Shown one piece after another: positions 1 to 64,000 of a stretch of 64,000 bases of DNA. The stretch lies in contig VEMY01000008.1 in the NCBI GenBank assembly GCA_009711825.1, positions 15,345 through 79,344 on the forward strand. Reading direction: 5' to 3'. Within the stretch, counting starts at the first letter, position 1; each line of letters starts with the position of its first letter. Source of the stretch: Bacillota bacterium (lineage in GTDB: Bacteria > Bacillota > Proteinivoracia > UBA4975 > VEMY01). Both the position numbers and the translations under genes were made by a program. The notes beneath the pieces were generated by a model. The model saw only the letters and a list, made by a program, of their open reading frames with translations, was not told where the DNA came from and made no database searches.

Positions 1-159
1 CGCCTTCCACCAGGCCTGTTTCACGTTTCGCTTGAGTTCTGCCCCCAGCGGACCATAATCCCAGCAACTACTAAAGCCGCCATAAATCTCACTGCTTTGA
101 AACACAAAGCCCCTCCGCTTTGCTAATGATACAATTTCGTCCATTTTCTTTTCTGACAT
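1..159 (-). CDS. glyQS: glycyl-tRNA synthetase (dimeric GlyQS type), N-terminal part; gene continues past the window edge
   Basis: Minus-strand translation [45 protein letters not shown] matches the conserved GlyRS N-terminus. RBS AAAGGAGG lies 7 nt upstream of the ATG at 157-159. Confidence 0.8.
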
Positions 160-179
160 CTAATTGCCTCCTTTCATAT

Positions 180-420
180 AAAAAACCGTCCCTGAATCAG
201 GGACGGGTCCTTTGCCCGCGGTGCCACCCTGGTTGGTCGCTATGGACCCACCTCACCTGACCCGTTATCGGGGGTCAACCGGCCGCTGTTAACGGCAGCT
301 CCAGAGCGCCTTCTCCTGTAACTTCGGGCTTGCACCGTCCCCGAATCGCTGAGTGGCCAGGATACTCTTCTCCTTCTACGCCTTGGCAATATTTTACCCC
401 TTGGCGCGGTAATTAGTCAA
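180..420 (-). ncRNA. T-box riboswitch leader upstream of glyQS (tRNA-Gly sensing antitermination leader)
   Basis: Minus-strand AACCAGGGTGGCACCGCG (rc of 217-234) matches the T-box consensus AGGGTGGnACCGCG. It overlaps the 5' arm of a terminator hairpin CCGTCCCTGATTCAGGGACGG (186-206) followed by a T-run. The leader sits directly 5' of glyQS. Confidence 0.75.
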
Positions 421-423
421 GGA

Positions 424-452
424 ACAAAAAAGAGCGGATCAACCGCTCTGAT
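424..452 (-). terminator. rho-independent terminator downstream of the yerC-like gene
   Basis: Hairpin AGAGCGGTTGATCCGCTCT followed by TTTTTTGTTCC on the minus strand. Confidence 0.7.
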
Positions 453-455
453 TTG

Positions 456-764
456 TCAACTCTCGCCGTTTTGCAGCCGCATCAGGATCTCGCCGTAGCC
501 ACCTTCACCATATTCAAGACAACGTTTGACTCGACTGATGGTTGCGGTGCTGGCGCCGGTAGATTCCTCAATCTTGTGATAGGTAAACCCTTCTTTGAGC
601 ATACGCGCCACTTCCAGACGCTGGGCCAGAGATTTGACCTCATTGACTGTACATAAATCCTCAAAGAAACGATAACATTCATCCATATCCTGCAGAACCA
701 AAACCGCGTTGAACAGTTGCTTGATGTGACGCTCCTCTAATTTTTCCAGTTGCACACTTGACAC
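456..764 (-). CDS. yerC: YerC/YecD family TrpR-like protein
   Basis: A 102 aa ORF; sequence ...TVNEVKSLAQRLEVARMLKEGFTYHKIEESTGASTATISRVKRCL... is typical of the YerC/YecD family. Confidence 0.7.
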   Translation of the reverse strand: MSSVQLEKLEERHIKQLFNAVLVLQDMDECYRFFEDLCTVNEVKSLAQRLEVARMLKEGFTYHKIEESTGASTATISRVKRCLEYGEGGYGEILMRLQNGES

Positions 765-903
765 CCCCGTAGGATGTGAATTATTTCTTTAAGATTATAT
801 TCGTTTTAAAGCGTTAAACTCCTGCTGCATGCAAAGATTTTTCCGGACTTTTTTCTCCACTTGCATTTATATATCAATATAAGGCAAATGTCAAACTCGT
901 CAC

Positions 904-1716
904 CTAAATGTAAAGATTGTCCTGCAAGTTTTGCAACTTTTCGAAGCTGGCGGTAAGATTGTCCGAATCACCTTTGACTTCCAGCGCGGCACAAATGTCC
1001 GACGACGAAAACTCAGCCACGAGCGGCGCAAAGGCAATCTCGCCGCTGCCCACAGGCAAATGCGTCCCCTGATCAAACGGCAAATCAGATCGTGCGTCGC
1101 TGAGGTGCAGGCCGGTTATCCGCAGACCGGCACTAAACGAGATTATCTCATCGACACCATAACCGTCATAGACATTATGGGATACATCAATCAGCACCCC
1201 CAGCTCCGGGAATCTCTGAACAAACCTCCGAAAGTCCGCAAGTCCGTCGAAGATAAAAATATCCCCGCTGACGTGGGTCTCCAGGGAGAACGTCACACCC
1301 CGGGCAGCAAATCGGGGCAACCAGCGCTCCACCAAACCTGCCAGTTGTTCCTTTGAATGCTTGCGACCCACCTCGGTCAGACGTGGCGGATGGAAGGAAA
1401 CATCCTCAAACCCTGATTTAACAGCCCGGTCCAGTCCCAGCGCCAACCGCTTATCCAGGCGACGACAATCTCGCGCATCTACCAGCGGCCGAACACCGCC
1501 AATATGATAGGTTAGGCGAAAATCAGTAAAAGCTGCCGGTATAGCGTCCAAATCTAAACCCAGCTTCTGCTCATAAAGCCAGGGTGTTATTTGGATGCCC
1601 GGGCAACCAAACTCTTGCGCAAGGCGGGCGAGAAACTGCCACTTTTCCTGGGCATCCCCCAGGCTGATTAGGTTTTCGAGATTGTCATCGCCAAAATCAT
1701 CCATGGCAAGATACAT
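904..1716 (-). CDS. sugar phosphate isomerase/epimerase (xylose isomerase-like TIM barrel) family protein
   Basis: 270 aa; TIM-barrel AP-endonuclease/xylose-isomerase-like sequence features; RBS-like GGGGGGAAGGA upstream. Confidence 0.5.
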   Translation of the reverse strand: MYLAMDDFGDDNLENLISLGDAQEKWQFLARLAQEFGCPGIQITPWLYEQKLGLDLDAIPAAFTDFRLTYHIGGVRPLVDARDCRRLDKRLALGLDRAVKSGFEDVSFHPPRLTEVGRKHSKEQLAGLVERWLPRFAARGVTFSLETHVSGDIFIFDGLADFRRFVQRFPELGVLIDVSHNVYDGYGVDEIISFSAGLRITGLHLSDARSDLPFDQGTHLPVGSGEIAFAPLVAEFSSSDICAALEVKGDSDNLTASFEKLQNLQDNLYI

Positions 1717-1749
1717 TAATCCTTCCCCCCGAAAAAAAGTCCGGACGCT

Positions 1750-2106
1750 TTAAAACCAGCGCCGGACCCGAATAGTTGTCCCCTTGCCGGGCACGCTCTT
1801 AACCTCCGCCTCATCCACCAACATACCGACAATGGTAAGCCCGGAACCATATCCCGACACTCCGGCCAGGTCACCATAATATTCTTCCAATTCCTCCCTG
1901 CGCGGTTGCTGCAGCAGCCCCTCCACCTGTCGGACAGTTTCACGGTCCATACCAACACCATCGTCATCAACCTTGATTTCGATATTGTCCGCCCGGGCCC
2001 TGACCTGAACATCAATTTTTCCCGCTCCAGCGTTAAAAGAGTTGCTGACTAATTCGTCAAGAATTCCCCGTGCCCATCTGCGTTCACTTGCCTTGATCTT
2101 AGTCAT
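1750..2106 (-). CDS. anti-sigma regulatory factor-like HATPase (Ser/Thr kinase RsbW/SpoIIAB-like)
   Basis: 118 aa with HATPase_c-like motifs (ILDELVSNSFNAG..., DDGVGMD, GYGSGLTIV). Confidence 0.5.
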   Translation of the reverse strand: MTKIKASERRWARGILDELVSNSFNAGAGKIDVQVRARADNIEIKVDDDGVGMDRETVRQVEGLLQQPRREELEEYYGDLAGVSGYGSGLTIVGMLVDEAEVKSVPGKGTTIRVRRWF

Positions 2107-3352
2107 CCCTTCTCAACCCCCTGTATATTGCTACAATTGCAGTGGCGATCAAGCCGCCCGAGAAACCATTATTATAGAGGTTAAGCCCGCCATGAACCGC
2201 CCCAACGTTATGCACAACAATCATGTGTAAAAACCCTGCTGCGACCGCTGTCAGATTGCCAAATTGCAGGGTCAACGGCGCCATGGTCGTGGCAAACAAA
2301 CCGGCCAGCTGGGCACCCGGACTATCAACCGGGAAGTGAAACACCCAGGAAGCCAACCACACCCCGAACATCAGGGGCACAATATTCCGCGGATGCTTGC
2401 CAAAGGCGCCAAAGCCAATCATCGTCAGGACACCGCCGGCGGTGGGACCGTTCACATCACCGCCAATCAACAACAAGTAACCAAGACCGACAAGACCGAC
2501 CAACCCCATATTAATCAAAGCCGGACCAAACCCCGCCAGACTGATAAAATCCGTGACCAAAGTGCCGGGGTGGGCAAGGATTTCCCGATACCCGCTGAAT
2601 CGGCCCCGGTTAAAAATCAAGCCCAGGATAATCAAGCTTAGGCAAAGTCCCAGCACCAAAAAGGAATAGGTGGTCGTGCCCTCGGTGTCCCACAATAGCT
2701 TGGCCGGCACTTCGCTGCCCAGTCCCCGCAGGAATGAGACAACAAACAGGCCGACAAACCCGGCGGTAAAGCCCAAGTTATATAGGTTGAAACCCTGATG
2801 GTTTCGCAGCAGATGGGCCGCCAACGGTGAAAGGATAAACCCAGCCACTATTCCAATAATAATTCCCGCGGGCAACCCAAGGCCAGAGCCAAAAGCGGTC
2901 TGGGACACCACCGGCCCCAAGGCAGTGCCAAACAGAGCCGGCAGGATGTGCCTCCGTAACCCGCCCCCCTCTACTTTTGCATATAACCAAACCCCGAAGA
3001 AGATGGGGAAGATGTTAAATATATTCTTGCCAAATAGACCAAAGCCCACCATAGTCATAATCGCTGCCATAGTTGGCCCCGTAATATCGACATGGAGCAC
3101 AGTAAGGAGCAGCAGGCCAATCAGGCCGACAAGAGCCGCATTAACCAGAGCCGGGCCGGGCCCGGCCAGCGCCACATAATCACTGAGCAAACGACTGGGA
3201 TGGGTAATTATCTGGTTAAGCCCGGAAATCGTTGTCCCCCGACCCCAGACAAGACCGACAACCAGCATCGCCACCAGCAACCCTAACAAAACCAGGCGCC
3301 TTAAGTCATCTTGGATTAACGGGCCAAAACGTTCTTTCCACAATTTTCGCAT
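2099..3352 (-). CDS. DUF1576 family polytopic membrane protein (internally duplicated)
   Basis: 417 aa, highly hydrophobic, two homologous halves (GPALVNAALVGL / GPALINMGLVGL; FGKNIFNIFPIFFGVWL / FGKHPRNIVPLMFGVWL). Confidence 0.55.
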   Translation of the reverse strand: MRKLWKERFGPLIQDDLRRLVLLGLLVAMLVVGLVWGRGTTISGLNQIITHPSRLLSDYVALAGPGPALVNAALVGLIGLLLLTVLHVDITGPTMAAIMTMVGFGLFGKNIFNIFPIFFGVWLYAKVEGGGLRRHILPALFGTALGPVVSQTAFGSGLGLPAGIIIGIVAGFILSPLAAHLLRNHQGFNLYNLGFTAGFVGLFVVSFLRGLGSEVPAKLLWDTEGTTTYSFLVLGLCLSLIILGLIFNRGRFSGYREILAHPGTLVTDFISLAGFGPALINMGLVGLVGLGYLLLIGGDVNGPTAGGVLTMIGFGAFGKHPRNIVPLMFGVWLASWVFHFPVDSPGAQLAGLFATTMAPLTLQFGNLTAVAAGFLHMIVVHNVGAVHGGLNLYNNGFSGGLIATAIVAIYRGLRRDD

Positions 3353-3405
3353 TCAAAGGACCCCTTATTTCTGTCTGGTCCAATTTTTCCCCCTGGCCAT
3401 GGGAA

Positions 3406-3735
3406 TTATGAATCCTGTTCTTTTTCTTGCTTCAATGCCGAAAAGCCTGCGGTCAGAAACAGCATTGCCGATGGGAAGAAATAAAGCGGGGCAGTAATCA
3501 GACCGCCAGCAGCTGTGGCAATGAGCAATTTTCCGCTGCGTCCGGGTTTGCTTTCCCGGCTCAGCGTCGCCCAGAGGGCAATGGCGCTGAACGCACTGAG
3601 CATAATTACCTGATAATAGTTAGTACTTACACCATCAACTGTCCCGGGTTCTCCATAGCCCGCCAAAGTAATTAGGGCAACCACAAAACCCAATCCGGCG
3701 CCAACAAAACCCTGCCAATTTTGTTTAAAGTTCAT
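3406..3735 (-). CDS. small integral membrane protein (hypothetical)
   Basis: Start set to the internal ATG (MNFKQNW) at 3733-3735, overlapping the MFS gene stop by 10 nt; three predicted TM helices. Confidence 0.4.
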   Translation of the reverse strand: MNFKQNWQGFVGAGLGFVVALITLAGYGEPGTVDGVSTNYYQVIMLSAFSAIALWATLSRESKPGRSGKLLIATAAGGLITAPLYFFPSAMLFLTAGFSALKQEKEQDS

Positions 3736-5008
3736 GCCTGCTCTCCTTTCGCGTTTCATACATAAAGAGACTCGCCACAAGCGCTATAAGCGCCAATATA
3801 ATATAGATACTGAATGCCGACTGAAAATCCTGCTGGGTGTAGATAGGGACACCATCGCGAATTGTACCATCCCACAAATTGTCCAGACGCCAGCCAATCA
3901 GTACGTTGGCTAGGGCAGTGGCCAGAAACCCGGCAATATTGACAATGCCTGTGGCGGTTCCGGAAAGCTCAGGATGGTTGACCTGCTTGGTGTTGGCGAA
4001 GCAAAGCATAAACGAGATTCCCAGCATGCCAACTATAAAGTATAAGGGACCGACCAATACCAACGGCGGCATGCCCCCGGCGAAAACCACCAAGTACAGC
4101 CAAAACCCGCTTACCGCTGCCGCCGCACCGACAATCGGCAGCTTTGTGCTGCCCAGCTTGTCCGCCGCCCACCCCACCAAGGGAGAGCCGGCAAGAATCC
4201 CGAGATTGAGCAAGAGCACATAGCGTGAAGCTTGCGCAGTGTCGATGCCGTAGACCTGGGTCAGATATGGCACCCCCCAAAGTCCTGAAAAGGACATCAC
4301 CCCGCTCATCAAACCAGCGATAACGAAAAAATTAATCCAGGTACCGGGAGTGGAGACGACAATCTTGACACTTTTTAACAAGCCAAATCTGGGTCGGGCT
4401 GAGCCGTTACCCTGCCCGACAAAACCTGCACAGGCCGGGCTATCCACCACAAACAACCAAATCGCGGCAACCAGTAGCAGGGTAATGGCGCCAATGAGGA
4501 TGAAAGAGTGACGCCAGCCAATCGCCAGTACCAACAAGACCAAAGGTGTAGTCGCCAATATGCCGCCCAGGTTGCCAACAAACGAGGACATACCGGTCAT
4601 AGTTGCATAGCGATTTGGAGTAAACCACACCGCTTGGATTTTCAGAAGCGATAGGAAGATAACTGAAACACCCAACCCCACCAAGAGTCGGGCGGCATAG
4701 GCCATACCCACTCCCGGAGCGAGACCAAAGATGATTGAACCCACCCCGGCCAAAAGCATCCCCCAGAACGTGGTCATCCGGGGACCGACAAAATCGCTGA
4801 ACAATCCTGATGGCAATTGCATCAGGCCATAGGCGAAAAAATACATCGAGGCGAGATTGCTGAGCTGGGTACCAGTAAGTCCCAGGTCCCGGGTCAAGTC
4901 GTCGGCGACAACTGCCGTGGAATAACGATGAAAGAATACAATCAAGAAGGCAAACGCCAGAATGCCCCAGTTCATCCAACGGCACATTTCGAAACTTCTG
5001 TTCTTCAT
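3725..5008 (-). CDS. MFS transporter
   Basis: 427 aa, 12-TM MFS architecture with the typical loop motif (GLFSDFVGPRMTT). Confidence 0.75.
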   Translation of the reverse strand: MKNRSFEMCRWMNWGILAFAFLIVFFHRYSTAVVADDLTRDLGLTGTQLSNLASMYFFAYGLMQLPSGLFSDFVGPRMTTFWGMLLAGVGSIIFGLAPGVGMAYAARLLVGLGVSVIFLSLLKIQAVWFTPNRYATMTGMSSFVGNLGGILATTPLVLLVLAIGWRHSFILIGAITLLLVAAIWLFVVDSPACAGFVGQGNGSARPRFGLLKSVKIVVSTPGTWINFFVIAGLMSGVMSFSGLWGVPYLTQVYGIDTAQASRYVLLLNLGILAGSPLVGWAADKLGSTKLPIVGAAAAVSGFWLYLVVFAGGMPPLVLVGPLYFIVGMLGISFMLCFANTKQVNHPELSGTATGIVNIAGFLATALANVLIGWRLDNLWDGTIRDGVPIYTQQDFQSAFSIYIILALIALVASLFMYETRKESRHEL

Positions 5009-5036
5009 CCTCTACCACCTTCCAAAGGAAAGACCC

Positions 5037-6764
5037 CTAGCTGGGGTCTATAATTTCAGCAAACTCTTTCCGCAGCAGCTCTTCTATCTGTTTGCCATCG
5101 GTATAATTTTGGACTTCTTTCCAGATTTCCTGACACCGTTTGCTGTCTAAGGAGCGGATCAGGTTTTTAACCACCGGAATGCTGCTGGCGCTCATACTAA
5201 ACTCATCCATTCCCATGGCCACCAACAAAGGCGCGGCAAGGGGTTCGCCAGCCATCTCCCCGCACATACCGACAAAAATCCCGTGCTTATGGCCGGCCTG
5301 AATAACATTGTCAATTAGGCGCAGGACCGCCGGATTGAATGGGTCATACAGATACGATACTTGTTCGTTCATCCGGTCAGCGGCACAGGTGTACTGAATA
5401 AGATCGTTGGTGCCGATACTAAAGAAATCCACCTCTTTGGCAAACTGATCGGCCACCACGGCAGCAGCCGGGATTTCAATCATAATCCCCAGCTTATAAT
5501 CCTTGGAGAATTCTACACCTTCGCTGGTCAAATCAGCCTCAACCGCTTGCAAAATGGCTTTCGCCCGGCGGACTTCATCCAAAGTCGCGACCATCGGCAG
5601 CATGATCCAAGCATTCCCATAGACTGCTGCCCGGACAATTGCCCTGAGCTGAGTTTTAAAGAGCTCCGGGTTATTAAGGCAGAGGCGAATCGCCCTGTTG
5701 CCCAGGAAGGGGTTGAGCTCCTCCTCCATTTGCAAATAAGGCAATTGCTTGTCGCCACCAATATCCAGGGTGCGAATAATTACCGGCATATCGCCGAAGG
5801 ACTCCAAGACTGTGCGGTATGCGTCATACTGTTCCGCTTCCGAGGGCATGTCTTTGCGGTCCATATATAGAAACTCTGTGCGGTAGAGGCCGACGCCCTG
5901 GGCACCGTTGGCCAGTGCACCCTCGACATCGTTGGGAGTTCCGATGTTGGCAGCCAGTTCAAAAACTTTGCCGTCGGCGGTTTCGGCTGGCAGATCCTTC
6001 AACTTTGCCAATTCCGCCTTGCGGGCCAGTTCTTTCTCCCGCTGCTGGGAGTATTTATCTAAAGTGGCCTGGTCGGGGTTAACTATAACCTCGCCCTTAT
6101 TACCATCAACAATTACCATGTCTCCATCTTTCACCTGGTCGGTGAACTTCCCGGCGCCGACAACGGCCGGAATTTCTAGCGACCGAGCCATGATTGCGCT
6201 GTGGGAGGTGCGGCCGCCAATTTCAGTGACAAACGCCAAGACGTAACGCTTATCCATTTGTGCTGTATCTGATGGCGCTAAATCCCGGGCGAAGACCACC
6301 ACCGGTTTGGAAAGTTGACCGAGAGCGCCTGTTTCTACACCCAAAAGGTTATTTACCCAGCGCCGGCCAATGTCGCGGACATCGGCTGCACGTTCGCGCA
6401 TGTATTCGTCGTCCATGGCTGCAAACATCTCTACATACTTTTCTGCGGTATCCGCCACTGCAGCTTCGGCGTTGCTGCCATTGGCGATTGCTTCGTTTAT
6501 TCCTTCTGTAAGCATCGGGTCTTCCAGCAGCATCAAATGGGCGTCAAAAATAGCCGCTTCTTCAGCGCCGGCTTTGGCAGCCAACCCATCCCTGATTTGC
6601 TCCAGCTGTTCCCGGGTCTGGGTCCTGGCAGCAAGCAGACGCTTTGCTTCCGCTTCCTGTTGTTCCGGAGCCACCTGGTGACGGGGGATTTCCACGTCTC
6701 CTTCTGTCAGGCAGTAAGCTTTGCCAATCACTATTCCGTTGGATGCAGCGATACCTTGTAACAT
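5037..6764 (-). CDS. ptsI: phosphoenolpyruvate-protein phosphotransferase (PTS enzyme I)
   Basis: 575 aa; MLQGIAASNGIVIGKAY... N-terminus, GGRTSHSAIMARSLEIPAVVG and PEP-utilizing domain motifs. Confidence 0.92.
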   Translation of the reverse strand: MLQGIAASNGIVIGKAYCLTEGDVEIPRHQVAPEQQEAEAKRLLAARTQTREQLEQIRDGLAAKAGAEEAAIFDAHLMLLEDPMLTEGINEAIANGSNAEAAVADTAEKYVEMFAAMDDEYMRERAADVRDIGRRWVNNLLGVETGALGQLSKPVVVFARDLAPSDTAQMDKRYVLAFVTEIGGRTSHSAIMARSLEIPAVVGAGKFTDQVKDGDMVIVDGNKGEVIVNPDQATLDKYSQQREKELARKAELAKLKDLPAETADGKVFELAANIGTPNDVEGALANGAQGVGLYRTEFLYMDRKDMPSEAEQYDAYRTVLESFGDMPVIIRTLDIGGDKQLPYLQMEEELNPFLGNRAIRLCLNNPELFKTQLRAIVRAAVYGNAWIMLPMVATLDEVRRAKAILQAVEADLTSEGVEFSKDYKLGIMIEIPAAAVVADQFAKEVDFFSIGTNDLIQYTCAADRMNEQVSYLYDPFNPAVLRLIDNVIQAGHKHGIFVGMCGEMAGEPLAAPLLVAMGMDEFSMSASSIPVVKNLIRSLDSKRCQEIWKEVQNYTDGKQIEELLRKEFAEIIDPS

Positions 6765-6825
6765 AATTAATTCTCCTCTCGATTAAATAACTTCGTACAT
6801 TATAGCATAATCATTTGCTTGTTCA

Positions 6826-6862
6826 TAACATAAAAACGCCGGGACATCAATAGTCCCGACGT
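6826..6862 (-). terminator. terminator hairpin downstream of the 6876-8048 gene
   Basis: AACGTCGGGACTATTGATGTCCCGGCGTTTTTATGTT on the minus strand. Confidence 0.6.
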
Positions 6863-6875
6863 TAAACATCGTTAT

Positions 6876-8048
6876 TTACTTCTTTACAACCCAGACAATT
6901 GCTGCCGCCAAACCAACCGCCAAAGTGCCCCAGAGCCAATAATTGCTCTTTTCTTGCTCTTCGCCGTCTGTATCATCCATGGCAGCCAAATCCACAGCTG
7001 CTTCTGCTGTCCGCTCACCGGTTGGCAAAATCGCGGCATCTTCTTCCGCATAATAGTTGCCGATATACTCTACATCATCGTTGTCACGCAGGAATTCTGC
7101 CTGCTCAAGGGTCAGCTGGGCAACAATCATGTTACCCTCAACCTCGAACTCGATGTCTTCGGCACTCAGGTAATCAATAATCCGTTCCAAAGAAGCCTGA
7201 TAACCTTCTGCATACAATTCATTCAGGGCAACGTAGAATTCTTCGAGGCGTGGGTCCTGATCGGTTGCCGGCCTGATCACATCGCTGGCGACCGGTTCAT
7301 CTCCATCGACGGCATCCGAACCGTTACCGTCAACGATGGTCTTTTCAGCAAGATCGGGCTCAACGGCCGGCCCAATCGCCGGTTCTCTGGCCCCAGTGGC
7401 GTCGTCCGCAGGCTCCGGAGTATCTGCAGGCTCAGTTTTGTCGGCGGGCAAGGGCAATAATTGTGGTTGCCGGCCTTCTTCAGTAGGTTGCCCGGGCTCA
7501 CGTCCATCATCATAACCCTGGAATCCCGACTGACCTCCCCCGTCATAAGTCGGAAGATCCCTGGCTCCGCCCGGTTGCAACTGGGTGGGTGCCTCCATGT
7601 CATATTCTTCATACAGTGCCCTGATGCGCGCTTCCAAATCGGCGCTCAACTGGAAACGGGGCATGATGAGCACAGAAATCATTTCTCCCTGCACATCGGT
7701 CTCCACAGGTAGGATTTCGGCCTCCATCGAAGCGATTTCACTTTCTTCGGCTTGTAATGCCTGCAGTTCCTCGTTGGTTAGCAATTCACCACTCTCTGTA
7801 TCCATGGCCACCATGCCACGCAGGAAATCTTCGTTTTCGGTGACAAAGTAGGCAACCAGCAGCTGGCGGTCAAGCTCTACAAGTTTCAGTTCACGGATAC
7901 CGTGAAGTTCAAACTCCTCCACTTCCAACCCATAGGTTTCTGCGAAAAACTCCTCCAGCAGGGCAGAGCTGTCATCTGCTAAGACAGGTGCAGCAAACAC
8001 TGTCAGGGCCAAAACTAAAGTTAACACAACAGCAAATGTTTTTTTCAT
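6876..8048 (-). CDS. secreted, highly acidic protein with signal peptide and C-terminal membrane anchor (hypothetical)
   Basis: 390 aa; signal peptide MKKTFAVVLTLVLALTVFAAPVLA, Asp/Glu-rich body, C-terminal TM YWLWGTLAVGLAAAIVWVVKK. Confidence 0.55.
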   Translation of the reverse strand: MKKTFAVVLTLVLALTVFAAPVLADDSSALLEEFFAETYGLEVEEFELHGIRELKLVELDRQLLVAYFVTENEDFLRGMVAMDTESGELLTNEELQALQAEESEIASMEAEILPVETDVQGEMISVLIMPRFQLSADLEARIRALYEEYDMEAPTQLQPGGARDLPTYDGGGQSGFQGYDDGREPGQPTEEGRQPQLLPLPADKTEPADTPEPADDATGAREPAIGPAVEPDLAEKTIVDGNGSDAVDGDEPVASDVIRPATDQDPRLEEFYVALNELYAEGYQASLERIIDYLSAEDIEFEVEGNMIVAQLTLEQAEFLRDNDDVEYIGNYYAEEDAAILPTGERTAEAAVDLAAMDDTDGEEQEKSNYWLWGTLAVGLAAAIVWVVKK

Positions 8049-8106
8049 AATCCGTACCCCCTTTCGCCTGTAAGACGCAATAACCAGGCAAATGGTTCAA
8101 ATAAAT

Positions 8107-8433
8107 TTACTCAAATCTGCGGGTGTTAATCGCCTCTTTTTCTAAGAGATAGCTCTCTATATCATCAATACCGGCCATGCCGGCAATCGAAAGCAGAAAA
8201 ATAAGGCAGTCCACCACCTCATAGGCCAGCTGGCGGCGATTATCTTCCCCAATTTTACCGTCCCGGGTAATCCGCCACACCTCGTGGGCCAACTCCCCCA
8301 CCTCTTCGCTAAACAAAACAAATTCCTGCTCCAGACTGGTGCCATCAAAACCCCGGCATTTTTTCATCTCAGTTATGTACCCGATGAGCGCATTTAGCTC
8401 CATGTTTTGCGGCTGCACTTCAGTCACCCCCAT
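8107..8433 (-). CDS. MazG-like nucleotide pyrophosphohydrolase
   Basis: 108 aa; EEVGELAHE...DCLIFLLSIAGMAGID fits the MazG/NTP-PPase all-alpha fold. Confidence 0.6.
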   Translation of the reverse strand: MGVTEVQPQNMELNALIGYITEMKKCRGFDGTSLEQEFVLFSEEVGELAHEVWRITRDGKIGEDNRRQLAYEVVDCLIFLLSIAGMAGIDDIESYLLEKEAINTRRFE

Positions 8434-8603
8434 ATGGAATTAATAATATCAAATTCAGCGCCAGTAATACAGCCCGGCTCAGCCACCGGGGATGTATCTA
8501 GATCAGCACAGGCCGAGGGGGTCCCCATATGCAACTGCTTGGCTTAAAAAGGAAATAAGCCCTAGGTGTCGAAACCTTATTTATCGATATTTTGGAGGAT
8601 CTT

Positions 8604-9296
8604 ATGCGTAAATTACTAATTTCCTTACTGCTTGCCGGCATGATCCTTATGTCTGGCTGTTTCGATGCCGAATTTCACTTGACTGTAAACCGGGACGGCA
8701 GCGGCGATTTCAGCTACCAGCTGGGCTTTGACCGGGACTTCCTGGCGATGATGGAGTCCGAGGGCGAGGATCCCCTGGCAGAAATGGCGATCGAGGCCGA
8801 GGCCGACGGTTTCACTGTAACCAGATACGAGGACGATGATTATGTCGGTATCAGGGCCACCCAGCACCTGCCCCAAATTACTGCTGAAGACCTCGATGTC
8901 TTTGACGAGGCCTCCACACAGGGCGATGGCCTAGTAGTGGAAGAGAGTTTATTCAGAAGTCATTACCGTTTCCAGGCCGACATGAATATGGAAGGCATGG
9001 GAGAAGATGAAGAATTCGGCCAGATGATGCTCAACCAAATGAACTTCCGGTTCACGATTACACTACCGGTTAAACCTGACAGCCATAACGCCGATTCGGT
9101 GTCTGAGGACGGAAAAACCCTGACATGGAACCTGCGTCCGGGCCAGGCCAATCCGATTAATCTGGAAGCGTCAGTTCCGAACATTGTCTTTATTGCCATC
9201 CTGGGTGCAGGCGCAGCATTGTTACTGATTGGGCTGATAGTTCTAATTGTAGTATTGCGTCGGCGCCGGGAAGCAGACTATTACAGGCCGGTCTAG
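8604..9296 (+). CDS. lipoprotein with C-terminal TM anchor (hypothetical)
   Basis: Start set to ATG 8604 (RBS GGAGGA 8594-8599); lipobox LLAGMILMSGC; C-terminal TM plus RRRRE stop-transfer. Confidence 0.5.
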   Translation: MRKLLISLLLAGMILMSGCFDAEFHLTVNRDGSGDFSYQLGFDRDFLAMMESEGEDPLAEMAIEAEADGFTVTRYEDDDYVGIRATQHLPQITAEDLDVFDEASTQGDGLVVEESLFRSHYRFQADMNMEGMGEDEEFGQMMLNQMNFRFTITLPVKPDSHNADSVSEDGKTLTWNLRPGQANPINLEASVPNIVFIAILGAGAALLLIGLIVLIVVLRRRREADYYRPV

Positions 9297-9399
9297 CCTG
9301 AAGCCCCAAGAAAACAGCAATCAATCGCAAAAGCCGCACCCAGACGGATGCGGCTTTTCATTACGTCCCCGAGTGGCATTGCCGAATATGTCTCAGCAA

Positions 9400-9433
9400 A
9401 CCTCCGTCCCCGGGTGGGCACCCGAGTGGGCAG
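9400..9433 (+). repeat. degenerate copy of the ACCTCCGTCCCC-core REP-like palindromic element
   Basis: ACCTCCGTCCCCGGGTGGGCACCCGAGTGGGCAG shares the 12-nt core and TGGGCA arm with 11 other copies in the window. Confidence 0.6.
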
Positions 9434-9515
9434 CGGTGGAATATTTTGTCCCGGGTATGTTATAATTGCTGGTATAAATTATGGAAACGACCTTTCAGAT
9501 GAGGAGGATAAAAAT

Positions 9516-11024
9516 ATGAGCGCAAAGTTATGGCCTAAGCAGGAGGCAGAAAAAATCGTTCAGCGCTTTCCTGATGCAAAAAAATATCTGCTTCAGACCG
9601 GGTTTGGTCCCTCGGGCCACCCCCACATGGGCACTGTCGGCGAGGTGGTGCGCACCCACTTTGTTGCCATGGCCCTACAGGATATGGGCAAGAAAACAGT
9701 AATCCAGGTCTTCTCCGATGACATGGACGGGCTGCGCAAGATTCCTGTGAACATTGATGCCCCCTGGTTGGAGGAGCATCTGGGCAAGCCGGTATCAGCG
9801 ATTCCCGACCCCTATGGCTGCTGCAAGAGCTTCTCAGACCACATGAACAAAGAATTGGTGGAAATGCTCGATGCCACCGGCATTCCCTATAAATTTGTCT
9901 CGGCAGCGGCAGAGTATAAAAAGGGAACATACAATGACGTGCTGCAGCTCTGCATGCGCCGGATTGACAAAGTCCTGGGCATCATTCTGCCCACCCTGCG
10001 GGAGGAGAACCGGCAGGGCTGGTTTCCAATTATGCCTGTGTGTGAACAGTGCGGCAAGGTCAATACCACCAAGGTCCTGAACCACGATGCGGAAACGGCC
10101 ACGGTTGAATACAGCTGCTCTGAGGAATTGAAAGGCGCCGTTGGTTGTGGGCATCATGGTAGCCAGTTTGTCGGTGATGGCCGCAGCAAATTTGGCTGGA
10201 AGGCCGATTGGGGCGCCCGCTGGGCGGTGTTTGGCATCAACTACGAGATGTACGGCAAGGACCTGATCGAGTCGGCCAAGCTTTCCAAGCAAATCGCCCG
10301 GGTGCTGGGCGGCCGCCCGCCGGTGGACATGTTTTATGAGATGTTTTTGGACGAAACCGGCAAAAAGATTTCCAAGTCGGTGGGCCAAGGCCTGAGCGTC
10401 GAGAACTGGACTCGCTGGGGCACCCATGAGGCCTTAAATTACCTGATGTTCAAAAATCCCCGGCAACAGAAAAAGCTCTCCCAGGACACCGTCGTCCAGT
10501 ACATGGACGAAGTTCTGAAAATGGATACCGACAGTCCCGAATATCCCTATATCTACTTTGCCGGCTCAAAACCAAAGCTGCCGATTGTCTACTCGGATTT
10601 AATCAACATCGTTTCTGCGGTGGGAGTCACGGAAATCCGGGTGCTCAAGGAATTTATCCTCGATATCTACGGTGACGAATTGAATGCCCAGTGGGACCGG
10701 GTAGAAGGTTTGCTGGAGCTGGCAATCAATTTCTACTCCGACTTCATCCTGCCGGAGCGCCATTTCCCCACCCTGAGTGCGGATCAAAATGCCCTGGTGG
10801 ATAAGTTCCTCGCCCTGATAGCAGAGCAAACCGAAGCGGAGGCAATCCAGACCGGTACTTATACGATAGCCAAAGAGGCCGGGGTGCCCCCGCGGGAATT
10901 CTTCAAATTGCTCTATCAAATTATCCTTGGCAAACCCAGCGGCCCCAGGATCGGCAGCTTCGTCAGCCAGCTGGGCGCCGACCGGGTAAGCGAAATTATC
11001 GCCAGAAACAGAAAAAACGCGTAA
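9516..11024 (+). CDS. lysK: lysine--tRNA ligase, class I (archaeal-type LysRS)
   Basis: Start at ATG 9516 with RBS GAGGAGG; N-terminal GFGPSGHPHMGTVGE (class I HIGH-type motif) and KISKS-like KISKSVGQG motif; about 503 aa. Confidence 0.8.
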   Translation: MSAKLWPKQEAEKIVQRFPDAKKYLLQTGFGPSGHPHMGTVGEVVRTHFVAMALQDMGKKTVIQVFSDDMDGLRKIPVNIDAPWLEEHLGKPVSAIPDPYGCCKSFSDHMNKELVEMLDATGIPYKFVSAAAEYKKGTYNDVLQLCMRRIDKVLGIILPTLREENRQGWFPIMPVCEQCGKVNTTKVLNHDAETATVEYSCSEELKGAVGCGHHGSQFVGDGRSKFGWKADWGARWAVFGINYEMYGKDLIESAKLSKQIARVLGGRPPVDMFYEMFLDETGKKISKSVGQGLSVENWTRWGTHEALNYLMFKNPRQQKKLSQDTVVQYMDEVLKMDTDSPEYPYIYFAGSKPKLPIVYSDLINIVSAVGVTEIRVLKEFILDIYGDELNAQWDRVEGLLELAINFYSDFILPERHFPTLSADQNALVDKFLALIAEQTEAEAIQTGTYTIAKEAGVPPREFFKLLYQIILGKPSGPRIGSFVSQLGADRVSEIIARNRKNA

Positions 11025-11073
11025 AAAAACACCCTCCCTGCGGATTTTTGCAGGGAGGGTGTTGCAATTTGCG

Positions 11074-11604
11074 CTATTCAATCGCGATATAAACTTTGCC
11101 ATCTCGTTCTTCTATCGTAACCACATACTGTTTATCACCGGCATGGGCCTCGAAAACGGCTAGACCTTCGGCAGAGCGAATCTCCGTGAACCGCTCGAAC
11201 TGACTCTCAACCTCAGCCACAGTCTCGGAAAAAGATGCTCCTGAGACATAACCGTTGCTTGCAGTGCGCAAATCATCGGCGGCAAGGGTAAGATCAGGTA
11301 TTCCCGCGGTCGCGTCATCGGTTGTGACCCCTTCAGCGGAATCAGTATCCGCCGGTTTTTGGTTATTGAGCATCCCTACAAGGTTATCACTGAGATCACC
11401 TTGAAGCAGGGGCAGGATGGTCAGGGCAAGGAGGGCGGCAACGGCAACTGGCGCCAGCCAGCGCTTCCATGGTTGCTTACTCTTGACCGGCCGGACTGGG
11501 GCCGCGTTCTCCAGGGCCAGAGACAATTTTTCTCGCAGGTCAGCAGGCGGCTGAATGTCTTTGTACTTGCGGGCATCTTCTTTAAGCCTGTTTTCGATAC
11601 TCAT
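11074..11604 (-). CDS. anti-sigma factor (single-pass membrane) cognate to the upstream ECF sigma
   Basis: 176 aa, overlaps the sigma factor gene end; N-terminal cytoplasmic region, one TM (WLAPVAVAALLALTILPLL), extracytoplasmic domain. Confidence 0.55.
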   Translation of the reverse strand: MSIENRLKEDARKYKDIQPPADLREKLSLALENAAPVRPVKSKQPWKRWLAPVAVAALLALTILPLLQGDLSDNLVGMLNNQKPADTDSAEGVTTDDATAGIPDLTLAADDLRTASNGYVSGASFSETVAEVESQFERFTEIRSAEGLAVFEAHAGDKQYVVTIEERDGKVYIAIE

Positions 11605-12109
11605 CTCCCAACCTCCCTTTCAGTTTTTTCAGGCCCTGGTGTAAACGTGATTTCACAGTCCCCACCGGACAGTCCAGAATCTCGCTAATTTCCTCAAAAC
11701 TGCGGTCATTATAGTAAAAAAGCAGTACCACATCCCGTTGATGTTCCGGCAGGGCATGAACGGCATTGAGTAAATCCATGCGTTCCGCGCTATCGGGATC
11801 GTAAACCGAGGACTCGGGTGGCTCTTCGCCAGCGTCCCGTTGACCCTGGCGTAAGCGGCTAAGACAGCAGCGCACCAGAATCTGTTTGGCCCAGGAATAA
11901 AAAGCGGAATCTTTTTTCAAAGTATGAATTTTGGTCAGCAAAATGACAATCATGTCCTGCATTACATCCGCTGCATCCTGTTCATTGCGCATATATAGAT
12001 AACTGAGTCCAAAGAACTCCCGTTCCCGAGCCATGATTAAATCCAGCAAAGCTTCCTTGTCGCCCTGCTTGGCCTTGGCGACGGCGCGGAGGATGTCCAC
12101 AGGCTTCAC
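11582..12109 (-). CDS. RNA polymerase ECF-type sigma-70 factor
   Basis: 175 aa; region 2 (YLYMRNEQDAADVMQD) and region 4 (LPEHQRDVVLLFYYNDRSFEEISEILDCPVGTVKSRL) motifs. Confidence 0.85.
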   Translation of the reverse strand: MKPVDILRAVAKAKQGDKEALLDLIMAREREFFGLSYLYMRNEQDAADVMQDMIVILLTKIHTLKKDSAFYSWAKQILVRCCLSRLRQGQRDAGEEPPESSVYDPDSAERMDLLNAVHALPEHQRDVVLLFYYNDRSFEEISEILDCPVGTVKSRLHQGLKKLKGRLGDEYRKQA

Positions 12110-12215
12110 TCCCCGGTTTCATTAGTAAGACACATAAACCTTGTCTTTAGTTCATTTCATTTAACATTTTATATCAGATTCACTGAGAAAACAAAAACAA
12201 ATTATGCAATATAAA

Positions 12216-12245
12216 AACCGGGGTGGCTTTCCACCCCGGTTAAGA
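12216..12245 (-). terminator. rho-independent terminator after opuAC copy 1
   Basis: AACCGGGGTGGAAAGCCACCCCGGTTTTTAT on the minus strand. Confidence 0.7.
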
Positions 12246-12247
12246 CC

Positions 12248-13108
12248 TTATTCCAGCCAGCCGTCCACTACGTCCCGGTTTGCTTCCATCCAGGCCTGGG
12301 CCGCTTCGTTATTGTCATCGTATTCTTCCATCATACCAATCAGGTCGCCCAACTGCTCGGCGCTCAGGTAGTAATTGTCCAGGAAGCTCTGCACAGCTGG
12401 GTTGTCGCTGGCAAAATCCATGCGGGTAATGGTGTTAATGGTTTCAGCACCGCCATACACGCCTTTGGGATCCTCCAGGAATTTCAGGTCGAAATCAGCG
12501 AATTTCCAGTGGGGAGTCCACCCGGTGACGACAATCCACTCTTCGTTCTGAATCGCAGTTCTCAGTTCGGCAGTCATCGCGGCATCACCGCTGGCCACCA
12601 GTTCAAAGTCCAGGCCATATTCATCAAGGGCAGTATCGGTTGCGCTCATGATGCCGGCGCCTGGATCGATGCCAACGATACGACCTTCAAATTGATCAAC
12701 GTGATCGTTCAACTCTTCGATAGAGTCAATATCCACATAAGTCGGTACTACCAAACCAATCCTGGCGTCATGGTAGTTGGGACCCAAGTCGACAACTTCG
12801 TCTTCCAACTCGCCGAAATACTCGGCATGGGTTCCAGGCAGCCAGGCGCAGACAATAAAGTCAACATCGCCGGTGGCTACACTTTGCCACATCGGAGCAG
12901 CATCCAGATCATTCAGATTTGCTTCGATACCCAGTTCAGTCTCAATGATATTCGCTGCCAGGTAGCTACTGGCAGTAGCGCAGGCCCAGTTTACATAGCC
13001 AATTTCTACTGATTCCTCGCTGCCGGTATCGCAGCCGATTGCAGCGACACTGAGCATCAAGACCAAACCTAAAACACCTAAACCTTTCAAAAACCTCACA
13101 AATAACAA
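12248..13108 (-). CDS. opuAC: glycine betaine/proline betaine ABC transporter substrate-binding lipoprotein (OpuAC), copy 1
   Basis: 286 aa; lipobox AAIGC; IGYVNWACATASS..., WLPGTHAEYF, WKFADFDLKFLEDP are typical of OpuAC/ProX. Confidence 0.85.
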   Translation of the reverse strand: MLFVRFLKGLGVLGLVLMLSVAAIGCDTGSEESVEIGYVNWACATASSYLAANIIETELGIEANLNDLDAAPMWQSVATGDVDFIVCAWLPGTHAEYFGELEDEVVDLGPNYHDARIGLVVPTYVDIDSIEELNDHVDQFEGRIVGIDPGAGIMSATDTALDEYGLDFELVASGDAAMTAELRTAIQNEEWIVVTGWTPHWKFADFDLKFLEDPKGVYGGAETINTITRMDFASDNPAVQSFLDNYYLSAEQLGDLIGMMEEYDDNNEAAQAWMEANRDVVDGWLE

Positions 13109-13143
13109 ACCTCCAGTTAATGTATTTATATCAGGCCCGGACT

Positions 13144-14025
13144 CTAGTTTTTACCAGAGCCCTGGGTCAGCCTGTCAAGAATAATTGCAATCACGACAAC
13201 AGCAATTCCACCTTCAAATCCCTTGCCCACATCCAGGCTGGAGATGCCGTCCCGGACAACCGAGCCAAGACCGCCGGCACCAATCATCGAGGCGATAACT
13301 ACCATAGAAAGGGCCAGCATAATACACTGGTTGACACCGGCCATAATTGTCGGCATTGCCTGGGGCAGTTGAATTTTAAAGAGCAGTTGATGCCAGTTGG
13401 AGCCATAAGCTTCACCGGCTTCTATCAGCTCCACGGGCACCTGACGGATACCGAGGCTGGTGAGCCGGATTGCCGGTGGCATAGCAAAGATAATCGTCGC
13501 AAACACTGCCGGCACCGAGCCGATCCGGAAAAAGAACACAGCCGGGATCAAATAGACAAAAGCCGGCATCGTCTGCATAAAGTCGAGAATCGGCCGTACG
13601 ATGCTGTTGACCGTTTTGAATTTGGCGGCCAAAATACCCGTGGGGACACCAATTACCAATGCAATCACTGTCGCAGTGATAATCTGAGCCAGGGTAATCA
13701 CGGCATAATCCCAGAGCTGGATGTTGGCAATGAACAAAACACCCAACAAACTGAAAATAGCCACACCGCGCCCGGCGATGCGCCAGGCAATCAGGGCAAT
13801 GATGATTGCAACACCCCAGTAGGGCACAAAGCCAATAATTGCCTCTAATAAATCCACCATCCAGCTGATGCCGGTGCGAATCGCGGCAAACTGGTTGCCG
13901 AAGGTATCCATCAGAAAATCGACAAATACATTCACCCACTCGCCTACCGGCAAGCGGAGGGTCGTAACCCATTCGTACGCATCGCTAAAAAAGCTGGCAG
14001 CAAAAATGTTAGCTGTCATTCTCAT
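13144..14025 (-). CDS. opuAB: glycine betaine ABC transporter permease (OpuAB), copy 1
   Basis: 293 aa; ABC permease with EAA-like loop (EAGEAYGSNWHQLLFKIQLPQAMP). Confidence 0.85.
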   Translation of the reverse strand: MRMTANIFAASFFSDAYEWVTTLRLPVGEWVNVFVDFLMDTFGNQFAAIRTGISWMVDLLEAIIGFVPYWGVAIIIALIAWRIAGRGVAIFSLLGVLFIANIQLWDYAVITLAQIITATVIALVIGVPTGILAAKFKTVNSIVRPILDFMQTMPAFVYLIPAVFFFRIGSVPAVFATIIFAMPPAIRLTSLGIRQVPVELIEAGEAYGSNWHQLLFKIQLPQAMPTIMAGVNQCIMLALSMVVIASMIGAGGLGSVVRDGISSLDVGKGFEGGIAVVVIAIILDRLTQGSGKN

Positions 14026-15214
14026 CCTCCCCCCTGTCAGGAATCAGGGCCTCTAGCACAGAACCCCGGACAATGATTCCCAACAAACGCTTCTGCTCGT
14101 CAACTACAGCCAGAGGGATGGACGTATTGACCGTTAATTCGATGAGCTCAGAGATGCTGGTCTCTGGAGTGACGGTATTGAGCTCATTTTTAATTATATC
14201 GGTCAGGTCTTTTTTGCCGGCCTCAATTGCCGCGTAGACATCATCAATCTGAACAACTCCGATAAGTTTGCGCCGCTCACCGGTAACAAACAAGAAGTCG
14301 ACACCATATTTCTTCATTTCCTTGAGGGCAAGTCTCGGTCCCTGGTTCTCGTTGACAGTGGTCCAAGGCTTAGTCAGAATGTCCCCGGCAGTTAGGACTT
14401 CAGAACGGTTGACTCCCTGGACAAACCGTCTTACATAGTCATCTGCCGGGTTGGTGAGAATCTCCTCGGCGGTTCCTATCTGCACAGTCTTACCGTCTTT
14501 CATCAGCATAATCCGGTCGCCTAGCTTCAGAGCCTCGTCCAAATCATGGGTGATAAAAACAATCGTCTTCTGCATCTGGCTCTGCAGATCCAAAAGCTCA
14601 TCCTGCATGTCGTTTCGAATCAGGGGGTCCAAGGCGCTAAAAGCCTCATCCATTAAGAGAATTTCCGGATCATTGGCCAGCGCCCGGGCAAGTCCCACCC
14701 GCTGCTTCATGCCACCGCTCAATTGGTCGGGATAGCTAGACTCATAGCCCTCGAGACCAACAAGACTGAGGGCGTCCTGGGCCTTTTGCTGCCGCTCTTC
14801 CTTGTCAATGCCCTGGATTTCCAAACCGTATTCAGTATTCGCCAGCACAGTCCGATTGGGTAGCAAGGCGAAATTCTGAAACACCATGCTCATGCTGGTG
14901 CGTCGGGTTTGCCGCAACTGCTTTTTATCCATCTTTAAAATATCTTCTTCGTCGTTCAGCAGTACCTCGCCCCGAGTCGGTTCAATCAGGCGATTCAAAC
15001 AACGAATCAATGTAGATTTGCCGCTGCCGGACAAGCCCATGATCACGAAGACTTCCCCTTGCTTAACGCTGAAATTGGCGTTGTCAATACCGACAGTCAA
15101 TCCCGTCTTATGTAGAATTTCATCCTTTGTCAGCCCTTTAGCCAACAAGTCAAGGCCCCGTTTGGGGTTGGGGCCAAAGATTTTGTACAAGTTTTTAACA
15201 GTTAGTTTATTCAC
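14009..15214 (-). CDS. opuAA: glycine betaine ABC transporter ATP-binding protein with tandem CBS domains (OpuAA), copy 1
   Basis: Start set to GTG 15212-15214 (RBS GGAAGGAGG), aligning with the copy-2 start MVKLAVKNLYKIFG; Walker A GLSGSGKST, signature LSGGMKQRVGLARAL, C-terminal CBS pair. Confidence 0.85.
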   Translation of the reverse strand: MNKLTVKNLYKIFGPNPKRGLDLLAKGLTKDEILHKTGLTVGIDNANFSVKQGEVFVIMGLSGSGKSTLIRCLNRLIEPTRGEVLLNDEEDILKMDKKQLRQTRRTSMSMVFQNFALLPNRTVLANTEYGLEIQGIDKEERQQKAQDALSLVGLEGYESSYPDQLSGGMKQRVGLARALANDPEILLMDEAFSALDPLIRNDMQDELLDLQSQMQKTIVFITHDLDEALKLGDRIMLMKDGKTVQIGTAEEILTNPADDYVRRFVQGVNRSEVLTAGDILTKPWTTVNENQGPRLALKEMKKYGVDFLFVTGERRKLIGVVQIDDVYAAIEAGKKDLTDIIKNELNTVTPETSISELIELTVNTSIPLAVVDEQKRLLGIIVRGSVLEALIPDRGEDENDS

Positions 15215-15419
15215 AACCGGCCTCCTTCCCAGAAACACAATCTTAAGTTTAACAGTCCAGACAAGCACCGTCAAAATGGACCTGCCGTAGCATATTCCAA
15301 TCCAGTTAACTGAGCGATGCTCATAACCATATAGGTAGCGTAGACTCAGGATTCGTAGCGTATTATGCTATATTTCTACCCTTATGTTGGCACTGTCAGA
15401 ATTAGACTAAAAATCGTAC

Positions 15420-15452
15420 ATAAAAAAGCGGCACAGCTTGTGCCGCTTTAGC
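15420..15452 (-). terminator. terminator after opuAC copy 2
   Basis: GCTAAAGCGGCACAAGCTGTGCCGCTTTTTTATG on the minus strand. Confidence 0.7.
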
Positions 15453-15453
15453 G

Positions 15454-16368
15454 CTACTCAGGTAGCCATCCATTAACCACTTCACGATTTTCGTCAATCC
15501 ATTGCTGGACTGCCTCATCGATATCATCGATATCCTCAATCATTCCCATCAAACTTCCCAGTTGTTCGGGAGTCATGAAAAAGTTCTCCAGGAACCTCTG
15601 GACGCGAGGATTGTCCTCAGCAAACCCTTCCCGGGTGATAGTAAAAATTGATTCTTCGCCACCATATACATTCTCTGGATCCTCCAGGAACTTGAGCTCA
15701 AACTCAGCAAACTTCCAATGCGGGGACCAGCCAGTGACAACAATCCATTCCTCATTATCGATTGCGGTTTGTAGTTCCGCCGCCATTGCTGCATCACTAC
15801 TATCAACCAAGGTCAAATCCAGTTCATAAACCTCGATCGCCTCTTCGGTGGCGCCCATAATCCCGGCGCCGGCATCGATTCCGACAATCCTCCCCTCAAA
15901 TTGCTCCGCATTTTCATTGAGCTCAGTGATGGAGTCAATTTCCACATAGGTGGGAACCACCAAACCAATCTGTGCACCCTGGTAATTCTCTCGGACCCGG
16001 ACCACATCATCTTCCAGCTCCGCGTAATATTCCGAGTGTGTAACCGGAAGCCAGGCGCTGAGAATGAAATCCAAATCCCCGGTGGCCAAGCTCTGCCACA
16101 TCAGGGCAGCGCCCAGGTCTGTCAATTCAACCGTAACATCTTCCATATCTTCTTCCAGGATTGTTTGCACAAGATGTCCGGTGGCAGTGGCGCAGGCCCA
16201 GTTGACGTAACCGATGGTAACGTCTTCCGGCTCCACTTGTTCACCGCCGTTATCCGGGGGTGGCTCGATACCATTATCCTCGGGCGGAGTATCGGCCCTT
16301 GGCCACATAAATATCGCCAGTGCCACCAATCCCACTACAATTAAACCAATAAGCCACGACTTGTTCAT
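15454..16368 (-). CDS. opuAC: glycine betaine ABC transporter substrate-binding protein (OpuAC), copy 2
   Basis: 304 aa; about 65% identical to copy 1 over the binding domain (IGYVNWACATATG..., WKFAEFELKFLEDP). Confidence 0.85.
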   Translation of the reverse strand: MNKSWLIGLIVVGLVALAIFMWPRADTPPEDNGIEPPPDNGGEQVEPEDVTIGYVNWACATATGHLVQTILEEDMEDVTVELTDLGAALMWQSLATGDLDFILSAWLPVTHSEYYAELEDDVVRVRENYQGAQIGLVVPTYVEIDSITELNENAEQFEGRIVGIDAGAGIMGATEEAIEVYELDLTLVDSSDAAMAAELQTAIDNEEWIVVTGWSPHWKFAEFELKFLEDPENVYGGEESIFTITREGFAEDNPRVQRFLENFFMTPEQLGSLMGMIEDIDDIDEAVQQWIDENREVVNGWLPE

Positions 16369-16389
16369 TGCTCAATATCCTCCTTGAAA

Positions 16390-17283
16390 TTAGTTGCGGT
16401 ACCCCTTACTACTTCCCTTGCCCTGGGTCAAACGGTCCAGGATAATCGCAATAATCACCACCGCCAACCCTCCCTCAAAGCCCATGCCGACATTGAGACG
16501 ATCGATACCTGTCAGCACCACCGACCCTAAGCCGCCGGCGCCAATCATTGAAGCGATGACAACCATCGACAATGAAAGCATAATACATTGATTGATTCCT
16601 GCCATGATTGTCGGCAACGCCTGGGGCAGCTGCACTTTAAACAATAGCTGGTACCAGTTGGAGCCGAAGGCCTCACCGGCCTCAATCAGTTCCTGGGGAA
16701 CCTGACGGATACCGAGACTGGTGAGCCGAATCGCCGGCGGCATCGCAAAAATAATCGTCGCGAATACGGCCGGCACCGCCCCAATTCGAAAGAAGAACAC
16801 CGCCGGTATCAGGTAGACAAAGGCCGGCATCGTTTGCATCAAATCCAGTAGCGGTCGCAGCACAGTATTTACTGGCCCAAATTTGGCGCCCAGAATCCCC
16901 AGGGGAACTCCAATTAACAAGGCAATCAGGGTGGCGGTAATAATCAGCGCCAAGGTGCTGACTGTCGCCGGCCAGAGACCGATATTTGCAATCAACAGCA
17001 CTCCCAAAAACGCAAATATAGCTTCTCCCCTGCCTGCCAGCCGCCAGGCCAGCACAGCGATTACAAGCGCCAGTGCCCAGAAGGGAAATAACCCCAAAAC
17101 GTCAGCCAGCAATTCCACCAGCCAGGAGATGCCAGAACGGATGGCATCGAACTGGGCGTTGAAGGTATCCGTTAACCAGTCGATGAACGCAGCAAACCAA
17201 TCGCCGATGGGAACCTGGTATTCCTGGAATCGCTCCAAAAAAGTTGTCTGCAAGAATATGTTACTCATCTTCATCTGGCTCAC
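16390..17283 (-). CDS. opuAB: glycine betaine ABC transporter permease (OpuAB), copy 2
   Basis: 297 aa, paralog of 13144-14025. Confidence 0.85.
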   Translation of the reverse strand: MSQMKMSNIFLQTTFLERFQEYQVPIGDWFAAFIDWLTDTFNAQFDAIRSGISWLVELLADVLGLFPFWALALVIAVLAWRLAGRGEAIFAFLGVLLIANIGLWPATVSTLALIITATLIALLIGVPLGILGAKFGPVNTVLRPLLDLMQTMPAFVYLIPAVFFFRIGAVPAVFATIIFAMPPAIRLTSLGIRQVPQELIEAGEAFGSNWYQLLFKVQLPQALPTIMAGINQCIMLSLSMVVIASMIGAGGLGSVVLTGIDRLNVGMGFEGGLAVVIIAIILDRLTQGKGSSKGYRN

Positions 17284-18466
17284 CCCTTTCCGGGATCAGG
17301 GCTTCCAGCACACTGCCCTTGACGATGACCCCTTGCAGACGCTTGTTCTCATCGACAACTGCCACCGGCACAGAGGACCCGACTGTCAGTTCAATCAGTT
17401 CTGAGATGCTTGTATTGGGCGCCACCGTGTTCACAACATCCTGCTTGATAATCTGCCTCAGGTTCTTGTCGCCCCTTTCAATTGCCTTAGAAACATCATC
17501 AATCAGAACCACCCCAGCCAGCGCCCGGTGCTCTCCCAGCACAAACAGGGATTCTGTTCCATACTTTTTCATTTCTTTGAGGGCAAGCCGCGGCCCCTGC
17601 TGAAATGATACTGTAGACCAGGGTTTGACCATGATGTCCCGGGCGCTGAGGACCTCGCTGCGATTCACGCCCTGGACAAAGCGACGCACGTATTCATCAG
17701 CAGGGTTGGTAAGGATATCCTCGGCGGTGCCGATCTGCACCGCTCGGCCATCCTTCATCAGCATGATACGATCTCCCAATTTCAAGGCTTCGTCCAGATC
17801 ATGGGTAATGAAGATAATAGTTTTGTTCATTTCATCCTGAAGCTCCAATAATTCATCCTGCATGTCGCCGCGAATCAATGGATCAAGGGCGCTGAAGGCT
17901 TCATCCATCAGAAGAATTTCCGGATCATTGGCCAATGCCCGGGCCAAGCCCACACGCTGTTTCATACCGCCGCTGAGCTGTTCGGGAAAGCTCTCTTCAT
18001 AGCCCGCAAGGCTAACCAGTTCCAGAGATTTCATCGCTTTTTCCTGGCGAGTGCTTTTATCCACACCCTGAATTTCCAAACCATACTCCACATTTGCCAG
18101 CACCGTCCGGTTGGGCAGGAGCGCAAAGTTCTGAAACACCATGCTCATTTTGGTGCGGCGCATCTCCAGTAATTCCTTTTTGCTCATCTTAAGAATATCA
18201 ATATCATCCAGGATGATTTCGCCGGCAGTTGGCATAATCAGACGGTTGAGGCAACGCACCATTGTGGACTTGCCACTGCCGGAAAGTCCCATGATTACAA
18301 AAACTTCACCCTGCTCAACCTCAAAACTGGCATCATTAATACCCACTGTCAGCCCAGTTTTCTTAAGAATCTCTTCCTTTCCCAATCCCTTTTTTAACAG
18401 ATCGAGTCCGCGCTGGGGATTGGGTCCAAAAATCTTATATAGGTTTTTTACTGCCAATTTGACCAT
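17261..18466 (-). CDS. opuAA: glycine betaine ABC transporter ATPase with CBS domains (OpuAA), copy 2
   Basis: 401 aa; MVKLAVKNLYKIFG, Walker A/B, signature motif, CBS pair; RBS GGAGGAC upstream. Confidence 0.88.
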   Translation of the reverse strand: MVKLAVKNLYKIFGPNPQRGLDLLKKGLGKEEILKKTGLTVGINDASFEVEQGEVFVIMGLSGSGKSTMVRCLNRLIMPTAGEIILDDIDILKMSKKELLEMRRTKMSMVFQNFALLPNRTVLANVEYGLEIQGVDKSTRQEKAMKSLELVSLAGYEESFPEQLSGGMKQRVGLARALANDPEILLMDEAFSALDPLIRGDMQDELLELQDEMNKTIIFITHDLDEALKLGDRIMLMKDGRAVQIGTAEDILTNPADEYVRRFVQGVNRSEVLSARDIMVKPWSTVSFQQGPRLALKEMKKYGTESLFVLGEHRALAGVVLIDDVSKAIERGDKNLRQIIKQDVVNTVAPNTSISELIELTVGSSVPVAVVDENKRLQGVIVKGSVLEALIPERGEPDEDE

Positions 18467-18570
18467 GGCCAGTCCTCCATCAACTGCTCTTATGGTTCAA
18501 TAGGTATTTTACCCAAGGAAGGAAACAGCTAAACAACTAATTAAGCAAAGGGCGCCCTGCGATTATAATC

Positions 18571-19230
18571 CTAATCATTTAACTCTTTGCGTTCCCCTGT
18601 AACCATGTAAATCAGCCACTCGCCCAAATTTGTGGCGTGGTCCCCAATCCGCTCCAAATAACTGCTGACAAATAACAATTGGGTGGCCTGTCTGATATTA
18701 CGTGGCTCCTCCATCATATAAGTCAGGAGTTCCCGGATAATCTGGTTGTGCAACTGATCAACTTCGTCGTCATCTTTGCATACCTCATATGCCATTTCAA
18801 CATCCGCGTTAATAAAACAGTCCAAAGCATTAGCTACCATCGTGCAGACCATTCCAGACATTCGAGGGATATCCACCAAGGGTTTAATTAGAGGCTCATC
18901 ACCAATGCGGAGAGTTATTTTCGCAATATCGCTCGCATGGTCGGCAATCCGCTCCAAGTCGGTAATTATTTTGAGGACGGTTGCTATTTTTCGTAAATCT
19001 ACCGCCAGCGGTTGCTGACGGGCTATAAGCGTCAAACAACGTTCCTCTATTGCCAGCTCCATGTCATCAATCTTCTGATCTTCATCGATAACTGTCTGGG
19101 CCAGTTCCAGATTCTGCTCTCTTAAGGATCTTACGGACTTCGAGATACTTTGCTCGACGAGGCCGCCCATTAACATTAGTTCTTCAACCAATTGCTTGAG
19201 ATCATCCCTAAAACTTGACCGCGCATTCAT
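18571..19230 (-). CDS. phoU: phosphate signaling complex protein PhoU
   Basis: Start set to ATG 19228-19230 (MNARSSFRDDL..., RBS AGGAGGG); two PhoU repeats (DxxIDxxE, ERIGDHATN). Confidence 0.85.
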   Translation of the reverse strand: MNARSSFRDDLKQLVEELMLMGGLVEQSISKSVRSLREQNLELAQTVIDEDQKIDDMELAIEERCLTLIARQQPLAVDLRKIATVLKIITDLERIADHASDIAKITLRIGDEPLIKPLVDIPRMSGMVCTMVANALDCFINADVEMAYEVCKDDDEVDQLHNQIIRELLTYMMEEPRNIRQATQLLFVSSYLERIGDHATNLGEWLIYMVTGERKELND

Positions 19231-19246
19231 TATGATTCCCTCCTGA

Positions 19247-20005
19247 TTAACCGAAACGACCGGTGATGTAGTCTTCGGTTTTTTTGTGTTGGGGGTTTGT
19301 GAATAAAGTTGATGTGTCCCCATACTCCACAACCTGCCCATTGAGAAAAAAGGCAGTCTTCCCCGAAACACGAGCGGCTTGCTGCATGTTATGGGTGACG
19401 ATTATTATTGTATATTGATGTTTCAACTCGCCAATCAGATCCTCCACCTTAGCCGTTGCAACCGGATCCAGCGCCGAGCACGGTTCATCCATAAGAATCA
19501 CATCGGGTTTTACAGCCAGCGCCCGGGCGATACATAGCCGTTGTTGCTGCCCGCCAGACAACGAAAAAGCCGATGAATGCAACCTATCTTTCACTTCATC
19601 CCACAAAGCGGTCGCCTGTAATGAACGTTCGACAATCTGGCTCAATTCTTTTTTGTCCCTCAAGCCTTGGATTTTCGGACCAAAAGCAATATTTTCATGT
19701 ATAGATTTGGGAAAAGGATTGGGCTTTTGGAAGACCATGCCAACCTGTTGTCGTAAGCTGACAACGTTGGCCTCCGAGGCATAAATATCCTGGCCCCGAT
19801 AGAGAAATTCACCGCTGACCCTGGCGTTAGGCACTGTGTCTATCATCCTGTTAAGCGCTTTCAGAAATGTTGACTTTCCACAACCTGAAGGGCCAATGAT
19901 TGCAGTCACATCTCGTTCTGCAAACTCCAGGTCAATTCCCCTAAGCACCTCAAGATTGCCATACTTAATCTTGGCGTTTCGCACTGAAAAAACAGTTTCC
20001 TCCAT
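19247..20005 (-). CDS. pstB: phosphate ABC transporter ATP-binding protein PstB
   Basis: Start at ATG 20003-20005; [11 protein letters not shown] Walker [16 protein letters not shown]. Confidence 0.9.
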
Positions 20006-20021
20006 TGTTTTATCCCCCTTG

Positions 20022-20888
20022 TCACCATTGTTTTGACTTGCGGTAATACATGCGTATGCCAATTGCAACTGCATTCAAGACCAATACCAGGCTCAATAGA
20101 ACCAACGCTGTTCCATAGGCCAGTGGTCGAACATCAGCAATCCGGTTATGCTGGGTGGAAAGAATATACAGATGGTAAGGTAAGGCCATAAACTGATCAC
20201 TGAGATTTTGCGGGAGCCGGGGCAAAAAGTACGCTGCGCCGGTGAGAATTATTGGCGCTGTTTCACCAGCGGCTCTTCCCAGGCCAAGAATTGCCCCGGT
20301 GGCAATACCAGGCAATGCGGCCGGAAGCACCTGATAACGAATTGCCTGCCAGCGTGTTGCACCAACGGCAAGGGCTGCATCGCGAAAACTTTGAGGAACC
20401 GCCTTCAAAGCCTCTTCTGCTGTAGTTACAAGTACAGGATAAGTCATTAAAGCTAAAGTCATGGCCGCGGCTAATAAGGAATGGCCCATCCCCAGAGTCG
20501 CCACAAACAGCCCCAAACCAAACAATCCAAATACGATCGAGGGAATTCCGGCAATATTGCGGATGCTGAGTCGGATTATCCTGTTCAGCTTCCCCTGTCT
20601 GGAACATTCATTGAGGTAAATTGCCGACCCTACCCCCAGGGGGACAGAAATCACTAAAGTAAGCAGCGAGACATAGATTGTGCCTATAATCGCCGGTTTA
20701 ATGCCGCCAGCAGTCATCCCTGCCCGGGGAACCTGGGACAAAAACTCCAGACTTATTGATCCGATGCCCCTGAAGATAATTGTCCCGACCAGATAAACCA
20801 AAACTAGTACTGCACCAAGAGAGGCTAGCCTTAAAAACATAAACCCGGCTGTTTCACTAAAAGAGTGTTTGTTAAGTTTAGTCCTCAT
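20022..20888 (-). CDS. pstA: phosphate ABC transporter permease PstA
   Basis: 288 aa permease with EAA motif region ([26 protein letters not shown]). Confidence 0.88.
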
Positions 20889-20889
20889 T

Positions 20890-21855
20890 CTATTCCCTCC
20901 CGATCACGCTTCTGTTAAGAAACAAATCAGCTAGCAAATTGACACTGAAAGTAATCAGGAATAACAAAGCGCCAAGCACAAACAATGAATGATAATGCAA
21001 GCTGCCCCAAGCCACTTCCAGCCCCTCGATGGCGATTGTTGCCGTCAACGTTCGGACTGATGTGAGATAGTCCGGCAACTGGATGCCCCAGATTGACTTC
21101 AAAGGAACAGCTAGCGCATTTCCAGTTGCCATCAAAACTGTCATTGTCTCACCAATTGCCCGTCCGAAACCAAGCATAACAGCTGCAATGATTCCTGACC
21201 GGGCTGCCGGAAGGGTAACCCTGATCATGGTTTGCCAGGGGCTTGCCCCCAAGGCCAGTGCCGCCTGACGATAATCGTTGGCCACGGCCTTTAGGGCATC
21301 CTCGGAGATACTTACAATCGTAGGTAACGCCATTATTCCTAACATTATCGCTCCAGTGAGGCCAGTCAGGCCGTTGGAGAGACCGAAGGTTCGGGCAACC
21401 AGCGGCGCCACAACCACCAGAGCTAGAAAGCCAATGACCACCGAGGGCACACTGGCGATAATCTCCAAAACCGGCTTAACAATTTCCCTGACCTTTGGTG
21501 ACGCCACTTCTGCCAAATAAAGCGCAGTAGCAATACCCCAGGGAACAGCCAGCACCAGAGCCGCCAACGAGACAAATAGCGAACCGAGAATCATTGGCAA
21601 CGCACCATAGCCCGGGTTAGGTGAGTAAGGCATCCAACGACTGCCAGTAAGAAACTCAACAATACCAAGTTCCCGCAAAGCTGGATAACCTTGACGGAGT
21701 AAATATCCAAAAATCAGGGCAACTACAATAACTGCCAGCAAACCATTCAATGTCAATAGAGCGGAAATTGCGTTTTCCCGCCACTTTTGACGTTTTCTTC
21801 TTTGAACATGTCCGGCGCCCTCTGGCAAAATACTCTGTTCATTCACCCGCCTCAT
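20890..21855 (-). CDS. pstC: phosphate ABC transporter permease PstC
   Basis: 321 aa permease, paralogous to PstA, with conserved YRQAALALGASPWQTMIRVTLPAARSGI. Confidence 0.88.
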   Translation of the reverse strand: MRRVNEQSILPEGAGHVQRRKRQKWRENAISALLTLNGLLAVIVVALIFGYLLRQGYPALRELGIVEFLTGSRWMPYSPNPGYGALPMILGSLFVSLAALVLAVPWGIATALYLAEVASPKVREIVKPVLEIIASVPSVVIGFLALVVVAPLVARTFGLSNGLTGLTGAIMLGIMALPTIVSISEDALKAVANDYRQAALALGASPWQTMIRVTLPAARSGIIAAVMLGFGRAIGETMTVLMATGNALAVPLKSIWGIQLPDYLTSVRTLTATIAIEGLEVAWGSLHYHSLFVLGALLFLITFSVNLLADLFLNRSVIGRE

Positions 21856-21995
21856 CTCCTTTAACGTAGGTACATCTTCACTATAGCCAAGGCCTGTTAG
21901 CTGTGCTTAAACAGAATGTAAAGATAATGTAAAGCTGGAAAAGGCAAGGAGACCGCAGGCATTCCAGCCAGCGGTCTCCTTTGTAAGCTCACATG

Positions 21996-22892
21996 TTATT
22001 TAAGATCAAGCGCCTGAAACAGGTTTGCGTTTGCCTGCTCATACTCAGGTGAATTTCTATAGAAGCCTACTGTTTCTAGGACATCTATTCCTTCTGCAGA
22101 CAAAACCCATTGCAAATAGTCGAGCACTGCCCCTTCCGGCTTTCCATTGACATAGAAGTACAGTGGCCTGGCAATTGGATACTTTCCACTATCCACATTT
22201 GCCCGAATTGTTGGGTCAATAAAAGGACCGGTTTTATCAAGACCTACATTAACAGCGTGCACACCGTGGTTTACGTACGCCACACCAACATAACCAATAG
22301 CGTCTCGGTCGGCAGCAACGCCCTCATAGATAGAGGAAGTTCCAGGCATAAACATGGTGTTCGTGGCCCAGTCGGCCTGGTTCAAGACAGTTTCCCAGAA
22401 GAACACGTGGGTGCCGGAATTACTCTGTCGAGAATAAAGGGATATTGCCCCGCCTTCTTCCCATCCCAGTTGAGCCCACTGGGTTATCTCGCCGGTAAAA
22501 ATCTGCTTCAATTCGTCCATTGTCAACTCTGCAACTGGATTAGCGTCGTTGACAATCACTGAAATGGCATCTTGTCCGACGACGAACTCGTACACATCAA
22601 GGTTTTTTTGGGCCGCCGCGTCCAGTTCCTCTTGGGTTATCTTCCGGGAAGATTGGGCAATGTCCAAATTATCATTTAGCAGTCCTGCAATGCCTGTACC
22701 TGAACCACCACCGGTTACCGCCAATGACACTTCGGAATTAGCATCCATGTACGTGTCAGCCCATTGCTGACCAAGGTTGACCATGGTATCAGAGCCCTTG
22801 ATTTCTAAATAGCCATCCCCATTGTTGTTACCACAACCGGATAAAACTACCACAACCACAGCAACCATCAAAATTACGATTTTCTTACCCAT
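21996..22892 (-). CDS. pstS: phosphate ABC transporter substrate-binding lipoprotein PstS
   Basis: 298 aa; lipobox LSGC; GSDTMVNLGQQWADTYM..., SGTGIAGLLND motifs of the PstS/PBP superfamily. Confidence 0.88.
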   Translation of the reverse strand: MGKKIVILMVAVVVVVLSGCGNNNGDGYLEIKGSDTMVNLGQQWADTYMDANSEVSLAVTGGGSGTGIAGLLNDNLDIAQSSRKITQEELDAAAQKNLDVYEFVVGQDAISVIVNDANPVAELTMDELKQIFTGEITQWAQLGWEEGGAISLYSRQSNSGTHVFFWETVLNQADWATNTMFMPGTSSIYEGVAADRDAIGYVGVAYVNHGVHAVNVGLDKTGPFIDPTIRANVDSGKYPIARPLYFYVNGKPEGAVLDYLQWVLSAEGIDVLETVGFYRNSPEYEQANANLFQALDLK

Positions 22893-22894
22893 GC

Positions 22895-22960
22895 ATATCC
22901 TCCTTTTGTTAGTGATTAACTACAGGATAGCTCTTGTCTGTTAGCAGAGATTAATCGCTA
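22895..22960 (-). promoter_or_regulatory. candidate Pho-box region upstream of pstS
   Basis: Minus-strand TTAATCtctgcTAACAG...GTTAATCACTAACA contains TTAACA-like direct repeats immediately upstream of the pstS RBS. Confidence 0.4.
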
Positions 22961-22994
22961 TTTTAAGAAAAAGTAAAAACCAGCAAACGCTGGT
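22961..22994 (-). terminator. terminator after phoR
   Basis: AAACCAGCGTTTGCTGGTTTTTACTTTTT on the minus strand. Confidence 0.6.
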
Positions 22995-24764
22995 TTAAGA
23001 ATGTTTTTTTGCTAAGGGCAAAGTTGCCCAAAAGCTGGTGCCTGTTATTTGATTGCTTATCACGCCGACCTGACCGCCAACACCGTCGACAATATGCTTG
23101 ACAATCGCCAAACCGAGGCCGGTTCCACCACTTTGACGTTGCCGGGACTTTTCCACCCGGAAAAAACGTTCAAAGAGCCGGTGCTGCTCTTCAGGAGGAA
23201 TTCCCGGACCCGAGTCAATCACGGCCACCCGGACAAAATTATTGTCCAATACATCTGCTTCGATTTTAATAACCGTGTTTTCTGGCGTATACTTAATTGC
23301 GTTCTCCAGATAATTCATAATTATTTGCTCAAGATAGTCCGCATCCAAAGCAACAAAAATTCCCGACCTCACCGCCACTTGCAGTGTCTGATTTCTCGCA
23401 TCTGCCTGGCTGCTAAGAAGATTGACAACTGAATCGGCGACAGATTTAATCTCCACCTCTCCAGACTTGCGTCTATGCCCAGACTCAAGACGGGAAAGAT
23501 TCAGTAAATCGTTAATTAAGCGGCTCAAACGAACTGACTCATCTCGGATAATCTCCAGAAACCGGGTGTTTCTGGCCAAATCATCATCCGATTCCAGTAA
23601 AGTTTCGGCAAATCCCTGGATAGCAGTCAGAGGAGTTCTCAATTCATGTGATACATTGGCAACTAAATCCCGACGTTGCTGTTCCAGGCGCCGTAGATCT
23701 GTAATATCCTGCAAAACAATTACAACTTCCTCGTTTTTCCCCTGGGAATCCCTAATCACACCAGCGCCGTGCAGTCTGATGAAAAGCTTGCCTCCCTGGG
23801 GGCGTTCCAAGATAAGTTCAGTTTGCTGTGGACGCTCGCCACCCAATACCTGATTGACAAACTGATTAATCTGACTTTCCCTGGTCAACTGGAAAAATGG
23901 TTTATTAACCCCGCCGAGTCCGGTGTCGAGCATGTTTTGGGCAATAACATTGACTGCCAACACAACCCCTTGCTGATTAAGAACAATAATCCCCACCGGC
24001 AAATTCGTTATAATCTCCTCTAACCGAGTTCTTTCCCGGTTGGCAGCTGTAATCATCTTCTGGATATTTATGCTCATTTCATTAAACACCAAATCCAGTT
24101 CCGCCACTTCATCACCGGAGATAACTGTTTTTTGGTCAGAGAAAACACCCTTGCCAATTTCCCGCGCCTTCTGGCGTAACCGGGCGAGGGAGCTGGTAAT
24201 TCTTCCGGCAAGCAAACTGCCCACTAACCAGAACAAAAGGCCGCCGACGACTATGGCGCCAAGCAATCCATTCCGAATTGCACTTAGGGTGTTCTTGATA
24301 GTTGTCAGAGGGGTGGCTAGGCGAAAAACACCGACAATTTCATTCCCGGCGTTATAGATTGGAGCTGCAGCGTACAACACCTCACTTGCAAGTGTACTGC
24401 TGTAACGGGTTGATGTAGCCGCCTCTCCCGCCAGCGCACGCTGCATCTCTGGCCGAGAGAGATGGTTCTCCAACTCATCAACCGGCTTATAGGTTTCAGC
24501 AACAGGATTTCCCTCTGAGTCAATCACTGTGACACGTAGTTCCAGAGTCTCCGACACCTCAGAGGAAAAGTCCGTTAAACCTTCCCATATGAGTGAGCTA
24601 CTTATTCTGGCCATCAACTGCGCTTCATTAAGCAGCGTCTGTTCCAGATTTGTCTGGTAGACGCGAAAGAAATACCCGGACAACAATGCGCCCAGCAGCC
24701 CGAACAGAAACACAAAAAGCAATATATAGCTTACCGTAATTTTTCGACGGATACTGGAAGCCAC
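22995..24764 (-). CDS. phoR: phosphate regulon sensor histidine kinase PhoR-like
   Basis: 589 aa; TM-extracellular-TM-HAMP-PAS, H-box HELRTPLTAI, HATPase G-boxes (DSGPGIPPEE, GGTGLGLAIVK). Confidence 0.85.
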   Translation of the reverse strand: MASSIRRKITVSYILLFVFLFGLLGALLSGYFFRVYQTNLEQTLLNEAQLMARISSSLIWEGLTDFSSEVSETLELRVTVIDSEGNPVAETYKPVDELENHLSRPEMQRALAGEAATSTRYSSTLASEVLYAAAPIYNAGNEIVGVFRLATPLTTIKNTLSAIRNGLLGAIVVGGLLFWLVGSLLAGRITSSLARLRQKAREIGKGVFSDQKTVISGDEVAELDLVFNEMSINIQKMITAANRERTRLEEIITNLPVGIIVLNQQGVVLAVNVIAQNMLDTGLGGVNKPFFQLTRESQINQFVNQVLGGERPQQTELILERPQGGKLFIRLHGAGVIRDSQGKNEEVVIVLQDITDLRRLEQQRRDLVANVSHELRTPLTAIQGFAETLLESDDDLARNTRFLEIIRDESVRLSRLINDLLNLSRLESGHRRKSGEVEIKSVADSVVNLLSSQADARNQTLQVAVRSGIFVALDADYLEQIIMNYLENAIKYTPENTVIKIEADVLDNNFVRVAVIDSGPGIPPEEQHRLFERFFRVEKSRQRQSGGTGLGLAIVKHIVDGVGGQVGVISNQITGTSFWATLPLAKKHS

Positions 24765-25459
24765 TACTGGTCACCTCGAAGCCTGTATCCAATCCCCCGC
24801 AAAGTTTGAATCGGCACAGCTCCCTCGCCGGCAACAGCGGCAAAAATATGGCGGAGTTGGCTAATGTGAACATCTACTGTCCGGCTGTCACCAAAAAAAT
24901 CATAGCCCCAAACCGCCGTTAGCAATTCATCCCGGGAGCACACCTTGCCGGGATTTTCAGCCAAATAAAGCAGCAGACCAAACTGCTTGGGGGTCAGTTC
25001 TAGAGAATGTCCCATGAAATTCACAGTATATTGCTCTTTATTTATGCGCAAATCCCCTCGTACTACGAGAGCAGCGTCTGTGGTAACATACTGATCACGG
25101 CGGAAGGTGGCTTTGATGCGAGAAACCAGTTCGCGGGGACTGAAAGGCTTGGTAATGTAGTCATCGGCGCCAACTTCCAGGCCGACAATTCGATCAATTT
25201 CTTCACTGCGTGCGGTAAGCATAATTATGTAAACAGTGTAATTATAGCGTTGACGAATGAACTTGCAAACTTCTAAACCATCTACTTCCGGTAGCATCAG
25301 GTCTAGAATAACCAAATCGAACTTGGATTCAGCCAATTTTTCCATGGCCTCACGACCGTCAACAGCTACTGTGACGTCATAACCAGCTTTGACGATATTG
25401 AACTCCAACAACTCAATAATTGGCTGATCATCTTCTACAATCAATATCTTTTTGGTCAA
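24764..25459 (-). CDS. phoP: OmpR-family response regulator PhoP/PhoB-like
   Basis: 231 aa; receiver (ILIVEDD, DLVILDLMLP) plus winged-helix OmpR C-domain; start overlaps phoR. Confidence 0.88.
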   Translation of the reverse strand: MTKKILIVEDDQPIIELLEFNIVKAGYDVTVAVDGREAMEKLAESKFDLVILDLMLPEVDGLEVCKFIRQRYNYTVYIIMLTARSEEIDRIVGLEVGADDYITKPFSPRELVSRIKATFRRDQYVTTDAALVVRGDLRINKEQYTVNFMGHSLELTPKQFGLLLYLAENPGKVCSRDELLTAVWGYDFFGDSRTVDVHISQLRHIFAAVAGEGAVPIQTLRGIGYRLRGDQ

Positions 25460-25477
25460 TGCAAGTCCTCCTTTATC

Positions 25478-25560
25478 GAACTTAAGCTCAGCATAACAAA
25501 AAAATGTAAAACCTCTGTAAAGCTACGGTAAAACGTTGTTTACAGTGAAACCCTGACAAA
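25478..25560 (-). promoter_or_regulatory. Pho-box-like direct repeats upstream of phoP
   Basis: Minus-strand TAAACAacgtTTTACCgtagcTTTACAgaggtTTTACA: four TTWACA-like hexamers at about 11-bp periodicity. Confidence 0.5.
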
Positions 25561-25615
25561 GACGACTTAGCCTAGTTAATCTTACCATAAAGCATATTTT
25601 TTTACCTATATGCAA

Positions 25616-25646
25616 ATAAAAACCCGGCCAAAAGGCCGGGCATACT
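25616..25646 (-). terminator. terminator after the PAP2 gene
   Basis: GTATGCCCGGCCTTTTGGCCGGGTTTTTATTTG on the minus strand. Confidence 0.65.
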
Positions 25647-26462
25647 CTACGATTGCAAACTGACGGGCTCTCTCTGTTTTTCGGTTCCCCACAAACCCCG
25701 GAGAAAATTGATTACCGCTGGCAGCCACTGTTTGCGGGTGGCATATTGGGCAAACTTAACGGCAGCAATGCCAACTGCTGCGCCGGCAATAGCGTCGATT
25801 GTCCAGTGGATTCGCAAATAAAAAGTTGCAAAAATGACCAAAGGGCAGAAGATGCTGTACAGCACCCGTATCAGTTTATTGGGCTGTTTCCAGGCCAAAA
25901 GCAGATAGGTCACTGAAATCGATGTATGCATGCTGGGGAAAACATGGTTTAGGGGTGAAATAGTGCGGAATAAAGGCGGAAATTCTCCTTTGACCATCCA
26001 GACCTGATGACCCTGGGTCAGTGTATAGAAGGGAAAATGCACCAGATAGTGAAACGCAAATGTGCCAAAGGCAAGCAGTGAGAGGGCCCGGAAATCCCGT
26101 TTGGCGACCGCCCGAATCAAAAGGCCGAAAAAGGGAACATAGAAGCCGTAATTATAGATGGCCCGGAAGGTGTCCACCAAAACCTCGCTGGGGTAATTGA
26201 AGTAGATTGAAAGATCATTGTAGGGAATCGAGTTTAACCAGCCATTAATGAAAAACACATGGGTTTGAAAAGTATATTCAAACCACTGCTGGAATCGGTC
26301 AATTCCGCCAATTACCAAACAGAGCATCATCAGCCCCACGGCGATCTTCAGGGCCATACGGTCGTTATTGCTCCGCAAAGAAAGGGTTCTCAGTTCCCCC
26401 AACTCCCGGTGTAATGCCAGGGCAAAGATAGCAATGACAATGATAAGATCCATATTCTCCAT
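25647..26462 (-). CDS. PAP2 superfamily membrane phosphatase-like protein
   Basis: 271 aa polytopic membrane protein with PAP2-like motifs (FPSMHTS; RIHWTIDAIAG). Confidence 0.5.
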   Translation of the reverse strand: MENMDLIIVIAIFALALHRELGELRTLSLRSNNDRMALKIAVGLMMLCLVIGGIDRFQQWFEYTFQTHVFFINGWLNSIPYNDLSIYFNYPSEVLVDTFRAIYNYGFYVPFFGLLIRAVAKRDFRALSLLAFGTFAFHYLVHFPFYTLTQGHQVWMVKGEFPPLFRTISPLNHVFPSMHTSISVTYLLLAWKQPNKLIRVLYSIFCPLVIFATFYLRIHWTIDAIAGAAVGIAAVKFAQYATRKQWLPAVINFLRGLWGTEKQREPVSLQS

Positions 26463-26608
26463 CTCCCGGTTACTTTAATGTGGGTCCATATTGAAGTATA
26501 GCAATGTATTGACTCGGCTAGTCCAGTTGTAAGTCAACTGTAAGGGTTGTTTAATTATTAAACATTATTTCACCGTTCGAATCCTGATTACAGTTTAATG
26601 AAAAACTA

Positions 26609-26998
26609 TTAGTTGCCGTTTCTGGACGATTGCAAGGCCAGCATGAGGTAATCGGCGCTGGCACGGTTGGTGGCAACTGGTATATTCTTAAGGGTCGCCA
26701 CCCGAAGCAGGGCCTTAACATCGGGGTCATGTGGCTGAGCGGTCAGCGGATCCCAAAAGAACACCAGCATGTCGATAGCCCCATCCACAATTCGGGCGCC
26801 AATCTGTAAATCACCGCCTAGGGGGCCGCTCTTCAGGGCAGTTACCGCCAATCCAGTCTCTTTGCTCACTTTGTTGCCGGTGGTTCCGGTGGCAAAAAGA
26901 GAGTGCGCGCTAAGCAAATCATAATGCTCCCGGCACCATTCCACCATCTCCTCCTTGCATTTATCATGGGCAATCAGAGCAATCTGCTTTTTCTCCAT
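26609..26998 (-). CDS. mgsA: methylglyoxal synthase
   Basis: 129 aa; [16 protein letters not shown]..., GTTG, VFFWDPL are hallmark MgsA motifs. Confidence 0.9.
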
Positions 26999-27111
26999 GC
27001 CGCCACCTCGCTTATCGCTATTTTACACGGCCAAAACGACCATCGCAACCCGCAAATTCACGCTAAACAACTGAAAGTCAATAAAAAGAGGCCTTACGGC
27101 CTCATTAGCGC

Positions 27112-27981
27112 TTAGATTTTCTGGTCAACTGCCGCATGATTGAGGAAAAACACTGCCACGCCACCGATGCCAATATGACAGCCGAGAACGCTGCCCACCT
27201 TGTTCACGATAAAATCCTTGTAGCCCAAAGTCTCTTCAATCAGCTGCTGCAGTCGTGAAGCCGCCTCGGGATCGTCGGCATGGCTGATGGCGATGGTTTG
27301 TTCAACCTTGGCACAACGTTCCTGCATCAAGGTAAGTAAACGGCGGATGGCCTTATTCTTGCCCCGCACCTTTTCTAAGGGTAGCATTAAGCCTTCCTTA
27401 ACATGTAAAATTGGTTTGATACTCAGCAGACTGCCGATGAAAGCGCTGGTCCGGCTCACCCGGCCACCCCGGAACAGGTATTCCAAATCGTCCACTGTGA
27501 ATAGATGTTCGGTATGACGCCCCCAGTGCTTTACGGCAGCGGTAATCGTTGTCATATCACTGCCAGCCCGGGCCATCTCAGCCGCTTTTTGCACCACCAG
27601 CCCCTGCCCCAGGGAACCGCAGCCACTGTCAATCACCTCAATCTGAAAATCAGGAAAGCGCTCCTTCACTGCCCTTGCGGTTAGCATTCCCGTCTGACAA
27701 GTGCCGGACATCTTAGAAGAAAAGCCAATGTATATGCATTTCCTGCCCGCCTTTGCATAGCGGGTAAACACTTCCTCAAAAATCGCCTGGGTTGTCTGCC
27801 CGGTTCGGGGCAATTTCCCTGCCCGCATCGCTGCATAAACATCGTCAGGACTGATATCCTGGCCATCCACGTATTCTTTGCCGTCGAGAAGCACAAGTAA
27901 TGGAATCACTTCGATATCGTAAGTCTGCAAAACTTCTGCCGGTAAATCGCAACCGCTGTCGGTGAGAATCTTCACTGTCAT
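27112..27981 (-). CDS. DegV family fatty-acid-binding protein
   Basis: 289 aa; MTVKILTDSGCDLP..., DegV fold motifs. Confidence 0.85.
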   Translation of the reverse strand: MTVKILTDSGCDLPAEVLQTYDIEVIPLLVLLDGKEYVDGQDISPDDVYAAMRAGKLPRTGQTTQAIFEEVFTRYAKAGRKCIYIGFSSKMSGTCQTGMLTARAVKERFPDFQIEVIDSGCGSLGQGLVVQKAAEMARAGSDMTTITAAVKHWGRHTEHLFTVDDLEYLFRGGRVSRTSAFIGSLLSIKPILHVKEGLMLPLEKVRGKNKAIRRLLTLMQERCAKVEQTIAISHADDPEAASRLQQLIEETLGYKDFIVNKVGSVLGCHIGIGGVAVFFLNHAAVDQKI

Positions 27982-28063
27982 CTAATTCGTTCGCCCCCTT
28001 GTGTTCCTTTTCATTATAACATATTACTACACTAACCTAAAAAAATCCTTCCCGAGAATCAAA

Positions 28064-28094
28064 AAAGTCCGGAAACCCGGACTTCTTCGGTAAA
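28064..28094 (-). terminator. terminator after the RND transporter gene
   Basis: CCGAAGAAGTCCGGGTTTCCGGACTTTTTTGATTC on the minus strand. Confidence 0.65.
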
Positions 28095-31000
28095 CTAGTC
28101 TTCATCCACTAAAACCGGTTTCTGCCATGTCCCTTTACTCAACCGGCTGAGCAGAGAATAAAGAAGCGGAATGACCAAAAGCAAAAGCAATGTTCCCACC
28201 AGCTGGCCGCCAATAATTGTAATCGCCATTGGCGCCTGCAGCTGGCTGCCGGAACCCAGCCCCAATGCCAGGGGAAACAGGCCCAGCACAGTGGTTATGG
28301 TGGTCATCATGATTGGACGCAGCCGGGAAGTGGCGCCTTCGGTCACAGCTTCGAGCAAGGGGCTGCCGGCCAACCGCTTCTGGTTTATCAGATCCACCAT
28401 AATAATCCCGTCATTGACCAAGATGCCGGTCAGAACCACGGCGCCAATCAGGGCAGGGATGCTGAGGGTGTTGCCGGTAATCAATAGCGCCAGAATTGAT
28501 CCGGCCAGAGCCAGGGGAATGCTGCAGATAATGATAAATGGATTGAGGAAAGACTCAAATTGAGCTGCCATCACCAGGTATACAAGAATCGCGGAAACAA
28601 TTAAAATCGTCTCCAGCTCGGAAAAGGCATCATCCATCATATCAAAAGCACCGGCGGACTTAATGCTGTATCCAGGCGGCAGCACGAGGGAATCCAGGGC
28701 CTCCAGGGCCGCATCAGTGGCAGCGCCCAGGTCAATACCGGAGTAGTGAGCAGAAATCTGACCCACCATCTGCCGGTCCTCCCGGGGTAAAGTAGCGGGA
28801 CCCCATGCCTCGGAGAACTGGGCAACCTCGCCCAATTCAAGCCACCCGCCGGCGGCGCTATGAATGGGAAGGGTGTGAAAGTCCTCAACGGAACTAAGCT
28901 CATCCCGGTTATAGCTCAACATCAATTGATAGAGACCGTCTCCATCTTCAACCCGGGCCACGGGGATCCCTTCCATGGCCATGCGCAGCGTGTTGGCAAC
29001 CTGGTAGATGCTGATACCCTTTTGCAGGGCCAGGGGATGATTAACTTCGACATGCATCTCCGGACGCACTTCATCCCGGTTAGACTGGATATCTGACAGG
29101 AAGTCCAGTTCCGCCAGCACTGCCATCGCCTCATCGGTCAGGTGGTCGATTATTTCCGCGTCTTCGCCCTGGATTACCAGCTCCAGCCGGGATTCCAACC
29201 CGGCTGTTTCCAGCAACGAGTCACGATTGAAGGTCACCGCTGCTTCCGGGTTCAGCGCCTCCACCTCGAGGCGTAATTCATCAATCAGACTTTCGATATC
29301 CTCCACATGATCTTCAGCAACCACTACCCGCATCCGCGCCTCGTTGGAAACACCGCTTTGCACGGCAAGCCCCAAAAACTGGGGGGCGCCGGCTCGGGCA
29401 TCGTAAAAATCAACCTCCGGCCGCTGGCCAATCAAATTTTCTACCGACTCCAGGTATTCATTGGTGATGCGTAGACTAGTTCCTGGTGGCAAACGCATGT
29501 CGATGGTGAAGGACGGTTCCGGAGGAGCGGGAAACAAATCCATACCCATAAAAGTAAACCCAACACCGCCGACAATTAGAAACACCAAGACCGCTGCTAA
29601 TGTCGCCCAGGGCCGCCTTAGCACCAGCGCAAGGGCCTGACTATATATCCGGGGCGGCGCCAAGCGGGGCATTTGCCTGCTCTTGCCCAAAAATCTCGAG
29701 GCCATCAGGGGAATTAACGTAAACGAAACCAATAGTGAGGCGGCTAGGGCAAAGCTGACGGTCAAGGCAAATTCCTGGAATAACTCACCGGCCAAACCGC
29801 TGACAAACACCACCGGGAAAAACACACTCACAGTGGTCAGGGTGGAGGCAAGGATTGCCCCTGCCACCTCCCGGGTTCCGGTGAGGGCGGCCTGGGCAGC
29901 AGATTTGCCCATCTGTAAATGGCGATAGATATTCTCGCTGACGACAATCGCGTTGTCCACCAAAAGTCCTGCCGCCAGGGCCATGGCGCCCATGGTCATG
30001 ATATTAACTGTCAGCTTGGCAAAATAAAGCAGTGTGAAAGTAAACAGCAGCGAAATCGGGATGGCGGCGCCGATGAAGAGCGTGGTTCGAAAATCCTTGA
30101 GGAAGAGTATGAGGACAAGAACGGCCAACACAGCTCCTCCCAAGAGCGATTGAACCAGGTCCCGGAGCGCGTCCTCAATATCCGCGGCCTGGTCGTATAC
30201 ATAATAGAAACTGAAAGTAGTGCCGCCCACCGAGAACTCCTCGGATATCCGATCCAGTTCTGCCCGCACCTGACGGGCGACAGCGACCGTGTTGGCAGAC
30301 CCCTCTTTTTGCACGCTGAGCCCGATGCTGGGAGTGCCGTTAAGCCGGGATATTGTCTGGGTGGCATGGACATCCTTTTTGATTTCGGCGATGCTGCTGA
30401 GCCGGATTGGCGTCAAGGGGAAATCGTCGTCGAGGCCGGGAATCTGGCCGCTTTGGGAGGAGACTATCATTGCCATCGCCATCTCCACCAGGGCAGCTTC
30501 CAACTCCCGGGAGGCCTGATCAAGTTCCCGTGTCAGCTCCTGCTGCATCCGGGTATACCAGCGGTCGAAATCCGGTACTTCCGCCACCGGCAAAGCCAAT
30601 AGCTGCTCCCAGTCGATGTCTTCCGGCACAGGCACCCAGTATTCCGGGTCATCATCATCGGCGTTCTCATCATCGTTTTCAGCTTCCTCGTCTTCTTCGT
30701 TGGGAAGCTGATCGTCAATCAGGTCATCGATATCTTCCGGAGTGAGGCCGTAGTCCTCAAGAAAATCAGGGTTGAGAATTATGTTCACAATCTCGTTCAA
30801 TTCATCCCGGTCCAACTCTTCAATTACATCCCGGAGATAAATTGTCTGTGTTGGAATCTCCAAATCTCGCTCGGCGGGCAAGGCCTCTGCCAGAGCCCGG
30901 TTCAAGTCCACGTTGAACTCTCCCTGCAACTGTTGCTCCAGGGCGGAATAATCGACATCGAAGCCGACAATCATGTCTGCCAGGGCATGTTGCTCGTGGG

Positions 31001-31691
31001 AATGGCCCAAAAACCGCAGCCGCAATTGCCGGTCTTCCAGCTCAACAATCCCCGCAGGCAAGTCATGGAGGCTGCCGCCAAGTATGCCAGTTACCTGGTC
31101 AAAGGAAATCCCGTATTCCTTCATGGCAGCTGGGGACAGCCGCACAAAATAATCCTCCTCCACCTGCCCCTGGAAATCCACGGTCGCCACTCCTGGTATG
31201 CTTTCCAGGCGCGGTCGCACCTGCTGGCTCAACCATTGGGTAAGCTCGGCATTGCTGACATTACCGGTGGCAGAAAGCTCCATCACAGGCAGTAGAGTCG
31301 GGTCAAATTCAAGGACAAATGGCTGTTCCACCCCATCGGGCAAAGTCAACAAGCCCAGGTTCATCTCCACCTCTTCCCGGGCCGCCTTCATATCGGCGCC
31401 CCATTGAAATTGGAGAATCGCCAGAGACACACTCTCCTGGGATATTGAGCTGAGCTTGGTCAGCCCCCCAACCACCGACAGACGATCCTCCACCGGTTCG
31501 GTGACCATATTTAACGTCTCCTGGGGTGAACTGCCGGGAAAGACCGTGATCACCGCCAACACTGGCGGCTGAATATCCGGTAGTAGATCCAAGGGTGTAA
31601 AAAGGAGTGAAACGACGCCAATAACCACACACAGACAAATCAGGGTCAGGGTAGCCACGGGACGTTTGATTGCCAGATAAGGTAGTTTCAT
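28095..31691 (-). CDS. RND superfamily efflux transporter (AcrB/HAE-like) with a large acidic insertion in a periplasmic loop
   Basis: Start set to ATG 31689-31691 (MKLPYLAIKRPVATL, RBS GGGGAGGAAAAT). About 1198 aa, 12 TM in two 6-TM bundles. An approximately 130 aa Asp/Glu-rich insert (NEEDEEAENDDENADDDDPEYW...) is not present in canonical AcrB. Confidence 0.8.
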   Translation of the reverse strand: MKLPYLAIKRPVATLTLICLCVVIGVVSLLFTPLDLLPDIQPPVLAVITVFPGSSPQETLNMVTEPVEDRLSVVGGLTKLSSISQESVSLAILQFQWGADMKAAREEVEMNLGLLTLPDGVEQPFVLEFDPTLLPVMELSATGNVSNAELTQWLSQQVRPRLESIPGVATVDFQGQVEEDYFVRLSPAAMKEYGISFDQVTGILGGSLHDLPAGIVELEDRQLRLRFLGHSHEQHALADMIVGFDVDYSALEQQLQGEFNVDLNRALAEALPAERDLEIPTQTIYLRDVIEELDRDELNEIVNIILNPDFLEDYGLTPEDIDDLIDDQLPNEEDEEAENDDENADDDDPEYWVPVPEDIDWEQLLALPVAEVPDFDRWYTRMQQELTRELDQASRELEAALVEMAMAMIVSSQSGQIPGLDDDFPLTPIRLSSIAEIKKDVHATQTISRLNGTPSIGLSVQKEGSANTVAVARQVRAELDRISEEFSVGGTTFSFYYVYDQAADIEDALRDLVQSLLGGAVLAVLVLILFLKDFRTTLFIGAAIPISLLFTFTLLYFAKLTVNIMTMGAMALAAGLLVDNAIVVSENIYRHLQMGKSAAQAALTGTREVAGAILASTLTTVSVFFPVVFVSGLAGELFQEFALTVSFALAASLLVSFTLIPLMASRFLGKSRQMPRLAPPRIYSQALALVLRRPWATLAAVLVFLIVGGVGFTFMGMDLFPAPPEPSFTIDMRLPPGTSLRITNEYLESVENLIGQRPEVDFYDARAGAPQFLGLAVQSGVSNEARMRVVVAEDHVEDIESLIDELRLEVEALNPEAAVTFNRDSLLETAGLESRLELVIQGEDAEIIDHLTDEAMAVLAELDFLSDIQSNRDEVRPEMHVEVNHPLALQKGISIYQVANTLRMAMEGIPVARVEDGDGLYQLMLSYNRDELSSVEDFHTLPIHSAAGGWLELGEVAQFSEAWGPATLPREDRQMVGQISAHYSGIDLGAATDAALEALDSLVLPPGYSIKSAGAFDMMDDAFSELETILIVSAILVYLVMAAQFESFLNPFIIICSIPLALAGSILALLITGNTLSIPALIGAVVLTGILVNDGIIMVDLINQKRLAGSPLLEAVTEGATSRLRPIMMTTITTVLGLFPLALGLGSGSQLQAPMAITIIGGQLVGTLLLLLVIPLLYSLLSRLSKGTWQKPVLVDED

Positions 31692-31850
31692 TATATTTTC
31701 CTCCCCGCCCGAGTAGATGCTTCCATTATAACAAATGACCGGACAATGTGTGAATACAGGGCCGGTCACAATCGTTTATTAGCCTGCCCACGGATACATG
31801 TCGCACGCAGACGGCAGAATATATAATATACCAGGAAAGGCGGTGCATAC

Positions 31851-32627
31851 ATGCGACAAACCTCAGTTATACTTTTGCTCCTACTATTGACCGGGTGCGC
31901 CCTCTGGCCGTTCTCCGACAACGCAGACGATAATCTGCTTCCGGAGCAGGGCTTTACCCGGATGGAGGCCGAGGAGTTGCCGGAACCGGTCCGGGAGCAG
32001 CTGGAAAATATCCGCACAATGTTCGTTGGTATGGACGTATTCTATGAAGACCGCCGTTATATCCTTGTCAGTTACGGCGAACAGCCCAGTGGTGGCTATA
32101 ACGCGGAGATAACTGATGTCACAGTGGGGGACAGCGCTGTAACAATTACGGTGCATTTCACCGAACCGGAGCCTGGATCCCAGGTGACAGACCAGATAAC
32201 CTGGCCTCGGGACAGCGGCTGGATCAGCGAGCGCATGCTGCCGGTGCAGTTTGCGGCAACCGGCATTGATACCCATGTGCCCCATCTGATTGGCATAGAC
32301 AACTTACCGCCAATTGTCGCCGAGTCTCGGTGGGTCAAACTCTTTGAACCGGCGCCGGTAACCACTATCGGCAATGAATTCACTGTTTCCGGCGTAGCCA
32401 ATGTCTTTGAAGGCAGCTTGCTCTGGCGCCTGCTGACAGTTGACGGGAACGTCCTGGTAGAAGGAATGGACATCGCAGGCATGGGCGATTGGTATCCCTT
32501 TGAGTTTACTGTAGAAGTGCCGGAAACTGAGGTAACGGAACTGGCACTGGAAGTGTTCACTGAGAGCGCCAAGGACGGCAGTGTGGAGAACCTGGTTACA
32601 GTTCCCCTGACCTCAGCCCAAGATTAA
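31851..32627 (+). CDS. lipoprotein with PrcB_C-like and Gmad2 Ig-like domains
   Basis: 258 aa; lipobox LLLTGC; YILVSYGEQPSGGYNAEITDV (PrcB C-terminal-like) and a C-terminal Ig-like module. Confidence 0.5.
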   Translation: MRQTSVILLLLLLTGCALWPFSDNADDNLLPEQGFTRMEAEELPEPVREQLENIRTMFVGMDVFYEDRRYILVSYGEQPSGGYNAEITDVTVGDSAVTITVHFTEPEPGSQVTDQITWPRDSGWISERMLPVQFAATGIDTHVPHLIGIDNLPPIVAESRWVKLFEPAPVTTIGNEFTVSGVANVFEGSLLWRLLTVDGNVLVEGMDIAGMGDWYPFEFTVEVPETEVTELALEVFTESAKDGSVENLVTVPLTSAQD

Positions 32628-32639
32628 GGAGACCGCGCT

Positions 32640-32897
32640 TCAATCAGCGCGGTCTTTTCCTTTACGTTTTAATTTATCCAGCTTGGCCTGAATCTTTTGC
32701 TTCTGGGCCAAAGTCTCGTCAGGCTTTGAGAGTGCCCGCACTATTTGGCCGTCCACAATCTCCGCTTCAATTATATCTCCCTCTCCAGTGCCTTTTGGCA
32801 AATCAGCTACAGGCACCACGTGCTGAACTTGCTCAGCTTCCCGCAGCAGCAGCCGGGCCAGGCCCTGGGTTATGGAGTCTACAGTATATAGTTTCAT
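32640..32897 (-). CDS. DUF3006 family protein
   Basis: 85 aa; MKLYTVDSITQGLARLLLRE...; canonical partner of ComEC-like MBL hydrolases. Confidence 0.6.
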   Translation of the reverse strand: MKLYTVDSITQGLARLLLREAEQVQHVVPVADLPKGTGEGDIIEAEIVDGQIVRALSKPDETLAQKQKIQAKLDKLKRKGKDRAD

Positions 32898-32906
32898 GGC
32901 AACCTC

Positions 32907-34118
32907 CTACTGATTGGGCGCTGTAAAGATTTCCTGTTCACTGGCGCTGTATTCGGTGCTGATGCTAAGACCCTCTCCATCACTGTGCATCACCACTGTG
33001 CCGTGCAAGTCGGTGCGAAACACTTCCACATCTGCCCCCCGCAACATCTCAAGAGTTTCGCGATGGGGATGGCCGTACTGGTTGCCGGTCCCACATGAGA
33101 TAACAACATATCTGGGGCGCACAACCTGAAAGAAATCCGGGCCAGTGGACGTGCTGCTGCCGTGGTGGCCAGCTTTAAGCACGGCGCTGCGCACCGGATA
33201 ACCGGCGCCGAGGATTTCCCGCTCCGAGCCCAGCTCGGCATCTCCGGTGAACATAAAGCTGTCACTGCCAAAGGATAGTCGCACAACAATCGAGGCCTCA
33301 TTCAAATTCGACCGGGACGGCTCAGCGGGGTGCAACACTGTGAGAGACGCGCCTCCACCAAGTCCAACCGGCGCCATTCCCGCCCTTGCCTCAACAAAAT
33401 TTATGTCATTCGCTATGATTGCATCCAGATAGTTCTCATAAGTCTGACTGGTATGGGGCACGCCGGGATCCCATACTTCATCGACAGTCAACTCATCAAA
33501 GACGGTGAGCAAACCACCGATATGATCCTCATGGGGATGGGTGCCAATCACGATATCCAGACGCGACACACCCTGGCGGCGCAGATAATTGACCACATCG
33601 GCCCCCGCTCCCCGGGTGCCACCGTCAATAAGGACATTCGCCTCAGGGGCTTTAATCAGAATCGCATCGCCCTGGCCCACATCGATAAAATGGACGCTCA
33701 GCTCACCGGAAGCCGGTTCCCCTTCGAAAAACTCCCATACAGCGTCGGGTATCCAGGCCTTCCAATCAATGCCGGCCTGCTCTACCATTTCAACACTTAG
33801 CACAGAGCAGGCAAGGGTCACCACCAGCAAAAACACAGCCAGTGACTGCAGTTTACGCCGGGCCAAACCAGCCACCACCCACAGAGCGGCGCCAGCCAAT
33901 AATATAACGTTAACAACTAACAGCGGCATCAACAGACCTGCTTCAAAGGCCCCTTCCGCCCGGGAGGAGGCCAGAAGACCATAGACAAAACCACCGTACA
34001 AAAGCCCCTGTAAGAAAACAATAAAACTCTTCTGGCCCGCTGAACGCCCTTTTAAGGCCGGTAGAAGTAAAAGAACACCAGCGAGGCAGAGGATCCAGAG
34101 CACGCGCGTTGGTTCCAT
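32907..34118 (-). CDS. ComEC/Rec2-related metallo-beta-lactamase fold hydrolase with N-terminal TM segment
   Basis: 403 aa; HFIDVGQGDAILIK, GTHPHEDHIGGL, HHGS MBL motifs; four N-terminal TM helices. Confidence 0.75.
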   Translation of the reverse strand: MEPTRVLWILCLAGVLLLLPALKGRSAGQKSFIVFLQGLLYGGFVYGLLASSRAEGAFEAGLLMPLLVVNVILLAGAALWVVAGLARRKLQSLAVFLLVVTLACSVLSVEMVEQAGIDWKAWIPDAVWEFFEGEPASGELSVHFIDVGQGDAILIKAPEANVLIDGGTRGAGADVVNYLRRQGVSRLDIVIGTHPHEDHIGGLLTVFDELTVDEVWDPGVPHTSQTYENYLDAIIANDINFVEARAGMAPVGLGGGASLTVLHPAEPSRSNLNEASIVVRLSFGSDSFMFTGDAELGSEREILGAGYPVRSAVLKAGHHGSSTSTGPDFFQVVRPRYVVISCGTGNQYGHPHRETLEMLRGADVEVFRTDLHGTVVMHSDGEGLSISTEYSASEQEIFTAPNQ

Positions 34119-34182
34119 AAAAATCCCCTCCTGATGTTATATTACCACAGTCAGAAGCCAAAATAGACCAATTTTATCAAAC

Positions 34183-35472
34183 TTATCTGCTCACTGGCCG
34201 ACTGCGTCGATTCAAGCGACGCACCAAAGGCAGGTAAAACAGGTACCACAAGAGCGCTGCGCCGCCGATGCAAATCCAGGCCAAATTTCGTTCCCACCAG
34301 GGCAGGCCGCCGACCGCAGCAGTAGTCACCAACGGCGAGTCCACCAAAACTTCTCCGTCTAGAGTGTAGACCACCCGCCCCACCATTTGGCCATGGCGCA
34401 GCGGCGCCCGCAGAGCGGGGCCAGCCTCGGTATCCACCAGCAGGTCGGGATTGAGTATTAGCTCTGTTTCTATCAGTTCGAGATTGCTCCGTTCCAACAA
34501 CATTTGCCGGCCTCTGGCCCCCGCCACCTGTACGCTGGGCGCCTGATCACGCCCTTGATTGGCGACCGGGATTTCGCTAACCACAGCACCTGACTCACAA
34601 ACCTGATGCCAGCAGAAATTTTCCAAGCCGTAGGTTAACAGCGCCTGGGAATCATGCCAGCGCCCCTCCCGGCTGCCTTTTAAAACCACAGCTAACACCG
34701 ACATTCCACCATCGGCAGCCGAGGAGACCAGGCAAAACTCCGCCTCGCCGGTGTAGCCCGTCTTAAACCCGGTGGCCTGGGGATAATGCCATTCCGACTC
34801 ATCCTGCACCAGCTGGTTGGTATTGCGCCAACGGGCTGTAACCTGGCGTCCGCCGCTCTGATAAGAAGCGACATACTCCTGGGCCCGGGCCATAATTCGA
34901 AGCAGTTGGTGCTGCAGCGCATCGCGACTAATTACAGCCAAGTCGTAAGCGGTGGTATAATGCTGGGGATGATGGTACCCGTCAGGCACAACAAAATTAC
35001 TGTTTCCCGCCCCGGCCTCCCAAGCGCGCTCATTCATCATCCCGGCAAACACATCAATTGCCTGTTGAATAGTGAGTGTGGCATCATGGGCCGTACGGGC
35101 TATATGAACAGCCACGGTATAAGCAGCGTCATTGCCCGAGCGCAGCATCATTCCCCATAACAGATCCCGGAGGGTAAGCTGGTCGCCGATTTGCAGGTGG
35201 ACTTTGCTGCCGTCAGCCGGCACCCGGTTAATCTCCGCCCCAACCGTCACCACCGCGTCCAAATCGCCATGCTCCACCGCCACAAGCGCAGTGAGAATTT
35301 TCGTTGTGCTGGCCGGATATAGGACCTTGTCGAGATTATGGCCCGCCAGCACCTGACCGCTCTGTTCTTCAATAAGAATATAAGCTTCCGCCTCAATCTC
35401 CGGGAGATCAGTGGCAGAAGCAGGAACGGCAAATATTAGTAACATTAACAACATACTCGCCAGTTTTCTCAT
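34183..35472 (-). CDS. dacA: D-alanyl-D-alanine carboxypeptidase (serine-type, PBP5/6 family)
   Basis: 429 aa; signal peptide; active-site STTK (ASTTKILT), SGN (LRSGNDAA), KTG (FKTGYT) motifs; C-terminal membrane anchor. Confidence 0.85.
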   Translation of the reverse strand: MRKLASMLLMLLIFAVPASATDLPEIEAEAYILIEEQSGQVLAGHNLDKVLYPASTTKILTALVAVEHGDLDAVVTVGAEINRVPADGSKVHLQIGDQLTLRDLLWGMMLRSGNDAAYTVAVHIARTAHDATLTIQQAIDVFAGMMNERAWEAGAGNSNFVVPDGYHHPQHYTTAYDLAVISRDALQHQLLRIMARAQEYVASYQSGGRQVTARWRNTNQLVQDESEWHYPQATGFKTGYTGEAEFCLVSSAADGGMSVLAVVLKGSREGRWHDSQALLTYGLENFCWHQVCESGAVVSEIPVANQGRDQAPSVQVAGARGRQMLLERSNLELIETELILNPDLLVDTEAGPALRAPLRHGQMVGRVVYTLDGEVLVDSPLVTTAAVGGLPWWERNLAWICIGGAALLWYLFYLPLVRRLNRRSRPVSR

Positions 35473-35526
35473 AGCACGGCTCCTGTTCCTCTTTCTCCTG
35501 CCATTTTACACCAATATCACCCTCCC

Positions 35527-35559
35527 TTCAATCACCACCAGGTGCCCACCCGGGGACGG
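35527..35559 (-). repeat. REP-like palindromic element (core GGGGACGGAGGT on plus strand), tandem copy 1
   Basis: GTGCCCACCCGGGGACGGAGGTTCACTGGGCAC; 7-bp arms GTGCCCA/TGGGCAC flank the conserved 12-mer. Confidence 0.85.
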
Positions 35560-35591
35560 AGGTTCACTGGGCACTGCCCACCCGGGGACGG
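35560..35591 (-). repeat. REP-like palindromic element, tandem copy 2
   Basis: TGCCCACCCGGGGACGGAGGTTCACTGGGCAC, a direct tandem duplicate of the previous copy. Confidence 0.85.
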
Positions 35592-35604
35592 AGGTTCACT
35601 GGGC

Positions 35605-35647
35605 ACTTTCACTAATCTTGAACAAAGAAAAACCGGGCGAGCAAGAT
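35605..35647 (-). terminator. terminator after lgt
   Basis: GGACCGGGTTGAGTATCTTGCTCGCCCGGTTTTTCTTTGTT on the minus strand. Confidence 0.6.
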
Positions 35648-35649
35648 AC

Positions 35650-36402
35650 TCAACCCGGTCCTTGATATTCGTTTTCTCCCGCAGGGGACAATCGCAGCAA
35701 CACAACAGCCAAAGCTATCATAGCCAGGGCCATAACCTGCGACGGAGAGAAAACCCCTATCCCCGCACCCCGCACATCACCGCGGAAAAATTCCATCAGA
35801 AAACGGAACAGCCCGTAAGCGAACAGATACCTGGCCGCATTGGCACCGGGACGCCTGAGCAACCAGCCAACCAACAAAAATAGAAAGCCTGCTTCGAACA
35901 ATTGAGTGGGCAAGACTGGCCCCCCGTGGTGCAGAAACGGAGGCGAACCCGCCGGAAACAAAACCCCACCCCAAGCGACTGGACTTCCATAACAGCAGCC
36001 GGCCAGAAAGCAGCCGATGCGGCCAAACCCATGTGCAATCACCAGACAGGGGGCAATTAGTTCGATATCTTCTAGTAAATACTGGCGGGACAGAAGAAGC
36101 AAGTATAAGAAACAGAAGCTAAGCCCGCCAGCCAACAAACCGCCATAGAAAGTCAGGCCACCGAAGGACAGGGGTCTTGCGTGCACTAAGCTGTCAAACA
36201 CCGCGGCGCCAGCAAACCCGAAGATGATTGCCGCGCCCATGACGAAGGTCAGGCGATCATGATGGCCGGGAGGTCGAAAACTCTTTGCCGTCAACCTTGT
36301 CCAAAGCAAAAAGGCGCAGACCATCCCTAACCCGATAAGCAGGTTATACATCGGCACGACTAAAAAGAAATGGCCGAGATTCAGGTTAAGTTCTGGCAGC
36401 AT
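35650..36402 (-). CDS. lgt: prolipoprotein diacylglyceryl transferase
   Basis: 250 aa; hallmark GRIGCFLAGCCYG motif and Lgt TM topology. Confidence 0.88.
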   Translation of the reverse strand: MLPELNLNLGHFFLVVPMYNLLIGLGMVCAFLLWTRLTAKSFRPPGHHDRLTFVMGAAIIFGFAGAAVFDSLVHARPLSFGGLTFYGGLLAGGLSFCFLYLLLLSRQYLLEDIELIAPCLVIAHGFGRIGCFLAGCCYGSPVAWGGVLFPAGSPPFLHHGGPVLPTQLFEAGFLFLLVGWLLRRPGANAARYLFAYGLFRFLMEFFRGDVRGAGIGVFSPSQVMALAMIALAVVLLRLSPAGENEYQGPG

Positions 36403-36414
36403 CCTCAGACCTCC

Positions 36415-36783
36415 TTAAGCAGCAACCTCTTCTTTCTTCTGCACCAGGGCAAAGATACCGCCAATCAGGAAGAGTATCGCGACCACCAGCGCAATTAAGT
36501 TTCCGATAATCATCGTAATTCCGCACATCAACGCCGCTACAATCATCATGACACCAGAAAGCATCGGCTTTCCTTTGGCCATTAGGCCAAACACAAACCC
36601 CAGCAAAGCGCCAATCAGGCCCATCCAGAGATAGAAGTCTCCGACGCCAGTGCCGGCTTCATCTGCCACTGCCGACAAGCCCTCTGCGCAAGCACCGGCA
36701 CAGACAGCGCCGGGCAGCCCCAAAACACCACCGATGATTCCCATAATCATCGGCACATTGGAAGTACCACGTTTTTTAGCCAT
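36415..36783 (-). CDS. DUF4064-like small membrane protein
   Basis: Start set to ATG 36781-36783 (MAKKRGTSNVPMIMGIIGG, RBS AGAGGAGG); 3-4 TM helices. Confidence 0.5.
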   Translation of the reverse strand: MAKKRGTSNVPMIMGIIGGVLGLPGAVCAGACAEGLSAVADEAGTGVGDFYLWMGLIGALLGFVFGLMAKGKPMLSGVMMIVAALMCGITMIIGNLIALVVAILFLIGGIFALVQKKEEVAA

Positions 36784-36861
36784 AAACAAACCTCCTCTAA
36801 AATTTCCCCTGCGCAGACAGTATAGCAAGCGGCAGTGACAAACCCTGTCACCGGCATCAAA

Positions 36862-36894
36862 GTGCCCACCTGGGGACGGAGGTTTACTGGGCAC
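36862..36894 (-). repeat. REP-like palindromic element
   Basis: GTGCCCACCTGGGGACGGAGGTTTACTGGGCAC. Confidence 0.85.
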
Positions 36895-36954
36895 TTACTG
36901 TTCATACAAGGTCCGAGTCAATCGCCGCGAACTCCACCACCATCCAGACATAAT

Positions 36955-38274
36955 ATGTACCAGGTGTTGGAGGTGTGTACTGTGGCCAACTTTATGATTG
37001 ACCCAAACCTTGACGGTAATCTGGTTGTTTACGCGCAACAAACGCAACTACCTGAAATAGTCTACTTTCAATTTGGCCAATTTCATAAACCTCTCAGAGT
37101 CATCAGCAGCCCGCTTCTAAATCAGGGCGAGATAATTATTCCGAGACGTATCACTCCAGATATTAGCCTGCCGAATCTAGAATACGAAACTAGGTTAGCA
37201 GGGAAAAACTTGTTCCTGGGTCCGGTGATCGGGATAATGGTTGCCGCAAAGCATTATCGGCAGCCAGAATTAATTGCCTCGAGGCTTATCTATTACAGTC
37301 AAGACAAGGGCCTTATCTATCTGTTCGGTGAAGAACAGATAGATAAAACACGACAACTGATTGTCGGCAAGTTTTACAACCCTAGGACCTCGGAATTTGA
37401 AGAGGGACTCTTGCCATATCCAAATATAATCTACCTGCGAACCAACCCACAACCCAAAATCTATAGGCATTTAGTAGAGCATCTGGGCTCTGCAAACATC
37501 TATAACTATCCATTTCGAAGCAATAAATGGACTTTCTGGTCTTATGCCAGCACTGATTCCCTTGTATCTAAACATCTGCCAGAGACCAGAAAATTTACCG
37601 TGCCAACAGTCCGTAAAATGCTTGCCAAATATGATTCAGTTTACCTAAAACCAATACTACTGTCCCGGGGCAGGGGTATCTACCGTTTAAGCAAGGTTCG
37701 GTCAGGATTCAAGCTAGAGAACAGCCATGGCACCGTTTGGCGTGTCAAAAGCCGGGTTGAACTTAATCGCTTACTGCGTGGCAAAATCAAACGGAAGTAT
37801 ATCGCACAAGCGGAAGCACCCTTTGCATTCAACGGGCAGAAAGTGGACTTTCGCATCTACCTGCATAAAAATCGCGATCAAATCTGGCAACGTAAATATA
37901 TCGACACAAGAATCGCCAGGCAAAAAAGTATCATTACCAACCGGCGCAACCGACAGTACGCGCTGCCCGGGGATTTAGGCCTTCGGCAGATATATGGCCT
38001 GGATGAGCAGACGATTGGCGACAAATTTACCGAGATAACTGACTTAAGCATTCGGGCAGTGAAAACGCTGGAGGCGGCCGGACACAGCTTAGGTGATATT
38101 GCGGTAGACTTTATCCTCGATAAAGACCTGCACCCCTGGCTCTTGGAGGCGCAACCGGACTACCTTGCCGATAAATTCACCCCGGATAGGGTGTATATGC
38201 GCCGAATTGTCCAACCCGGCGCTCTCGACTATGCCCGGGGGTTATGGGAGCAAATGACACGCTCTGGCGTCTAG
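36955..38274 (+). CDS. YheC/YheD family ATP-grasp protein (endospore-coat-associated family)
   Basis: Start tentatively ATG 36955; the ORF-track start at 36835 lies inside the repeat. GPVIGIMVAAKHYRQPE..., LKPILLSRGRGIYRL, VDFRIYLHKNRD are characteristic of YheC/YheD TTL-like ATP-grasp proteins. Confidence 0.65.
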   Translation: MYQVLEVCTVANFMIDPNLDGNLVVYAQQTQLPEIVYFQFGQFHKPLRVISSPLLNQGEIIIPRRITPDISLPNLEYETRLAGKNLFLGPVIGIMVAAKHYRQPELIASRLIYYSQDKGLIYLFGEEQIDKTRQLIVGKFYNPRTSEFEEGLLPYPNIIYLRTNPQPKIYRHLVEHLGSANIYNYPFRSNKWTFWSYASTDSLVSKHLPETRKFTVPTVRKMLAKYDSVYLKPILLSRGRGIYRLSKVRSGFKLENSHGTVWRVKSRVELNRLLRGKIKRKYIAQAEAPFAFNGQKVDFRIYLHKNRDQIWQRKYIDTRIARQKSIITNRRNRQYALPGDLGLRQIYGLDEQTIGDKFTEITDLSIRAVKTLEAAGHSLGDIAVDFILDKDLHPWLLEAQPDYLADKFTPDRVYMRRIVQPGALDYARGLWEQMTRSGV

Positions 38275-38333
38275 GGGACAACTTCAAAGGAGAAGAAAAA
38301 CCGGCGCCCGCTTAGGTGGCGCCGGTTTCGCGT

Positions 38334-38366
38334 TGTGTCGAGTTTGCCCATTTAACCTCCGTCCCC
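38334..38366 (+). repeat. REP-like palindromic element, followed by a degenerate half copy (38369-38382)
   Basis: TTGCCCATTTAACCTCCGTCCCCAGATGGGCAG then AACCTTCGTCCCCG. Confidence 0.8.
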
Positions 38367-38393
38367 AGATGGGCAGGGGAACCTTCGTCCCCG

Positions 38394-39788
38394 TTAGTGC
38401 AGTTTGCCGGGGTTGAGGATGTTTTTGGGGTCAAAGGCCTGCTTGATACCGCGCATCAGCTGCATACTGGTCTCTCCGACGGATTGGCGCAGGAACATGG
38501 TCTTGGCATGGCCGATACCGTGCTCGCCTGAGACCTGCCCTTCCAACTCAATTGCCTTGTCGTAGAGCTTTTGCATGATTACCTGGATCTTTGGCTGCCA
38601 TTCCCGGTCGGGAATATCGTCTTTGAGGGCGTAGACATGGAGGTTGCCGTCGCCAGCGTGGCCAAAGCTACGGATGCGCACGCCGTATTCCGCCTCAAGT
38701 TGGTGGGCGAATTTAACAAACTCGGCGACCCTGTCCTTGGGCACAACCACATCGCACTCGTCCAGGCTGGCGGTGGAGCTTTTGATTGCCTCGAGAAAGG
38801 CGCCCCGGGCCTCCCAGATTGCTTCTTGCCGTTCGGCGGTGTTGGCGATGAACACATCAATCGCCCCGTGCTCCAGGAGCAACTTGGCCACATCATCGTA
38901 GATTTTCTCAATCTCTTCAGTGCTGTCGCCGTCAAAACTGAGCAGCAGATACGCATCGCTGGTCTTGTCGGGGAAGATTTTGCCCAGGTATTCCTCGGCT
39001 GCTTCAATGACCTCCCGCTGCATGAATTCTACAGCCGTGGGAATTACCTTGGAACGGAGAATCAGGGGCACGGTGTCAATGGCCTGCTCAAGACTTTCAA
39101 AGGGCGCCAACAGGCTGACGGTTTTTGCCGGCAGGGGCAGCAGACGCAGGGTGATCTCGGTGACCACCGCCAGCGTGCCTTCGCTCCCGACCAGCAAATC
39201 CTTGAGACTGTAGCCGGAACTGTTTTTGATCACTTTGCCGCCGGTCTCAATTACCTCGCCGTTGGGCAAGACAGCCTTGAGGCCCCGGACATAGTCGCGG
39301 GTGACGCCATATTTCACCGCCCGCATGCCGCCGGCGTTGGTCATCACATTGCCGCCGATGGTGGCGCTCTTCTCGCCTGGGTCCGGCGGATAGAGCAAGC
39401 CCTGCTCGCTTACGGCCTTGGCCAGTTCCATCAACAACACCCCCGGCTCCACCACCGCCATCAGATTGTCCTGGTCGATTTCGAGAATCCGGTTCATCGC
39501 AGTAAACGAGAGGAGGATGCCGCCGATAATCGCCACGGCGCCCCCACAGAGACCGGTTCCCGAACCCCGGGGGGTGACGGGAATGTTTTGCTCATGCGCA
39601 TAGCGCATGATTCGCGCCACTTCTTCGGTGGTCTGGACTTCCACCACCGCCTCGGGCATGAATTTTCCATACTCGGTCATTTCATCATGGCTGTAATCTT
39701 CATTAATCTCCGCTCCGCTGTAAACCCTGCCTGGAGCAACTTGCTCCAAAAACGCCAAGTCCTGCTGGTCCAGTTTTTTATAGGTCAT
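38394..39788 (-). CDS. FAD-binding lactate dehydrogenase / glycolate oxidase GlcD-like subunit (LctD-like)
   Basis: Start ATG 39786-39788 (RBS GGGAGGTGG); FAD-binding PCMH domain (RGSGTGLCGGA), C-terminal FAD-oxidase domain; about 464 aa. Confidence 0.8.
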   Translation of the reverse strand: MTYKKLDQQDLAFLEQVAPGRVYSGAEINEDYSHDEMTEYGKFMPEAVVEVQTTEEVARIMRYAHEQNIPVTPRGSGTGLCGGAVAIIGGILLSFTAMNRILEIDQDNLMAVVEPGVLLMELAKAVSEQGLLYPPDPGEKSATIGGNVMTNAGGMRAVKYGVTRDYVRGLKAVLPNGEVIETGGKVIKNSSGYSLKDLLVGSEGTLAVVTEITLRLLPLPAKTVSLLAPFESLEQAIDTVPLILRSKVIPTAVEFMQREVIEAAEEYLGKIFPDKTSDAYLLLSFDGDSTEEIEKIYDDVAKLLLEHGAIDVFIANTAERQEAIWEARGAFLEAIKSSTASLDECDVVVPKDRVAEFVKFAHQLEAEYGVRIRSFGHAGDGNLHVYALKDDIPDREWQPKIQVIMQKLYDKAIELEGQVSGEHGIGHAKTMFLRQSVGETSMQLMRGIKQAFDPKNILNPGKLH

Positions 39789-41007
39789 CGGTCTCCACCT
39801 CCCTTGACTCAAGTACATCAGCCAGTGTGTCGCCACCGCGTAATTTCATCAGCAACTCTGGCAGAATCTCATAGATATCGCCAACTACGCCATAATGGGC
39901 CACATCGAAAATCGGCGCCTGGGAATCTTTGTTGATGGCAATCACCGTCTCGGCACCGCCCATGCCGGCGGTAAACTGCACCGCGCCGGAGATGCCCAGG
40001 GTGATCAGCAGTTTGGGCCGCACGGTGCGACCGGAGAGTCCGATTTGCTGGGTGTGGTCACCCCAGCCTGCCTCGATAAGTGGCCGCGTCACCGCCACCT
40101 GGCCGCCCAAAAGTTCCGCTAGCTCCTGGACCATGGCCATGTCCTTCTGCTCCTTGATACCCCGCCCGGCTGCCACCAGCACCTCTGCCTCGGCGATGCC
40201 CGGGGTCTGCTGCTTTTTGCGCACCTGTAATACCTCAATAGCTGAACGTAGTTTTTCCGGCGGCAGCTGACATTCGACGATTATTCCGGTGGGATTGGGT
40301 AGCTTCTGCGCCGCATCCATCACCTTGTAGCGCACCGTGGCCAGCTGGGGCCGATGATTGGGAGTGACAATCTGCGCCATAATATTACCACCAAAAGCGG
40401 GACGGATCTGCACCAAGTCACTGTTTTCCTTGACATCTAGCACTGTGCAGTCGGCCGTGAGGCCGGTGCGGAAGCGGGTTGCCACCCGGGGGGCCAGCGA
40501 ACGCCCCACAGAAGTAGCGCCCACCAGGACAATTGTCGGCTTGTTGTTGTTGATGCAATCCTCAAAGGCGTTGGCAAAAGTATCGACCCGGAAATGCTCC
40601 AGCTCAGGATAATCATAAGTGAAGACCTTATCGACTCCGTAGTCCAACAGCTCCCGCCCGGCGGCAGCAAGATTATGCCCCACCAACAGTGCATAGACAG
40701 GTTGGCTGATTTTAGCTGCCAGTTCCCGGGCTTTGCCCACCAACTCGTAGGTTACGGGATGAACTTTGCCCTCCACATGCTCTACGAAGACCAGTACTCC
40801 CTGCCACTCGGCCTTATCCACCTGGGGTCGCGCCTCTGAAGCCAGGCTAATCGCCTGTTGCGGACAGCTCTTGATACACAGATTGCACATTTTGCAGGCG
40901 GCGGTAAAATCCAGCTTGCCTTCCTCAATAATGATTGCGTCAAAGGGACAGACCTGAATACATTCCTGACACAGGTCGCATTTATTGTGATTACATACCA
41001 GGGCCAT
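39778..41007 (-). CDS. etfA: electron transfer flavoprotein alpha subunit with N-terminal 2x[4Fe-4S] ferredoxin domain (LctC/FixB-like)
   Basis: 409 aa; N-terminal CDLCQECIQVCP and CKMCNLCIKSCP cluster motifs, then ETF alpha FAD-binding domain. Confidence 0.85.
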   Translation of the reverse strand: MALVCNHNKCDLCQECIQVCPFDAIIIEEGKLDFTAACKMCNLCIKSCPQQAISLASEARPQVDKAEWQGVLVFVEHVEGKVHPVTYELVGKARELAAKISQPVYALLVGHNLAAAGRELLDYGVDKVFTYDYPELEHFRVDTFANAFEDCINNNKPTIVLVGATSVGRSLAPRVATRFRTGLTADCTVLDVKENSDLVQIRPAFGGNIMAQIVTPNHRPQLATVRYKVMDAAQKLPNPTGIIVECQLPPEKLRSAIEVLQVRKKQQTPGIAEAEVLVAAGRGIKEQKDMAMVQELAELLGGQVAVTRPLIEAGWGDHTQQIGLSGRTVRPKLLITLGISGAVQFTAGMGGAETVIAINKDSQAPIFDVAHYGVVGDIYEILPELLMKLRGGDTLADVLESREVETDDL

Positions 41008-41807
41008 TAACGCTCACCCCCCTGAACAAATTTAAGCTCCCGGAGTTTGGCGAAGATTCGGCCGGCCAATTCTTTGCCCTCTCCATCCCAGATCTCTTTC
41101 TCCAAATTGCCCTCAGGGTTAAAGATCCGCTCCACCTGGGTCGGCGAGCCGCTGAGTCCATAGCGGTTCTCGTCCTGATCTTTGAAATCCGCGAAACAGA
41201 GCATGGGGATTTCCCGGTCGGCGGTGGCCAGTTTGCGCCGAAAGGAGGGAAGACGGGGCTGGTAAATCCCCTTTTCCACGGTCAACAGGCAGGGAAAAGG
41301 CATGCGCACAGTCTCCTCGCTGTCGGCCATATCCATGGTCACAGTTATGCTCTGTTTATTTACCGCTTCAATTGCAGTGACCCAGGCCACATGGGGAAGA
41401 CCAAGATACTCGGCAATCGCCGGCCCGACCTGGGCAGTATCGCCGTCGGTGGTCTGTTTGCCGCAGATAATCAGGTCCGGTGCGCCCAGGGCACGGATGC
41501 CCTGGGAAAGGGTGTAGGCCGTGGCCAGGACATCGGCGCCGGCAAACTTGCGATCGGAAAACACATACCCCCTGTCCGCACCCATCATATATGCTTCCTG
41601 AATCACGGCCCGGGCCTGGGGCGGCCCCATTGTCACCACTGTCACTTCGCCGCCCAACTCTTCCCGCAGCCGCATAGCTGTCTCCAAAGCATAGAGATCG
41701 TAGGGATTCAGTTTGCTGTCAACACCATCCCGAATCAAAACACCGTTTTCGTCCACCTCCACAGAAGTGGTTTCCGGTACTTGTTTTACACAGACAATAA
41801 TGTGCAT
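41007..41807 (-). CDS. etfB: electron transfer flavoprotein beta subunit (LctB/FixA-like)
   Basis: Start ATG 41805-41807 (MHIIVCVKQVPETTSVE...), typical EtfB N-terminus; about 266 aa. Confidence 0.85.
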   Translation of the reverse strand: MHIIVCVKQVPETTSVEVDENGVLIRDGVDSKLNPYDLYALETAMRLREELGGEVTVVTMGPPQARAVIQEAYMMGADRGYVFSDRKFAGADVLATAYTLSQGIRALGAPDLIICGKQTTDGDTAQVGPAIAEYLGLPHVAWVTAIEAVNKQSITVTMDMADSEETVRMPFPCLLTVEKGIYQPRLPSFRRKLATADREIPMLCFADFKDQDENRYGLSGSPTQVERIFNPEGNLEKEIWDGEGKELAGRIFAKLRELKFVQGGER

Positions 41808-41832
41808 CGCTTCCGTTTGCCCCCTTTTGGTA

Positions 41833-41846
41833 ATATGGTCTGACCA
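41833..41846. promoter_or_regulatory. GntR/FadR-type operator TGGTCTGACCAGTT upstream of etfB
   Basis: Palindrome TGGTCTGACCA (TGGT-N3-ACCA class), 26 nt upstream of the etfB start; identical copy at 42654. Confidence 0.6.
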
Positions 41847-41892
41847 GTTAAAGTCTTTGAACCTCTGTTGCAATGCGCTATTTCCCGGGGAA

Positions 41893-42618
41893 TCATGACT
41901 CCGGGGTGGTTTCTGACCGCTCCAGACGCGCTAAGCAATCATTTACATACTCCAAATGCGACTGCATGCGTCTAGATGCTTCTTCAGCATTCCCGGCGGC
42001 AATCGCCTCATAGATGCCCCGGTGCTGACTTATCAGGGTTTGCTGATTGGCCGGCTCCATCAGAATCCGGGACCGGGTATATTTGATGCTCTCATCGATG
42101 AGGTCGGAGATGGAATTGATGATGCTATAGAGCAGGCGGTTGCCGGTGGCCCGGGCAATTGTATAATGTAGTTCCTTGTCTAGGCGCACATTTTGCTCCT
42201 CTTCCAGCTGAAAGCGCTCCAAATTCTCTACAGCTGCGCCGATTGCTTCAATTTGCTCCTGATTGGCGTTTTTTGCTGCCAGAAAGGCGCTGTTTGTCTC
42301 TAAAATCATCCGGAATTCCAGAATCTCCTGGGGCGGAGTTTGCTCCAACAAAAAGATGATGGACAGGGGCTCCAGCAGGTTGCGGTCTACCTGCTCGCGG
42401 ATAAAATTCCCCTCGCCATGGCGACTTTCCACCAAACCGATGATCTGTAACGCACTAAGGGCCTCACGGATGGAGGTTCTACTCACCTGTAGCTGCTCCA
42501 CAAGCTCCCGCTCAGACGGTAGTTTATCGCCCCGCTTCAGCTCCCCGCTTTTAATCATCGCCTTGATTTGTGCGATTACTTGCTGATAGACTTTCACATC
42601 TTTAATCGGCGTAAAAAT
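41893..42618 (-). CDS. GntR family (FadR/FCD subfamily) transcriptional regulator, likely lactate-responsive (LctA/LldR-like); start codon uncertain
   Basis: wHTH (LPSERELVEQLQVSRTSIREAL) plus FCD domain; RBS GGAGGTGA at 42630-42637. No ATG in range; start is probably a non-ATG codon near 42615-42620. Confidence 0.7.
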   Translation of the reverse strand: MFTPIKDVKVYQQVIAQIKAMIKSGELKRGDKLPSERELVEQLQVSRTSIREALSALQIIGLVESRHGEGNFIREQVDRNLLEPLSIIFLLEQTPPQEILEFRMILETNSAFLAAKNANQEQIEAIGAAVENLERFQLEEEQNVRLDKELHYTIARATGNRLLYSIINSISDLIDESIKYTRSRILMEPANQQTLISQHRGIYEAIAAGNAEEASRRMQSHLEYVNDCLARLERSETTPES

Positions 42619-42653
42619 CGTAATCACCTCCAACCTTATGTATATCTGGACAG

Positions 42654-42667
42654 GTGGTCTGACCAGT
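42654..42667. promoter_or_regulatory. GntR/FadR-type operator TGGTCTGACCAGTT in the regulator's own 5' region (autoregulation candidate)
   Basis: Second exact copy of TGGTCTGACCAGTT. Confidence 0.55.
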
Positions 42668-42769
42668 TGTCTCCAGTCTAACCCGACCATCCAAACCTGT
42701 CAACAGCAGCGGGGACGTTTCCGTCTGGCAGGCAAACAAACTCTCCTGACCCGCAACCAGGTTTGATTT

Positions 42770-42836
42770 TGCCCATGCAACCTCCGTCCCCGAATGGGCA
42801 CAACCTCCGTCCCCGAATGGGCAGAATGGGCACACC
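42770..42836 (+). repeat. REP-like palindromic element, one full copy plus 1.5 tandem partial copies
   Basis: TGCCCATGCAACCTCCGTCCCCGAATGGGCA CAACCTCCGTCCCCGAATGGGCA GAATGGGCACACC. Confidence 0.85.
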
Positions 42837-42878
42837 TGCCAACCGCCAGCGGGGACTTCCCACTGGCTGAAGATAAAC

Positions 42879-42920
42879 TAACTCCCCTCTAAGAGCAGAA
42901 CTTTTACCCTGAGGGGAGTT
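42879..42920 (-). terminator. long hairpin (10-bp stem) downstream of the permease/small-ORF unit, possible terminator
   Basis: AACTCCCCTC...GAGGGGAGTT inverted repeat; moderately T-rich tail on the minus strand. Confidence 0.4.
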
Positions 42921-42924
42921 ATAA

Positions 42925-43056
42925 TTACTGGCAGCAGCCGAACTTTATTTCTCCGGCCCGGTCTTTTAGCATAGCGCTCAAATGCTCTCCCGAGCAGCTC
43001 TGGCACGCATTTTGGCCTGCGAAGACATTCCAAAGCCGCCGCAATACATCTACTAG
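42925..43056 (-). CDS. small Cys-containing ORF (43 aa), hypothetical; has a degenerate paralog at about 45060-45200
   Basis: ATG with strong RBS GGAGGTGGCAAC-ATG; MIKVLVDVLRRLWNVFAGQNACQSCSGEHLSAMLKDRAGEIKFGCCQ. Not in the ORF track because it is under 60 aa. Confidence 0.4.
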   Translation of the reverse strand, partial: LVDVLRRLWNVFAGQNACQSCSGEHLSAMLKDRAGEIKFGCCQ

Positions 43057-43081
43057 AACCTTGATCATGTTGCCACCTCCA

Positions 43082-44056
43082 CTATAATAAATTCGTTATA
43101 AGTTGATACAGGGTCCCCAAGACAACTCCTCCAGCCAGGACAATACCGACATAAAACCCGATCGCCCGCCTTTTAATAACTGTAGCCATACCGACCATTA
43201 CGCTGACACTGGTCCCCTGACCGGCAATCAGGAAGGCCAGCACAGCCCCCTCGCCAGCACCGGCATCAAGGAATGTTTCCAGAAGCGGCAGGCCGGCAGC
43301 GCCACTTACATATAGCGGCAGACCAATCAATGCTGCCAGGGGCACTGCGTAGAACTTCTCGGGACTAAATAACATCAGAATTGCTTCCGTAGGTATAAAG
43401 AGCTCCACCAGGCGCCCAATCGCGATAAACAGCATGAAGAAAATCAGCACCCGCTTGATACCCAATTCATAAATTTGTCGGACTACTTCATCCAAGCGCC
43501 AACGCCGGTACCAAACCGGGGGCGATGGAGCAACACTACAGCAAGCGGTTTCCCGGGCCGCGCTGCATCCGCACGCGGGGGTGGCAAGGCGGTACTGGTC
43601 TTTAAAAATTCCTGTCCGCTTTTCCAAATAAGACGCCAACAAGCCGCCACCAATGCCAAGAACTATTGCCGACACCAGACCAGCGGCAGCCAGGCGGGGC
43701 CCCAGAAACCCGGCCTGAAAAATGATCTGGGTCGGACTGGTCAGAGGCGAAGTGAGCAGAAACGCCATCACTGTTCCCCAGGGCAGGGCAGACACGAACA
43801 TTGCCAAGAGCACCGCCATCGTCCCGCAGGCGCAAAAGGGCGTAAACGCGCCTATACCTACCGCCCCGGCGATTGATGCCCCGGAACGCTTTTGCATCCT
43901 GCGAACCAGCTTGTCGCCAAAATAAACACGGATAACAACCGCCGTCACAATTCCCAGGGTAAGAATCCACCAGTCCAAGCGCAGATAGCGGATAACAGCT
44001 AGGATAATTTCATTGAGAATCTCAAGCAAACCCATAATACCTCCTATTTGTATCAT
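43082..44056 (-). CDS. predicted permease (PF03773/DUF318-type, COG0701)
   Basis: 324 aa, polytopic, with conserved cysteine pair region (TPFCACGTMAV) typical of this family. Confidence 0.6.
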   Translation of the reverse strand: MIQIGGIMGLLEILNEIILAVIRYLRLDWWILTLGIVTAVVIRVYFGDKLVRRMQKRSGASIAGAVGIGAFTPFCACGTMAVLLAMFVSALPWGTVMAFLLTSPLTSPTQIIFQAGFLGPRLAAAGLVSAIVLGIGGGLLASYLEKRTGIFKDQYRLATPACGCSAARETACCSVAPSPPVWYRRWRLDEVVRQIYELGIKRVLIFFMLFIAIGRLVELFIPTEAILMLFSPEKFYAVPLAALIGLPLYVSGAAGLPLLETFLDAGAGEGAVLAFLIAGQGTSVSVMVGMATVIKRRAIGFYVGIVLAGGVVLGTLYQLITNLL

Positions 44057-44077
44057 ACAAGTATTTATTTAAAAATT

Positions 44078-44545
44078 TTAGCAGCAAAACGGTTTAACTT
44101 TCTCAAATGCCATGAGTAATGTATTTACCGATTTCAGCACCGACTCCACTTCCCCCTGGGGAATTGCCTGGATAATTAAGCTGTAGTATTCTCTAACGGC
44201 CTGGGACAGCTCCCCTACAGCCTCTTTGCCTGTCTCCGTCAATCGCACATGAATCACTCGCCGGTCTTCCGGGGAGCGTTCCCGCACCAGGTAGCCATCC
44301 CGAACCAACGTGGAAACAATTCGGGTCATGGTGCTGGTATCCAGGTTCATCTTTTCGCTCAACTGATTCATAGTCAAGGCGGCGTGTTGCTGGACGTTGA
44401 ACAAAGTATAACATTGGGACATAGTAAACCCATGGCGGGAAAGTTTGCCGCGCTCAAAAATCTGCAATGTTCGCACCATGTTTTGAATCAATTCGCCCAG
44501 TTCGTCTACACAACAATTATGGTTAGTATCAACCACGGTAATCAC
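44078..44545 (-). CDS. MarR family transcriptional regulator
   Basis: 155 aa; wHTH LTMNQLSEKMNLDTSTMTRIVSTLVRDGYLVRE. Confidence 0.8.
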   Translation of the reverse strand: MITVVDTNHNCCVDELGELIQNMVRTLQIFERGKLSRHGFTMSQCYTLFNVQQHAALTMNQLSEKMNLDTSTMTRIVSTLVRDGYLVRERSPEDRRVIHVRLTETGKEAVGELSQAVREYYSLIIQAIPQGEVESVLKSVNTLLMAFEKVKPFCC

Positions 44546-44642
44546 CTCGCAAACTAATTGTATTATACAAATAGTTTGTTGTCAACCTTTTCTTTTTAAA
44601 AATAACCGGTGCCAGCGACACCGGGTAAGTTGACGTGTCGAT

Positions 44643-44675
44643 TTTGCCCATCTAACCTCCGTCCCCGAATGGGCA
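44643..44675 (+). repeat. REP-like palindromic element, 54 nt upstream of the DUF2249 start
   Basis: TTTGCCCATCTAACCTCCGTCCCCGAATGGGCA. Confidence 0.85.
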
Positions 44676-44728
44676 AGGAGTGTGGTGGCATACTGAAGAT
44701 AACAAACAACAAGGAGGTCGATTAATTA

Positions 44729-44956
44729 ATGGGCACCATACAAGTTGATGTCCGCTCCCTTGCCCCGGCGCAAAGGCACAGCACAATCATGGAACGCTTT
44801 CACTCCCTCAAGCCTGGCCAGGCAATGGAGCTAATCAATGACCACGAACCTAAACCCTTGTATTATCAGTTTCAAGCCGAATATCCCGACACCTTCGACT
44901 GGGAGTACCTTGAGGAAGGGCCCGAGGATTGGCGGGTAAAAATCACAAAGAAGTAA
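44729..44956 (+). CDS. DUF2249 family small protein
   Basis: 75 aa; DVRSLAPAQRHSTIMERFHSLKPGQAMELINDHEPKPLYYQFQAEYPDTFDWEYLEEGPEDWRVKI fits DUF2249; RBS AAGGAGG. Confidence 0.65.
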   Translation: MGTIQVDVRSLAPAQRHSTIMERFHSLKPGQAMELINDHEPKPLYYQFQAEYPDTFDWEYLEEGPEDWRVKITKK

Positions 44957-44957
44957 C

Positions 44958-45078
44958 TGCCCATATGGGGACGGAGGTTTGTTGGGCACTTTCCGACAGA
45001 GAAAAGGCCGGGAAAGCACCCACACAACCCGGCCTCTATTTTCTGCATTCTCCCCCCAGGCGGACTTGATTCCTGCGG
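44958..45078 (-). repeat. composite ~120-bp element: REP-like palindrome plus bidirectional terminator hairpin plus conserved tail; copy 1
   Basis: CTGCCCATATGGGGACGGAGGTTTGTTGGGCAC, then AAAAGGCCGGGAAAGCACCCACACAACCCGGCCTCTATTTT, then ...AGGCGGACTTGATTCCTGC; about 90% identical to 45726-45845. Confidence 0.8.
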
Positions 45079-45241
45079 GCGCTTAAGCGCTCTCCAGTGC
45101 AGCTGTGGCCTGCATTTTTGCTGACAAAGGCAATCACAAGCGACGCAATCCGCCTACTTAAATTATGTGGAGAGTTAGTAGCGCCACAGCAACAGTTTCT
45201 CCAGCTGCGCTGCAGCCACAGTCAGGGGTGGCAAGACTAAT

Positions 45242-45324
45242 ATGCCCATGAAACCTCCGTCCCCGTTTGGCCATTAACACCGCCAGTTCGAATTTGCCCA
45301 TCTAACCTCCGTCCCTGAATGGGC
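45242..45324 (+). repeat. two REP-like palindromic elements (45242-45273 degenerate; 45292-45324)
   Basis: TGCCCATGAAACCTCCGTCCCCGTTTGGCCAT ... TTTGCCCATCTAACCTCCGTCCCTGAATGGGCG. Confidence 0.8.
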
Positions 45325-45330
45325 GCTCCG

Positions 45331-45732
45331 TTAGGTTTCCAGATTGTGCACCTGGGTTGCGCGGCTGACCATTTTGGGATCATGGCTGACTACAATCACT
45401 GTCTTACCACTTTGGTGAATTGAGCTTAGCAGGTCCAGGATGATATCGCCGGTCTTTTGATCCAGGTTGCCTGTCGGTTCATCGGCAAGTATTAACTCAG
45501 GAGAGTTTGCCAGAGCCCGGGCAATTGCCACCCGTTGCTGTTCTCCGCCAGACAATTGCCAGGGGTAATGCTTTCGTCTATGGGACATGCCCATTTGCTC
45601 CAGCAGTTCGTCAACCCTTTGTTGGGCGGCATGCTTATCAATGCCGGCCAACAACAGCGGGACGAGAATGTTGTCCTCAGCATTGAACGAATTAATCAGG
45701 TTAAAAAAACTAAATACAAAGCCGATGCCCAC
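45331..45732 (-). pseudogene. 5'-truncated ABC transporter ATP-binding gene (FtsE/LolD-like) retaining Q-loop, signature, Walker B and H-loop but no Walker A
   Basis: 133 aa ORF: ...[15 protein letters not shown]...[12 protein letters not shown]...VVSHD; the reading frame begins exactly where the composite repeat at 45726 abuts. Confidence 0.65.
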
Positions 45733-45845
45733 ATGGGGACGGAGGTTTGTTGGGCACTTTCCGACAGAGAAAAGGCCGGGAAATCATCCACACAACCCGG
45801 CCCCTATTTAGTGCATTCGCCCCCTGGCGGACTTGATTCCTGCCG
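45726..45845 (-). repeat. composite ~120-bp element (REP-like palindrome plus terminator hairpin plus tail); copy 2
   Basis: ATGCCCACATGGGGACGGAGGTTTGTTGGGCAC...AAAAGGCCGGGAAATCATCCACACAACCCGGCCCCTATTT...GGCGGACTTGATTCCTGCC. Confidence 0.8.
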
Positions 45846-45862
45846 GAAAACGTCCCCGGTGG

Positions 45863-46846
45863 CTAGCCGGCGCAGGTGCTGCAGTTGACGCTTTGCTGCT
45901 TGGCGCCGCAGCGGTCGCCCCAAACGGCGACAATTTTGCCATCCATCTTCACCTGGATGATTTCGCAACAATTGCTACAGCCGTCACACTCATAACTCAC
46001 CGGCTCGAAATGCAAATCCGCGGCGCCAAATCCCCGAAAGTTGGTGGCTTCGCCGGTCCGCTCTACATGTTCCCGGGCGAGGATGGCGCTACCGATGGCG
46101 CCCATAATATTAAAGTTTTCCGGGATGATTACCTGATGGCCCACCTCCTGCTCGAAGGCGGCCTTGATGCCGCTGTTGGCGGCCACACCACCCTGGAACA
46201 CAAAGGGCGGTTGCAGGGTTTTGCCCCGGCCAAGGTTGTTAATATAATTACGGACAAGCGCCTCGCACAGCCCCTTGATGATCTCCGCCTTGGAAAAGCC
46301 AAACTGCTGCTTGGCAATCATGTCGGATTCGGCGAACACGGTACAGCGCCCGGCAATCCGCACATCCCGCCGGGCGCTGGCGGCCATCTCGCCAAACTGT
46401 TCAATCGGAATCGCCAAGCGCTCGGCCTGATGGTCCAGAAAGGAGCCGGTGCCAGCAGCGCAGACAGTGTTCATGGCGAAATCTACGACCATGCCGTCTT
46501 CTATAACAATAATTTTCGAGTCCTGGCCGCCGATCTCAAAGATTGTGCGCACATCGGGCACAACATTGGTGGTGGCCACCGCATGGGCGGTGATTTCATT
46601 CTTGATTACATCGGCGCCGACCATGACGCCAATCAGCTGGCGACCGCTGCCGGTGGTACCCACGCCCCGGATCTCAACATCTCCGGGCAGGGCCACAGCG
46701 GCTTTTTTCAGGCCACGCTTTACCGCCTCCAGGGGTTGACCGCTGGTGCGGACATATTCGCTGTAGAGCACCGAAAATTCCTCGTCTATACAGACAATGT
46801 TGGTGCTGACCGAGCCGACATCGATTCCAAGATAGACATTACGCAT
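45863..46846 (-). CDS. BadF/BadG/BcrA/BcrD-type ATPase (CoA-substrate-specific enzyme activase, HgdC-like) with C-terminal Cys-rich tail
   Basis: 327 aa; LGIDVGSVSTN... acetate/sugar-kinase fold ATPase; C-terminal CDGCSNCC...CG...CSTC. Confidence 0.65.
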   Translation of the reverse strand: MRNVYLGIDVGSVSTNIVCIDEEFSVLYSEYVRTSGQPLEAVKRGLKKAAVALPGDVEIRGVGTTGSGRQLIGVMVGADVIKNEITAHAVATTNVVPDVRTIFEIGGQDSKIIVIEDGMVVDFAMNTVCAAGTGSFLDHQAERLAIPIEQFGEMAASARRDVRIAGRCTVFAESDMIAKQQFGFSKAEIIKGLCEALVRNYINNLGRGKTLQPPFVFQGGVAANSGIKAAFEQEVGHQVIIPENFNIMGAIGSAILAREHVERTGEATNFRGFGAADLHFEPVSYECDGCSNCCEIIQVKMDGKIVAVWGDRCGAKQQSVNCSTCAG

Positions 46847-47942
46847 GTTGCTTCACCCCGTCGTCAAACTTTTTACGGGCGATAAGGTCGATAAAGGCCT
46901 CCACCCGGGTCTGGATATTGGCAACCCCGGTCTGCTCATCCAAGGACAGAGTCATCACCGGAATCCCGTGTTTTTCTGAAATCGCCGGTATGATACTCTG
47001 ACTGACCAATTCCGGCAGGCATCCAAAGGGCATCAAATGTATCACGCCGTCAAAACCCCGCTCGGCATAGTCGACAATATGACCCACTGTCTGGATGGCA
47101 TGGCCGCCGATTATCATCGGGATATACGGTCGGCCTTTTTTGATTGCCTTTTTTTCATGAGTCCAGTAATTCAGCGGGCCGGGCAGGAAGTTGTACTCTA
47201 CCCAGCCGGTCAGATACTGAGAGCGCTCCACTTCGCAGCCCAAATTGCCTAGAGTCTCTTCCAAATGCATATTGATTGAAGGTTCCATTACTACATAGAT
47301 CTCGCCCACCAGGCCGATGCGCAGGCGGCGACTGGTGTCTGCCCGCAAGGGGATGCTGTCCAGGAGCTCGTTCCCCTCAATGTAGGCCTGTTTCATCTCG
47401 GCAACTGACTGGGCTTTGTCAAACATAGCAGTTATTTTCCGCCAGGCCTGGGTGCAGTCGCCCCGGTTTTGCTCATAGGCCCGCAGCGTATGAAGACGCT
47501 TGTCCAGGTTGTCCAGCATCCGCATCATCCGGTAAACGCTGGTCAGGACGCTGCCCACTCGCAACACCGAACTGCCGGCCCTGAGCCGCTTTAGAGTTGT
47601 GAGGAAATCCTGAATATCATCGAATATCGAGTCGAAGACGATAAATTCAAGATTATGGCCCAATTGTTCCAGTATCCGACGGTGCACCTGATTATAGTAA
47701 CCAGCGCGGCAGGGGCCGTGGCCACCGGAAGTGATCACCACTTCGGCGCCCATTTCCGCGGCCTCAATATAGGTGCCGGTAATCATCTTCAGCGGCACAC
47801 AGGCAAATTCCGGGCTGTATTTTGCCCCCAAACTTATGGTCTTTTTGGTGGGCGGGGGCGGCATAATTACCTCATGGCCCAAAAGCTCCGCTATTTTTTT
47901 ATAGATTATTGTCGATCCCATATAGGGAAAGGTTACCTTCAT
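46839..47942 (-). CDS. 2-hydroxyacyl-CoA dehydratase-like (HGD-D/DUF2229 family) protein
   Basis: 367 aa; family typically paired with BadF-type activases; conserved Cys (PFGCLPE). Confidence 0.55.
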   Translation of the reverse strand: MKVTFPYMGSTIIYKKIAELLGHEVIMPPPPTKKTISLGAKYSPEFACVPLKMITGTYIEAAEMGAEVVITSGGHGPCRAGYYNQVHRRILEQLGHNLEFIVFDSIFDDIQDFLTTLKRLRAGSSVLRVGSVLTSVYRMMRMLDNLDKRLHTLRAYEQNRGDCTQAWRKITAMFDKAQSVAEMKQAYIEGNELLDSIPLRADTSRRLRIGLVGEIYVVMEPSINMHLEETLGNLGCEVERSQYLTGWVEYNFLPGPLNYWTHEKKAIKKGRPYIPMIIGGHAIQTVGHIVDYAERGFDGVIHLMPFGCLPELVSQSIIPAISEKHGIPVMTLSLDEQTGVANIQTRVEAFIDLIARKKFDDGVKQHA

Positions 47943-48934
47943 GCCCGCTCACCCCTGCGCTTCTTTCTACTCAGCATGTCCACAAAGGCCTCAACCCGGG
48001 TCAACAGGTGGTTCTCGCCGCTATGCTCATCAATCCGCACAGTCATAAACGGCTTGTCCACCTTGCCATAATCAACTTCGAAGATCTTGCCCAACATCGA
48101 ATCAGGACCGCAACCAAAGGCGGTCACATGCACCAACGCATCCACTTCAGGATTATCCAGACACCAAAGCCCCAGGGCCAGCAGTTTATCGCTGAAGGTC
48201 CAGAACAATTTCTTCGGCACCCGGGCAAGTGCTGATTGCAACACGTCATCGGGCAGCATTTCAAAAGTAATTACCCGCACGCCCATTTGCCGCAGTTTAG
48301 CAAGGATATCCATGCTCACATACGGATCGTAGAGGTTATACACATAACCGGCCACGCCGACAGTCAAAGGTGTATCTGCAGTAGCAGCCACCTCAGCACC
48401 ACCCTTGCCGGCAAGCGCCTGGTTGAGATCGGCGCCCTGCAAACTGAGGGCGCGGAACTCCCGCCAGGCTGCCACGGCATTGCGATGGGCCCGGCGATGC
48501 TTCAGATAACCCACGCCCAGGCGCGAGGCCACCGTGCGCAGACATTTCTCGTTATCCAGCGAATCATCCCGGCTGGTGAACAGCGGGCTCAGCATCCGTT
48601 CTTCCGACCCTGGCAAAGAGAACCGCAGCATGTCCGGAAGCCCCATAAACTTAGGACAGAAGAACTGCCCCTTTTGCACCGACACAAAGCGGGGCGCAAA
48701 GATATAATCAACCGGCTGTTCCAGTAACCAGTGGAAATGGCCAAGATATATTTTAATTGGCACGCATAGCTCCGGCGCCGCCAATTTTACTCCCCGGTCC
48801 ACAAGCTCTTTGTTGGTCGCCGGAGATACGACAACATCTGCACCCAGTTCTTGTAAATACGCAGACCACAGCGGGTAATAGTAGCTGTGCATCAATGCGC
48901 GCGGTATTGCTATTTGCACCCACATCCCCCCCAA
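47939..48934 (-). CDS. 2-hydroxyacyl-CoA dehydratase-like (HGD-D family) protein, second subunit
   Basis: 331 aa; paralogous architecture (VTAFGCGPDSM). Confidence 0.55.
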   Translation of the reverse strand: MGGMWVQIAIPRALMHSYYYPLWSAYLQELGADVVVSPATNKELVDRGVKLAAPELCVPIKIYLGHFHWLLEQPVDYIFAPRFVSVQKGQFFCPKFMGLPDMLRFSLPGSEERMLSPLFTSRDDSLDNEKCLRTVASRLGVGYLKHRRAHRNAVAAWREFRALSLQGADLNQALAGKGGAEVAATADTPLTVGVAGYVYNLYDPYVSMDILAKLRQMGVRVITFEMLPDDVLQSALARVPKKLFWTFSDKLLALGLWCLDNPEVDALVHVTAFGCGPDSMLGKIFEVDYGKVDKPFMTVRIDEHSGENHLLTRVEAFVDMLSRKKRRGERA

Positions 48935-49075
48935 TTTTGTATCATTGTATCATATACTGTGCACAGTTTCATGCACAATAACGCGGCCATACATTTGTCT
49001 CAAGTTAATTCCAAGCTAATCAAAATCTATAATTGTATCGTCTTTGTGGAATTAAAAAGCCACCCATAGGCGGCT

Positions 49076-50056
49076 CTATTTGTCATCTTCGGATTTAAGT
49101 CTTAATATCTCCTCGGCAGTCCGTTCTTCGGTGACCAGGACATTGAGTAGCCCGGTTTTGAGCACTGCATAAATAGCCCGCGCCTTGCCTATCCCTCCGG
49201 CAACCGCCATTCGCACTCTGGCGCGGCTAATCTGCTCCGGTGTAGCGGCAATCAGGCCATTTTGGTTGGAAGTAGTAGGTATTAAACCATTTTGCAGCAC
49301 AAACCAAAGACAGAAATCGGCAACCGGTTTTTCTTTGACCTCTTGGACAAATGCTTGCAGGCCGCGATAGAAATCCGGGTCCTCAAGCCGGCGCAGGGTA
49401 GGGATTGCCCCAATTCCAAGCACCGCCCAATCCATTTTATCCCAGAGTTGTACCACTTCCTGGGAATGGGGTTCCGCCAGAACCGATTCTCGAATTTGCT
49501 TACCGGAAACAAGAGCCGGCGCATAAAGATATTTGGACTTGCCCCCCAGTGCTGTGGCCGTCCGGGTAAGGATTTCAGTAATTGGGTAACCGGCATCTCC
49601 CTCTCCCAATCCGCCTGACAGTGGAATTACCGTCGGTTGTAATGTCTGGTCAGCGGGGAGTTTGTTGGCCATTTCGTAAATACTGTGCCCCCGTCCCATG
49701 CCGAGGATTGCCTGTTCCGGTAGGTTTTCGCCAATGTACTCAGCCGCAGCCCTGGCAATTTGCGGAACGATAACCTCCTGCTGGTCAACTGCCATCGGGG
49801 TTACAATCGCGTCTTGCAGGGCAAAAGCTTGTTTAAGTTTTTGTTGAATGACTGTATTTTGGGCAATTGGGTTGCGAACGGTTATTTCCACAATTCCATT
49901 CTCCCGGGCCTGGCTTAAGAGCCGAGAGACCTTTGGTCGGGAAATCTCCAACATCTCTGCGATTTCTTCTTGAGTTTTGCCCTTTTGGTAGCAAAGTTGA
50001 GCCACTGCCACCATCAAACTGATGTCATCGCGGGATGGTTTTTTGCTCCTCGCCAT
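49076..50056 (-). CDS. SorC/DeoR-family sugar-binding transcriptional regulator
   Basis: 326 aa; N-terminal HTH (KTQEEIAEMLEISRPKVSRLL) plus SorC sugar-phosphate binding domain. Confidence 0.8.
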   Translation of the reverse strand: MARSKKPSRDDISLMVAVAQLCYQKGKTQEEIAEMLEISRPKVSRLLSQARENGIVEITVRNPIAQNTVIQQKLKQAFALQDAIVTPMAVDQQEVIVPQIARAAAEYIGENLPEQAILGMGRGHSIYEMANKLPADQTLQPTVIPLSGGLGEGDAGYPITEILTRTATALGGKSKYLYAPALVSGKQIRESVLAEPHSQEVVQLWDKMDWAVLGIGAIPTLRRLEDPDFYRGLQAFVQEVKEKPVADFCLWFVLQNGLIPTTSNQNGLIAATPEQISRARVRMAVAGGIGKARAIYAVLKTGLLNVLVTEERTAEEILRLKSEDDK

Positions 50057-50175
50057 AATTCACTCCACCTCGCTGCCAAGATTTACTAATATTCCATAAG
50101 TATGGTCTTATTATAAATGTAGGTATTTTATTTTGCAACCAAAGAAGGGACTCGTTGACGAGTCCCCTCCCCCTA

Positions 50176-50964
50176 TTACAGTTCTTTTTTGGCTTCCTCG
50201 ACAGTTGCGTCTTCGTGGAGAATGCGCGCAATTGCCCTGGTGATTTTTTCTGGCTCCGGCTGCCGCCAGACATTGCGGCCCATGGCTACGCCCCGGCCGC
50301 CTGCCTGCACAGACTCATATACCTGCTGCAGCAATGCGATTGGGTCTTTTGCTTTGCCGCCGCCCAGCACAACGATGGGAGCAAAAGTGCCAGCAACAAC
50401 ACTCTTGAAGCTCTCGATATCACCTGTGAAATCAGTTTTGATAAAGTCTGCGCCCAGCTCAACACCCATCCGGCAAGCGAGGGCAATGCTCTCGGGAGTG
50501 CGGGAATCTTCGCCACCTTCAAAGCCCCGGGGAAGCATTTCAGCCATCAAAGGCATGCCCCATTTGTAGCAATCACTAGCCAATTCTGAGAGGTAAGGGA
50601 GCGTTTCAGCCTCAAACTTGGAACCCGGGAAGCCCATGCAGACCACGCCGTCAGCGCCCAGACGCAGGGCATCTTCTACGGAGTAGATCCGGCGAATCGG
50701 GTTGCTGTTCTGAGCCATTTGGGAATAGCCGCCATCAACACGCAGCACGAGGCCGGCGGAACCGATGGAATCGGCGAACTTGCTAGCGATACCGAAGGTT
50801 GTCATGATTACGTCGGCGCCACCGGCGACAACCCGCTCAATCTTCTCAGCCGGGTTTGCGAGTTCTGGCAAAACGTTCATCCCAGAACCATGGTCCATGG
50901 CGACAATTAAAGTGCGACCTGTCTTGCGGAAAATGTTGTTTAGTCTTTTGGTTTTCATCTTCAA
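50176..50964 (-). CDS. class I aldolase of the DhnA/FbaB (archaeal-type FBP aldolase / LsrF / DeoC-LacD) family
   Basis: 262 aa; TIM-barrel class I aldolase motifs (IVAMDHG..., GADFIKT, Schiff-base Lys region). Confidence 0.65.
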   Translation of the reverse strand: MKMKTKRLNNIFRKTGRTLIVAMDHGSGMNVLPELANPAEKIERVVAGGADVIMTTFGIASKFADSIGSAGLVLRVDGGYSQMAQNSNPIRRIYSVEDALRLGADGVVCMGFPGSKFEAETLPYLSELASDCYKWGMPLMAEMLPRGFEGGEDSRTPESIALACRMGVELGADFIKTDFTGDIESFKSVVAGTFAPIVVLGGGKAKDPIALLQQVYESVQAGGRGVAMGRNVWRQPEPEKITRAIARILHEDATVEEAKKEL

Positions 50965-50974
50965 TTCCTCCTGA

Positions 50975-52015
50975 TTACATAGTTAAAACGATACGATAAG
51001 TGGCGTTGTTGCTTGCTTTGTCCAGAGCGGCCTTGGCATCGGCCAGAGGCTGTGTTTCCTCAATCAGTTCGGCTGTGCTGATGATGCCTTTGGAAATCAG
51101 GGCTGCTGCATCCCACATATCCCGCAGGTTTTTGCCCTTTACTCCGGTTAGGGCAATGCCGGTGTCGTGAATCAAGTTCGGGTTAATGTCCAGGGGCTCT
51201 CCCGGATGGGCAGAGGCGAAATAGAGCACACTGCCATAATTGGCTACCATCTTAATTGCATCATCATTGGCATGTTTGTTACCGATGGTAATGATCACAG
51301 CTTCGGCCTTTTTGCCTTCGTTCAATTCCTGAACTCTGACCTCAACATCTTCCTCCGCCGGATTAATAACAGCGTCAGCGCCTAGCTTTAAGGCCTTTTC
51401 TCTGCGACCGGCATCAAGTTCACTCACAATTACTCGGGCACCACTGCTTTTCGCAGCCAGGACATTTAGCAAGCCCATGGTGCCGGCGCCGATGACAACA
51501 ACGGTATCACCGAGACGCACATTCACTTTCTTGATTCCCTGAAGCACACAGGCCAATGGCTCGGTGAGCGCCGCCTGCTCGAACGGAATATCTTTGGATA
51601 TCTTCAATGCCCGCTTGGAAGCGATAACCATATACTCAGCCATCCCGAACAAGCCGACAACACCATCAATTTTGGGCAATGGCGCCTTCTTGACGCAGTG
51701 CTCTTCCAAACCTTTGCTGCAGTTGTCGCATTCGCCGCAGAAGTAAGGAACACCCAGGGCCACATGATCGCCCACCTGAAGATCAGTCTGACAGTCAGGG
51801 CCGATCTTCTCAACCACACCAGAAACTTCATGGCCCCAACACCCCGGATAGGGGAATTTTTTAACACCTGTATATACCCGTTGTTCCATTGTGCACAGTG
51901 CGACTGCACGTTGGCGGATTAAAACCTCGCCCGGGCCCGGCTCGGGCACTGGTAATTCGCGAATTTCAAACTCGTAAGGAGCGGTCATTACTCCTGCTTT
52001 CATTGTCTTTGTCAT
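50975..52015 (-). CDS. zinc-dependent medium-chain alcohol/polyol dehydrogenase (sorbitol/threonine dehydrogenase-like)
   Basis: Start ATG 52013-52015 (RBS AGGAGG); GHEVSGVV Zn-ligand region, GAGTMGLL Rossmann motif, structural-Zn Cys cluster (CGECDNC). Confidence 0.8.
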   Translation of the reverse strand: MTKTMKAGVMTAPYEFEIRELPVPEPGPGEVLIRQRAVALCTMEQRVYTGVKKFPYPGCWGHEVSGVVEKIGPDCQTDLQVGDHVALGVPYFCGECDNCSKGLEEHCVKKAPLPKIDGVVGLFGMAEYMVIASKRALKISKDIPFEQAALTEPLACVLQGIKKVNVRLGDTVVVIGAGTMGLLNVLAAKSSGARVIVSELDAGRREKALKLGADAVINPAEEDVEVRVQELNEGKKAEAVIITIGNKHANDDAIKMVANYGSVLYFASAHPGEPLDINPNLIHDTGIALTGVKGKNLRDMWDAAALISKGIISTAELIEETQPLADAKAALDKASNNATYRIVLTM

Positions 52016-52166
52016 TTCACTTGTCCTCCTTTCTCGGGGGTACCCGAGAATGCTAGATAATTTTTTCACATACTGCTGTGGTCGGGGTATGACAATTGGT
52101 GTAATTTGCGGGCAAAGGCCACACCTTTGCCCGCTTTGATTAGATTGAGAGAACTAATTAGATGTC

Positions 52167-52928
52167 TTAGGGAACGAGTACCAGGTTGAAGTAGGTCAGG
52201 AGAATCGCGAAGAACATCAGGCCAAAGATTAGGTAGACAGGCTTGACACCCTTGCGCAATAATGCGTAAGCCAGGAAGAACATACCCAGGGCCGGGATCC
52301 CAGGCATCAGCTGGTCGAGGATTTCCTGAAGGTTGATAACCTGCTCACCAGTGGTGTAGGTAATGTTCAGGGTGATGTCCACGAGGCTGGCAACCATGGT
52401 GCCGACCAAAACGAGACCGACAATCTTTGCACCTTCAGCTACGGTGTCAATGATACCGCGCATCCGGGAGAGAGCTTCTACACCCAGGTTATAGCCGAGG
52501 CCAACCAGGTAGTATGCGCTACCTGCAAAGAGGGCAATCAAGGTGAACACGGAGAAGAACCAACCAAAGGAGTTACCGTCGAGAACCATGTTGGTACCAA
52601 TGGCAAGAATAATCGGGACCAAGCTGGCGTGGAACAGTGAGTCGCCGATACCAGCAACGGGACCCATGGTCGCAACCTTCAGACCCTGGATAGCTTCGCC
52701 GTCAATGGTGTCTTTGTTCTCAATCCGCTGTGTTTCCATTGCTGCAACCATGCCGGGCACAACAGCGCCGGCGTAAACGTTGGTGTTCCAGAAGGTTATA
52801 TTTCTGGTCATGGACTCAGCGCGTTCTTCGTCAGTCTTATACTTCCGGAGCACAGGCGCCAACTGATAGGCAAAGCCCCAACCGCCAAGAACTTCAAAGG
52901 AAGCATTGTAGTACCAGCAGAAGTTACG
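52167..52928 (-). CDS. PTS mannose/fructose/sorbose-family IID component, portion downstream of an in-frame TAG; N-terminal about 38 aa are encoded in-frame upstream, fused to IIC
   Basis: Homology to ManZ starts before the TAG at 52929-52931 (KEPLSFADRVSMA*RNFCWYYNASFEVLGGWGFAYQ aligns with KKLTQSDIRGVFLRSNLFQGSWNFERMQALGFCF). Confidence 0.6.
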   Translation of the reverse strand, partial: RNFCWYYNASFEVLGGWGFAYQLAPVLRKYKTDEERAESMTRNITFWNTNVYAGAVVPGMVAAMETQRIENKDTIDGEAIQGLKVATMGPVAGIGDSLFHASLVPIILAIGTNMVLDGNSFGWFFSVFTLIALFAGSAYYLVGLGYNLGVEALSRMRGIIDTVAEGAKIVGLVLVGTMVASLVDITLNITYTTGEQVINLQEILDQLMPGIPALGMFFLAYALLRKGVKPVYLIFGLMFFAILLTYFNLVLVP

Positions 52929-53825
52929 CTAGGCCATGGAGACACGATCAGCGAAGCTCAGAGGCTCTTTGACGATCTCGCCGTCAGCTGCAGCAGCAGC
53001 TTCTGAATCTTCTACAGAATCCTGACCATTGCGGGTCTTCATGTAGAACACAACCAGACCGGTAACAACCAGAGCCAAAGCCAGCGGGGTCATGTTGGTG
53101 GTCATGCCAATGGCAAAACCGGCAACAAACAGGAGAATCAGAGAACCAGGGTTCATGCTGTAGATCAAGAGCGCGAAACCGGCAACAGGGAGCATTCCCT
53201 GCATAACGCCAAAACCATTTTGCAACCACTCAGGAATTAATCCGAGCAGGCGACCAACCAGGGGGATACCATAGTAAACACCCAGGAAGGCGGGGACAGC
53301 ATTGATAAGTGTAATCGCGATAGGCTGTAACAGGGCATGCCAGAGCTCCAGCTTCTTGATATCGCCTTTCTTGGCAGCTTGGATTGCAATCCGCTCATAG
53401 AAGAAAGACATGATTGTCAGGTTGCCCAAGAAGAGCATCAGCGAGAATACCGAAATCGGGATTGCCATGCCCAACACAGCGCCGTGATCGGCACCGAGAA
53501 CGCTGGCGAAGATGACAGCCATAATAGTGGCGACCATCGGCCGCGGCGGAACCGCAGCGCCAACGATAAACACACCAAAGAATAAGAGCTGGATCAGAGC
53601 GCCGACTTGAACACCGGTGGCAAAGTCACCAATAAACAAACCGGTCAGACCACCAATCGCCAGGGGATGGTCAGAAATGAAACGCCATACTTGCAAGATA
53701 CCGATAATAATACCATGGGCTGGTGTTTCTTTCTGCCTAATAGCGGCGATCAGCTGGAGGGGCCATGCTGTTACGAGAAACCAGCCACCTGCCAAAAATG
53801 CAGCAATTAAAGCTGTTCCTAACAT
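52929..53825 (-). CDS. PTS mannose-family IIC component, translationally continuous (same frame, no stop) with the IID N-terminus
   Basis: 298 aa ORF; the IIC body ends near ...LVVTGLVVFY and the frame continues MKTRNGQDSVEDSEAAAAADGEIVKEPLSFADRVSMA, which is the IID N-terminus. Confidence 0.7.
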   Translation of the reverse strand: MLGTALIAAFLAGGWFLVTAWPLQLIAAIRQKETPAHGIIIGILQVWRFISDHPLAIGGLTGLFIGDFATGVQVGALIQLLFFGVFIVGAAVPPRPMVATIMAVIFASVLGADHGAVLGMAIPISVFSLMLFLGNLTIMSFFYERIAIQAAKKGDIKKLELWHALLQPIAITLINAVPAFLGVYYGIPLVGRLLGLIPEWLQNGFGVMQGMLPVAGFALLIYSMNPGSLILLFVAGFAIGMTTNMTPLALALVVTGLVVFYMKTRNGQDSVEDSEAAAAADGEIVKEPLSFADRVSMA

Positions 53826-53852
53826 CTGATTAAACCTCCTATTAATAATTTA

Positions 53853-54338
53853 TTAGAGATAACGGGTAATATCTGTGGGCCGATCCTGGGGTACTACCCT
53901 GATCTCACATTTGACACCTAGTTCCTGCAGACGCTTGAAATCTGCGCGATCCTCATCGGTCAGCATCACCGACTTAGTTACTTTGGTAGCCTGGTCGGTT
54001 TTACCCATGGCGCCCATATTGCCAATCACGAAATGCTCAAACTTTACGCCACCTTCTTTGAGGGCCAAAACTTCGTCGGGACCGGTGGTGATTACAAATA
54101 CCCGGGTGCTGTCCCCAGCCAAGGGACCCGTGAGCTTTTCGATTGCGTCTGCCACTGTGACGACCTCAGTCTTAATGTTCTTGGGCGCTGTGAGTTCAAC
54201 GACACTTTTACGCACCTTGTCGTTCACGACCCGGTCGCTGGCAATCATGATCCGGTTGGCATTGGCATGGGAAATCCATTTGGTAGTTATCTGACCATGA
54301 ATCAAACGGTCATCAATTCTGATAAGGGCGATAGCCAA
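53853..54338 (-). CDS. PTS mannose/sorbose-family IIB component
   Basis: Start TTG 54336-54338 (RBS AGGAGGAA): MAIALIRIDDRLIHGQI..., active-site His region. Confidence 0.8.
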   Translation of the reverse strand: MAIALIRIDDRLIHGQITTKWISHANANRIMIASDRVVNDKVRKSVVELTAPKNIKTEVVTVADAIEKLTGPLAGDSTRVFVITTGPDEVLALKEGGVKFEHFVIGNMGAMGKTDQATKVTKSVMLTDEDRADFKRLQELGVKCEIRVVPQDRPTDITRYL

Positions 54339-54403
54339 AGTGCATTCCTCCTGAATTAGTATTAAATACATGCCGAACCATCACTATTGAAGCTTGAGGA
54401 GCA

Positions 54404-54793
54404 TTAGATTTTCAGTTGCTGTATCCCCTCCTTACCCAAATCTACAAGCTTTTCGGCTATCTGGATCGGCGCTTCACCGCTACCCCGCATACCGACAGCT
54501 TCCAACAGCATTCCCAGATTCACACCCACCAGGCATACCGCGTTTGTTTCAGCGGTTACAGCCAGTGCAATGTTGCAAGGGGTGCCTCCAAACAGGTCTA
54601 CGGCGATTAACGCCCCCTGCCCGGTATCGACTTCTGCAACTGCTGCTAACATTTTTTCTTTAAGAACCTCTGGGGCCATGTCCGGTTCCAGATTGATTGC
54701 CTTAAACTGCTCCTGGGGTCCGACAATCAACTCCATTGCCTCCGCAAAACCCTGGGCAAGGCCACCATGGGCTGCTACTACGAGTCCTATCAC
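54404..54793 (-). CDS. PTS mannose-family IIA component
   Basis: 129 aa; MIGLVVAAHGGLAQG... (phosphorylatable His) and EIIA-Man fold. Confidence 0.8.
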   Translation of the reverse strand: MIGLVVAAHGGLAQGFAEAMELIVGPQEQFKAINLEPDMAPEVLKEKMLAAVAEVDTGQGALIAVDLFGGTPCNIALAVTAETNAVCLVGVNLGMLLEAVGMRGSGEAPIQIAEKLVDLGKEGIQQLKI

Positions 54794-54798
54794 TTAGG

Positions 54799-54812
54799 TC
54801 ACCTCCTCTGAA
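54799..54812. promoter_or_regulatory. palindromic operator TGAACAACTGTTCA (GAAC-N4-GTTC core) abutting the RBS of PTS IIA, with extra TGTTCA/TGAACA half sites at 54821 and 54926
   Basis: One of three near-identical sites in the window (54799, 60619, 62347). Confidence 0.55.
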
Positions 54813-54820
54813 CAACTGTT

Positions 54821-54932
54821 CAATACTATTGTTCACTGTGCTGCAATACTTCGCCATTGACCGCATATATTCCTGCTATGAATACAAGTTTTTTTGAAAT
54901 TTTGTACTGAAATTTTGTGCAGCACAGTGAAC
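54821..54932. repeat. 16-bp perfect inverted repeat TGTTCACTGTGCTGCA ... TGCAGCACAGTGAACA separated by 80 bp in the grdA-PTS intergenic region
   Basis: Arms at 54821-54836 and 54917-54932. Confidence 0.7.
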
Positions 54933-54941
54933 AGGGAGGAT

Positions 54942-55397
54942 TTAGCTATCGCCCCGGTAGGTGGCGACTTCCTTCTTGATTTCATCTACATCCAAAACCA
55001 TCTCCATCATGCTGATTTGCTCTTCCCAGATGGCTGGATCAATCTGCTCTTGCAGCTCAAAAATATGAAACACTGGGAGTTCCAACTGAACTCCCGCCAA
55101 TGGACCGGCGAAGGTGGGGTCGCCGCTGGTCACTGTCTCGGCAGCCAGGCCGCTGGCTTCCGCCTCGGCCCCTCCCAATACAACAACCAATTGCTCACGG
55201 CCATACTTTTCGGCCAGAGCCTTGACCCGCGCCTGATTTTCCAGATCCATGGCGCCTGCTGCAGTTCAGACAAAACATTCAGTTGCAGAGAAAACTATTT
55301 CCGCGCCGGCAGCTTCCAGACATTCATTGATTGCCGGCCCGGGCAATCCATCCCGGTCGCCCAGGACAATTGCCTTCTTGCCTTTTAAGTCAATCAT
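54942..55397 (-). CDS. grdA: glycine/sarcosine/betaine reductase complex selenoprotein A (GrdA) with in-frame UGA selenocysteine codon at 55266-55268
   Basis: Start ATG 55395-55397 (RBS AAAGGAG): [61 protein letters not shown]... matches the invariant GrdA CFVUTAAGAMD motif. The ORF track shows only the post-UGA part (54942-55250). Confidence 0.85.
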
Positions 55398-55433
55398 CTT
55401 AGTACTCCTTTCTCAGTTTCGAATTTGTGCTAA

Positions 55434-56744
55434 TTAATATGCTTCCGCGAAGAAGCGGCTGTGCCCCGACTGATTGCCGGAACAGTATAGCAATGTGGTG
55501 GTGGGAAATTCAATTGGGTCAAGAGCGTCAGGGAACCGCCCGCCGGCTTCTTTATCAAGACGAAGCTTAGGGCCCCCAACAACATTATCCATCCGGGGCA
55601 GCTGCACCGGCTTCTCAATGCTGGAGCCGCTGACAATTGCGTCGGCCTCAGGGACATCGTCAACCAGGAGTATTCCCTCGGTTCCATCAGCGCCGCCGAA
55701 TTCAAAGGTTACGGTGGAAGCCTTGATCCCAGCCTTCTCCGCCAGCTGGATTGTCAGCATGCCGTCGGTGGCAGCGTTGCCACCACCTTCCCAGGCCATG
55801 ACAAGTCCGTCGGCCTTGAGCATCCGGGCCAGCTTCACACAGACCCCGGCGCAACGCACCTTATGCCAATGGGTGGGGTTGTGGCTGCGGGAGAAAATGA
55901 CGCCCTTGAAGTTCAAATCCTTGCCGTGACGGCGGTAGAGGTCCAACAGAATCGGGTGATTCACATGTAGATAGGTGGGAACCTTAAAGGCTGGCCACAC
56001 ATAGTTTCCGCTGACAACGCAGCCGTCCAGCATCTCATTTGGATGAAGAACCGTCGGCACCAGCTCCTCCACATCCTTGCCATAGAGGAATGTGTTGGCG
56101 TAGACACCTTGGTTCTGCACCTGCCAGACCAAAACCACGTTGGGAAGATCTGGATTTGTCTCTTCGATGGAGAACAATTCCTCGTCATCTGCTTCACCCT
56201 GAGCTGCCTTAGCAGCCAGGTATTCGGCTACTTTTAAGCTGGAGAGCCGGATATCCCGGTCATACTCTTCAGCAGATTTGCCGGGTTTCAGCTCATAGGT
56301 CATTACCAGATTCACAGTCTCCGAAAAGGGAGTGATCCCCTTGTACGGTCCTGTCATATCCATGATTGCTTCCCGGGGATACAAGAGGCCGCTGCTGGCA
56401 CTGGCGCTGTCCCAGGGCAAGGGCGCCGACTGCATGACGGTAAAACCGTCTAAAACAGCGGTAGTGCCTTCGCCTATCATCTCCGGCGAGCCGAAGAATC
56501 CGGAATATGGCACGCCGCGGCCGTCAAGCCTGGCCATAGGCTGCAATGTATCCAAAAGGTGAATTATCCGCGTGGACTCGCCCGGGTGGACCAAATGGAA
56601 CTCAATTCTTTCGATATTTTCGGTCTGTTCGGCGGCCAGTCGCTCAATCTCTTCTTTATTTATGGTCAGCTTGCCCGATTCCAGGGCTGTTTGAGCGCCC
56701 CAGGCGGCAGACTGAACCCGATAGTATTTTCTGGTCAGTTCCAT
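55434..56744 (-). CDS. grdE: glycine/sarcosine/betaine reductase component B proprotein subunit (GrdE/GrdG/GrdI family)
   Basis: 436 aa; Gly_reductase family architecture, positioned 3' of the selenoprotein B gene. Confidence 0.7.
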   Translation of the reverse strand: MELTRKYYRVQSAAWGAQTALESGKLTINKEEIERLAAEQTENIERIEFHLVHPGESTRIIHLLDTLQPMARLDGRGVPYSGFFGSPEMIGEGTTAVLDGFTVMQSAPLPWDSASASSGLLYPREAIMDMTGPYKGITPFSETVNLVMTYELKPGKSAEEYDRDIRLSSLKVAEYLAAKAAQGEADDEELFSIEETNPDLPNVVLVWQVQNQGVYANTFLYGKDVEELVPTVLHPNEMLDGCVVSGNYVWPAFKVPTYLHVNHPILLDLYRRHGKDLNFKGVIFSRSHNPTHWHKVRCAGVCVKLARMLKADGLVMAWEGGGNAATDGMLTIQLAEKAGIKASTVTFEFGGADGTEGILLVDDVPEADAIVSGSSIEKPVQLPRMDNVVGGPKLRLDKEAGGRFPDALDPIEFPTTTLLYCSGNQSGHSRFFAEAY

Positions 56745-58081
56745 TATCTTTCCTCCTTTTCCAACCGGACATGAAACAGTGTCGGCTCTTCTACCGGTGT
56801 TTGCAATGCCTCCACAGCCTTCAGGAGCATTTGCTTCTGGAACTCTTTCTCCCGGTCAGCCGGTAGTTCCGGCGCTCCTGCCGGCGATGTGAACTGGTTG
56901 CCGGCAATGACCCGGTTGGCCCCTACCGACAGGGCAATGGATGTAAAGGCGGTGATCAGGACAGCAGAGATGCCCACACGTTCGAGTTCCTTGGTAATCG
57001 TTGCACCGCAACGAGTACAAGTACCTCACGTGGAAGTAAGAATCGCTGCCGGCACACCCGCTTCCAGAAGCTCAGCGGCGATTTGCGCGCCTAATCCTTC
57101 ACTGGTCTTAATGTTGGTGCCAACACCAGCGGTCGAGTAGAACTTGGGATAAACGCGGCCAATCTTCCCTTCCTGCTCCAAAGCGCGCAGGGGGCTATAA
57201 GGCACTACCCGGGACGGGTCTTCATTAACCAAAGTAGTGTCGAAACCACCGTGGATAGACTCATACTCGCCGGCAGCTAACTCTTCCAGTCCTTCCAGGC
57301 TGTAGCTGCCGTAGCTGGTGGAGAAGGCCTGCTTTAACCCATCCGGGTTGCCGGTGGGCACCAAAGCGCCGGTTGTAATCAGGGCAAATGTTTTGGTTTC
57401 AGGCTGCTCAAGAACCGGTGCTGGTGGCACCTGCTCAAAGCCGCGCAGCGGCACTTCGGTCTCATATTCTTCGCCCCGCAATTTCTTAAGCAACAGTTCC
57501 ACAGTCCGTTGGGCTGCAGTCTTTTCATGCCATTCGTTGTAGCGATAGCCCCGGGGGAAGTAACCTTCCAGACGGGCGGGCCCAACTTCCTCTCCCTTTG
57601 CCAGCTTGAGGGCAAATGCGGCCAGCGGTGGCAGGGCCTTACGCATACCGGCTGCTGTTTCCGGTGTGCGGATGATATAGTTATCAGATACAAACATTGG
57701 CACCGCCGGGTTCTCCCAATACATGGCGGTTACTGCGGGAATCCCAAACTCCCGACGCACAAAATCTACGAACTTGCCGCAGGCAACACCGTAGCGCCCA
57801 GCGTTGAAGGCGGGCCCGGCAATCACTACGTCAGGCTTGACCTCCTGAATAATTTCCCGCAGGCGAGGCAATAATCCCTCGAATTTGTCATCATCATTAA
57901 AATAGTTGTCACCGCAGGCAATGGTTTTTACCACTTCCATCTCATCCTGCCAAAACTTATCCATACCGAGAGCCGGCCCCAGCTTTTGGTCGTATTCCTG
58001 TAACCCAATATCTGCTTTGTCTTCGCCGCCAATTCCGGCGTAAAACTGATTGATGTAGTACAAGGCTCTTTTCTTAGACAT
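56744..58081 (-). CDS. grdB: glycine/sarcosine/betaine reductase component B selenoprotein (GrdB/GrdF/GrdH family) with in-frame UGA at 57026-57028
   Basis: The 351 aa ORF ending AAILTST is followed, in the same frame, by TGA and a 94 aa continuation (GTCTRCGATITKELERVGISAVLITAF...) that is the ORF-track 56744-56977 entry. U-x-x-C-x-x-C context; total about 445 aa, typical for GrdB. Confidence 0.8.
56999..57013 (-). ncRNA. SECIS-like hairpin 12 nt downstream of the grdB-like UGA
   Basis: Minus-strand CGTTGC-GGT-GCAACG (6-bp stem, GGU loop) at the spacing expected for a bacterial SECIS. Confidence 0.5.
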
Positions 58082-58099
58082 TGACTGACCTCCTTTAAT

Positions 58100-58387
58100 C
58101 TAGCCGCCGGCCATCGGCGGCAGAAATTTCACGTAATCTCCGTCCTGCAGGGAGGTGGCCAGCTGCTTGGAACCAAGAATATTATTGGCGCCCACCCAGA
58201 TCAGGGCCTGCAGCTGGTCGTTTGTCGCAGCCTCCCGGGCCACTTCCCGGTCAAACCGTTCCCCCAGCTGTTCTCCCAACTGCGCCAGCAGCTCGGCAAC
58301 AGTGCTGCCCTCAGGCAAGGTCACCGTAAGTTCCGGTGCCGGCGCATATTCCTGAAAGAAGGAGAAAAAGCGAACCTTTATTTCCAA
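58100..58387 (-). CDS. MoaD/ThiS family ubiquitin-like sulfur-carrier protein
   Basis: 95 aa ending in ...PPMAGG (C-terminal Gly-Gly). Confidence 0.7.
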   Translation of the reverse strand: MEIKVRFFSFFQEYAPAPELTVTLPEGSTVAELLAQLGEQLGERFDREVAREAATNDQLQALIWVGANNILGSKQLATSLQDGDYVKFLPPMAGG

Positions 58388-60201
58388 GGGAGTTCTACTC
58401 CCAGGCGCTCACAGGTTTCAGCAGTGGGCACGCCATCTGTATCCCAACCCCGGACCTGGTAATATTCCTGCAGCATGTTGATAAATGCTTGCCGGTCAAG
58501 GGCCTTTTCCTCGCCTTCAACTTCAATTGGCTCAAAGCAGCGTTCTGGCAGCATATCCTGGTCACCGGTGAGGCCCGAAGCCAGGTTGTACATACGCTCC
58601 AGATTCCAAATCCGCTCACCAATCAGGCGGAACTCTTCGAGATCCTTGTTCATACCGGTGGCCGCGTTCAGCAGTTCCACAAATAGGGTATGGGGCAGCT
58701 CGAAATCCGCGAACCGACAGCTAACCAATGTGAACAGAGCATTGACGATATCCTGTATTTCCCGAACAACCTTGGCCTTACCCTCGGTAGATTCCATGGG
58801 TATTTCACCCATCAACTCCATACCGATTGGCCCACGCTTATGGCAGGCGCCCCGGTTGGAGGTGGCAAAGGTGAGGGCAATCCCGGCCATGCGCTGGGGC
58901 ATCCAGGCGGCAAACTCCATCCCCTTAGAGTTCATGGCAAAGTCAGCACTCCCCTGGCCAATCCGCTGAGCCATCAGCCGGGTGCCGTCAGCCAGCATAT
59001 CGCCGACGCCTTCCCGTCTAGCCATCAGTTCCAGGGCTTTGAGGATTGCTTCACCGTTGCCAAACTCTAAGTCAAAGCCCACTTCCTCGGGCTTAAGTAG
59101 ACCGCGCTCAAAGCATTCCATGGCAAAGGCAATCGTGCAACCAGCAGAAAGGGTATCCATACCGTATTCCTCACACAATTCATGGGCCCGGGCCAGAACC
59201 ATCGGATTATCGTTGAAACAATCGGAGCCCAGGGAATACATGGTTTCATACTCGGGTCCCCGGGTAAACAGACCATCCTTTTCGCCTTCGAAGGCGTGGA
59301 GCTGTCCACAATGAACCGGGCAACCAAAGCAGGCAATCCGACGGGAGCGGGCCAGCTTATGGTAGGCCGAGCTATCAATCTTATCGCCGGTGGCGAAGTG
59401 TGCATATTTGTGGTTCTTGGTCGCAAGAGCGTAGCGCTCGTTAATCAGACTCATGCCGCCGCCGGTGCCGTAACGGGAGAACACACCCAGAAGGTTGAAC
59501 TGGTTCTCGGTGGCCTGCTTAAACTTAGCGAAGGCCTCGTCTACTTTGGCGCCGAAGGTCTCGGGATCATTGACTTTGACACCGAGATTACCTTTAAATG
59601 CAACCCCTTTAAGATTCTTGCTGCCCATGACAGCACCAGAACCGCCGCGGCCAAAGACCCGGGTCGAAGCGATAATCGCGGCAAAGCGCACCTGGCTTTC
59701 ACCCGCGAGACCGATGGCTGCAGTGCCACATTCCTCCCCTTCCTGGTCGCGCATGTGGTCCTCCACGGCATTTACACCCTTGCCCTGGAGCTCGGGGCAT
59801 TCCACAAACTTTACACCCACCGGTGTTATCAGGACATAAGATAAATTCTCGCAGGCGCCTTCAAAGATCACCAAATCAAACCCTGTGCCCTTAATCTTCT
59901 GAGCAAAATTGCCGCCACAGTAACAATTGATGACGCCGCCGGTTAAGGGAGATTTGGTAACAAGGGCTGCCTGGGCAAACAGAGGAGCGCCAGTGCCGGA
60001 TAGCGGCCCGGTGGTGAAAATCAGCTTGTTCTCCGCTTCCAGGGGATCGACTTTGGGGTCCACCTCCTGGGTTAGATACCAGACCCCGGTGCCCATGCCA
60101 CCTACGTAATTCTCCAACACAGCCGTGGGAATCTCCTCTATCTGCCAGGACTTGTCCGTGAGGTTTACCCGCAAAAGTTTGCGATTATAGGCTTCGTACA
60201 T
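58378..60201 (-). CDS. aor: tungsten-containing aldehyde:ferredoxin oxidoreductase (AOR family)
   Basis: Start ATG 60199-60201 (MYEAYNRKLLRVNLTDK...); AOR N-terminal domain plus conserved Cys ligands for the [4Fe-4S] cluster; about 607 aa. Confidence 0.85.
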   Translation of the reverse strand: MYEAYNRKLLRVNLTDKSWQIEEIPTAVLENYVGGMGTGVWYLTQEVDPKVDPLEAENKLIFTTGPLSGTGAPLFAQAALVTKSPLTGGVINCYCGGNFAQKIKGTGFDLVIFEGACENLSYVLITPVGVKFVECPELQGKGVNAVEDHMRDQEGEECGTAAIGLAGESQVRFAAIIASTRVFGRGGSGAVMGSKNLKGVAFKGNLGVKVNDPETFGAKVDEAFAKFKQATENQFNLLGVFSRYGTGGGMSLINERYALATKNHKYAHFATGDKIDSSAYHKLARSRRIACFGCPVHCGQLHAFEGEKDGLFTRGPEYETMYSLGSDCFNDNPMVLARAHELCEEYGMDTLSAGCTIAFAMECFERGLLKPEEVGFDLEFGNGEAILKALELMARREGVGDMLADGTRLMAQRIGQGSADFAMNSKGMEFAAWMPQRMAGIALTFATSNRGACHKRGPIGMELMGEIPMESTEGKAKVVREIQDIVNALFTLVSCRFADFELPHTLFVELLNAATGMNKDLEEFRLIGERIWNLERMYNLASGLTGDQDMLPERCFEPIEVEGEEKALDRQAFINMLQEYYQVRGWDTDGVPTAETCERLGVELPWK

Positions 60202-60596
60202 TACTTGCTCCTCCTTTCCCGGGAAATTGCGCCGGTAGAGCACACCTTGGTGCAGTGATACTCTCCGTTGCAGGTGTCGCAGATGTGAATCTTTCCTTCA
60301 AAAGTCAGGACAGCATCAAATGGACAGGCCTCCACACAGAGCCCACATTCCGTGCACAAATCGTAGTCCACGGCGATAACTCCGTCCTCAGCCTGGGTCA
60401 AAGCGGTTACCGGACATACTTCCACGCAGGCCGGCTTTTTGCACTGACGGCAGTTCTTAAGCTCCGGTAAACGGGGCCATTTGCCATCGATACCTAGGCG
60501 CGCCTTTGCCGGATTATATTCTTTTTCCTTGACAAAGGAGCACTTCAAGCGACAAGCGTAACATTCGGTACACTCCTGAGCAGTAAAATACAGCAC
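60201..60596 (-). CDS. 4Fe-4S dicluster ferredoxin-domain protein (multiple CxxCxxCxxxCP motifs)
   Basis: Start assigned to GTG 60594-60596 (RBS AAGGAGG 8 nt upstream); CTECYAC, CRQCKKPACVEVCP, CTECGLCVEACP motifs; the stop overlaps the AOR start. Confidence 0.7.
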   Translation of the reverse strand: MLYFTAQECTECYACRLKCSFVKEKEYNPAKARLGIDGKWPRLPELKNCRQCKKPACVEVCPVTALTQAEDGVIAVDYDLCTECGLCVEACPFDAVLTFEGKIHICDTCNGEYHCTKVCSTGAISRERRSK

Positions 60597-60618
60597 ATCT
60601 CTCGCCTCCTTATTAGAC

Positions 60619-60632
60619 TGAACAATTGTCCA
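60619..60632. promoter_or_regulatory. palindromic operator TGAACAATTGTCCA with downstream TGTTCAG half site (60640-60646), immediately upstream of the ferredoxin-AOR operon RBS
   Basis: Same architecture as the sites at 54799 and 62347. Confidence 0.55.
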
Positions 60633-60820
60633 AAACTTTTGTTCAGTATTACCATTCGCTCTGTCCTTCGCGAATTCCTGCCCAAGAACCAAAAAAATTT
60701 TTTATATCTGTAGCAATAAAACTGGGAGGGCAGTGCCCTCCCAATTCAGATTAAGCAATAGCAGCGACCGAGGGCGTGTATATAAAGCACGCAGGTGGTC
60801 GACTAAATAACCACTACGAA

Positions 60821-62221
60821 TTAATCGTCCAGGGTGACTCCGTGCAACTCGGCAATAATACGTGCCACATCAGTGTTGTCCAGCAGGCCTCCAAAGGACT
60901 CCGCTCCAGGGCCATAGGCATATAACGGCACTGGATTAGCAGTGTGTCCTTCGGTGGGACAGATGTCGCGGATCGGGCCGTAAATTACGCCGGCATTGGC
61001 ACGCTTTGCGACAATATCTCCCAGGCGGCCACCAGAGAGGAAGGTGGGCAGCTCCGAGACTTCTTGCAGATATTCTATTTCATCATCGGTAAGGTCGCTG
61101 ATACCAGTGTAAGTGTCGATAACTTCACGCAGACTTTCGACGACAAAATTATTGTCTTCATCTTTGTCAATTTGAGCCATGATGAATGGCGGTGAAGCGT
61201 TTACACCTTCGATGAGCTCAAAGTCCAACGGACCGGTTACGGCAAAGCCATAAGTGTCATGGTCGGCTGTAATAATAACCAGGGTGTCATCACGCTCCCG
61301 AGCAAAGTCCAAAGCGGCTTTTGCGGCAGCGTCAAAGTCTTTCATTTCAGCGATGACACCAGGGACGTCAGCGGCATGGGCCGCATGGTCAATTCTTGAC
61401 CCTTCAACCATCAGGAAAAATCCGTTTTCATTCTGGCTCAGGAATTCAATCCCCTTGCTGGTCATCTCAGCCAGAGAAGGCTCATTGGTGTTGAGCAGCG
61501 CTTGGTCCAGCTGATAGTTCAGGTGCCCGGTGTTGAACAGTCCCAGGAGTTTTTCGCCGCTAGCCGCAGCCAGTTCATCACGGTCCGCTACATAGGTATA
61601 ACCTTGCTCAATTGCCTCCTCCACCAGGTTGCGACCATCGGTGCGACGCCCGCCTTCTTCACCTTCAGGCAAAAAGCGATCACGGCCACCGCCCAGCAAT
61701 ACATCAAGGCCGGTTTCAAAGACCTGAGTGGCTATCTCTTCGGAAGCGGCCCTGCTATCAACATGAGCAGCGAAACCGGCAGGAGTAGCGTCGTAAACTG
61801 TATTAGAAACTACAATACCAGAAGCCTTGCCAGCTTCCATAGCGGCCTGGGCCAGCGACTTTACTGGCGTTCCGTCTGGTTTTACACCCAGCATGCCGTT
61901 GTTTGTCTTATGACCGGTGGCAAGCGCAGTGGCCGCAGCAGCTGAATCGGTAACATGGAAGTCAGCGGAAGCGGTCAGCACCAAACTTGTTACAGGCACC
62001 TGCTCCATGTGCAGCAATTCACCCGGTTCAGCATTAAAAAGCCGGGCAAACTCAACATGGCCCACGCCCATGCCATCGCCAATAAGCAGAATCACGTTCT
62101 TGACTTCTCCTTCTCCGCCGCTTTCATCGCCGCCGCTGTCAACGTCGATCGGTTCCAGCTCGGCGCAGCCAACTGCGGCGACCATCATCAGCGCCAGAAG
62201 TAACACTAAAAACTTCTTCAT
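60821..62221 (-). CDS. phoA: alkaline phosphatase (PhoA family) lipoprotein
   Basis: 466 aa; lipobox VGC; DGMG, active-site Ser region (TDSAAAATALATG), metal-ligand motifs. Confidence 0.85.
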   Translation of the reverse strand: MKKFLVLLLALMMVAAVGCAELEPIDVDSGGDESGGEGEVKNVILLIGDGMGVGHVEFARLFNAEPGELLHMEQVPVTSLVLTASADFHVTDSAAAATALATGHKTNNGMLGVKPDGTPVKSLAQAAMEAGKASGIVVSNTVYDATPAGFAAHVDSRAASEEIATQVFETGLDVLLGGGRDRFLPEGEEGGRRTDGRNLVEEAIEQGYTYVADRDELAAASGEKLLGLFNTGHLNYQLDQALLNTNEPSLAEMTSKGIEFLSQNENGFFLMVEGSRIDHAAHAADVPGVIAEMKDFDAAAKAALDFARERDDTLVIITADHDTYGFAVTGPLDFELIEGVNASPPFIMAQIDKDEDNNFVVESLREVIDTYTGISDLTDDEIEYLQEVSELPTFLSGGRLGDIVAKRANAGVIYGPIRDICPTEGHTANPVPLYAYGPGAESFGGLLDNTDVARIIAELHGVTLDD

Positions 62222-62346
62222 TAGAAATCTCTCCCTCTTATATCATACTTGTGCCGATTAAAATGACCTGTTTCAGTGCAACAAAAACCACAAGTACTCC
62301 CAGGGTAAAATCGTAGACCTCAGCCGATATATCTCCCCCCTCATGT

Positions 62347-62360
62347 TGAACAATTGTTCA
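62347..62360. promoter_or_regulatory. perfect palindrome TGAACAATTGTTCA plus TGTTCAA half site (62367-62374), about 125 nt upstream of the alkaline phosphatase start
   Basis: Third copy of the TGAACAAnTGTTCA operator-like motif. Confidence 0.55.
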
Positions 62361-62542
62361 TGACCAATGTTCAATTCAAGTATTCTTCCCCTGGAAGCAA
62401 AATTCCTGCCTGTAGACGGAACTTTTTCCCGATTTTTGTTTAACGAAGTAAAATCGCTTTGAAGCAGATCCCGTTTTTCCAGCCCGACAGATCGTCGAAC
62501 CAGAATAAAAAGACGGCAGGCTCCATGCCTACCGTTTCCTAT

Positions 62543-62857
62543 TTAGCCCAGCTGCTCCTTGAGCGTTGTTTCCACATCTTCTATCGTAAAGTCCTTGCTC
62601 AGTTCCGCCACCTTTTCGCCATCCTTGTAAATCAAAATGGTGGGCAGCCCCAGCACCTTCTGGCCGATGGCCAGGCGGCGGTTCTCCAAAATGTTTACCT
62701 TGCCAAATTTAACCCCCTTATATTTCCCGGCCAATTCGGTAACATGAGGCATTAGCTCCATACAAGGTTCACATTTGGGACTCCAGAAATCCACCAATAC
62801 CAAACCCTGACTGTTCAGCACCTGCTCTTCAAAATTCTCTTTGTTCAGTTCCAACAT
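62543..62857 (-). CDS. trxA: thioredoxin with non-canonical CEPC active site (grd-associated thioredoxin type)
   Basis: 104 aa; LVDFWSPKCEPCMELMP in place of WCGPC. Confidence 0.8.
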   Translation of the reverse strand: MLELNKENFEEQVLNSQGLVLVDFWSPKCEPCMELMPHVTELAGKYKGVKFGKVNILENRRLAIGQKVLGLPTILIYKDGEKVAELSKDFTIEDVETTLKEQLG

Positions 62858-62860
62858 ATG

Positions 62861-64000
62861 CTACACTCCCTTATATTCTTTAATTAGTGCGGCCAAAGCT
62901 TGCTCGCTCAACTGGCCGCTGGTCCGGGCCACCGGCTGACCGCCAGCAAAGAGGACCACCGTTGGCAACTCAGATATCTCATAACGACGGGAAATCCGCT
63001 GGTTGCGGTACGTATCTATCTTTACCAACTGTAGTTCTTCACTGTGCTTGGCGACAAAATCCTCCACTGCAGGCACCTGCTCCAAACTGGCCTGGTGCAT
63101 CGGGCTCCAAAACAACACTGCCACCGGCTTGGCCTGATTCAACACCTCTGCCTGGAAATTGGCTTCCTCATGAATATATTTCTCGGCAGCAACTGCGGCA
63201 ACAGCGCCATCAGCAGCGGCAGTCACAACCTGGCGCAAAAACTTAGTGCGCACATCGCCTACAGCGTAAACACCGTCCACAGAAGTCTCCATCATTTCAT
63301 TGGCGACTATATACCTCTGTTCATTAAGCTCAACAATCCCATCAAGGAATCCGGTCCGGGGCAGAGTGCCGACAAACATAAATACGCCGTTGGCTTCCAA
63401 ATCCCAGGTCTCACCGTTCTTCAGATTCTTTACGGTCACGGACTCAACAATCCCGTCGCCATTGATTGATTCCAGCACTGAATTCCAGACAAATTCAATC
63501 TTGGGATTCTTGAACGCCCGCTCTTGAATAACCTTGGTGGCATCCAACACGCCCTCATCATGGATTACGATGATACTGACTTTGGCGGCGAACCGGGTCA
63601 GATACATTGCCTCCTCGATGGCAGCATCGCCATTGCCGACAACGACTACATCCAGATCCTCATAAAAGTCGGCATCACAAGTCGCACAGTAGGACACACC
63701 TTTGCCCTTAAGCTCGCTTTCGCCGGGTAGTCCCAGCTGACGTGGCTCAGCGCCGGTGGCGATGATTACGGCATTGGCGACATACTCGCCTTTTTTGGTC
63801 TTTACAAGCTTTTCAAAGCCGGAAAAATCCACGCTCATAACCTCATCCTTGACAAACTGACAGCCAAAGTGACTGGCATGCTTATGCATTTCCGCTGTCA
63901 ATTCCGGCCCGGTGGTGCCATCAAAGAAGCCAGGATAGTTCTCCATCTCCTCGGTGGTGGCCGCCTGACCGCCAGGGGCACCCTTTTCGATGATTAAAGT
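62861..64000 (-). CDS. trxB: thioredoxin reductase (partial; N-terminus beyond window) with C-terminal thioredoxin-fold extension lacking CxxC
   Basis: CATCDADFY redox centre, NADPH-binding GNGDAAIEEA; C-terminal about 110 aa Trx-like domain with WSPMHQ in place of WCGPC. Confidence 0.8.
   Translation of the reverse strand, partial: TLIIEKGAPGGQAATTEEMENYPGFFDGTTGPELTAEMHKHASHFGCQFVKDEVMSVDFSGFEKLVKTKKGEYVANAVIIATGAEPRQLGLPGESELKGKGVSYCATCDADFYEDLDVVVVGNGDAAIEEAMYLTRFAAKVSIIVIHDEGVLDATKVIQERAFKNPKIEFVWNSVLESINGDGIVESVTVKNLKNGETWDLEANGVFMFVGTLPRTGFLDGIVELNEQRYIVANEMMETSVDGVYAVGDVRTKFLRQVVTAAADGAVAAVAAEKYIHEEANFQAEVLNQAKPVAVLFWSPMHQASLEQVPAVEDFVAKHSEELQLVKIDTYRNQRISRRYEISELPTVVLFAGGQPVARTSGQLSEQALAALIKEYKGV

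Follow-up and report, generated by a model that had tools for sequence, protein, structure and literature searches.

A stretch of DNA 64,000 nucleotides long from a Bacillota bacterium (the window) carries, between several of its genes, a short palindromic repeat, and this raises the question of whether the repeat works as a DNA element, as an RNA hairpin or as a protein-binding site, or is a mere by-product of local duplication. The repeat family was found to be real and non-random. Its core, ACCTCCGTCCCC, matched 13 sites in the 64-kb window at no more than 1 mismatch compared with 0.31 expected, and none of 100 shuffled sequences reached this number. Core matches started at 9400 (plus strand), 35552, 35584, and 36872 (minus), 38355, 38381 (a partial copy), 42780, 42803, and 44655 (plus), 44967 (minus), 45253 and 45305 (plus), and 45735 (minus); thus, 12 of the 13 fell at 35.5 to 45.8 kb. 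Perfect arms (TGCCCA-N19-TGGGCA) were detected in eight copies versus 0.25 expected, and two further copies had one arm mismatch (45243-45273, TGGCCA; and 45295-45325, TGGGCG). Three copies were partial, with extra degenerate half-copies at 9364-9378 and 45851-45863. The first-pass annotation of this DNA had counted at least 12 copies, 11 of them at 35.5 to 45.8 kb, and had described them as intergenic, in both orientations, and at named gene boundaries; the count is now slightly higher and the placement holds for every copy. Of the two tandem sites it listed, 42770/42801 was recovered, and 35527/35560 was corrected to true starts of 35543 and 35575. A scan of the window and of 9 kb of left flank with a covariance model built from 10 copies detected no decayed or diverged copies. 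The loci and their surroundings are as follows.

9364-9432, plus strand: outlier copy, flanked by the LppM terminator and the lysK promoter (covariance model score 37 bits)
9364-9385: left parts of the outlier, a degenerate half-copy CGTCCCCGAGTGGCA (9364-9378) and a degenerate left arm TTGCCGA (9379-9385)
9386-9399: left spacer of the outlier, 14 nt versus 4 nt in other copies
9400-9432: right parts of the outlier, core (9400-9411), arm TGGGCA (9415-9420), and 12-nt duplicated CCCGAGTGGGCA (9421-9432)
35543-35606, minus strand: type B pair repeated in tandem at exactly 32 nt, with the lgt terminator on one side and a dacA promoter-like site (−35 at 35531) on the other
35607-35690, minus strand: type B long-form extension, with linker, lgt terminator hairpin, and last ~12 lgt codons
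36863-36893, minus strand: type B copy between the divergent genes DUF4064 and yheC, stem extending to 10 bp
38294-38392, plus strand: type A long form, with bidirectional yheC/lct terminator (~38300-38326), linker GTGTCGAGTT, full copy (38345-38375), and partial copy with core ACCTTCGTCCCC (38381-38392) abutting the LctD stop codon
42770-42832, plus strand: type A copy (42770-42800), then a 23-nt duplicate without left arm (42801-42823) and a 9-nt duplicate GAATGGGCA (42824-42832) that ends the locus
42745-42761: hairpin beside the preceding locus, with the GntR promoter farther out
44599-44675, plus strand: type A long form between the MarR promoter and DUF2249, with hairpin 44606-44624 (minus-strand terminator), linker GTGTCGATTT, and copy 44645-44675
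44958-45079, minus strand: R1, starting 1 nt past the DUF2249 stop codon, with type B copy (44958-44988), bidirectional terminator (45007-45035) plus T-run, and an orf47-like gene 3′-end fragment
45057-45235, minus strand: pseudogene debris between copies, including an orf47-like fragment (45057-45158) that resembles 42935-43054
45195-45235, minus strand: ArsP-like fragment in the debris, resembling 43548-43588
45243-45325, plus strand: pair of type A copies lying 52 nt apart (45243-45273, with arm TGGCCA; and 45295-45325)
45295-45325, plus strand: the second of these, with core ...CCCT and arm TGGGCG, ending 5 nt from the ABC fragment stop codon
45331-45732, minus strand: 5′-truncated ABC ATPase gene, ~85 N-terminal residues absent
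45726-45863, minus strand: R2, with type B copy (45726-45756), then terminator and orf47-like end to 45846
45851-45863, opposite orientation: degenerate half-copy by R2, abutting the stop of a BcrAD-type gene

The repeat unit was found to be 31 bp, TGCCCA-N3-AACCTCCGTCCCC-N3-TGGGCA, and to occur as two subtypes (type A and type B). Mismatches to the column majority numbered 3 of 200 in the arms and core versus 24 of 48 in the spacers (Fisher P = 5 × 10−17), and pairwise identity was 0.96 for the arms and 0.98 for the core compared with 0.33, equal to background, for the 3-nt spacers. Twenty-five positions of the unit are nearly invariant, and the only full copies changed at constrained positions were 45243-45273 and 45295-45325. 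Constraint on arms and core with free spacers fits a protein that reads specific sequence blocks. The unit is also polar: it ends abruptly at the TGGGCA arm, beyond which the flank is at background identity (0.27), and its opposite flank carries subtype-specific conserved bases, with homology of up to 90 nt. Flanking sequences included GAAAG in type B and GAWTT in type A, and the sole CGTC was located within the loop. Most copies had no common sequence beyond 31 to 45 nt. At seven of the nine loci, an intrinsic terminator hairpin was positioned 10 to 28 nt from the non-sharp side, generating long forms of 85 to 122 nt. When folded, the unit has a stem of 6 to 7 bp (up to 10 to 11 in two copies) and a loop of 13 to 19 nt with an invariant 13-mer; the hairpin is weak, at −9 to −15 kcal/mol with z-scores mostly above −2. 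Tandem copies were direct repeats, without inverted dimers, and had (i) an exact 32-nt period at 35543/35575; and (ii) a 23-nt period plus a 9-nt additional piece at 42770/42801. No direct repeats of the kind left by target-site duplication were found around any of the 10 full copies. Truncation at the 5′ side with a common 3′ end was considered as a sign of retro- or rolling-circle copying and was dropped because the tandem duplications are phase-ambiguous and slippage suffices to explain them.

The copies were then related to genes, promoters, and terminators. All seven consecutive intergenic regions at 35.47 to 45.86 kb were occupied compared with 1 of ~25 elsewhere (P ~ 3 × 10−5), every transcription-unit boundary of this 10-kb stretch included, and one copy was positioned 26 kb away from the cluster, at lysK. 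Contexts included 5′, 3′, convergent, and divergent intergenic regions on both strands, and orientation relative to transcription was mixed, with three loci sense and two antisense in co-directional contexts. Four copies (lysK, dacA, DUF4064, and DUF2249) were detected 13 to 40 bp upstream of −10 boxes predicted by promoter consensus. The copy-to-promoter spacing was variable, and promoter-free sites were also occupied, namely the convergent yheC/lctD gap, the position 1 nt past the DUF2249 stop, and sites among pseudogene fragments. The flanking genes had no function in common. Several assignments were examined and set aside: (i) the copies are not sigma-70, sigma-54, or ECF promoters, as hexamers and spacing do not match; (ii) they are not operators of the local MarR or GntR regulator, because a terminator stands between the repeat and those promoters; (iii) they are not replication-terminus or polar motifs, since copies point both ways and the cumulative GC skew is monotonic; and (iv) small open reading frames that start from an arm ATG or TTG are conserved within the repeat only and run through the terminators.

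Possible traces of rearrangement were found to coincide with the copies. R1 and R2 were 93% identical over 121 nt, with the homology halting exactly at the arm tip, and the 35607-35690 extension was homologous to both (local score 52, versus a mean of 16 and a maximum of 32 for shuffles). Homology of the truncated gene to ABC ATPases starts at the outer tip of copy 45726-45756, and the reading frame begins at the same tip. Fragments of orf47 and ArsP genes lay between copies. The yheC gene was flanked by the inverted copies 36863-36893 (minus strand) and 38345-38375 (plus strand), which are 90% complementary and have their sharp ends outward, such that a passenger gene without transposase is bracketed by outward-facing inverted repeats in the structural manner of a mobile insertion cassette (MIC). 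This gene also had the lowest GC content of the region, had no homologs above 48% identity, and was missing from the syntenic LctD...DacA interval of a relative (L021).

Searches for relatives of the repeat, or for an enzyme that might move it, returned no match beyond chance. In agreement with the first-pass annotation, which saw no RAYT/IS200-type transposase, no transposase or recombinase domain was detected in any open reading frame of the window or of the 9 kb to its left, and the window had no IS elements. With the covariance model, no copy was found at eight loci of relatives. Among GTDB species representatives, 16 singleton matches were obtained, which is the number expected by chance; these had no left arm, and the scan returned none of the window's own copies. 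JGI metagenomes gave 0 matches and then 1 chance match within a GC-rich coding region, and viral contigs, plasmids, and phages gave no match below E = 0.1. The Rfam comparison suggested by the first-pass annotation revealed no known ncRNA: no family of Rfam 15, those of the Correia/NEMIS, ERIC, and BOX/RUP type included, matched any copy (gathering score or E ≤ 5). In the full text of the literature, the core on both strands had its sole match in an unrelated primer, and run SRR9198955 was not mentioned in any paper. Absence from relatives and collections suggests a recent, lineage-restricted origin. The copies are thus a previously undescribed lineage-specific repeat family of short intergenic DNA.

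How this family acts was weighed among four readings, beginning with RNA. The first-pass annotation had described the core as containing CACCTCC and had proposed, as one of several options, an anti-Shine-Dalgarno (SD)/SD hairpin that titrates ribosomes. Every copy was instead found to read AACCTCC, such that the match to the 16S rRNA 3′ tail is limited to the hexamer ACCTCC. As RNA hairpins, the copies would display in the loop either ACCUCCGUCCCC, an anti-SD mimic that may mask downstream SDs, or on the other strand GGGGACGGAGGUU, a strong SD-like site just past stop codons and ahead of terminators; either strand could influence translation, the release of ribosomes, termination, or the stability of the mRNA. 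Consistent with this idea, ACCTCC is complementary to GGAGGT, the core pairs in silico with the SDs of DUF2249 and DUF4064, and type A copies have an ATG 4 nt past GGAGGT, within the stem. The GGGG strand, moreover, lies 0 to 5 nt past the stop codon at three loci (LctD, DUF2249, and the ABC fragment) and ahead of the terminator hairpin at seven of nine. However, this strand falls within a 3′ UTR at just four of the nine loci, and the lysK, dacA, DUF4064, and DUF2249 copies are upstream of predicted promoters or past terminators and, thus, probably outside 5′ UTRs. The fold z-scores are non-significant, no Rfam family matches, and, with arms that never vary, the stem shows no covariation. Overall, neither the consistent orientation nor the placement within transcribed UTRs expected of a cis-regulatory RNA was found, with promoters taken from consensus predictions. 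Because of the mixed orientation and the four copies upstream of predicted promoters, a role through SD/anti-SD pairing is unsupported; the likeness of the core to 16S rRNA is on present evidence incidental, and we consider an RNA function the least probable of the readings, indeed quite improbable.

Two further readings operate at the DNA level without mobility. The 31-mers may be double-stranded sites to which a host protein binds; candidates include regulators, nucleoid or insulator proteins, and domain-boundary factors. The protein would read the two outer hexamers and the central 13-mer, and the cluster would mark or regulate a specific 10-kb stretch of chromosome. Three-block conservation with free 3-bp spacers, together with the lack of decayed copies, would indicate that each locus is under selection; the orientation of transcription makes no difference to a DNA-binding protein; and the four copies near predicted −10 boxes and the complete occupancy of transcription-unit boundaries would be accommodated. 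Counter to this, promoter-free places also carry copies, the distance to promoters is not fixed, the flanking genes are functionally unrelated, and both the tip truncation of the ABC gene and the R1/R2 duplication are left unexplained. The half-sites would, in addition, flank a non-palindromic core at a centre-to-centre distance of 25 bp, and we know of no regulator with such an architecture. We regard this reading as unlikely, and slightly less likely still is that the copies are passive by-products of one unstable region in which 3′-end/terminator modules undergo local segmental duplication, deletion, and gene conversion, with no dedicated enzyme and no function. The extreme local clustering, the R1/R2 duplication with its homology to the lgt 3′ end, the paralogous pseudogene pieces, and the slippage-type tandem partial copies agree with such an origin. 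Duplicates, however, would retain spacers and flanks, and here the spacers and outer flank are at background with 25 positions near-invariant; most copies share just 31 to 45 nt, and the lysK copy is 26 kb off.

We therefore tentatively prefer, as possible though far from secure, a lineage-specific short polar non-coding repeat that is non-autonomous, REP/MITE-like, and acts on DNA rather than via RNA. Such a repeat would most likely be a non-autonomous mobile or recombination-prone element, whose invariant arms and core may serve as the recognition site for a transposase or recombinase encoded beyond the window and acting from a distance. The outer arm tip may be the point of breakage and joining. 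We infer mobility, the cognate enzyme, and this joining point from the contrast of arms and core with spacers; from the sharp end, where both the R1/R2 homology and the ABC frame have their limits; from the bracketing of yheC, a low-GC gene absent in the L021 interval; and from the varied intergenic contexts on both strands. Local spread and recombination between copies may have scrambled the 10-kb stretch, leaving the truncated ABC gene, the ArsP/orf47 debris, the 121-nt duplication, and yheC and DUF2249 bracketed by inverted copies. Evidence against a mobile element includes the lack of target-site duplications and of a transposase or recombinase gene in the window and 9 kb to its left; all copies seen, moreover, fall within one stretch of about 73 kb, the part of the genome that was examined. 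Clustering in seven consecutive intergenic regions is unlike dispersed REP/REPIN families, the absence of decayed copies fits per-locus selection equally well as turnover, simple replication slippage can explain the tandem partial copies, and the hairpin is weak. A more speculative version, which we consider improbable, is that Bacillota possess a novel class of small DNA element, with the 31-bp three-block site plus terminator as its working end. Its putative enzyme would perhaps recognize the hairpin by loop rather than stem, much like HUH-type (rolling-circle) nucleases at their nick sites, and the element would capture, flip, and delete single genes locally, making a self-contained chromosomal shuffling zone rather than a dispersed REP population.

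Comparison with known systems revealed both resemblances and differences. Much work has been done on the short interspersed palindromic repeats of Proteobacteria, which pair with RAYT transposases; in anaerobic Bacillota, such repeats are to our knowledge poorly documented. Canonical REPs have a terminal unpaired GTAG or CGTC tetranucleotide, a stem of 6 to 13 bp, and a loop of mostly 2 to 5 nt, and the survey of >80 species that classifies tagged REPs does not mention Firmicutes (PMC3733652); REP/BIME and REPIN-RAYT systems are described in PMC3116915 and PMC3337134. Like these (REP 20 to 40 bp), the repeat is short, extragenic, multicopy, and lineage-specific, with inverted arms and sequence subtypes; it is located between genes, often by 3′ ends and terminators (all copies intergenic, seven of nine loci beside a terminator hairpin), and does not duplicate its target. 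Unlike them, it (i) has no terminal GTAG or CGTC tag, with CGTC only inside the loop; (ii) has a long loop (17 to 19 nt by this comparison) that is its most conserved part; (iii) forms direct tandems rather than head-to-head or tail-to-tail dimers; (iv) is tightly clustered rather than dispersed within the ~73 kb examined; and (v) has no RAYT gene either in the window or in the 9 kb on its left. The REP/MITE suggestion of the first-pass annotation is thus best kept in the broad sense of a lineage-specific interspersed DNA repeat; the canonical REP tag, loop, and dimers and the MITE duplications were not found. MICs, for example MIC231 of Bacillus cereus, consist of IS-derived inverted repeats around passenger genes. 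As in MITEs and MICs, inverted units bracket single transposase-free genes (yheC, DUF2249, and the ABC fragment), the sharp outer end starts TG...CA, and the tip marks the exact point of truncation of an adjacent gene; unlike in these, target-site duplications are lacking, no parent IS is known, and the unit is only 31 bp, with its own arms mutually inverted and many solo copies. Correia/NEMIS, ERIC, and BOX/RUP elements are 100 to 150 bp or longer, with defined terminal inverted repeats and genome-wide dispersal, and Correia elements have TA duplications. The repeat resembles them as a small intergenic element tied to terminators that could affect neighboring transcripts either way round, and differs in its shorter unit and lack of sequence similarity. 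Chromosomal integron attC arrays, such as the VCRs of Vibrio, place near-identical imperfect palindromes between small gene units. The dense local array of such palindromes between small gene units and fragments is similar here; however, orientations are mixed, integrase and R″/R′ core sites are absent, and the centre is invariant with short ends, the reverse of attC. An integron-like cassette array was ruled out on the absent integrase and mixed orientations, and also because among the blocks between copies are housekeeping operons (lct operon, dacA, and lgt) that are ancestral and syntenic and have promoters and terminators of their own.

The architecture of the repeat is unusual in its loop-borne conservation, variable spacers, and fixed-polarity link to terminators. 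The single 10-kb stretch that it fills is also one of gene decay and broken synteny. If mobile, the repeat would point to an unrecognized enzyme-site pair and to the remodeling of operon boundaries by small repeats; if it is the binding array of a host protein, a new kind of chromosomal domain would be marked. Under either reading, the repeats account for the breaks that short-read assemblies of the organism have at exactly these points.

The 12-mer ACCTCCGTCCCC was found to match the window at 13 sites at ≤1 mismatch, compared with a mean of 0.31 and a maximum of 2 in shuffled sequences; 12 of the 13 core copies were located within 35.5-45.8 kb and one at 9.4 kb. Perfect arms (TGCCCA-N19-TGGGCA) were identified for eight copies versus 0.25 expected, with a single arm mismatch in each of two others and the last three being partial. 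The repeat family reported in the first-pass annotation is real and statistically solid, although its first tandem pair begins 16 nt later than had been claimed. The copies of this pair (35543/35575) have an exact 32-nt period; the second tandem (42770/42801) has a period of 23 nt and an additional 9-nt piece. Alignment of 10 full copies revealed a symmetric unit of 6+3+13+3+6 = 31 bp, TGCCCA-NNN-AACCTCCGTCCCC-NNN-TGGGCA, with conservation distributed as follows.

Mean pairwise identity by part of the repeat unit
Arms: 0.96
13-nt core: 0.98
Two 3-nt spacers: 0.33 (background)
Flank past the TGGGCA arm: 0.27 (background)

When mismatches to the column majority were counted in eight independent copies, the spacers accounted for 24/48 and the remaining 25 positions for 3/200 (Fisher p = 5e-17). 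This pattern, in which the two hexamers and the asymmetric 13-mer are invariant and the 3-nt spacers between them are free to vary, points to a putative sequence-specific reader. With a covariance model derived from the aligned copies, true copies scored 30-56 bits and noise ≤12 bits (correct strand), with nothing between, indicating that there are no decayed copies. Two sequence subtypes were distinguished: type A (TTTGCCCAT...GAATGGGCA, with a conserved 5′ extension GTKTCGAWTT) and type B (AAAGTGCCCA...TGGGCAC). Within the cluster, the core was on the + strand in all type A copies and on the - strand in all type B copies.

The unit was found to be polar, with a sharp boundary at the TGGGCA arm and homology that ran on for a variable distance on the opposite side. 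A homology of ~115-122 nt was common to the copy that follows lgt (35575-35690) and to two repeats on the - strand, R1 (44958-45079) and R2 (45726-45846), each composed of a type B copy, a terminator, and an orf47-like gene end; this common stretch contains the terminator hairpin, and at lgt it extends over the final 12 codons of the gene. The R1 and R2 sequences were 93% identical, and the lgt flank aligned to R1 with a score of 52 (shuffles: mean 16, maximum 32). Similarly, two type A copies (38294-38378 and 44599-44678) had in common a linker and a hairpin with compensating stem changes. At seven of nine loci, a GC-rich terminator-type hairpin was positioned 10-28 nt after the element as read on the GGGGACGGAGGTT strand, while no terminator-type structure was seen on the other flank at the nine loci.

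Several signs of DNA rearrangement were observed. R2 duplicates R1, and the homology between them ends exactly at the arm tip. The ORF at 45331-45732 encodes an ABC ATPase without ~85 N-terminal residues, and the point where its homology to a full-length protein starts is the outer tip of copy 45726-45756; orf47-like and arsP-like fragments were located between R1 and the next copies. In L021, the best syntenic relative available (EtfA 73% identical), the order and orientation of GntR-Etf-LctD and of DacA-LactB-DUF3006-Gmad2 were kept, and the LctD-DacA interval held FtsX-ABC, acetyltransferase, and RNHCP genes versus yheC, DUF4064, and lgt in the window. The ABC fragment was the best match to the L021 ABC protein (52% versus ≤36% for other ABC ATPases of the window). 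In this L021 locus (7151-21203 of the 153-kb ENA bin.7 contig), an inserted LarA also separates GntR from EtfB, and LctD is followed by a MacB-type FtsX-ABC pair; the lactate-operon neighborhood differed in every relative examined (L022-L025). Within the window, yheC (36982-38274, +; YheC/D-type ATP-grasp) lies between inverted copies whose sharp ends point outward. Its GC content was the lowest of the region (0.47, GC3 0.51, versus 0.54-0.57 for the neighbors) and its closest database homolog was only 48% identical, which suggests that yheC may be of foreign origin.

The genes of the cluster are ordinary chromosomal ones, namely dacA, lgt, DUF4064, yheC, the lctD-etfA-etfB-gntR lactate operon, orf47-arsP-marR, and DUF2249, with a BcrAD-type activase cluster also among the genes around the repeats. 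A domain search of ~65 ORFs in the window detected no transposase or recombinase, in agreement with the first-pass annotation. All seven consecutive intergenic regions of 35,473-45,862 held at least one copy, while among ~25 intergenic regions of ≥50 nt elsewhere in the window only the one upstream of lysK did (run of ≥7 with 8 of 33 regions occupied, P ~3e-5). Copies were positioned between a terminator and the next predicted promoter (lysK and dacA), in divergent promoter regions (DUF4064/yheC and marR/DUF2249), in a convergent gap (yheC/lctD), and immediately past stop codons (LctD, DUF2249, and the ABC fragment). Where both neighbors were on the same strand, the core was sense at three loci and antisense at two. 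Three local features were also observed: (i) a predicted extended -10 promoter (TGnTATAAT, 9458-9466) directly downstream of the outlier copy, serving lysK (9517-11024, +), whose product in this Bacillota genome is a lysyl-tRNA synthetase of class I (PF01921); (ii) a 10-nt direct repeat, CAGCGGGGAC, at 42707-42716 and 42847-42856, which flanks a 130-nt segment with a hairpin and tandem type A copies, includes in each repeat GGGGAC (nt 1-6 of the core's reverse complement), and could be a target duplication or more repeat debris; and (iii) a palindrome, GTGACAGGGTTTGTCAC, at ~36834-36850 between the type B copy and the start of DUF4064, possibly an operator not related to the repeat family.

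Four observations point to action at the level of DNA, not RNA: the copies are mixed in orientation, they occupy positions outside likely transcripts, the unit has a sharp end, and both the gene truncation and the duplication terminate there. Our best-rated but tentative reading is that of a non-autonomous mobile or recombination-prone element with REP-, MITE-, and MIC-like behavior. The REP/MITE interpretation of the first-pass annotation is supported in part. Canonical REPs are defined by a terminal GTAG/CGTC tag, a 2-5-nt loop, and inverted dimers (PMC3733652); in contrast, the element lacks the terminal tag, has a long conserved loop, and forms direct tandems, which places it outside the canonical REP families. 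Unlike MITEs, it has no target-site duplications. The family has a new architecture and is best placed among the short interspersed palindromic repeats.

Binding sites for a host protein would be an unlikely account of the family, and passive debris of local duplication a slightly less likely one; the contrast between spacers and core argues against it. Hairpin RNAs with an SD or anti-SD sequence, one of the options raised in the first-pass annotation, appear improbable. The core does pair in silico with downstream SD sequences; however, this pairing stems from a hexamer alone and was not significant, and predicted promoters lie downstream of the copies whose core pairs with an SD. The core had been thought to hold CACCTCC, but an A precedes it in every copy, so that the 16S-tail match is limited to ACCTCC; this and the mixed orientation leave the hairpin idea unsupported. 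Single-strand folds of the units were weak hairpins (stem 6-11 bp, loop 13-19 nt, -9 to -15 kcal/mol) with mostly nonsignificant z-scores, and the stem offers no covariation to test because the arms never vary.

Outside the window, no copy was found in the 9 kb to its left, eight loci from relatives, JGI metagenomes, viral contigs, or plasmids and phages, and there was no match in Rfam or the searchable literature. Among 185,579 GTDB species representatives, 16 singleton matches were detected at chance level, none with the left arm; the window's own copies were not returned, so the source genome, or this stretch, is outside the searchable set. The window is part of an NCBI MAG (Firmicutes/Bacillota bacterium; proteins MTI94589-MTI94598, 97-kb contig), and its nearest EtfA relatives (Anaerobranca, Alkalicella) are 71-73% identical. 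An independent Logan assembly of SRR9198955 reproduced 35578-44994 exactly. These k-mer-assembled contigs (L017, L018, and L019) end at 35572/35578, 44994, and 45754, corresponding to the tandem copy and the R1/R2 repeats; thus, the repeat family limits the short-read assembly contiguity of this organism.

Elsewhere in the window, a second repeated palindrome, unrelated to the 31-bp family, was detected as TGAACAATTGTTCA-like 27-mers at 54809-54835, 54895-54921, 60619-60645, and 62347-62373; these are intergenic, near PTS/grd, AOR, and alkaline phosphatase/thioredoxin genes, and are probably an operator family of a regulator. An Rfam SECIS_4 element (56988-57025, -; 44.5 bits, above the gathering score) was identified inside a glycine/sarcosine/betaine reductase cluster (grdB-type gene 57026-58081, component B 55434-56744, and split grdA ORFs), indicating that the organism uses selenocysteine. 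Also found in tandem were two paralogous operons for OpuA-type glycine-betaine ABC transporters (12248-15274 and 15454-18466; DNA identity 72-76%), comprising binding protein, permease, and ATPase with CBS domains.

Follow-up and report, generated by a model that had tools for sequence, protein, structure and literature searches.

A REP-like palindrome joined to a predicted terminator at the breakpoint of a truncated ABC ATPase gene in an uncultured Bacillota lineage

How did an open reading frame (ORF) encoding only the C-terminal part of an ABC ATPase come to start exactly at the edge of a repeated unit of about 120 nt, and is this unit, or was it once, a mobile element? The question was raised by an earlier note on a 64-kb stretch of DNA (64,000 nucleotides, hereafter the window) from a Bacillota metagenome-assembled genome (MAG). 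The note had proposed that the unit is or has been mobile, and that it inserted into or recombined within an ABC transporter gene. We analyzed the anatomy of the unit, the remains of the gene, the distribution of further copies and the possible routes by which the present arrangement could have arisen.

The repeated unit and its palindrome family

The two copies of the unit, R1 (44958-45078) and R2 (45726-45845), both given in plus-strand orientation, were delimited by repeat alignment and pattern counts. They are separated by 768 bp and, when aligned (44958-45076/78 with 45726-45843/45), prove to be 92.4% identical over 119 nt, with one indel and an identical block of 53 nt in common; the earlier note had placed them correctly and put their identity at about 90%. 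Each copy consists of a 31-nt palindrome, followed by a hairpin and then by a tail. In R1, the palindrome (44958-44988) is followed by a spacer, the stems of the hairpin (45006-45012/45028-45034, enclosing a 15-nt loop) and the tail (45059-45076), while in R2 the palindrome occupies 45726-45756, the stems 45774-45780/45796-45802 and the tail 45826-45843. The hairpin reads GGCCGGG-15 nt-CCCGGCC in both copies, is preceded by AGAGAAAA and gives way to a T-rich stretch. The hairpin pattern has two matches in the window vs. 0.00 expected, the tail GGCGGACTTGATTCCTGC two vs. 0.09 expected, and the palindrome 11 vs. 0.00 expected from shuffles. Chance is excluded as the source of this repetition, and the REP-like palindrome and conserved tail previously noticed in both segments are both borne out. 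Folding of the whole unit as RNA, as well as of a 257-nt spacer, was no better than that of shuffled sequences (z between -1.5 and +0.65), and the structure signal resides only in the local hairpins, not in a global fold of the unit. A known RNA family was ruled out for the unit, as no Rfam match was obtained over positions 42000-48000 at E ≤ 1.

The locus is bounded by two convergent genes. The gene encoding a 75-aa DUF2249 protein (44729-44956, plus strand; Pfam PF10006, E 1.1e-33) ends in a stop codon at 44954-44956 and R1 begins 1 nt later, in agreement with the previous description of this copy as the 3' end of the gene. On the other side, the tail end of R2 lies 17 nt from the stop codon of a gene for a BcrAD/BadFG-type acyl-CoA dehydratase activase (45863-46846, minus strand; Pfam PF01869, E 9.5e-44), which is the last gene of a DUF2229/HGD-D/activase operon. 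Read along the minus strand, the order is activase, R2, codons 88-224 of the ABC gene, two palindromes in succession, 164 bp, R1 and the convergent DUF2249 gene. Both of these solitary palindromes are in minus-strand orientation; one (45295-45325, two mismatches to the consensus) lies 5 nt past the stop of the ABC remnant and the other, with one mismatch, at 45243-45273. The unique 164-bp spacer (45079-45242) is devoid of any recognisable gene or RNA. It opens with a perfect palindrome, GCGCTTAAGCGC, at 45079-45090; its two 47-aa ORFs have no Pfam match, the segment has no Rfam match and no similar sequence elsewhere in the window, and it folds no better than shuffles.

The palindrome common to these elements has the form TGCCCA-N3-GGGGACGGAGGTT-N3-TGGGCA and measures 31 nt. 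Its stem comprises only 6-7 bp and its loop 17-19 nt, and 10 of the 11 palindromes have an identical 13-nt core, GGGGACGGAGGTT, the eleventh having AGGGACGGAGGTT instead. The palindromes are clumped, with 10 of 11 located at 35.5-45.8 kb; partial copies are present in addition to the complete ones, and all of them lie between the genes called in the window. Three doublets (35543/35575, 42770/42802 and 45243/45295) are direct, i.e., head-to-tail, and repeat with a period of 32 or 52 nt. The inverted pairs are spaced by 255 nt or more. Several palindromes are followed within 15-40 nt by terminator-like hairpins unrelated to that of the unit.

REPs mark the endpoints of duplications and deletions. 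The palindrome described here behaves as a REP: it is short, repeated and extragenic, it is found at gene 3' ends and it stands at the endpoint of a rearrangement. Like the REP and BIME sequences, the repetitive extragenic palindromes of Enterobacteria and Pseudomonas (PMC3479197, PMC3686654), the 31-nt palindrome occurs in many intergenic copies, singly and in doublets, often at gene 3' ends near terminators. It differs from them in its short stem, long loop and nearly invariant core, in the head-to-tail arrangement of its doublets, in the lack of a GTAG-type 5' tetranucleotide and in its host, an uncultured Bacillota lineage. In turn, REPINs consist of two REPs in inverted orientation that form one long hairpin (PMC3116915, PMC3337134). 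Since the doublets in the window are direct and the inverted pairs more than 250 nt apart, the identity of the palindromes with REPINs was ruled out. A search of the literature with the core sequence strings returned unrelated primers only. The palindromes with the core GGGGACGGAGGTT constitute a REP-like family not described before, from a Bacillota lineage that is poorly sampled; in one subtype of this family, the palindrome is fused to a predicted terminator.

The terminator is best appreciated on the minus strand, where all three units (R1, R2 and a diverged third copy, R3, presented below) read as tail, hairpin, U run and palindrome, in this order. A GC stem of 7-9 bp directly precedes the U tract, which is UUUUCUCU, intact, in R1 and R2 and UUUUUCUUU in R3. 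The hairpin energies of the three copies are in the range of -19 to -21 kcal/mol; for R1, which has a U tract on either strand, they amount to -19.1 kcal/mol (plus) and -21.1 kcal/mol (minus). All three units have a minus-strand gene upstream, namely the activase gene for R2 (at 17 nt), the ABC remnant for R1 (at about 250 nt) and lgt for R3 (overlapping). From these features we infer that the unit acts as an intrinsic terminator on the minus strand. The minus strand of R2 most likely represents the 3' UTR and predicted terminator of the activase operon, while R1 is most likely a predicted terminator also for the convergent plus-strand DUF2249 gene. A consensus terminator scan with a loop limit of 3-8 did not call the unit hairpins, which escape it owing to their atypical loops of 15-16 nt. 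The earlier note had regarded the terminator as bidirectional in both copies. This applies to R1, where the plus-strand tract is UCUAUUUUCU, but not to R2, where the corresponding CCUAUUUAGU is not usable and the minus-strand tract is the only one left. The loss of the plus-strand U tract in R2 would fit a relaxed constraint on a plus-strand function that this copy does not have.

The truncated ABC ATPase gene and its break

The ORF adjoining R2 (45331-45732, minus strand, 133 aa) starts at a GTG codon inside the R2 palindrome, and its first two codons (GTG GGC) are palindrome sequence. The ABC-derived part, a remnant of a MacB/LolD-type ATPase, extends over 45331-45726 (minus strand; Pfam, tblastn, blastn) and corresponds to codons ~88-224 with the native stop. 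In tblastn searches with five full-length homologues, as well as in blastn comparisons with intact loci, homology begins at 45726, which is at once the outermost base of the R2 palindrome and codon 88 of the homologues. The break therefore coincides precisely with the edge of the unit, just as the earlier note had it when it described copy 2 as abutting the start of the ORF. Only profile positions 61-136 of 137 are covered by the Pfam ABC_tran (PF00005) match, which agrees with the claim that the ORF represents the C-terminal part of the protein; the region of residues 1-87, with Walker A, is absent from it. The five homologues did not reveal any N-terminal or Walker A segment in any frame of the entire window, neither upstream, as a piece displaced by a frameshift, nor as a separate half of the gene elsewhere.

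Over the C-terminal 60% of MacB/LolD/FtsE-type ATPases, what is left of the protein shows 73-75% identity, and it retains the LSGGEQQR signature, Walker B and the H-loop (VSHD), all three of which had been recognized before. The Q-loop, which had also been listed as present, is not: its position is occupied by Ser, while 59 of 59 homologues possess Gln. At the DNA level the change is from TTTCAGTTTTTTAAC to TTTAGTTTTTTTAAC and can be read as a -1/+1 indel pair or as three substitutions. Compared with the MacB/LolD/FtsE-type ATPases (PF00005), the remnant thus shares the three motifs above and lacks residues 1-87, the Q-loop Gln, start signals and permease partners. As for the latter, the ATPase gene of the intact relatives examined is always the last of a three-gene operon, preceded by two permease genes, the products of which measure about 375 aa and bear FtsX/MacB_PCD signatures. 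When six of these permeases were used as tblastn queries, the window gave no match below E = 0.3. The loci of the intact ABC homologues, in turn, contain neither DUF2249 nor the activase gene nor the palindrome.

GenBank lists the 133-aa product as an ordinary CDS (MTI94599.1, on a 97-kb contig of a Bacillota MAG), which implies a functional stand-alone protein, e.g., a degenerate ABC-domain regulator. Its reading frame is indeed open, and it has preserved 41 of the 42 highly conserved columns. Yet, no family of such length was found among the best 120 matches, where the closest full-length relatives have about 224 aa and are at best 75% identical. These matches measure about 206-233 aa, except for two of 150-152 aa that lie on contigs shorter than 1 kb, and the exact 133-aa sequence forms a singleton cluster among the 5.8 billion proteins searched. 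Moreover, Walker A and the Q-loop Gln are missing, the GTG start lies within a repeat and is not preceded by a Shine-Dalgarno sequence or other ribosome-binding site, a predicted terminator is located directly upstream, and no partner permease is encoded in the window. We consider a working protein extremely improbable; the evidence supports the view that the ORF is a truncated and presumably dead remnant rather than a member of a stand-alone family. The suggestion that the terminator of the unit silences the remnant by polarity is plausible, yet moot, given that the remnant has no start context and has lost two catalytic motifs.

The codon usage of the remnant ranks 23 among 53 window genes and its GC3 is 0.56 (0.58 +/- 0.06 in the window). 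Such host-typical values rule out a foreign origin and argue that the gene was native and died recently. Derivation from a paralogue was likewise dismissed, with the two OpuA-type ATPases and the PstB of the window being only 30-36% identical to the remnant.

The sequence comes from a MAG, and a contig mis-threaded through the repeats could in principle have joined a remnant from elsewhere, or a chimeric one, to the locus. We used an independent k=31 assembly (Logan contigs) of run SRR9198955, which contains the same organism. One of its contigs (L001) joins the activase gene to the R2-specific variants, and another (L002) carries an identical DUF2249 protein together with an R1-specific variant and ends inside the R1 palindrome. 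That this assembly breaks at both units, and that an exact look-up of the 133-aa protein in the assembly index of SRR9198955 gave no record, would be compatible with an artefact; the exact look-up of the last window gene gave no record either. However, both contigs stop exactly where the 31-mers become common to R1 and R2, and the outer flanks of both carry the copy-specific variants of the window. In addition, the coding side of the ABC/palindrome junction has no k-mer in common with the repeat, and this junction can therefore not result from mis-threading. An R2-specific variant (C at 45732) is found only 6 nt from it. An assembly artefact is thus very unlikely.

A third copy and the question of mobility

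The third copy, R3 (35575-35695, plus-strand orientation), was recognized by local alignment to R1 and by reading the flanks of the oriented palindromes. It comprises the palindrome, a hairpin of the form ACCGGG-16 nt-CCCGGT and the beginning of the tail, and its palindrome is in tandem with a second one at 35543-35573. With the palindrome left out, R3 aligns with R1 at a score of 32 vs. 14.3 +/- 2.1 in shuffles, a value reached by 0 of 300 of these, and the alignment extends from the A tract through the hairpin and T-rich stretch to the TTCTCCC-CAGG-GGAC segment. One pair of the hairpin stem is altered on both sides, from G:C to A:T. The left boundary is common to R1, R2 and R3, and the right boundaries agree within about 12 nt. 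Outside the palindrome, R3 is about 70% identical to R1 and R2; with R3 as the outgroup, R1 is seen to retain TTCTCCC, CAGG and ATTTTC, and the changes fall in R2.

R3 overlaps the lgt gene (35650-36402, minus strand), whose last 13 codons and TGA stop are supplied by the tail of R3 together with the 5' arm of the R3 hairpin. These codons lie past the end of the Lgt Pfam domain, which extends to residue 236 of 250. Positioned at an unrelated locus and supplying the 3' end of lgt, R3 indicates that the unit is a discrete, dispersed element, and it supports the notion that the unit was at some time copied to an unrelated site. To this extent the earlier proposal of a mobile element seems justified for the past, but the sequences surveyed do not speak for mobility at present.

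The ends of the unit, TGCCCAYATGGGG... and ...GACTTGATTCCTGC, are not complementary, so there are no terminal inverted repeats. The target-site duplications which the earlier note had suggested looking for were not found at the flanks of R1 (GTAAC|..|GGGCG) or R2 (GCCGA|..|CGGAA). Neither a transposase nor a RAYT or integrase is encoded by the 60 window ORFs of at least 100 codons or within the 9 kb beyond the window; Pfam assignments for these window ORFs came either from a direct scan or from the annotation of the Logan contigs. Searches with an nhmmer profile of R1, R2 and R3 revealed no fourth full unit, either in the window or in a 9-kb stretch extending past its left end (contig L013), which contains no new copy; the copy counts thus cover about 73 kb of the genome, i.e., the 64-kb window and the 9-kb extension. 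The search for additional copies that the note had proposed therefore yielded R3 within the window, but none in the other collections. Among GTDB representative genomes, the 21-mer CTTTCCGACAGAGAAAAGGCC gave one chance match, inside an Acidobacteriota coding region, so the source genome lies outside that set. In JGI metagenome contigs, the palindrome with CTTTC had no match and the palindrome alone a single chance match without the left arm. The palindrome was not found in IMG/VR, and distant blastn searches of plasmid and phage collections returned no copies.

Terminator-carrying miniature elements are known from other bacteria, e.g., the Correia elements of Neisseria and the pneumococcal RUP and BOX. 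These are intergenic repeats of about 100-150 nt with transcription signals, which may come to lie at gene 3' ends and can disrupt genes. The unit described here is likewise an intergenic, signal-bearing repeat at gene 3' ends, but it possesses a REP-like head and neither terminal inverted repeats nor a TA or other target duplication, by which its identity with MITE or Correia elements was ruled out. A parallel may also be drawn with the REPIN-RAYT system, in which non-autonomous short repeats have a hairpin head and produce no target-site duplication (PMC3116915, PMC3337134). The unit also has a hairpin head and lacks target-site duplications, as expected for Y1-transposase chemistry, whereas the direct doublets and the missing RAYT gene in the 64-kb window and the 9 kb beyond set it apart.

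These observations bear on a reading that treats the unit as an actively mobile, non-autonomous element of a REP/RAYT-like or MITE-like kind. R1 would have given rise to a copy that entered codon 88 of the ABC gene, and an adjacent deletion starting at the tail end would then have taken out the upstream DNA to a point just beyond the activase stop. The coincidence, to the base, of the break with a palindrome terminus common to three copies speaks for it, as do the presence of the unit at the unrelated lgt locus and the 92% identity of R1 and R2 over a distance of 768 bp, which is consistent with a recent local copy. Against it stand the missing inverted repeats, target-site duplications and enzymes, and the finding of only three copies in about 73 kb. 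The 5' half of the target is also absent, so that a second event is needed anyway, and the activase operon must lose its own terminator and gain the unit. Active mobility of this kind is possible, though we regard it as doubtful.

Origin and meaning of the locus

We lean, with modest confidence, toward another account, in which the unit is a terminator-bearing repeat that is, or once was, dispersed, and the ABC ORF a relic of a resident operon broken by a rearrangement at the edge of the R2 palindrome. A loss in situ is indicated by the native codon usage, by the lack of a closer paralogue or donor and by the fact that each unit follows a minus-strand gene. Neither the 5' half of the ABC gene nor the permease genes lie across the unit, whose other end is 17 nt from the activase stop, and at least one deletion or recombination is therefore required. 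The older suggestion that the element inserted into or recombined within the ABC gene holds as far as the break at the unit edge is concerned, but a simple insertion does not account for the locus. Since the break coincides to the base with the boundary common to all copies, a terminus of the element appears to have been involved.

In the ancestral state, R2 would already have terminated the activase operon, with R1 doing so for the ABC operon. The rearrangement would have removed ATPase codons 1-87, both permease genes and the promoter, with the last base of the R2 palindrome as its endpoint. The most likely route is a deletion from the terminator unit of the upstream operon into the interior of the ABC gene. 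It may have proceeded in one illegitimate step stimulated by the palindrome, or else a copy of the unit could have landed at codon 88 and later recombined with the upstream copy, R2. The order of these events and the deletion route are our reconstruction from the present arrangement. Microhomology at the junction amounts to 1 nt at most and does not point to a particular enzyme or mechanism. The similarity of R1 and R2 (92%), when set against that of R3 (about 70%), favours recent copying or gene conversion over two old independent units.

An origin by insertion was also considered, in which a single unit originally separated the DUF2249 and activase genes (DUF2249 -> unit <- activase) and a 3' fragment of an ABC gene, with a unit of its own, was integrated by Campbell-type recombination. 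Besides the 3' part of the ABC gene and a copy of the unit, the incoming DNA of this model would contain two palindromes and the 164-bp spacer. Direct repeats around a unique 647-bp segment are what the model predicts; at their outer ends, both R1 and R2 adjoin a stop codon, as would be expected of one intergenic unit, and the 53-nt identical block could mark the crossover. In the nearest relatives, too, the activase operon is followed by a short convergent intergenic region. Nevertheless, the donor would already have to hold an ABC gene broken at a palindrome edge, which merely relocates the problem. The codon usage of the remnant is native, and the protein databases contain no donor or closer paralogue, the best full-length match being 75% identical and none coming from this MAG. 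Furthermore, the convergent gene of the relatives encodes a hemerythrin, not DUF2249. Taken together, this origin seems quite unlikely.

The synteny of the relatives says little on the matter. The closest relatives of the activase and its operon show 76-78% identity, with a maximum of 78%. Downstream of the operon they are not syntenic with the window and possess the short convergent intergenic region followed by an unrelated hemerythrin gene where DUF2249 sits here. The comparison with orthologous loci that the earlier note had advised, for an intact ABC ATPase without the element, consequently provided neither an intact locus nor an empty site among these relatives.

Returning to the resident operon broken at the R2 palindrome, one may further speculate that the unit is a "portable terminator", the REP-like head of which is cut at its outer edge by a putative Y1/RAYT-like single-strand enzyme and carries the terminator and tail along. 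Such an element would provide some genes with new stop codons and 3' ends, as it would have done at lgt, and kill others by breakage at the edge of its head, as in the ABC operon. We put this forward as an unlikely idea.

Regardless of the route, the locus is an ordinary scar of a past rearrangement. It is a clean example of a rearrangement that ends exactly at the edge of a palindromic repeat, and MTI94599.1, now an ordinary ABC protein in GenBank, should be marked as a pseudogene. If the full genome proved to contain many copies of the unit and a cognate enzyme, this would mean REP/RAYT-type biology in this lineage, with an architecture not yet described; such an extension of REP/RAYT biology would not change any general concept.

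Distribution and arrangement of the REP-like palindrome

We found that the 31-nt REP-like palindrome is strongly clumped in the window, with 10 of the 11 full copies located within 35.5-45.8 kb. Palindrome copies, which together span 9390-45756, are at 9390, 35543, 35575, 36863, 38345, 42770, 42802, 44645, 44958, 45243, 45295 and 45726; none was detected at 10-35 kb or 46-64 kb of the window, nor in the 9 kb past its left end. Three doublets are arranged head-to-tail, two with a period of 32 nt (35543/35575 and 42770/42802) and one with a period of 52 nt (45243/45295). The sequences flanking the palindrome fall into two subtypes, ...TGGGCACTTTC and ...TGGGCAAAnTCGACAC.

Repeats and predicted terminators at the lgt 3' end and around DUF2249

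The third, diverged copy of the ~120-nt composite unit (R3) reaches into a coding sequence. The lgt gene, encoding prolipoprotein diacylglyceryl transferase, takes its final 13 codons (LSPAGENEYQGPG) and its stop codon from this copy (R3 portion, 35622-35695; lgt 3' end, 35650-35690), and that stop codon lies within the predicted terminator hairpin of R3. DUF2249 and the MarR gene are divergently oriented, and the region separating them contains a minus-strand palindrome (44645-44675) and a separate short predicted terminator hairpin, CCGGTGTCGCTGGCACCGG then TTATTTTT, at 44606-44624. The promoter-like site of MarR (44585-44557) lies a short distance downstream of both, and they could insulate it against minus-strand read-through. 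On the other side of DUF2249, a perfect 12-bp palindrome, GCGCTTAAGCGC (45079-45090), is located directly at the inner boundary of the tail of R1, the unit that follows this gene.

Other genes of the window

Two OpuA-type ABC operons for glycine betaine, paralogous and in tandem, each composed of genes for a binding protein, a permease and a CBS-domain ATPase, occupy 12248-18466 and repeat with a period of 3.26 kb at ~72-76% DNA identity. The glycine/sarcosine/betaine reductase cluster (~54940-58100, minus strand) contains GrdA called in two pieces (43 and 102 aa) and a GrdB call beginning at an internal point, a pattern expected from in-frame UGA selenocysteine codons. An ORF of 118 aa (1750-2106, minus strand), overlapping the stop codon of the DUF1576 gene, encodes a HATPase_c domain alone, without HisKA or a sensor part; it may be a truncated gene, the second in the window, or encode a small kinase-like protein that stands on its own.

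Annotation of the ABC remnant and of the activase antisense strand

In GenBank, the truncated ABC ATPase ORF between R1 and R2 (45331-45732, minus strand) carries the accession MTI94599.1 and the name "ATP-binding cassette domain-containing protein", and is annotated as a normal CDS instead of a pseudogene. Antisense to the neighboring acyl-CoA dehydratase activase gene runs a plus-strand ORF of 350 codons (45833-46885), for which no Pfam match was found and which is almost certainly spurious. Being the longest ORF of that stretch, it could mislead gene callers.

Follow-up and report, generated by a model that had tools for sequence, protein, structure and literature searches.

We find that the mannose/sorbose-family PTS gene row in the 64-kb window (the whole stretch of DNA that was analysed) encodes its membrane components IIC and IID in a single reading frame, and that this frame is interrupted by an in-frame TAG inside the IID domain. 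Relatives carry the same fused gene uninterrupted, with a tryptophan codon at the site of the stop. The window gene is probably a nascent pseudogene of a fused IIC-IID gene, made by a recent nonsense mutation. The in-frame TAG is neither new nor surprising: it is most likely an ordinary nonsense mutation and not a case of an expanded genetic code.

A stop codon inside the IID domain of a fused gene

The gene row runs IIA, IIB, fused IIC-IID, dehydrogenase, aldolase and regulator, and its PTS, whose parts belong to the mannose/fructose/sorbose family (TC 4.A.6), lies entirely on the minus strand (Table 1), a point left unstated in the first-pass annotation. IIA and IIB, encoded directly upstream of IIC-IID, appear intact, with near full-length domain matches and their His-containing motifs kept; the true start of IIB is likely TTG 54338, which follows a Shine-Dalgarno sequence and gives 161 aa, the length of the gene call in the Logan assembly of SRR9198955 (L003). 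The neighbouring dehydrogenase and DhnA-type aldolase suggest that the substrate is a sugar or polyol other than mannose.

Table 1. Features of the PTS gene row in the window
Feature	Position	Strand	Basis or remark
Whole fused IIC-IID frame, mannose/sorbose-family PTS	52167..53825	-	Translation; Pfam EII-Sor and EIID-AGA; about 552 codons including the internal TAG
In-frame TAG, codon 299 of about 552	52929..52931	-	TGG in orthologs
TAG-terminated product, 298 aa: IIC domain, linker and first 10 IID residues	52932..53825	-	NCBI: IIC, MTI94607.1
Acidic low-complexity IIC/IID linker MKTRNGQDSVEDSEAAAAADGEIVKEP, residues 262-288	52962..53042	-	Between end of IIC match and start of IID match
22 codons right after the TAG, RNFCWYYNASFEVLGGWGFAYQ	52863..52928	-	IID N-terminal segment; region of the family's N[YF]ER[ML]Q motif
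231-aa ORF from the first possible restart, TTG 52862	52167..52862	-	NCBI: IID, MTI94606.1
PTS IIB, sorbose subfamily, motif RLIHGQ	53853..54371	-	Pfam PTSIIB_sorb, E 1.9e-44
PTS IIA, mannose family, N-terminal His within VVAAHGG	54404..54793	-	Pfam EIIA-man, E 3.7e-22
Downstream genes of the same row	49076..52069	-	Pfam and NCBIfam
Zn-dependent dehydrogenase, likely start 52015	within 49076..52069	-	Pfam/NCBIfam
DhnA/DeoC-type aldolase	50176..50964	-	Pfam/NCBIfam
SorC/DeoR-type regulator	49076..50056	-	Pfam/NCBIfam

A strong Shine-Dalgarno sequence, TAGGAGGT, stands 8 nt 5' of the ATG at 53825, from which a frame of 298 codons runs to a C-terminal end ...KEPLSFADRVSMA and then meets the TAG at 52931..52929. 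After the TAG the same frame goes on as RNFCWYYNASFEVLGGWGFAYQLAPVLRKY... for 253 codons more, to a TAA at 52169..52167. Upstream of the stop, residues 47-255 match Pfam EII-Sor (PF03609; E 1.4e-41, 142.9 bits against a gathering cut-off of 26.3). With the TAG read as X, the IID part matches Pfam EIID-AGA (PF03613) at E 4e-69 (233.2 bits against a cut-off of 25), over profile positions 5-264 of 265, beginning 7 residues before the TAG and continuing through the C-terminus; the alignments of solved Man-PTS IID chains begin at residue 288-290, likewise upstream of the TAG. Because the Pfam and solved-chain alignments both begin upstream of it, the IID domain spans the stop. Translation and both kinds of alignment thus confirm what the first-pass annotation had read from the sequence, namely that IIC and IID lie in one frame with a TAG inside the conserved IID N-terminus. 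The near full-length PF03613 match is obtained only with the TAG bridged, and no uninterrupted IID coding sequence is present; the 231-aa ORF beyond the stop begins at position 36 of the NCBIfam profile TIGR00828 and scores 171.6, below the cut-off of 292.75.

The position of the TAG is a conserved hydrophobic one, as had also been proposed: among the best 150 homologues the column holds W 42, L 32, F 21, I 13, V 9 and K 1. Right after it comes a strongly conserved R; the motif N[YF]ER[ML]Q, whose columns are strongly conserved in the same 150 homologues, follows 11-16 columns further on. No other pair of long ORFs in the window is joined by an in-frame TAG with homology across the stop. The other in-frame TAG that joins long ORFs, at 58102, was rejected as a parallel, as it separates different genes (AFOR, a small ThiS-like gene and a grdB-like gene).

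IIC-IID fusions are common

HMMER, run exhaustively against 1.84 billion cluster representatives (clustered at 50% identity), gave 984 matches at E ≤ 1e-10, and 114 of the best 150 of these are at least 480 aa long. Fused homologues in the hit table mostly align as a single stretch over both domains; the other 36 of the best 150 are shorter than 480 aa, and the fully listed ones among them match IID alone. Many human-gut and other metagenome loci match over residues about 53-549. A novel fusion was therefore rejected, fused homologues being abundant: the IIC-IID fusion is ordinary, both within this clade and across many other bacteria, and takes the form of one polypeptide of about 550 aa with a short acidic linker.

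These natural fusions (P0017-P0084; L004-L084; about 520-550 aa) share the domain order of the window gene and are similar in length, the closest at 50-80% identity, and one of them, L004, also shares the gene order of the window: a dehydrogenase and an aldolase follow its fused gene in the same order (ORFs 7792..8832 and 8852..9634), the comparison being of these two genes. The inspected fusions (L004, L005, L006 and those proteins whose full sequence was read) are uninterrupted, whereas the window gene has a stop at a Trp codon.

Both domains are also homologous to E. coli ManY/ManZ and to the Gram-positive Man-PTS IIC/IID of solved structure (PDB 6K1H, 7DYR, 7XNO, 7VLX, 8HFS). The alignments to PDB chains cover the IID part between residues 288-301 and about 540 of the fused frame (E 1e-38 to 1e-28) and the IIC part over residues 41-284 (E 3e-20 to 8e-12). 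The solved systems keep IIC and IID as separate polypeptides; in the window and its relatives an acidic linker of about 27 aa joins the two, and the window gene is further cut by the TAG. Natural mannose-family IIC-IID fusions are thus common in metagenomes, yet all solved structures are of split systems; the term 'IICD', in the literature searched, denotes the complex of IIC and IID and not a natural fusion.

The ancestral codon is TGG

Searching with the IID part recovered that same 231-aa ORF (P0001, from an NCBI MAG) and P0002, a 79% identical partial protein with both Pfam domains. The DNA of this relative (L001, L002) reads TCT TTG GCC TGG CGA AAC TTC where the window reads TCC ATG GCC TAG CGT AAC TTC. 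Its GTDB species representative, L004 (MAG Bacillota bacterium AS09scLD_78), has a single uninterrupted ORF of 549 codons (6001..7650; 79-80% identity) in which the site reads ...ISLAWRNFTWYYNASFEVLGG...; the genome scan gave this sister species only. From the metagenome scan came L005 (80% identity) and L006 (63% identity), both with an uninterrupted fused ORF and Trp at the site, together with many distant fused loci and no second copy of the window lineage. P0017, a 50% identical cluster representative of 550 aa, is likewise uninterrupted with Trp at the site. An exact-protein look-up matched one sample only, SRR9198955.

Among relatives the intact fused gene has 549-556 codons, with Trp at the site in L004, L005, L006 and P0017, and the codon TGG itself was read in L001, L002, L004 and L005. 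Because all four relatives are uninterrupted with Trp at this position, the ancestral state is a fused IIC-IID gene with TGG, from which the window differs by a single G-to-A transition. Set against these intact orthologs the window gene has a premature stop made by one substitution (TGG to TAG), which fits a pseudogene by nonsense mutation. The first-pass annotation had proposed aligning the IIC-IID junction with orthologs, and had named a sense codon at this position, together with absence of pyl genes, as evidence against recoding; Trp in all four implies such a codon.

Conservation relative to L004 varies along the protein. The linker is the least conserved part (59% amino acid identity over the tested interval, residues 256-298), and the 22 codons after the TAG, which cannot be translated without readthrough, are the best conserved stretch, at 95% amino acid identity.

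The strain represented by L001 and L002 carries a lesion of its own in this gene: an independent 1-nt insertion, GGCTTAAC to GGCTTTAAC, which frameshifts the IIC part and is absent from the 99.5% identical L004. The insertion is explained either by the gene having been inactivated independently a second time or by an assembly error at low coverage.

Consequence and age of the stop

Beyond the TAG, the frame first offers a start codon at TTG 52862. The sequence 5' of it, TGGCGGTTGGGGCTTTGCCTATCAG, lacks GGAGG, which stands 6-9 nt before five other starts of the gene row (those read with upstream sequence). A product from this TTG would miss about the first 35 IID profile positions, including the conserved N[YF]ER[ML]Q segment. 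Because IID is left without a ribosome-binding site, and the restart omits the conserved N-terminal segment, the transporter is probably non-functional; most likely it is inactive, reduced to an IIC with a useless tail and no functional IID. With no second lesion and no rise in dN, this prediction draws on one stop codon and the lack of a restart signal.

We propose that a G-to-A transition turned the conserved Trp codon 299 from TGG into TAG. As TAG is a normal terminator here, translation would yield IIC, the linker and 10 IID residues before it stops; the remainder of IID has no ribosome-binding site, its first possible start would omit the conserved N-terminal segment, and the transporter would be non-functional and its gene a very young pseudogene. 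Low-level near-cognate readthrough of UAG-C could still yield some full-length protein.

The lesion appears to be young. Compared with L004, pN is 0.127 in the IIC core and 0.123 after the TAG, with no second lesion, so that neither further degeneration nor relaxed constraint was found downstream of the stop; pairwise dS to L004 is saturated, which leaves this decay test with little power and able to rule out only long-standing decay. A long-standing pseudogene was rejected on these grounds, the IID half being as conserved as the IIC half. Because the IID half has no extra decay, the mutation is probably recent, and the equal pN values are consistent with a very recent event.

The first-pass annotation had offered three explanations of the TAG and chosen none: a recent nonsense mutation, a sequencing error, or stop-codon recoding. 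The first is supported by TGG in the orthologs, and its restart at TTG 52862 is indeed the first start available, but one without a Shine-Dalgarno sequence. The second is now less likely and the third is not supported, as set out below.

A less likely base-call error or minority strain

In this reading a base-call or assembly error, or a minority strain in the MAG consensus, produced the TAG, and the organism or most of its population has TGG. The source is a metagenome-assembled genome, judged here from assemblies, and the two available assemblies differ at one base (window 50314), a sign of some polymorphism or error in the data. The 1-nt insertion of L001/L002 (TT to TTT) occurs in low-coverage assemblies (the L002 contig name gives a coverage of 3.6) and its absence from L004 indicates that such lesions can be assembly- or strain-specific. 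However, the TAG is also present in the Logan assembly of SRR9198955, a second assembly that may rest on the same reads as the first and that departs from the window at 1 of 17,109 bases, outside the PTS genes; no other broken genes were seen in the 64-kb window; and consensus substitution errors are rare. We consider an artefact unlikely.

Fission and readthrough as improbable alternatives

The nonsense mutation would not have inactivated the transporter if the TAG were read through, by a suppressor or pyrrolysyl-tRNA encoded elsewhere, or if the gene had split into two working subunits. Were either true, the fused transporter gene would be functional, and in the case of fission it would have been caught in the act. 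Taken together, a still functional transporter of either kind is quite unlikely.

Under fission in progress, the gene would yield two working subunits, a tailed IIC and a truncated IID whose translation restarts at TTG 52862. Separate IIC and IID are the classical arrangement of most Man-PTS, as the 36 shorter sequences among the 150 best homologues recall, and NCBI annotates two separate genes here; an in-frame TTG lies 22 codons 3' of the TAG, and the part downstream is well conserved. Yet the cut falls inside the IID domain and not in the linker, the restart has no Shine-Dalgarno sequence, and about 35 profile positions, with the N[YF]ER[ML]Q segment, would be deleted. We regard fission as very improbable.

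Functional readthrough would have the TAG decoded by pyrrolysyl-tRNA, by another amber suppressor or by efficient natural readthrough, so that full-length IIC-IID is made. The undecayed IID half would fit, and the organism already recodes a stop codon: TGA is read as selenocysteine at 55268 in grdA and at 57028 in the grdB-like gene, where an Rfam SECIS_4 match (57025..56988) directly follows the TGA. (The neighbouring reductase had been called a betaine reductase; its assignment to the selenoprotein B subfamily stands, whereas betaine specificity is unproven, the NCBIfam family being the generic glycine/sarcosine/betaine one.)

Stop usage within the window offers readthrough no help. Among 57 non-overlapping long ORFs, taken as the putative genes of the window, TAA ends 35, TAG 18 and TGA 4; without the PTS gene, TAG ends 17 of 56 (about 30%). 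Depletion of TAG as a terminator is seen in archaea that use pyrrolysine and is weaker in bacteria. Here there is no depletion, in a small sample and by a measure that is weak for bacteria. A genome-wide comparison of TAG use had been suggested in the first-pass annotation; run within the window, it shows no unusually low usage.

The site itself is equally unlike a pyrrolysine site. An in-frame TAG within a conserved domain is the only likeness to the Pyl genes mtmB, mtbB and mttB, whose orthologs share the TAG and whose genomes encode pylTSBCD, whereas here the TAG is not conserved (TGG or Trp in L001, L002, L004, L005, L006 and P0017), the protein is a PTS IID of an unrelated family, and the window is without pyl. 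To our knowledge, the functionally required Pyl sites are those of methylamine methyltransferases, not of transporters. Aromatic or aliphatic residues are typical of this position in the family, and 1 of the 150 homologues has K.

As the first-pass annotation had noted, the window contains no pyl or mtt (methylamine methyltransferase) genes; a Pfam scan of the 49 larger ORFs, and the L003 Pfam annotation for the other large ORFs, bear this out, over a search that covered the 64-kb window. Matches to the class I LysRS are all 'Bacillota bacterium' MAGs, the nearest named group being Symbiobacteriaceae at about 56% identity, too broad a placement to bear on Pyl genes. There are no tRNA genes in the 64 kb either. 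Downstream of the stop there is no stable RNA structure: a 132-nt stretch starting at the TAG is no more stably folded than shuffled sequence (z = 0.18) and has no Rfam match, in contrast to the selenocysteine TGA at 57028 with its SECIS_4 match.

Pyrrolysine recoding, the third of the earlier options, was rejected on the ortholog codons, the residue profile, TAG usage and a window without pyl/mtt genes, tRNA or RNA structure, and readthrough of whatever kind is most improbable.

Annotation and comparable lesions

In the public record this locus is two apparently intact genes (MTI94607.1, 298 aa, and MTI94606.1, 231 aa), whereas our evidence favours a single fused gene that a stop codon has disabled. 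Metabolic reconstructions of the MAG should leave this PTS out of the functional transporters until the reads have been checked. The case also advises caution with an in-frame TAG in anaerobic Bacillota, even beside real selenocysteine recoding: orthologs should be compared before pyrrolysine is invoked. Its value is that of an annotation correction, with little significance beyond annotation quality.

Bacteriocins that use the Man-PTS complex as their receptor readily select for loss-of-function mutations in the IIC/IID genes of lactic acid bacteria, and most garvicin Q-resistant mutants are reported to carry frameshifts in ptnC/ptnD (PMC10783117). Like the nonsense mutation of the window gene and the frameshift seen in L001/L002, these are disrupting lesions in the membrane components of a Man-family PTS, and we speculate that selection by bacteriocins or phages may be the reason why lesions are tolerated or favoured here.

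Annotation of the Fused PTS Gene and Its Relatives

NCBI's annotation for the source MAG enters the two halves of the interrupted fused IIC-IID gene as two separate, seemingly intact genes, which masks the lesion. We compared the window with L003, a Logan assembly of run SRR9198955, over 17,109 bases, and the sole difference lies at position 50314, where the window's minus strand reads G and L003 reads T; the mismatch reflects either polymorphism or a discrepancy between the two assemblies. Position 50314 falls within the aldolase gene.

In two ENA assemblies (L001 and L002), the fused gene of the sister species carries a 1-nt insertion, which turns TT into TTT and frameshifts the N-terminal part of IIC. 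The insertion is absent from the GTDB representative of that species (L004), which is 99.5% identical to L001 and L002. At NCBI the frameshifted gene appears in two parts, HOB35827.1 (hypothetical protein, 66 aa) and HOB35826.1 (partial IID).

Distant fused IIC-IID genes, at 26-36% identity, are frequent on contigs from human-gut and fermentation metagenomes (loci L007-L084). Every solved structure of a Man-PTS shows a system in which IIC and IID are split, and "IICD" in the papers we found denotes the complex of IIC and IID, not natural fusions.

Features discussed in this section (window positions unless a locus is named)
Feature	Position	Strand	Remarks
HATPase_c ORF (118 aa) and DUF1576 membrane protein gene (417 aa)	1750..3352	-	118-aa ORF is HATPase_c alone
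Class I (archaeal-type) lysyl-tRNA synthetase	9348..11021	+	Pfam tRNA-synt_1f; NCBIfam lysS_arch
OpuA-type glycine-betaine ABC transporter genes	12248..18466	-	two sets in tandem
NCBI entries for fused-gene halves	52167..53825	-	MTI94607.1, IIC, 298 aa; MTI94606.1, IID, 231 aa, starting at TTG
grdA	54942..55397	-	in-frame TGA at 55268; divided into ORFs of 43 aa and 102 aa
SECIS element	56988..57025	-	Rfam SECIS_4 match immediately behind TGA 57028
grdB-like selenoprotein B	56747..58081	-	TGA at 57028 after 351 codons, 93 codons beyond
1-nt insertion, sister species	L001 4071..4085; L002 4006..4020		compared with L004 6170..6185

Selenoprotein Genes and Reductase Class

Two selenoprotein genes in the window, grdA and the grdB-like gene, contain an in-frame TGA. 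The 77-aa ORF at 56744..56977 is the C-terminal portion of selenoprotein B, not a gene of its own. Stop codons of the putative genes in the window are mostly TAA (35/57), followed by TAG (18/57), with TGA in just 4/57; this usage is skewed, in a sequence of 52% G+C, and TGA doubles here as a selenocysteine codon.

The first-pass annotation had presupposed a betaine reductase yielding trimethylamine. NCBIfam places the reductase (55434..58081, minus strand) only in the generic glycine/betaine/sarcosine/D-proline selenoprotein B subfamily. The score is a little higher for sarcosine (GrdF/GrdG) than for glycine and betaine, and all of them fall far below their cut-offs. In each OpuA-type set, a substrate-binding protein is encoded together with a permease and an ATPase that carries CBS domains; about 40 kb separates the sets from the reductase genes.

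Other Genes in the Window

The lysyl-tRNA synthetase, an archaeal-type class I enzyme carried by a Bacillota MAG, has its nearest named relatives in Symbiobacteriaceae/Symbiobacteriia MAGs (about 55-57% identity). As annotated, its N-terminus extends about 55 aa beyond that of the homologues, which are about 500 aa long, so translation probably starts further downstream. The histidine-kinase ATPase-domain ORF shares 8 nt with the end of the DUF1576 gene; the arrangement is an unusual one, either a split or a pairing.

Follow-up and report, generated by a model that had tools for sequence, protein, structure and literature searches.

A conserved bipartite TGAACA/TGTTCA site in front of three metabolic transcription units, a putative operator for a SorC-family repressor

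Organization of the locus

The locus lies in a 64-kb stretch of a Bacillota genome, hereafter the window, and contains three transcription units, whose features are collected in Table 1. The first encodes a mannose/Aga-type PTS, a Zn-dependent dehydrogenase (ADH) and a DhnA/LsrF-type aldolase, with a candidate regulator gene at the end of the operon. The second comprises the genes of a ferredoxin (fdx), a tungsten-type aldehyde:ferredoxin oxidoreductase (AOR), a MoaD/ThiS protein, a GrdB-like selenoprotein, a GrdE-like protein and the selenoprotein GrdA. The third, flanked by terminators, consists of an alkaline phosphatase gene (phoA), whose product carries a signal or lipoprotein-like sequence at its N-terminus. 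As to control of phoA by PhoP, no Pho box, TT(A/T/C)ACA-N5-TT(A/T/C)ACA, was found upstream of the gene, such repeats being confined in the window to the phoPR-pst region (25505-25521 and 21917-21933).

Table 1. Positions of genes and sequence elements in the window
Feature	Coordinates	Strand	Remarks
Candidate regulator, SorC family, DeoR-type HTH subfamily	49076-50056	-	End of PTS operon
Terminator	50147-50167	.	Upstream of regulator-gene promoter
Transcription unit 1	50176-54793	-	PTS-ADH-aldolase
DhnA/LsrF-type class I aldolase	50176-50964	-	Unit 1
Zn-dependent dehydrogenase	50975-52069	-	Unit 1
PTS IID	52167-52862	-	Unit 1
PTS IIC	52929-53825	-	Unit 1
PTS IIB	53853-54371	-	Unit 1
Mannose/Aga-type PTS IIA	54404-54793	-	Unit 1
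Putative operator 1	54809-54835	-	TGAACAATAGTATTGAACAGTTGTTCA (gene strand); conserved in L122/L124
Sigma-H-like promoter 1	54847-54876	-	-35 GCAGGAAT 54869-54876; -10 GAAGTA 54847-54852
Distal inverted-repeat arm	54918-54933	.	Perfect match to 54830-54845
Transcription unit 2	54942-60602	-	fdx-AOR-MoaD-GrdBEA
SECIS of GrdB-like selenoprotein	56988-57025	-	Unit 2
Putative operator 2	60619-60645	-	TGAACAAAAGTTTTGGACAATTGTTCA; directly upstream of ferredoxin-gene RBS
Sigma-H-like promoter 2	60652-60681	-	-35 GCAGGAAT 60674-60681; -10 GAATGG 60652-60657
Terminators flanking unit 3	62513-62535 (upstream); 60724-60742 (downstream)	.	phoA unit
Transcription unit 3	60821-62221	-	Alkaline phosphatase, PhoA family
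Putative operator 3	62347-62373	-	TGAACATTGGTCATGAACAATTGTTCA; 125 nt upstream of phoA ATG (62221)
Sigma-H-like promoter 3	62380-62409	-	-35 GCAGGAAT 62402-62409; -10 GAATAC 62380-62385

Three composite sites precede the transcription units

An earlier note on this DNA had described three near-identical palindromic sites, and the search of the 64-kb window bears this out: three palindromes with at most one mismatch to TGAACAnnTGTTCA were found, against 0.14 expected, and none of 100 shuffled sequences gave three. Specifically, the palindromes at 54809-54822 and 62347-62360 are perfect, while that at 60619-60632 carries a single mismatch (TGTCCA). The target genes of all three sites lie on the minus strand and, read on this gene strand, the sites correspond to one 27-bp composite, TGAACA-N7-TG(A/G)ACAnnTGTTCA. 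The third TGTTCA half-site, previously placed 7-9 bp from the palindrome, is indeed present in all the sites, its spacing being exactly 7 bp in each of them. Of the positions first given, those of sites 2 and 3 hold, while the range for site 1 (54798-54827) was about 10 bp off, the string spanning 54808-54836.

The composite can be described as two dyads offset by 13 bp from centre to centre, of which the first, P1, is degenerate (TGAACA-nn-nGTnnn) and the second, P2, corresponds to TGAACAnnTGTTCA, with the core TTGAA-N6-TTCAA. On site 1, the promoter-proximal P1 dyad is degenerate, and P2 is a perfect 14-bp dyad. As already noted, two of the sites adjoin the RBS of the first gene of a unit, namely those of PTS IIA (GTG start at 54793) and ferredoxin (ATG at about 60598), and the third lies further upstream of its gene. 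An RBS-like sequence, GAGGGGGGAG, follows site 3 and has no canonical start codon behind it.

In addition, the perfect 16-bp inverted repeat reported at 54.8 kb was found again, with arms at 54830-54845 and 54918-54933. The arms, 72 nt apart, bracket promoter 1, and the proximal one takes in the P1 half-site. This repeat is absent from the orthologous locus (L122/L124) and is species-specific; as a guess, it might serve as an auxiliary half-site or in looping.

Sigma-H-like promoter elements lie upstream of the sites

Between 8 and 13 nt upstream of each 27-bp site we identified an element newly seen here, GCAGGAAT-N16-GAA(T/G), which, with no mismatch allowed, occurs within the 64-kb window only at these three places. 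In all, 11 cassettes formed by promoter and operator are available, and AGGA-N17/18-GAA(T/A/G) is present in every one, in agreement with the sigma-H definition (-35 RnAGGAWWW, -10 RnnGAAT, 11-12 nt spacer). The elements resemble the promoters read by sigma-H (Spo0H) in Bacillus and Clostridioides: all 11 cassettes have AGGA(W3)-N14/15-GAAT, and their AGGA-to-GAAT distance of 17-18 nt is that found in C. difficile, in which mapped SigH promoters include AGAGGATTATGAGAGTTCGTGTAGAAT (PMC7438776). They differ from these promoters in an invariant GC before AGGA and in the catabolic nature of the target genes. No sigma-70-type promoter was found in the three intergenic regions. By consensus matching only, the promoters of the three units would be of the sigma-H type and, given this match, the operator would span about +1 to +27, ending at the RBS. 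Sporulation-related genes are present in the window and in its relatives.

If the transcription start is placed in this way, the palindrome is transcribed, and the conserved blocks could be read as a 5'-terminal leader hairpin with an mRNA-stabilising or translation-modulating role, and not as a protein operator on DNA. In the minimum free energy folds (-9.4 to -10.1 kcal/mol), the last TGTTCA does base-pair with the first TGAACA, but these energies are no better than those of shuffled sequences (z = -1.16, -0.42 and +0.43), no Rfam match was found and the RBS lies outside the hairpins. Moreover, the asymmetric dyads of two relatives (L124, TGAACAAAATTTCA; L126, TGCACACATGTTCA) break the pairing while still fitting half-sites of the DeoR type. 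We regard an RNA element as highly unlikely.

The cassettes are conserved and their half-sites covary in related genomes

The cassette is kept before fdx-AOR and before PTS/ADH genes in five relatives (L122, L123, L124/125, L126 and L132), whose AOR proteins are 70-78% identical. Site 2 has orthologous cassettes in L124, L126, L123 and L132; as for site 3, the phoA orthologue of L128/L127, 68% identical, has an equivalent cassette. Each of the 11 cassettes contains a second dyad, and the quality of the dyads alternates (in L132, P1 is good and P2 reads TTACAACTGTTCAA). The spacers between the conserved blocks are unrelated among cassettes, so that conservation is confined to the functional blocks.

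These observations bear on the possibility that the sites derive from a copied promoter cassette, or from a chance repeat, without shared regulation. The identical spacing in the three cassettes would agree with copying, as would the RBS-like remnant lacking a start codon at site 3, expected if a cassette had been copied before phoA. The unrelated spacers, the low chance expectation and the persistence of the same blocks where proteins are only about 70% identical all speak against it, making this reading extremely improbable.

Within each genome, the half-site covaries at both promoters, being TGAACA, TGCACA or TGAAAT. Specifically, every promoter of the window and of L124 carries TGAACA, both promoters of L126 carry TGCACA/TGTTCA, and TGAAAT/ATTTCA is found at both promoters of L123, the only relative whose regulator has an altered recognition helix (LSRPKVCRLLNQAK).

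The core GAAC-N4-GTTC is that of the Gram-positive LexA (Cheo) box, CGAACnnnnGTTCG, to which the sites had originally been likened, and under this explanation the metabolic operons would be unusual members of an SOS regulon bound by LexA. Of the window sites, 1 and 3 have this core unaltered, while site 2 reads GAAC-N4-GTCC. In the orthologous sites, however, it is broken (L123, TGAAATTAATTTCA and TGAAATAATTTTCA; L124 fdx, TGAACAAAATTTCA, with ATTTCA; L126, TGCACACATGTTCA), while position and the DeoR-like TGAA-N6-TTCA are retained. In addition, the flanks have T/A in place of C/G, the genes concerned are metabolic, SOS genes were not found in the 64-kb window, and the motif tracks SorC genes across phyla among the matches listed. 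Control by LexA is therefore very improbable, and the resemblance to the Cheo box does not account for the sites.

A SorC-family gene is linked to the sites

The earlier note spoke of an uncharacterised regulon under one regulator; our analysis points to a candidate, the SorC-family gene that ends the PTS operon. Its product combines the Pfam Sugar-bind domain with an HTH domain, and full-length alignments were obtained with SorC of K. pneumoniae (2W48, E 1e-32), DeoR of B. subtilis (8R7Y, E 9e-28) and LsrR (4GO1). The recognition helix, ISRPKVSRLL, is nearly identical to that of B. subtilis DeoR (ISRPTVSRLL). The best NCBIfam match is DeoR, with 183 bits against an equivalog cut-off of 420, and judged by this score the protein is not a DeoR orthologue; the LsrR model gives 96 bits against a cut-off of 486. 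The gene has a sigma-A-like promoter of its own (TTGCAA at 50133-50138, a 17-nt spacer and TATAAT at 50110-50115), at which the operator is absent, so that autoregulation is not evident in the window. Linkage of a SorC gene is kept in L122-L127 and L132.

A genome scan with the composite pattern, which itself imposes the 13-bp dyad geometry on the matches, returned at least 120 loci, and an 8-kb locus was examined for each match. Among the matches listed, a SorC homologue occurs within the 8-kb locus in 14 of 120, 12-13 of these genes lying, by our reading of the coordinates, no more than 800 bp from the site. The SorC genes of the listed matches come from distant phyla (Spirochaetes, Actinobacteria, Vibrio) and usually stand beside a DhnA-type aldolase and a Zn-ADH gene, three genes that are also found together in the window.

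The scan also bears on the hypothesis that the sites are bound by a TetR-family (or other) protein whose gene lies elsewhere in the genome, and that the linked SorC protein recognises something else. A divergent TetR gene flanks very similar tandem TGAACA arrays (TGAACAnnnGTTT-TGAACAnnTGTTCA) in 16 of 120 loci among the matches listed. Yet that TetR cluster has no homologue in the window, no TetR-family gene was called in any syntenic locus of the relatives, and L126 and L132 have a short module in which, next to fdx-AOR-ADH, no regulator gene other than the SorC gene was called. The variation of the operator follows the SorC recognition helix, and the DeoR operator has the same half-site and the same spacing. 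A TetR-type regulator is accordingly unlikely.

Comparison with known operators of the family

For DeoR of B. subtilis, the operator reads ATTGAACAAAATTTCAATTACCAATTTACATATGTTCAA, with base-specific contacts at TTGAACA, and the protein binds as a tetramer to a direct repeat together with a palindrome (PMC11229326). The window sites have in common with it the half-site TTGAACA/TGTTCAA and the spacing TTGAA-N6-TTCAA (dyads TTGAACAGTTGTTCAG, TTGGACAATTGTTCAG and ATGAACAATTGTTCAA, against ATTGAACAAAATTTCAAT in DeoR). In both, a good dyad accompanies a degenerate one (TTACA-nn-TGTTCAA), and in the window sites this bipartite arrangement might accommodate a tetrameric repressor. The fdx dyad of L124, TGAACAAAATTTCAA, has 15 bases identical to DeoR OL. 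The arrangement differs: DeoR has a sigma-A promoter, relative to which its operator occupies -60 to -21, and its dyad centres are separated by about 22 bp. The window dyads are 13 bp apart and occur at three transcription units, where, relative to sigma-H-like promoters, they would cover positions of about +1 to +27.

E. coli LsrR, a repressor of the same SorC/DeoR subfamily, is also associated with a DhnA/LsrF-type aldolase and has TGAACA/TGTTCA half-sites in its control region. In the lsrR-lsrA intergenic DNA, however, TGAACA-N21-TGTTCA occurs twice, with half-sites 21 bp apart, and the Lsr system employs an ABC transporter and a kinase in place of a PTS. B. subtilis CggR, of the SorC/CggR subfamily, offers a parallel in position, since it acts as a tetramer on a two-part operator downstream of the start (+32 to +77), and in its effector, a sugar phosphate, as also proposed here; it differs in its winged-HTH domain and in its repeats, CGGGAC-N6-TGTC, of unrelated sequence.

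Discussion

Because half-site and spacing equal those of DeoR, a SorC gene is linked to the sites, and relatives conserve the cassettes and covary their half-sites, we infer that each site probably serves a SorC-family repressor of the DeoR (HTH) subfamily as a bipartite operator, the product of 49076-50056 being the most likely repressor. The earlier suggestion that one palindrome-binding regulator links the PTS, fdx-AOR-MoaD-Grd and phosphatase operons is supported by the conserved cassettes and covarying half-sites, and the sites would tie sugar uptake, AOR/selenoprotein and phosphatase units into one regulon.

In the mechanism that we propose, the protein would repress rather than activate. 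Bound as a dimer of dimers to an operator whose start lies some 8-13 nt past the -10 element of a promoter of the sigma-H type (rGCAGGAAT-N15-GAAT), it would block open-complex formation or promoter escape at the PTS-ADH-aldolase, fdx-AOR-MoaD-GrdBEA and phoA units. A phosphorylated sugar intermediate of the PTS pathway may release the repressor, after which transcription would depend on the transition-phase sigma factor. What would set this system apart is the content of the regulon, in which a Grd-like selenoprotein, AOR, a PTS and PhoA are brought together, combined with sigma-H-like promoters.

Three predicted operators downstream of a common promoter-like block

The three-site observation is confirmed. 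Searching the window with TGAACAnnTGTTCA at up to one mismatch returned three occurrences in 64 kb against 0.14 expected, and 0 of 100 shuffles gave three. Read along the gene strand, the surrounding genes being all on the minus strand, the sites share one 27-bp unit, TGAACA-N7-TG(A/G)ACAnnTGTTCA, consisting of a promoter-proximal degenerate dyad (P1) and a better dyad (P2). The earlier note had placed the palindromes of sites 2 and 3 correctly, while the string that it quoted for site 1 lies at 54808-54836 and not at 54798-54827; its third TGTTCA half-site is present, spaced by 7 bp at all three sites rather than by 7-9 bp. As it had also described, the RBS of the PTS IIA gene (site 1) and of the ferredoxin gene (site 2) directly follow the 27-bp unit, and phoA starts 125 nt downstream of site 3. 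A relaxed 16-mer search, allowing up to 3 mismatches, found no further convincing site in the window.

The perfect 16-bp inverted repeat reported at site 1 is real; its arms flank promoter 1 and include the P1 half-site. The repeat is absent at the orthologous loci L122 and L124 of related genomes. Since no canonical terminator follows grdA, read-through transcripts would carry both arms. Operator 3 is followed by an RBS-like GAGGGGGGAG from which no canonical start codon is suitably spaced, and a possible 22-codon ORF starts at an ATG overlapping it; this arrangement could represent a copied-cassette remnant or a small leader peptide.

Coordinates of the features discussed (window positions unless a locus in another genome is named)
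Feature	Position	Content or context
Operator 1	54809-54835	PTS IIA promoter
Operator 2	60619-60645	Ferredoxin promoter
Operator 3	62347-62373	phoA promoter
Inverted-repeat arms	54830-54845 / 54918-54933	16 bp, perfect
Region with RBS-like motif	62300-62346 (minus)	After operator 3
Unit 1	50176-54793	Mannose/Aga-type PTS (IIA-IID), Zn-dehydrogenase, DhnA/LsrF-type aldolase
Candidate regulator	49076-50056 (minus)	SorC family; 3' of unit 1 after a terminator, own TTGCAA-17-TATAAT promoter
Unit 2	54942-60602	Ferredoxin, aldehyde:ferredoxin oxidoreductase, MoaD, GrdB (with SECIS), GrdE, GrdA
Unit 3		Alkaline phosphatase, terminators on both sides
Phosphate cluster	18571-25459	PhoP/PhoR-like two-component system, pstS-pstC-pstA-pstB-phoU
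PhoP-box-like repeats	25505-25521, 21917-21933	TTTACA-N5-TTTACA, phoPR-pst region
Activase cluster	45863-48934	BcrAD/HgdC-type activase, two DUF2229/HGD-D proteins
Oxidase cluster	38394-42690	GntR-ETFab-FAD-linked oxidase, lactate-utilisation-like set
Lysyl-tRNA synthetase	9348-11024	Class I
ECF sigma gene	11582-12109	Beside an unannotated ORF
phoA cassette, L127	3080-5927	Two-gene DUF1670 element inserted between -10 element and operator
phoA cassette, L128	5764-6000	Uninterrupted
SorC gene promoter, L132	4431-4530	TATAAT overlapped by TGAACATTTGTAAT

Alignment of the three upstream regions revealed an additional common block. The window has exactly three mismatch-free copies of this block, GCAGGAAT-N16-GAA(T/G), each followed after 8-13 nt by a 27-bp unit; the sequence between the conserved blocks is unrelated, which points to functional constraint and not to a recent copy. 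By consensus comparison the block agrees with sigma-H promoters, the mapped SigH promoters of C. difficile reading AGGA-N17/18-GAAT or GAAAT with the start about 8-10 nt beyond (PMC7438776). If this assignment is right, the operator spans about +1 to +27. A promoter scan gave no sigma-70-type match in the three intergenic regions. Two further promoter assignments were discarded: a sigma-54 reading of GGCAGG..TTGC, for which, on inspection of the sequence, the GG-to-GC spacing is not constant from site to site (10, 9-10 and 11 nt), and an ECF -35 reading of TGAAC, which comes without a CGT-type -10 and leaves no space for a leader. The window encodes a Gmad2 germination domain and YheC/D, and GerA operons lie beside the orthologous cluster; judging from these genes, the organism is apparently a spore-former.

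A role of the sites as RNA hairpins was rejected as well. The folds of the three leaders are not better than those of shuffles, the asymmetric dyads in the relatives L124 and L126 (TGAACAAAATTTCA, TGCACACATGTTCA) argue against a hairpin, and a whole-window Rfam scan found no family at the three sites, its sole match being the SECIS element in grdB.

Conservation of the cassette in related genomes

When the full cassette pattern, comprising the promoter blocks and the two-dyad operator, was searched against metagenomes, one locus was recovered, contig L122. This contig is syntenic with the window (protein identities 69-89%) and keeps the promoter blocks and the operator amid otherwise diverged intergenic DNA. 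Four more related genomes were reached through homologues of the aldehyde:ferredoxin oxidoreductase (AOR). Cassettes precede both the fdx and the PTS genes in L124/125, which belong to the same organism as L122, and in L123. A short module, fdx-AOR-ZnADH-SorC, is present in L126, with cassettes before fdx and before ADH, and in L132, with one before fdx. An orthologue of phoA (68% identical; L127/L128) adjoins another AOR-aldolase-ADH-PTS-SorC module, and its cassette, GCAGGATTT-N15-GAAG then AGAACAACTGTAATTTACAGATGTTCG, displays the same 13-bp two-dyad layout. AGGA-N17/18-GAA(T/A/G) is common to all cassettes (11/11).

The half-site varies between genomes and is consistent within each: the window and L124 carry TGAACA, L126 carries TGCACA/TGTTCA, and L123 carries TGAAAT/ATTTCA. 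In L123, alone among the compared genomes, the regulator helix is changed (LSRPKVCRLLNQAK). Cassette conservation and this within-genome agreement support the earlier proposal of a single-regulator regulon over the PTS, AOR/selenoprotein and phosphatase units. The Cheo-box-like reading is rejected: the half-site variants of the relatives break GAAC-N4-GTTC, which argues against LexA.

A linked DeoR-like protein as candidate regulator

The 326-aa product of the SorC-family gene can be aligned over its whole length with SorC (2W48), DeoR (8R7Y) and LsrR (4GO1), and its recognition helix reads ISRPKVSRLL versus ISRPTVSRLL in DeoR. DeoR is also its best NCBIfam match, with a score well under the equivalog cut-off, which indicates a relative rather than an orthologue. 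In B. subtilis, the DeoR operator is ATTGAACAAAATTTCAATTACCAATTTACATATGTTCAA, in which TTGAACA is contacted base-specifically, and the DeoR tetramer requires the palindrome plus a second half-operator, TTACA..TGTTCAA (PMC11229326). The window dyads have the same half-site and the same TTGAA-N6-TTCAA spacing, whereas their offset is 13 bp, a compact geometry relative to the about 22 bp of B. subtilis DeoR. TGAACA and TGTTCA half-sites are found in the E. coli lsrR-lsrA control region too. The linked SorC/DeoR-type protein is very likely the regulator of sites 1-3. In the relative L132, the TGAACATTTGTAAT site over the TATAAT of the SorC promoter is suggestive of autoregulation; the regulator gene of the window is not preceded by such a site.

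In our best reading, in which we infer binding, sign of regulation, start site, sigma factor and effector alike, a DeoR-like dimer of dimers would repress three sigma-H-type promoters from a position over their start sites, and a sugar phosphate arising as an intermediate in the PTS pathway would release it.

Distribution of the 27-bp pattern

The 27-bp pattern was scanned over 185,579 genomes, the source genome not being included, and at least 120 loci were obtained, whose flanking genes were clustered; the 13-bp dyad geometry of these matches is imposed by the search pattern. Among the matches listed, 14 of 120, from Spirochaetes, Actinobacteria and Vibrio, contain a SorC homologue inside the 8-kb locus. 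The SorC gene is usually directly beside the site and usually accompanied by genes for a DhnA-type aldolase and a Zn-ADH, a trio that the window also has. At 16 loci among the matches listed (L002, L012, L020, L026, L037, L039, L044, L050, L053, L057, L060, L083, L096, L111, L118, L121), a divergent TetR gene lies beside well-formed tandem arrays; the window holds no homologue of this TetR cluster, and the TetR-linked arrays are a separate and widespread operator class sharing the half-site. The TetR genes, from many phyla, are divergent from tandem TGAACAnnnGTTT-TGAACAnnTGTTCA arrays, and Paenibacillus has three such units in a row. In Catellatospora, Frankia, Actinomadura and others (L004, L010, L017, L041, L048, L062, L064 and other actinobacterial loci), TGAACATCTGTTCTGAACAnnTGTTCA lies directly upstream of a protein of ~500 aa with an FAD-binding-like N-terminus (DVAIIGGG).

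Gene content and predicted metabolism

The supra-operon fdx-AOR-(MoaD)-GrdB-GrdE-(GrdA)-PTS-ZnADH-aldolase-SorC is kept in several related genomes, and a Tepidanaerobacteraceae variant (L131) reads GrdB-GrdE-fdx-AOR-ThiS-amino-acid permease, without a SorC gene. For glycine, sarcosine and betaine reductases, the NCBIfam cut-offs lie far above the scores of GrdE and GrdB, and linked GrdC/D genes are absent; the substrate may therefore be new. A window search for PhoP-box-like repeats found none upstream of phoA, which fits recruitment of phoA to the sugar regulon; the gene appears no longer to be under Pho-box control.

We tentatively propose, as a possibility that we hold to be less than even, that the regulon represents a catabolic route of spore-forming anaerobes that has yet to be described, a starvation-phase scavenging pathway under one DeoR-like repressor and the transition-phase sigma factor H. 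The mannose/Aga-type PTS would supply a substrate, perhaps an amino-sugar or a glycated amine, to the Zn-dehydrogenase and the DhnA-type aldolase for processing; the route would also employ the divergent Grd-type selenoprotein reductase without linked protein C genes, the tungsten aldehyde:ferredoxin oxidoreductase and the secreted alkaline phosphatase.

For an uncultured Firmicute, what was a sequence-only observation has become a named candidate repressor gene, together with three delimited operators and a promoter class predicted for them. In Firmicutes, Spirochaetes, Actinobacteria and Vibrio, regulators of the SorC/DeoR subfamily appear to make broad use of TGAACA, the half-site of DeoR and LsrR; of note here are the unusual regulon content, the promoters of sigma-H-like type and the compact geometry of the operators. 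This two-dyad TGAACA arrangement could aid regulon prediction in a family with few characterised operators, and the predicted co-regulation of AOR, the PTS and PhoA with a Grd-like selenoprotein reductase points to a metabolism not yet described.
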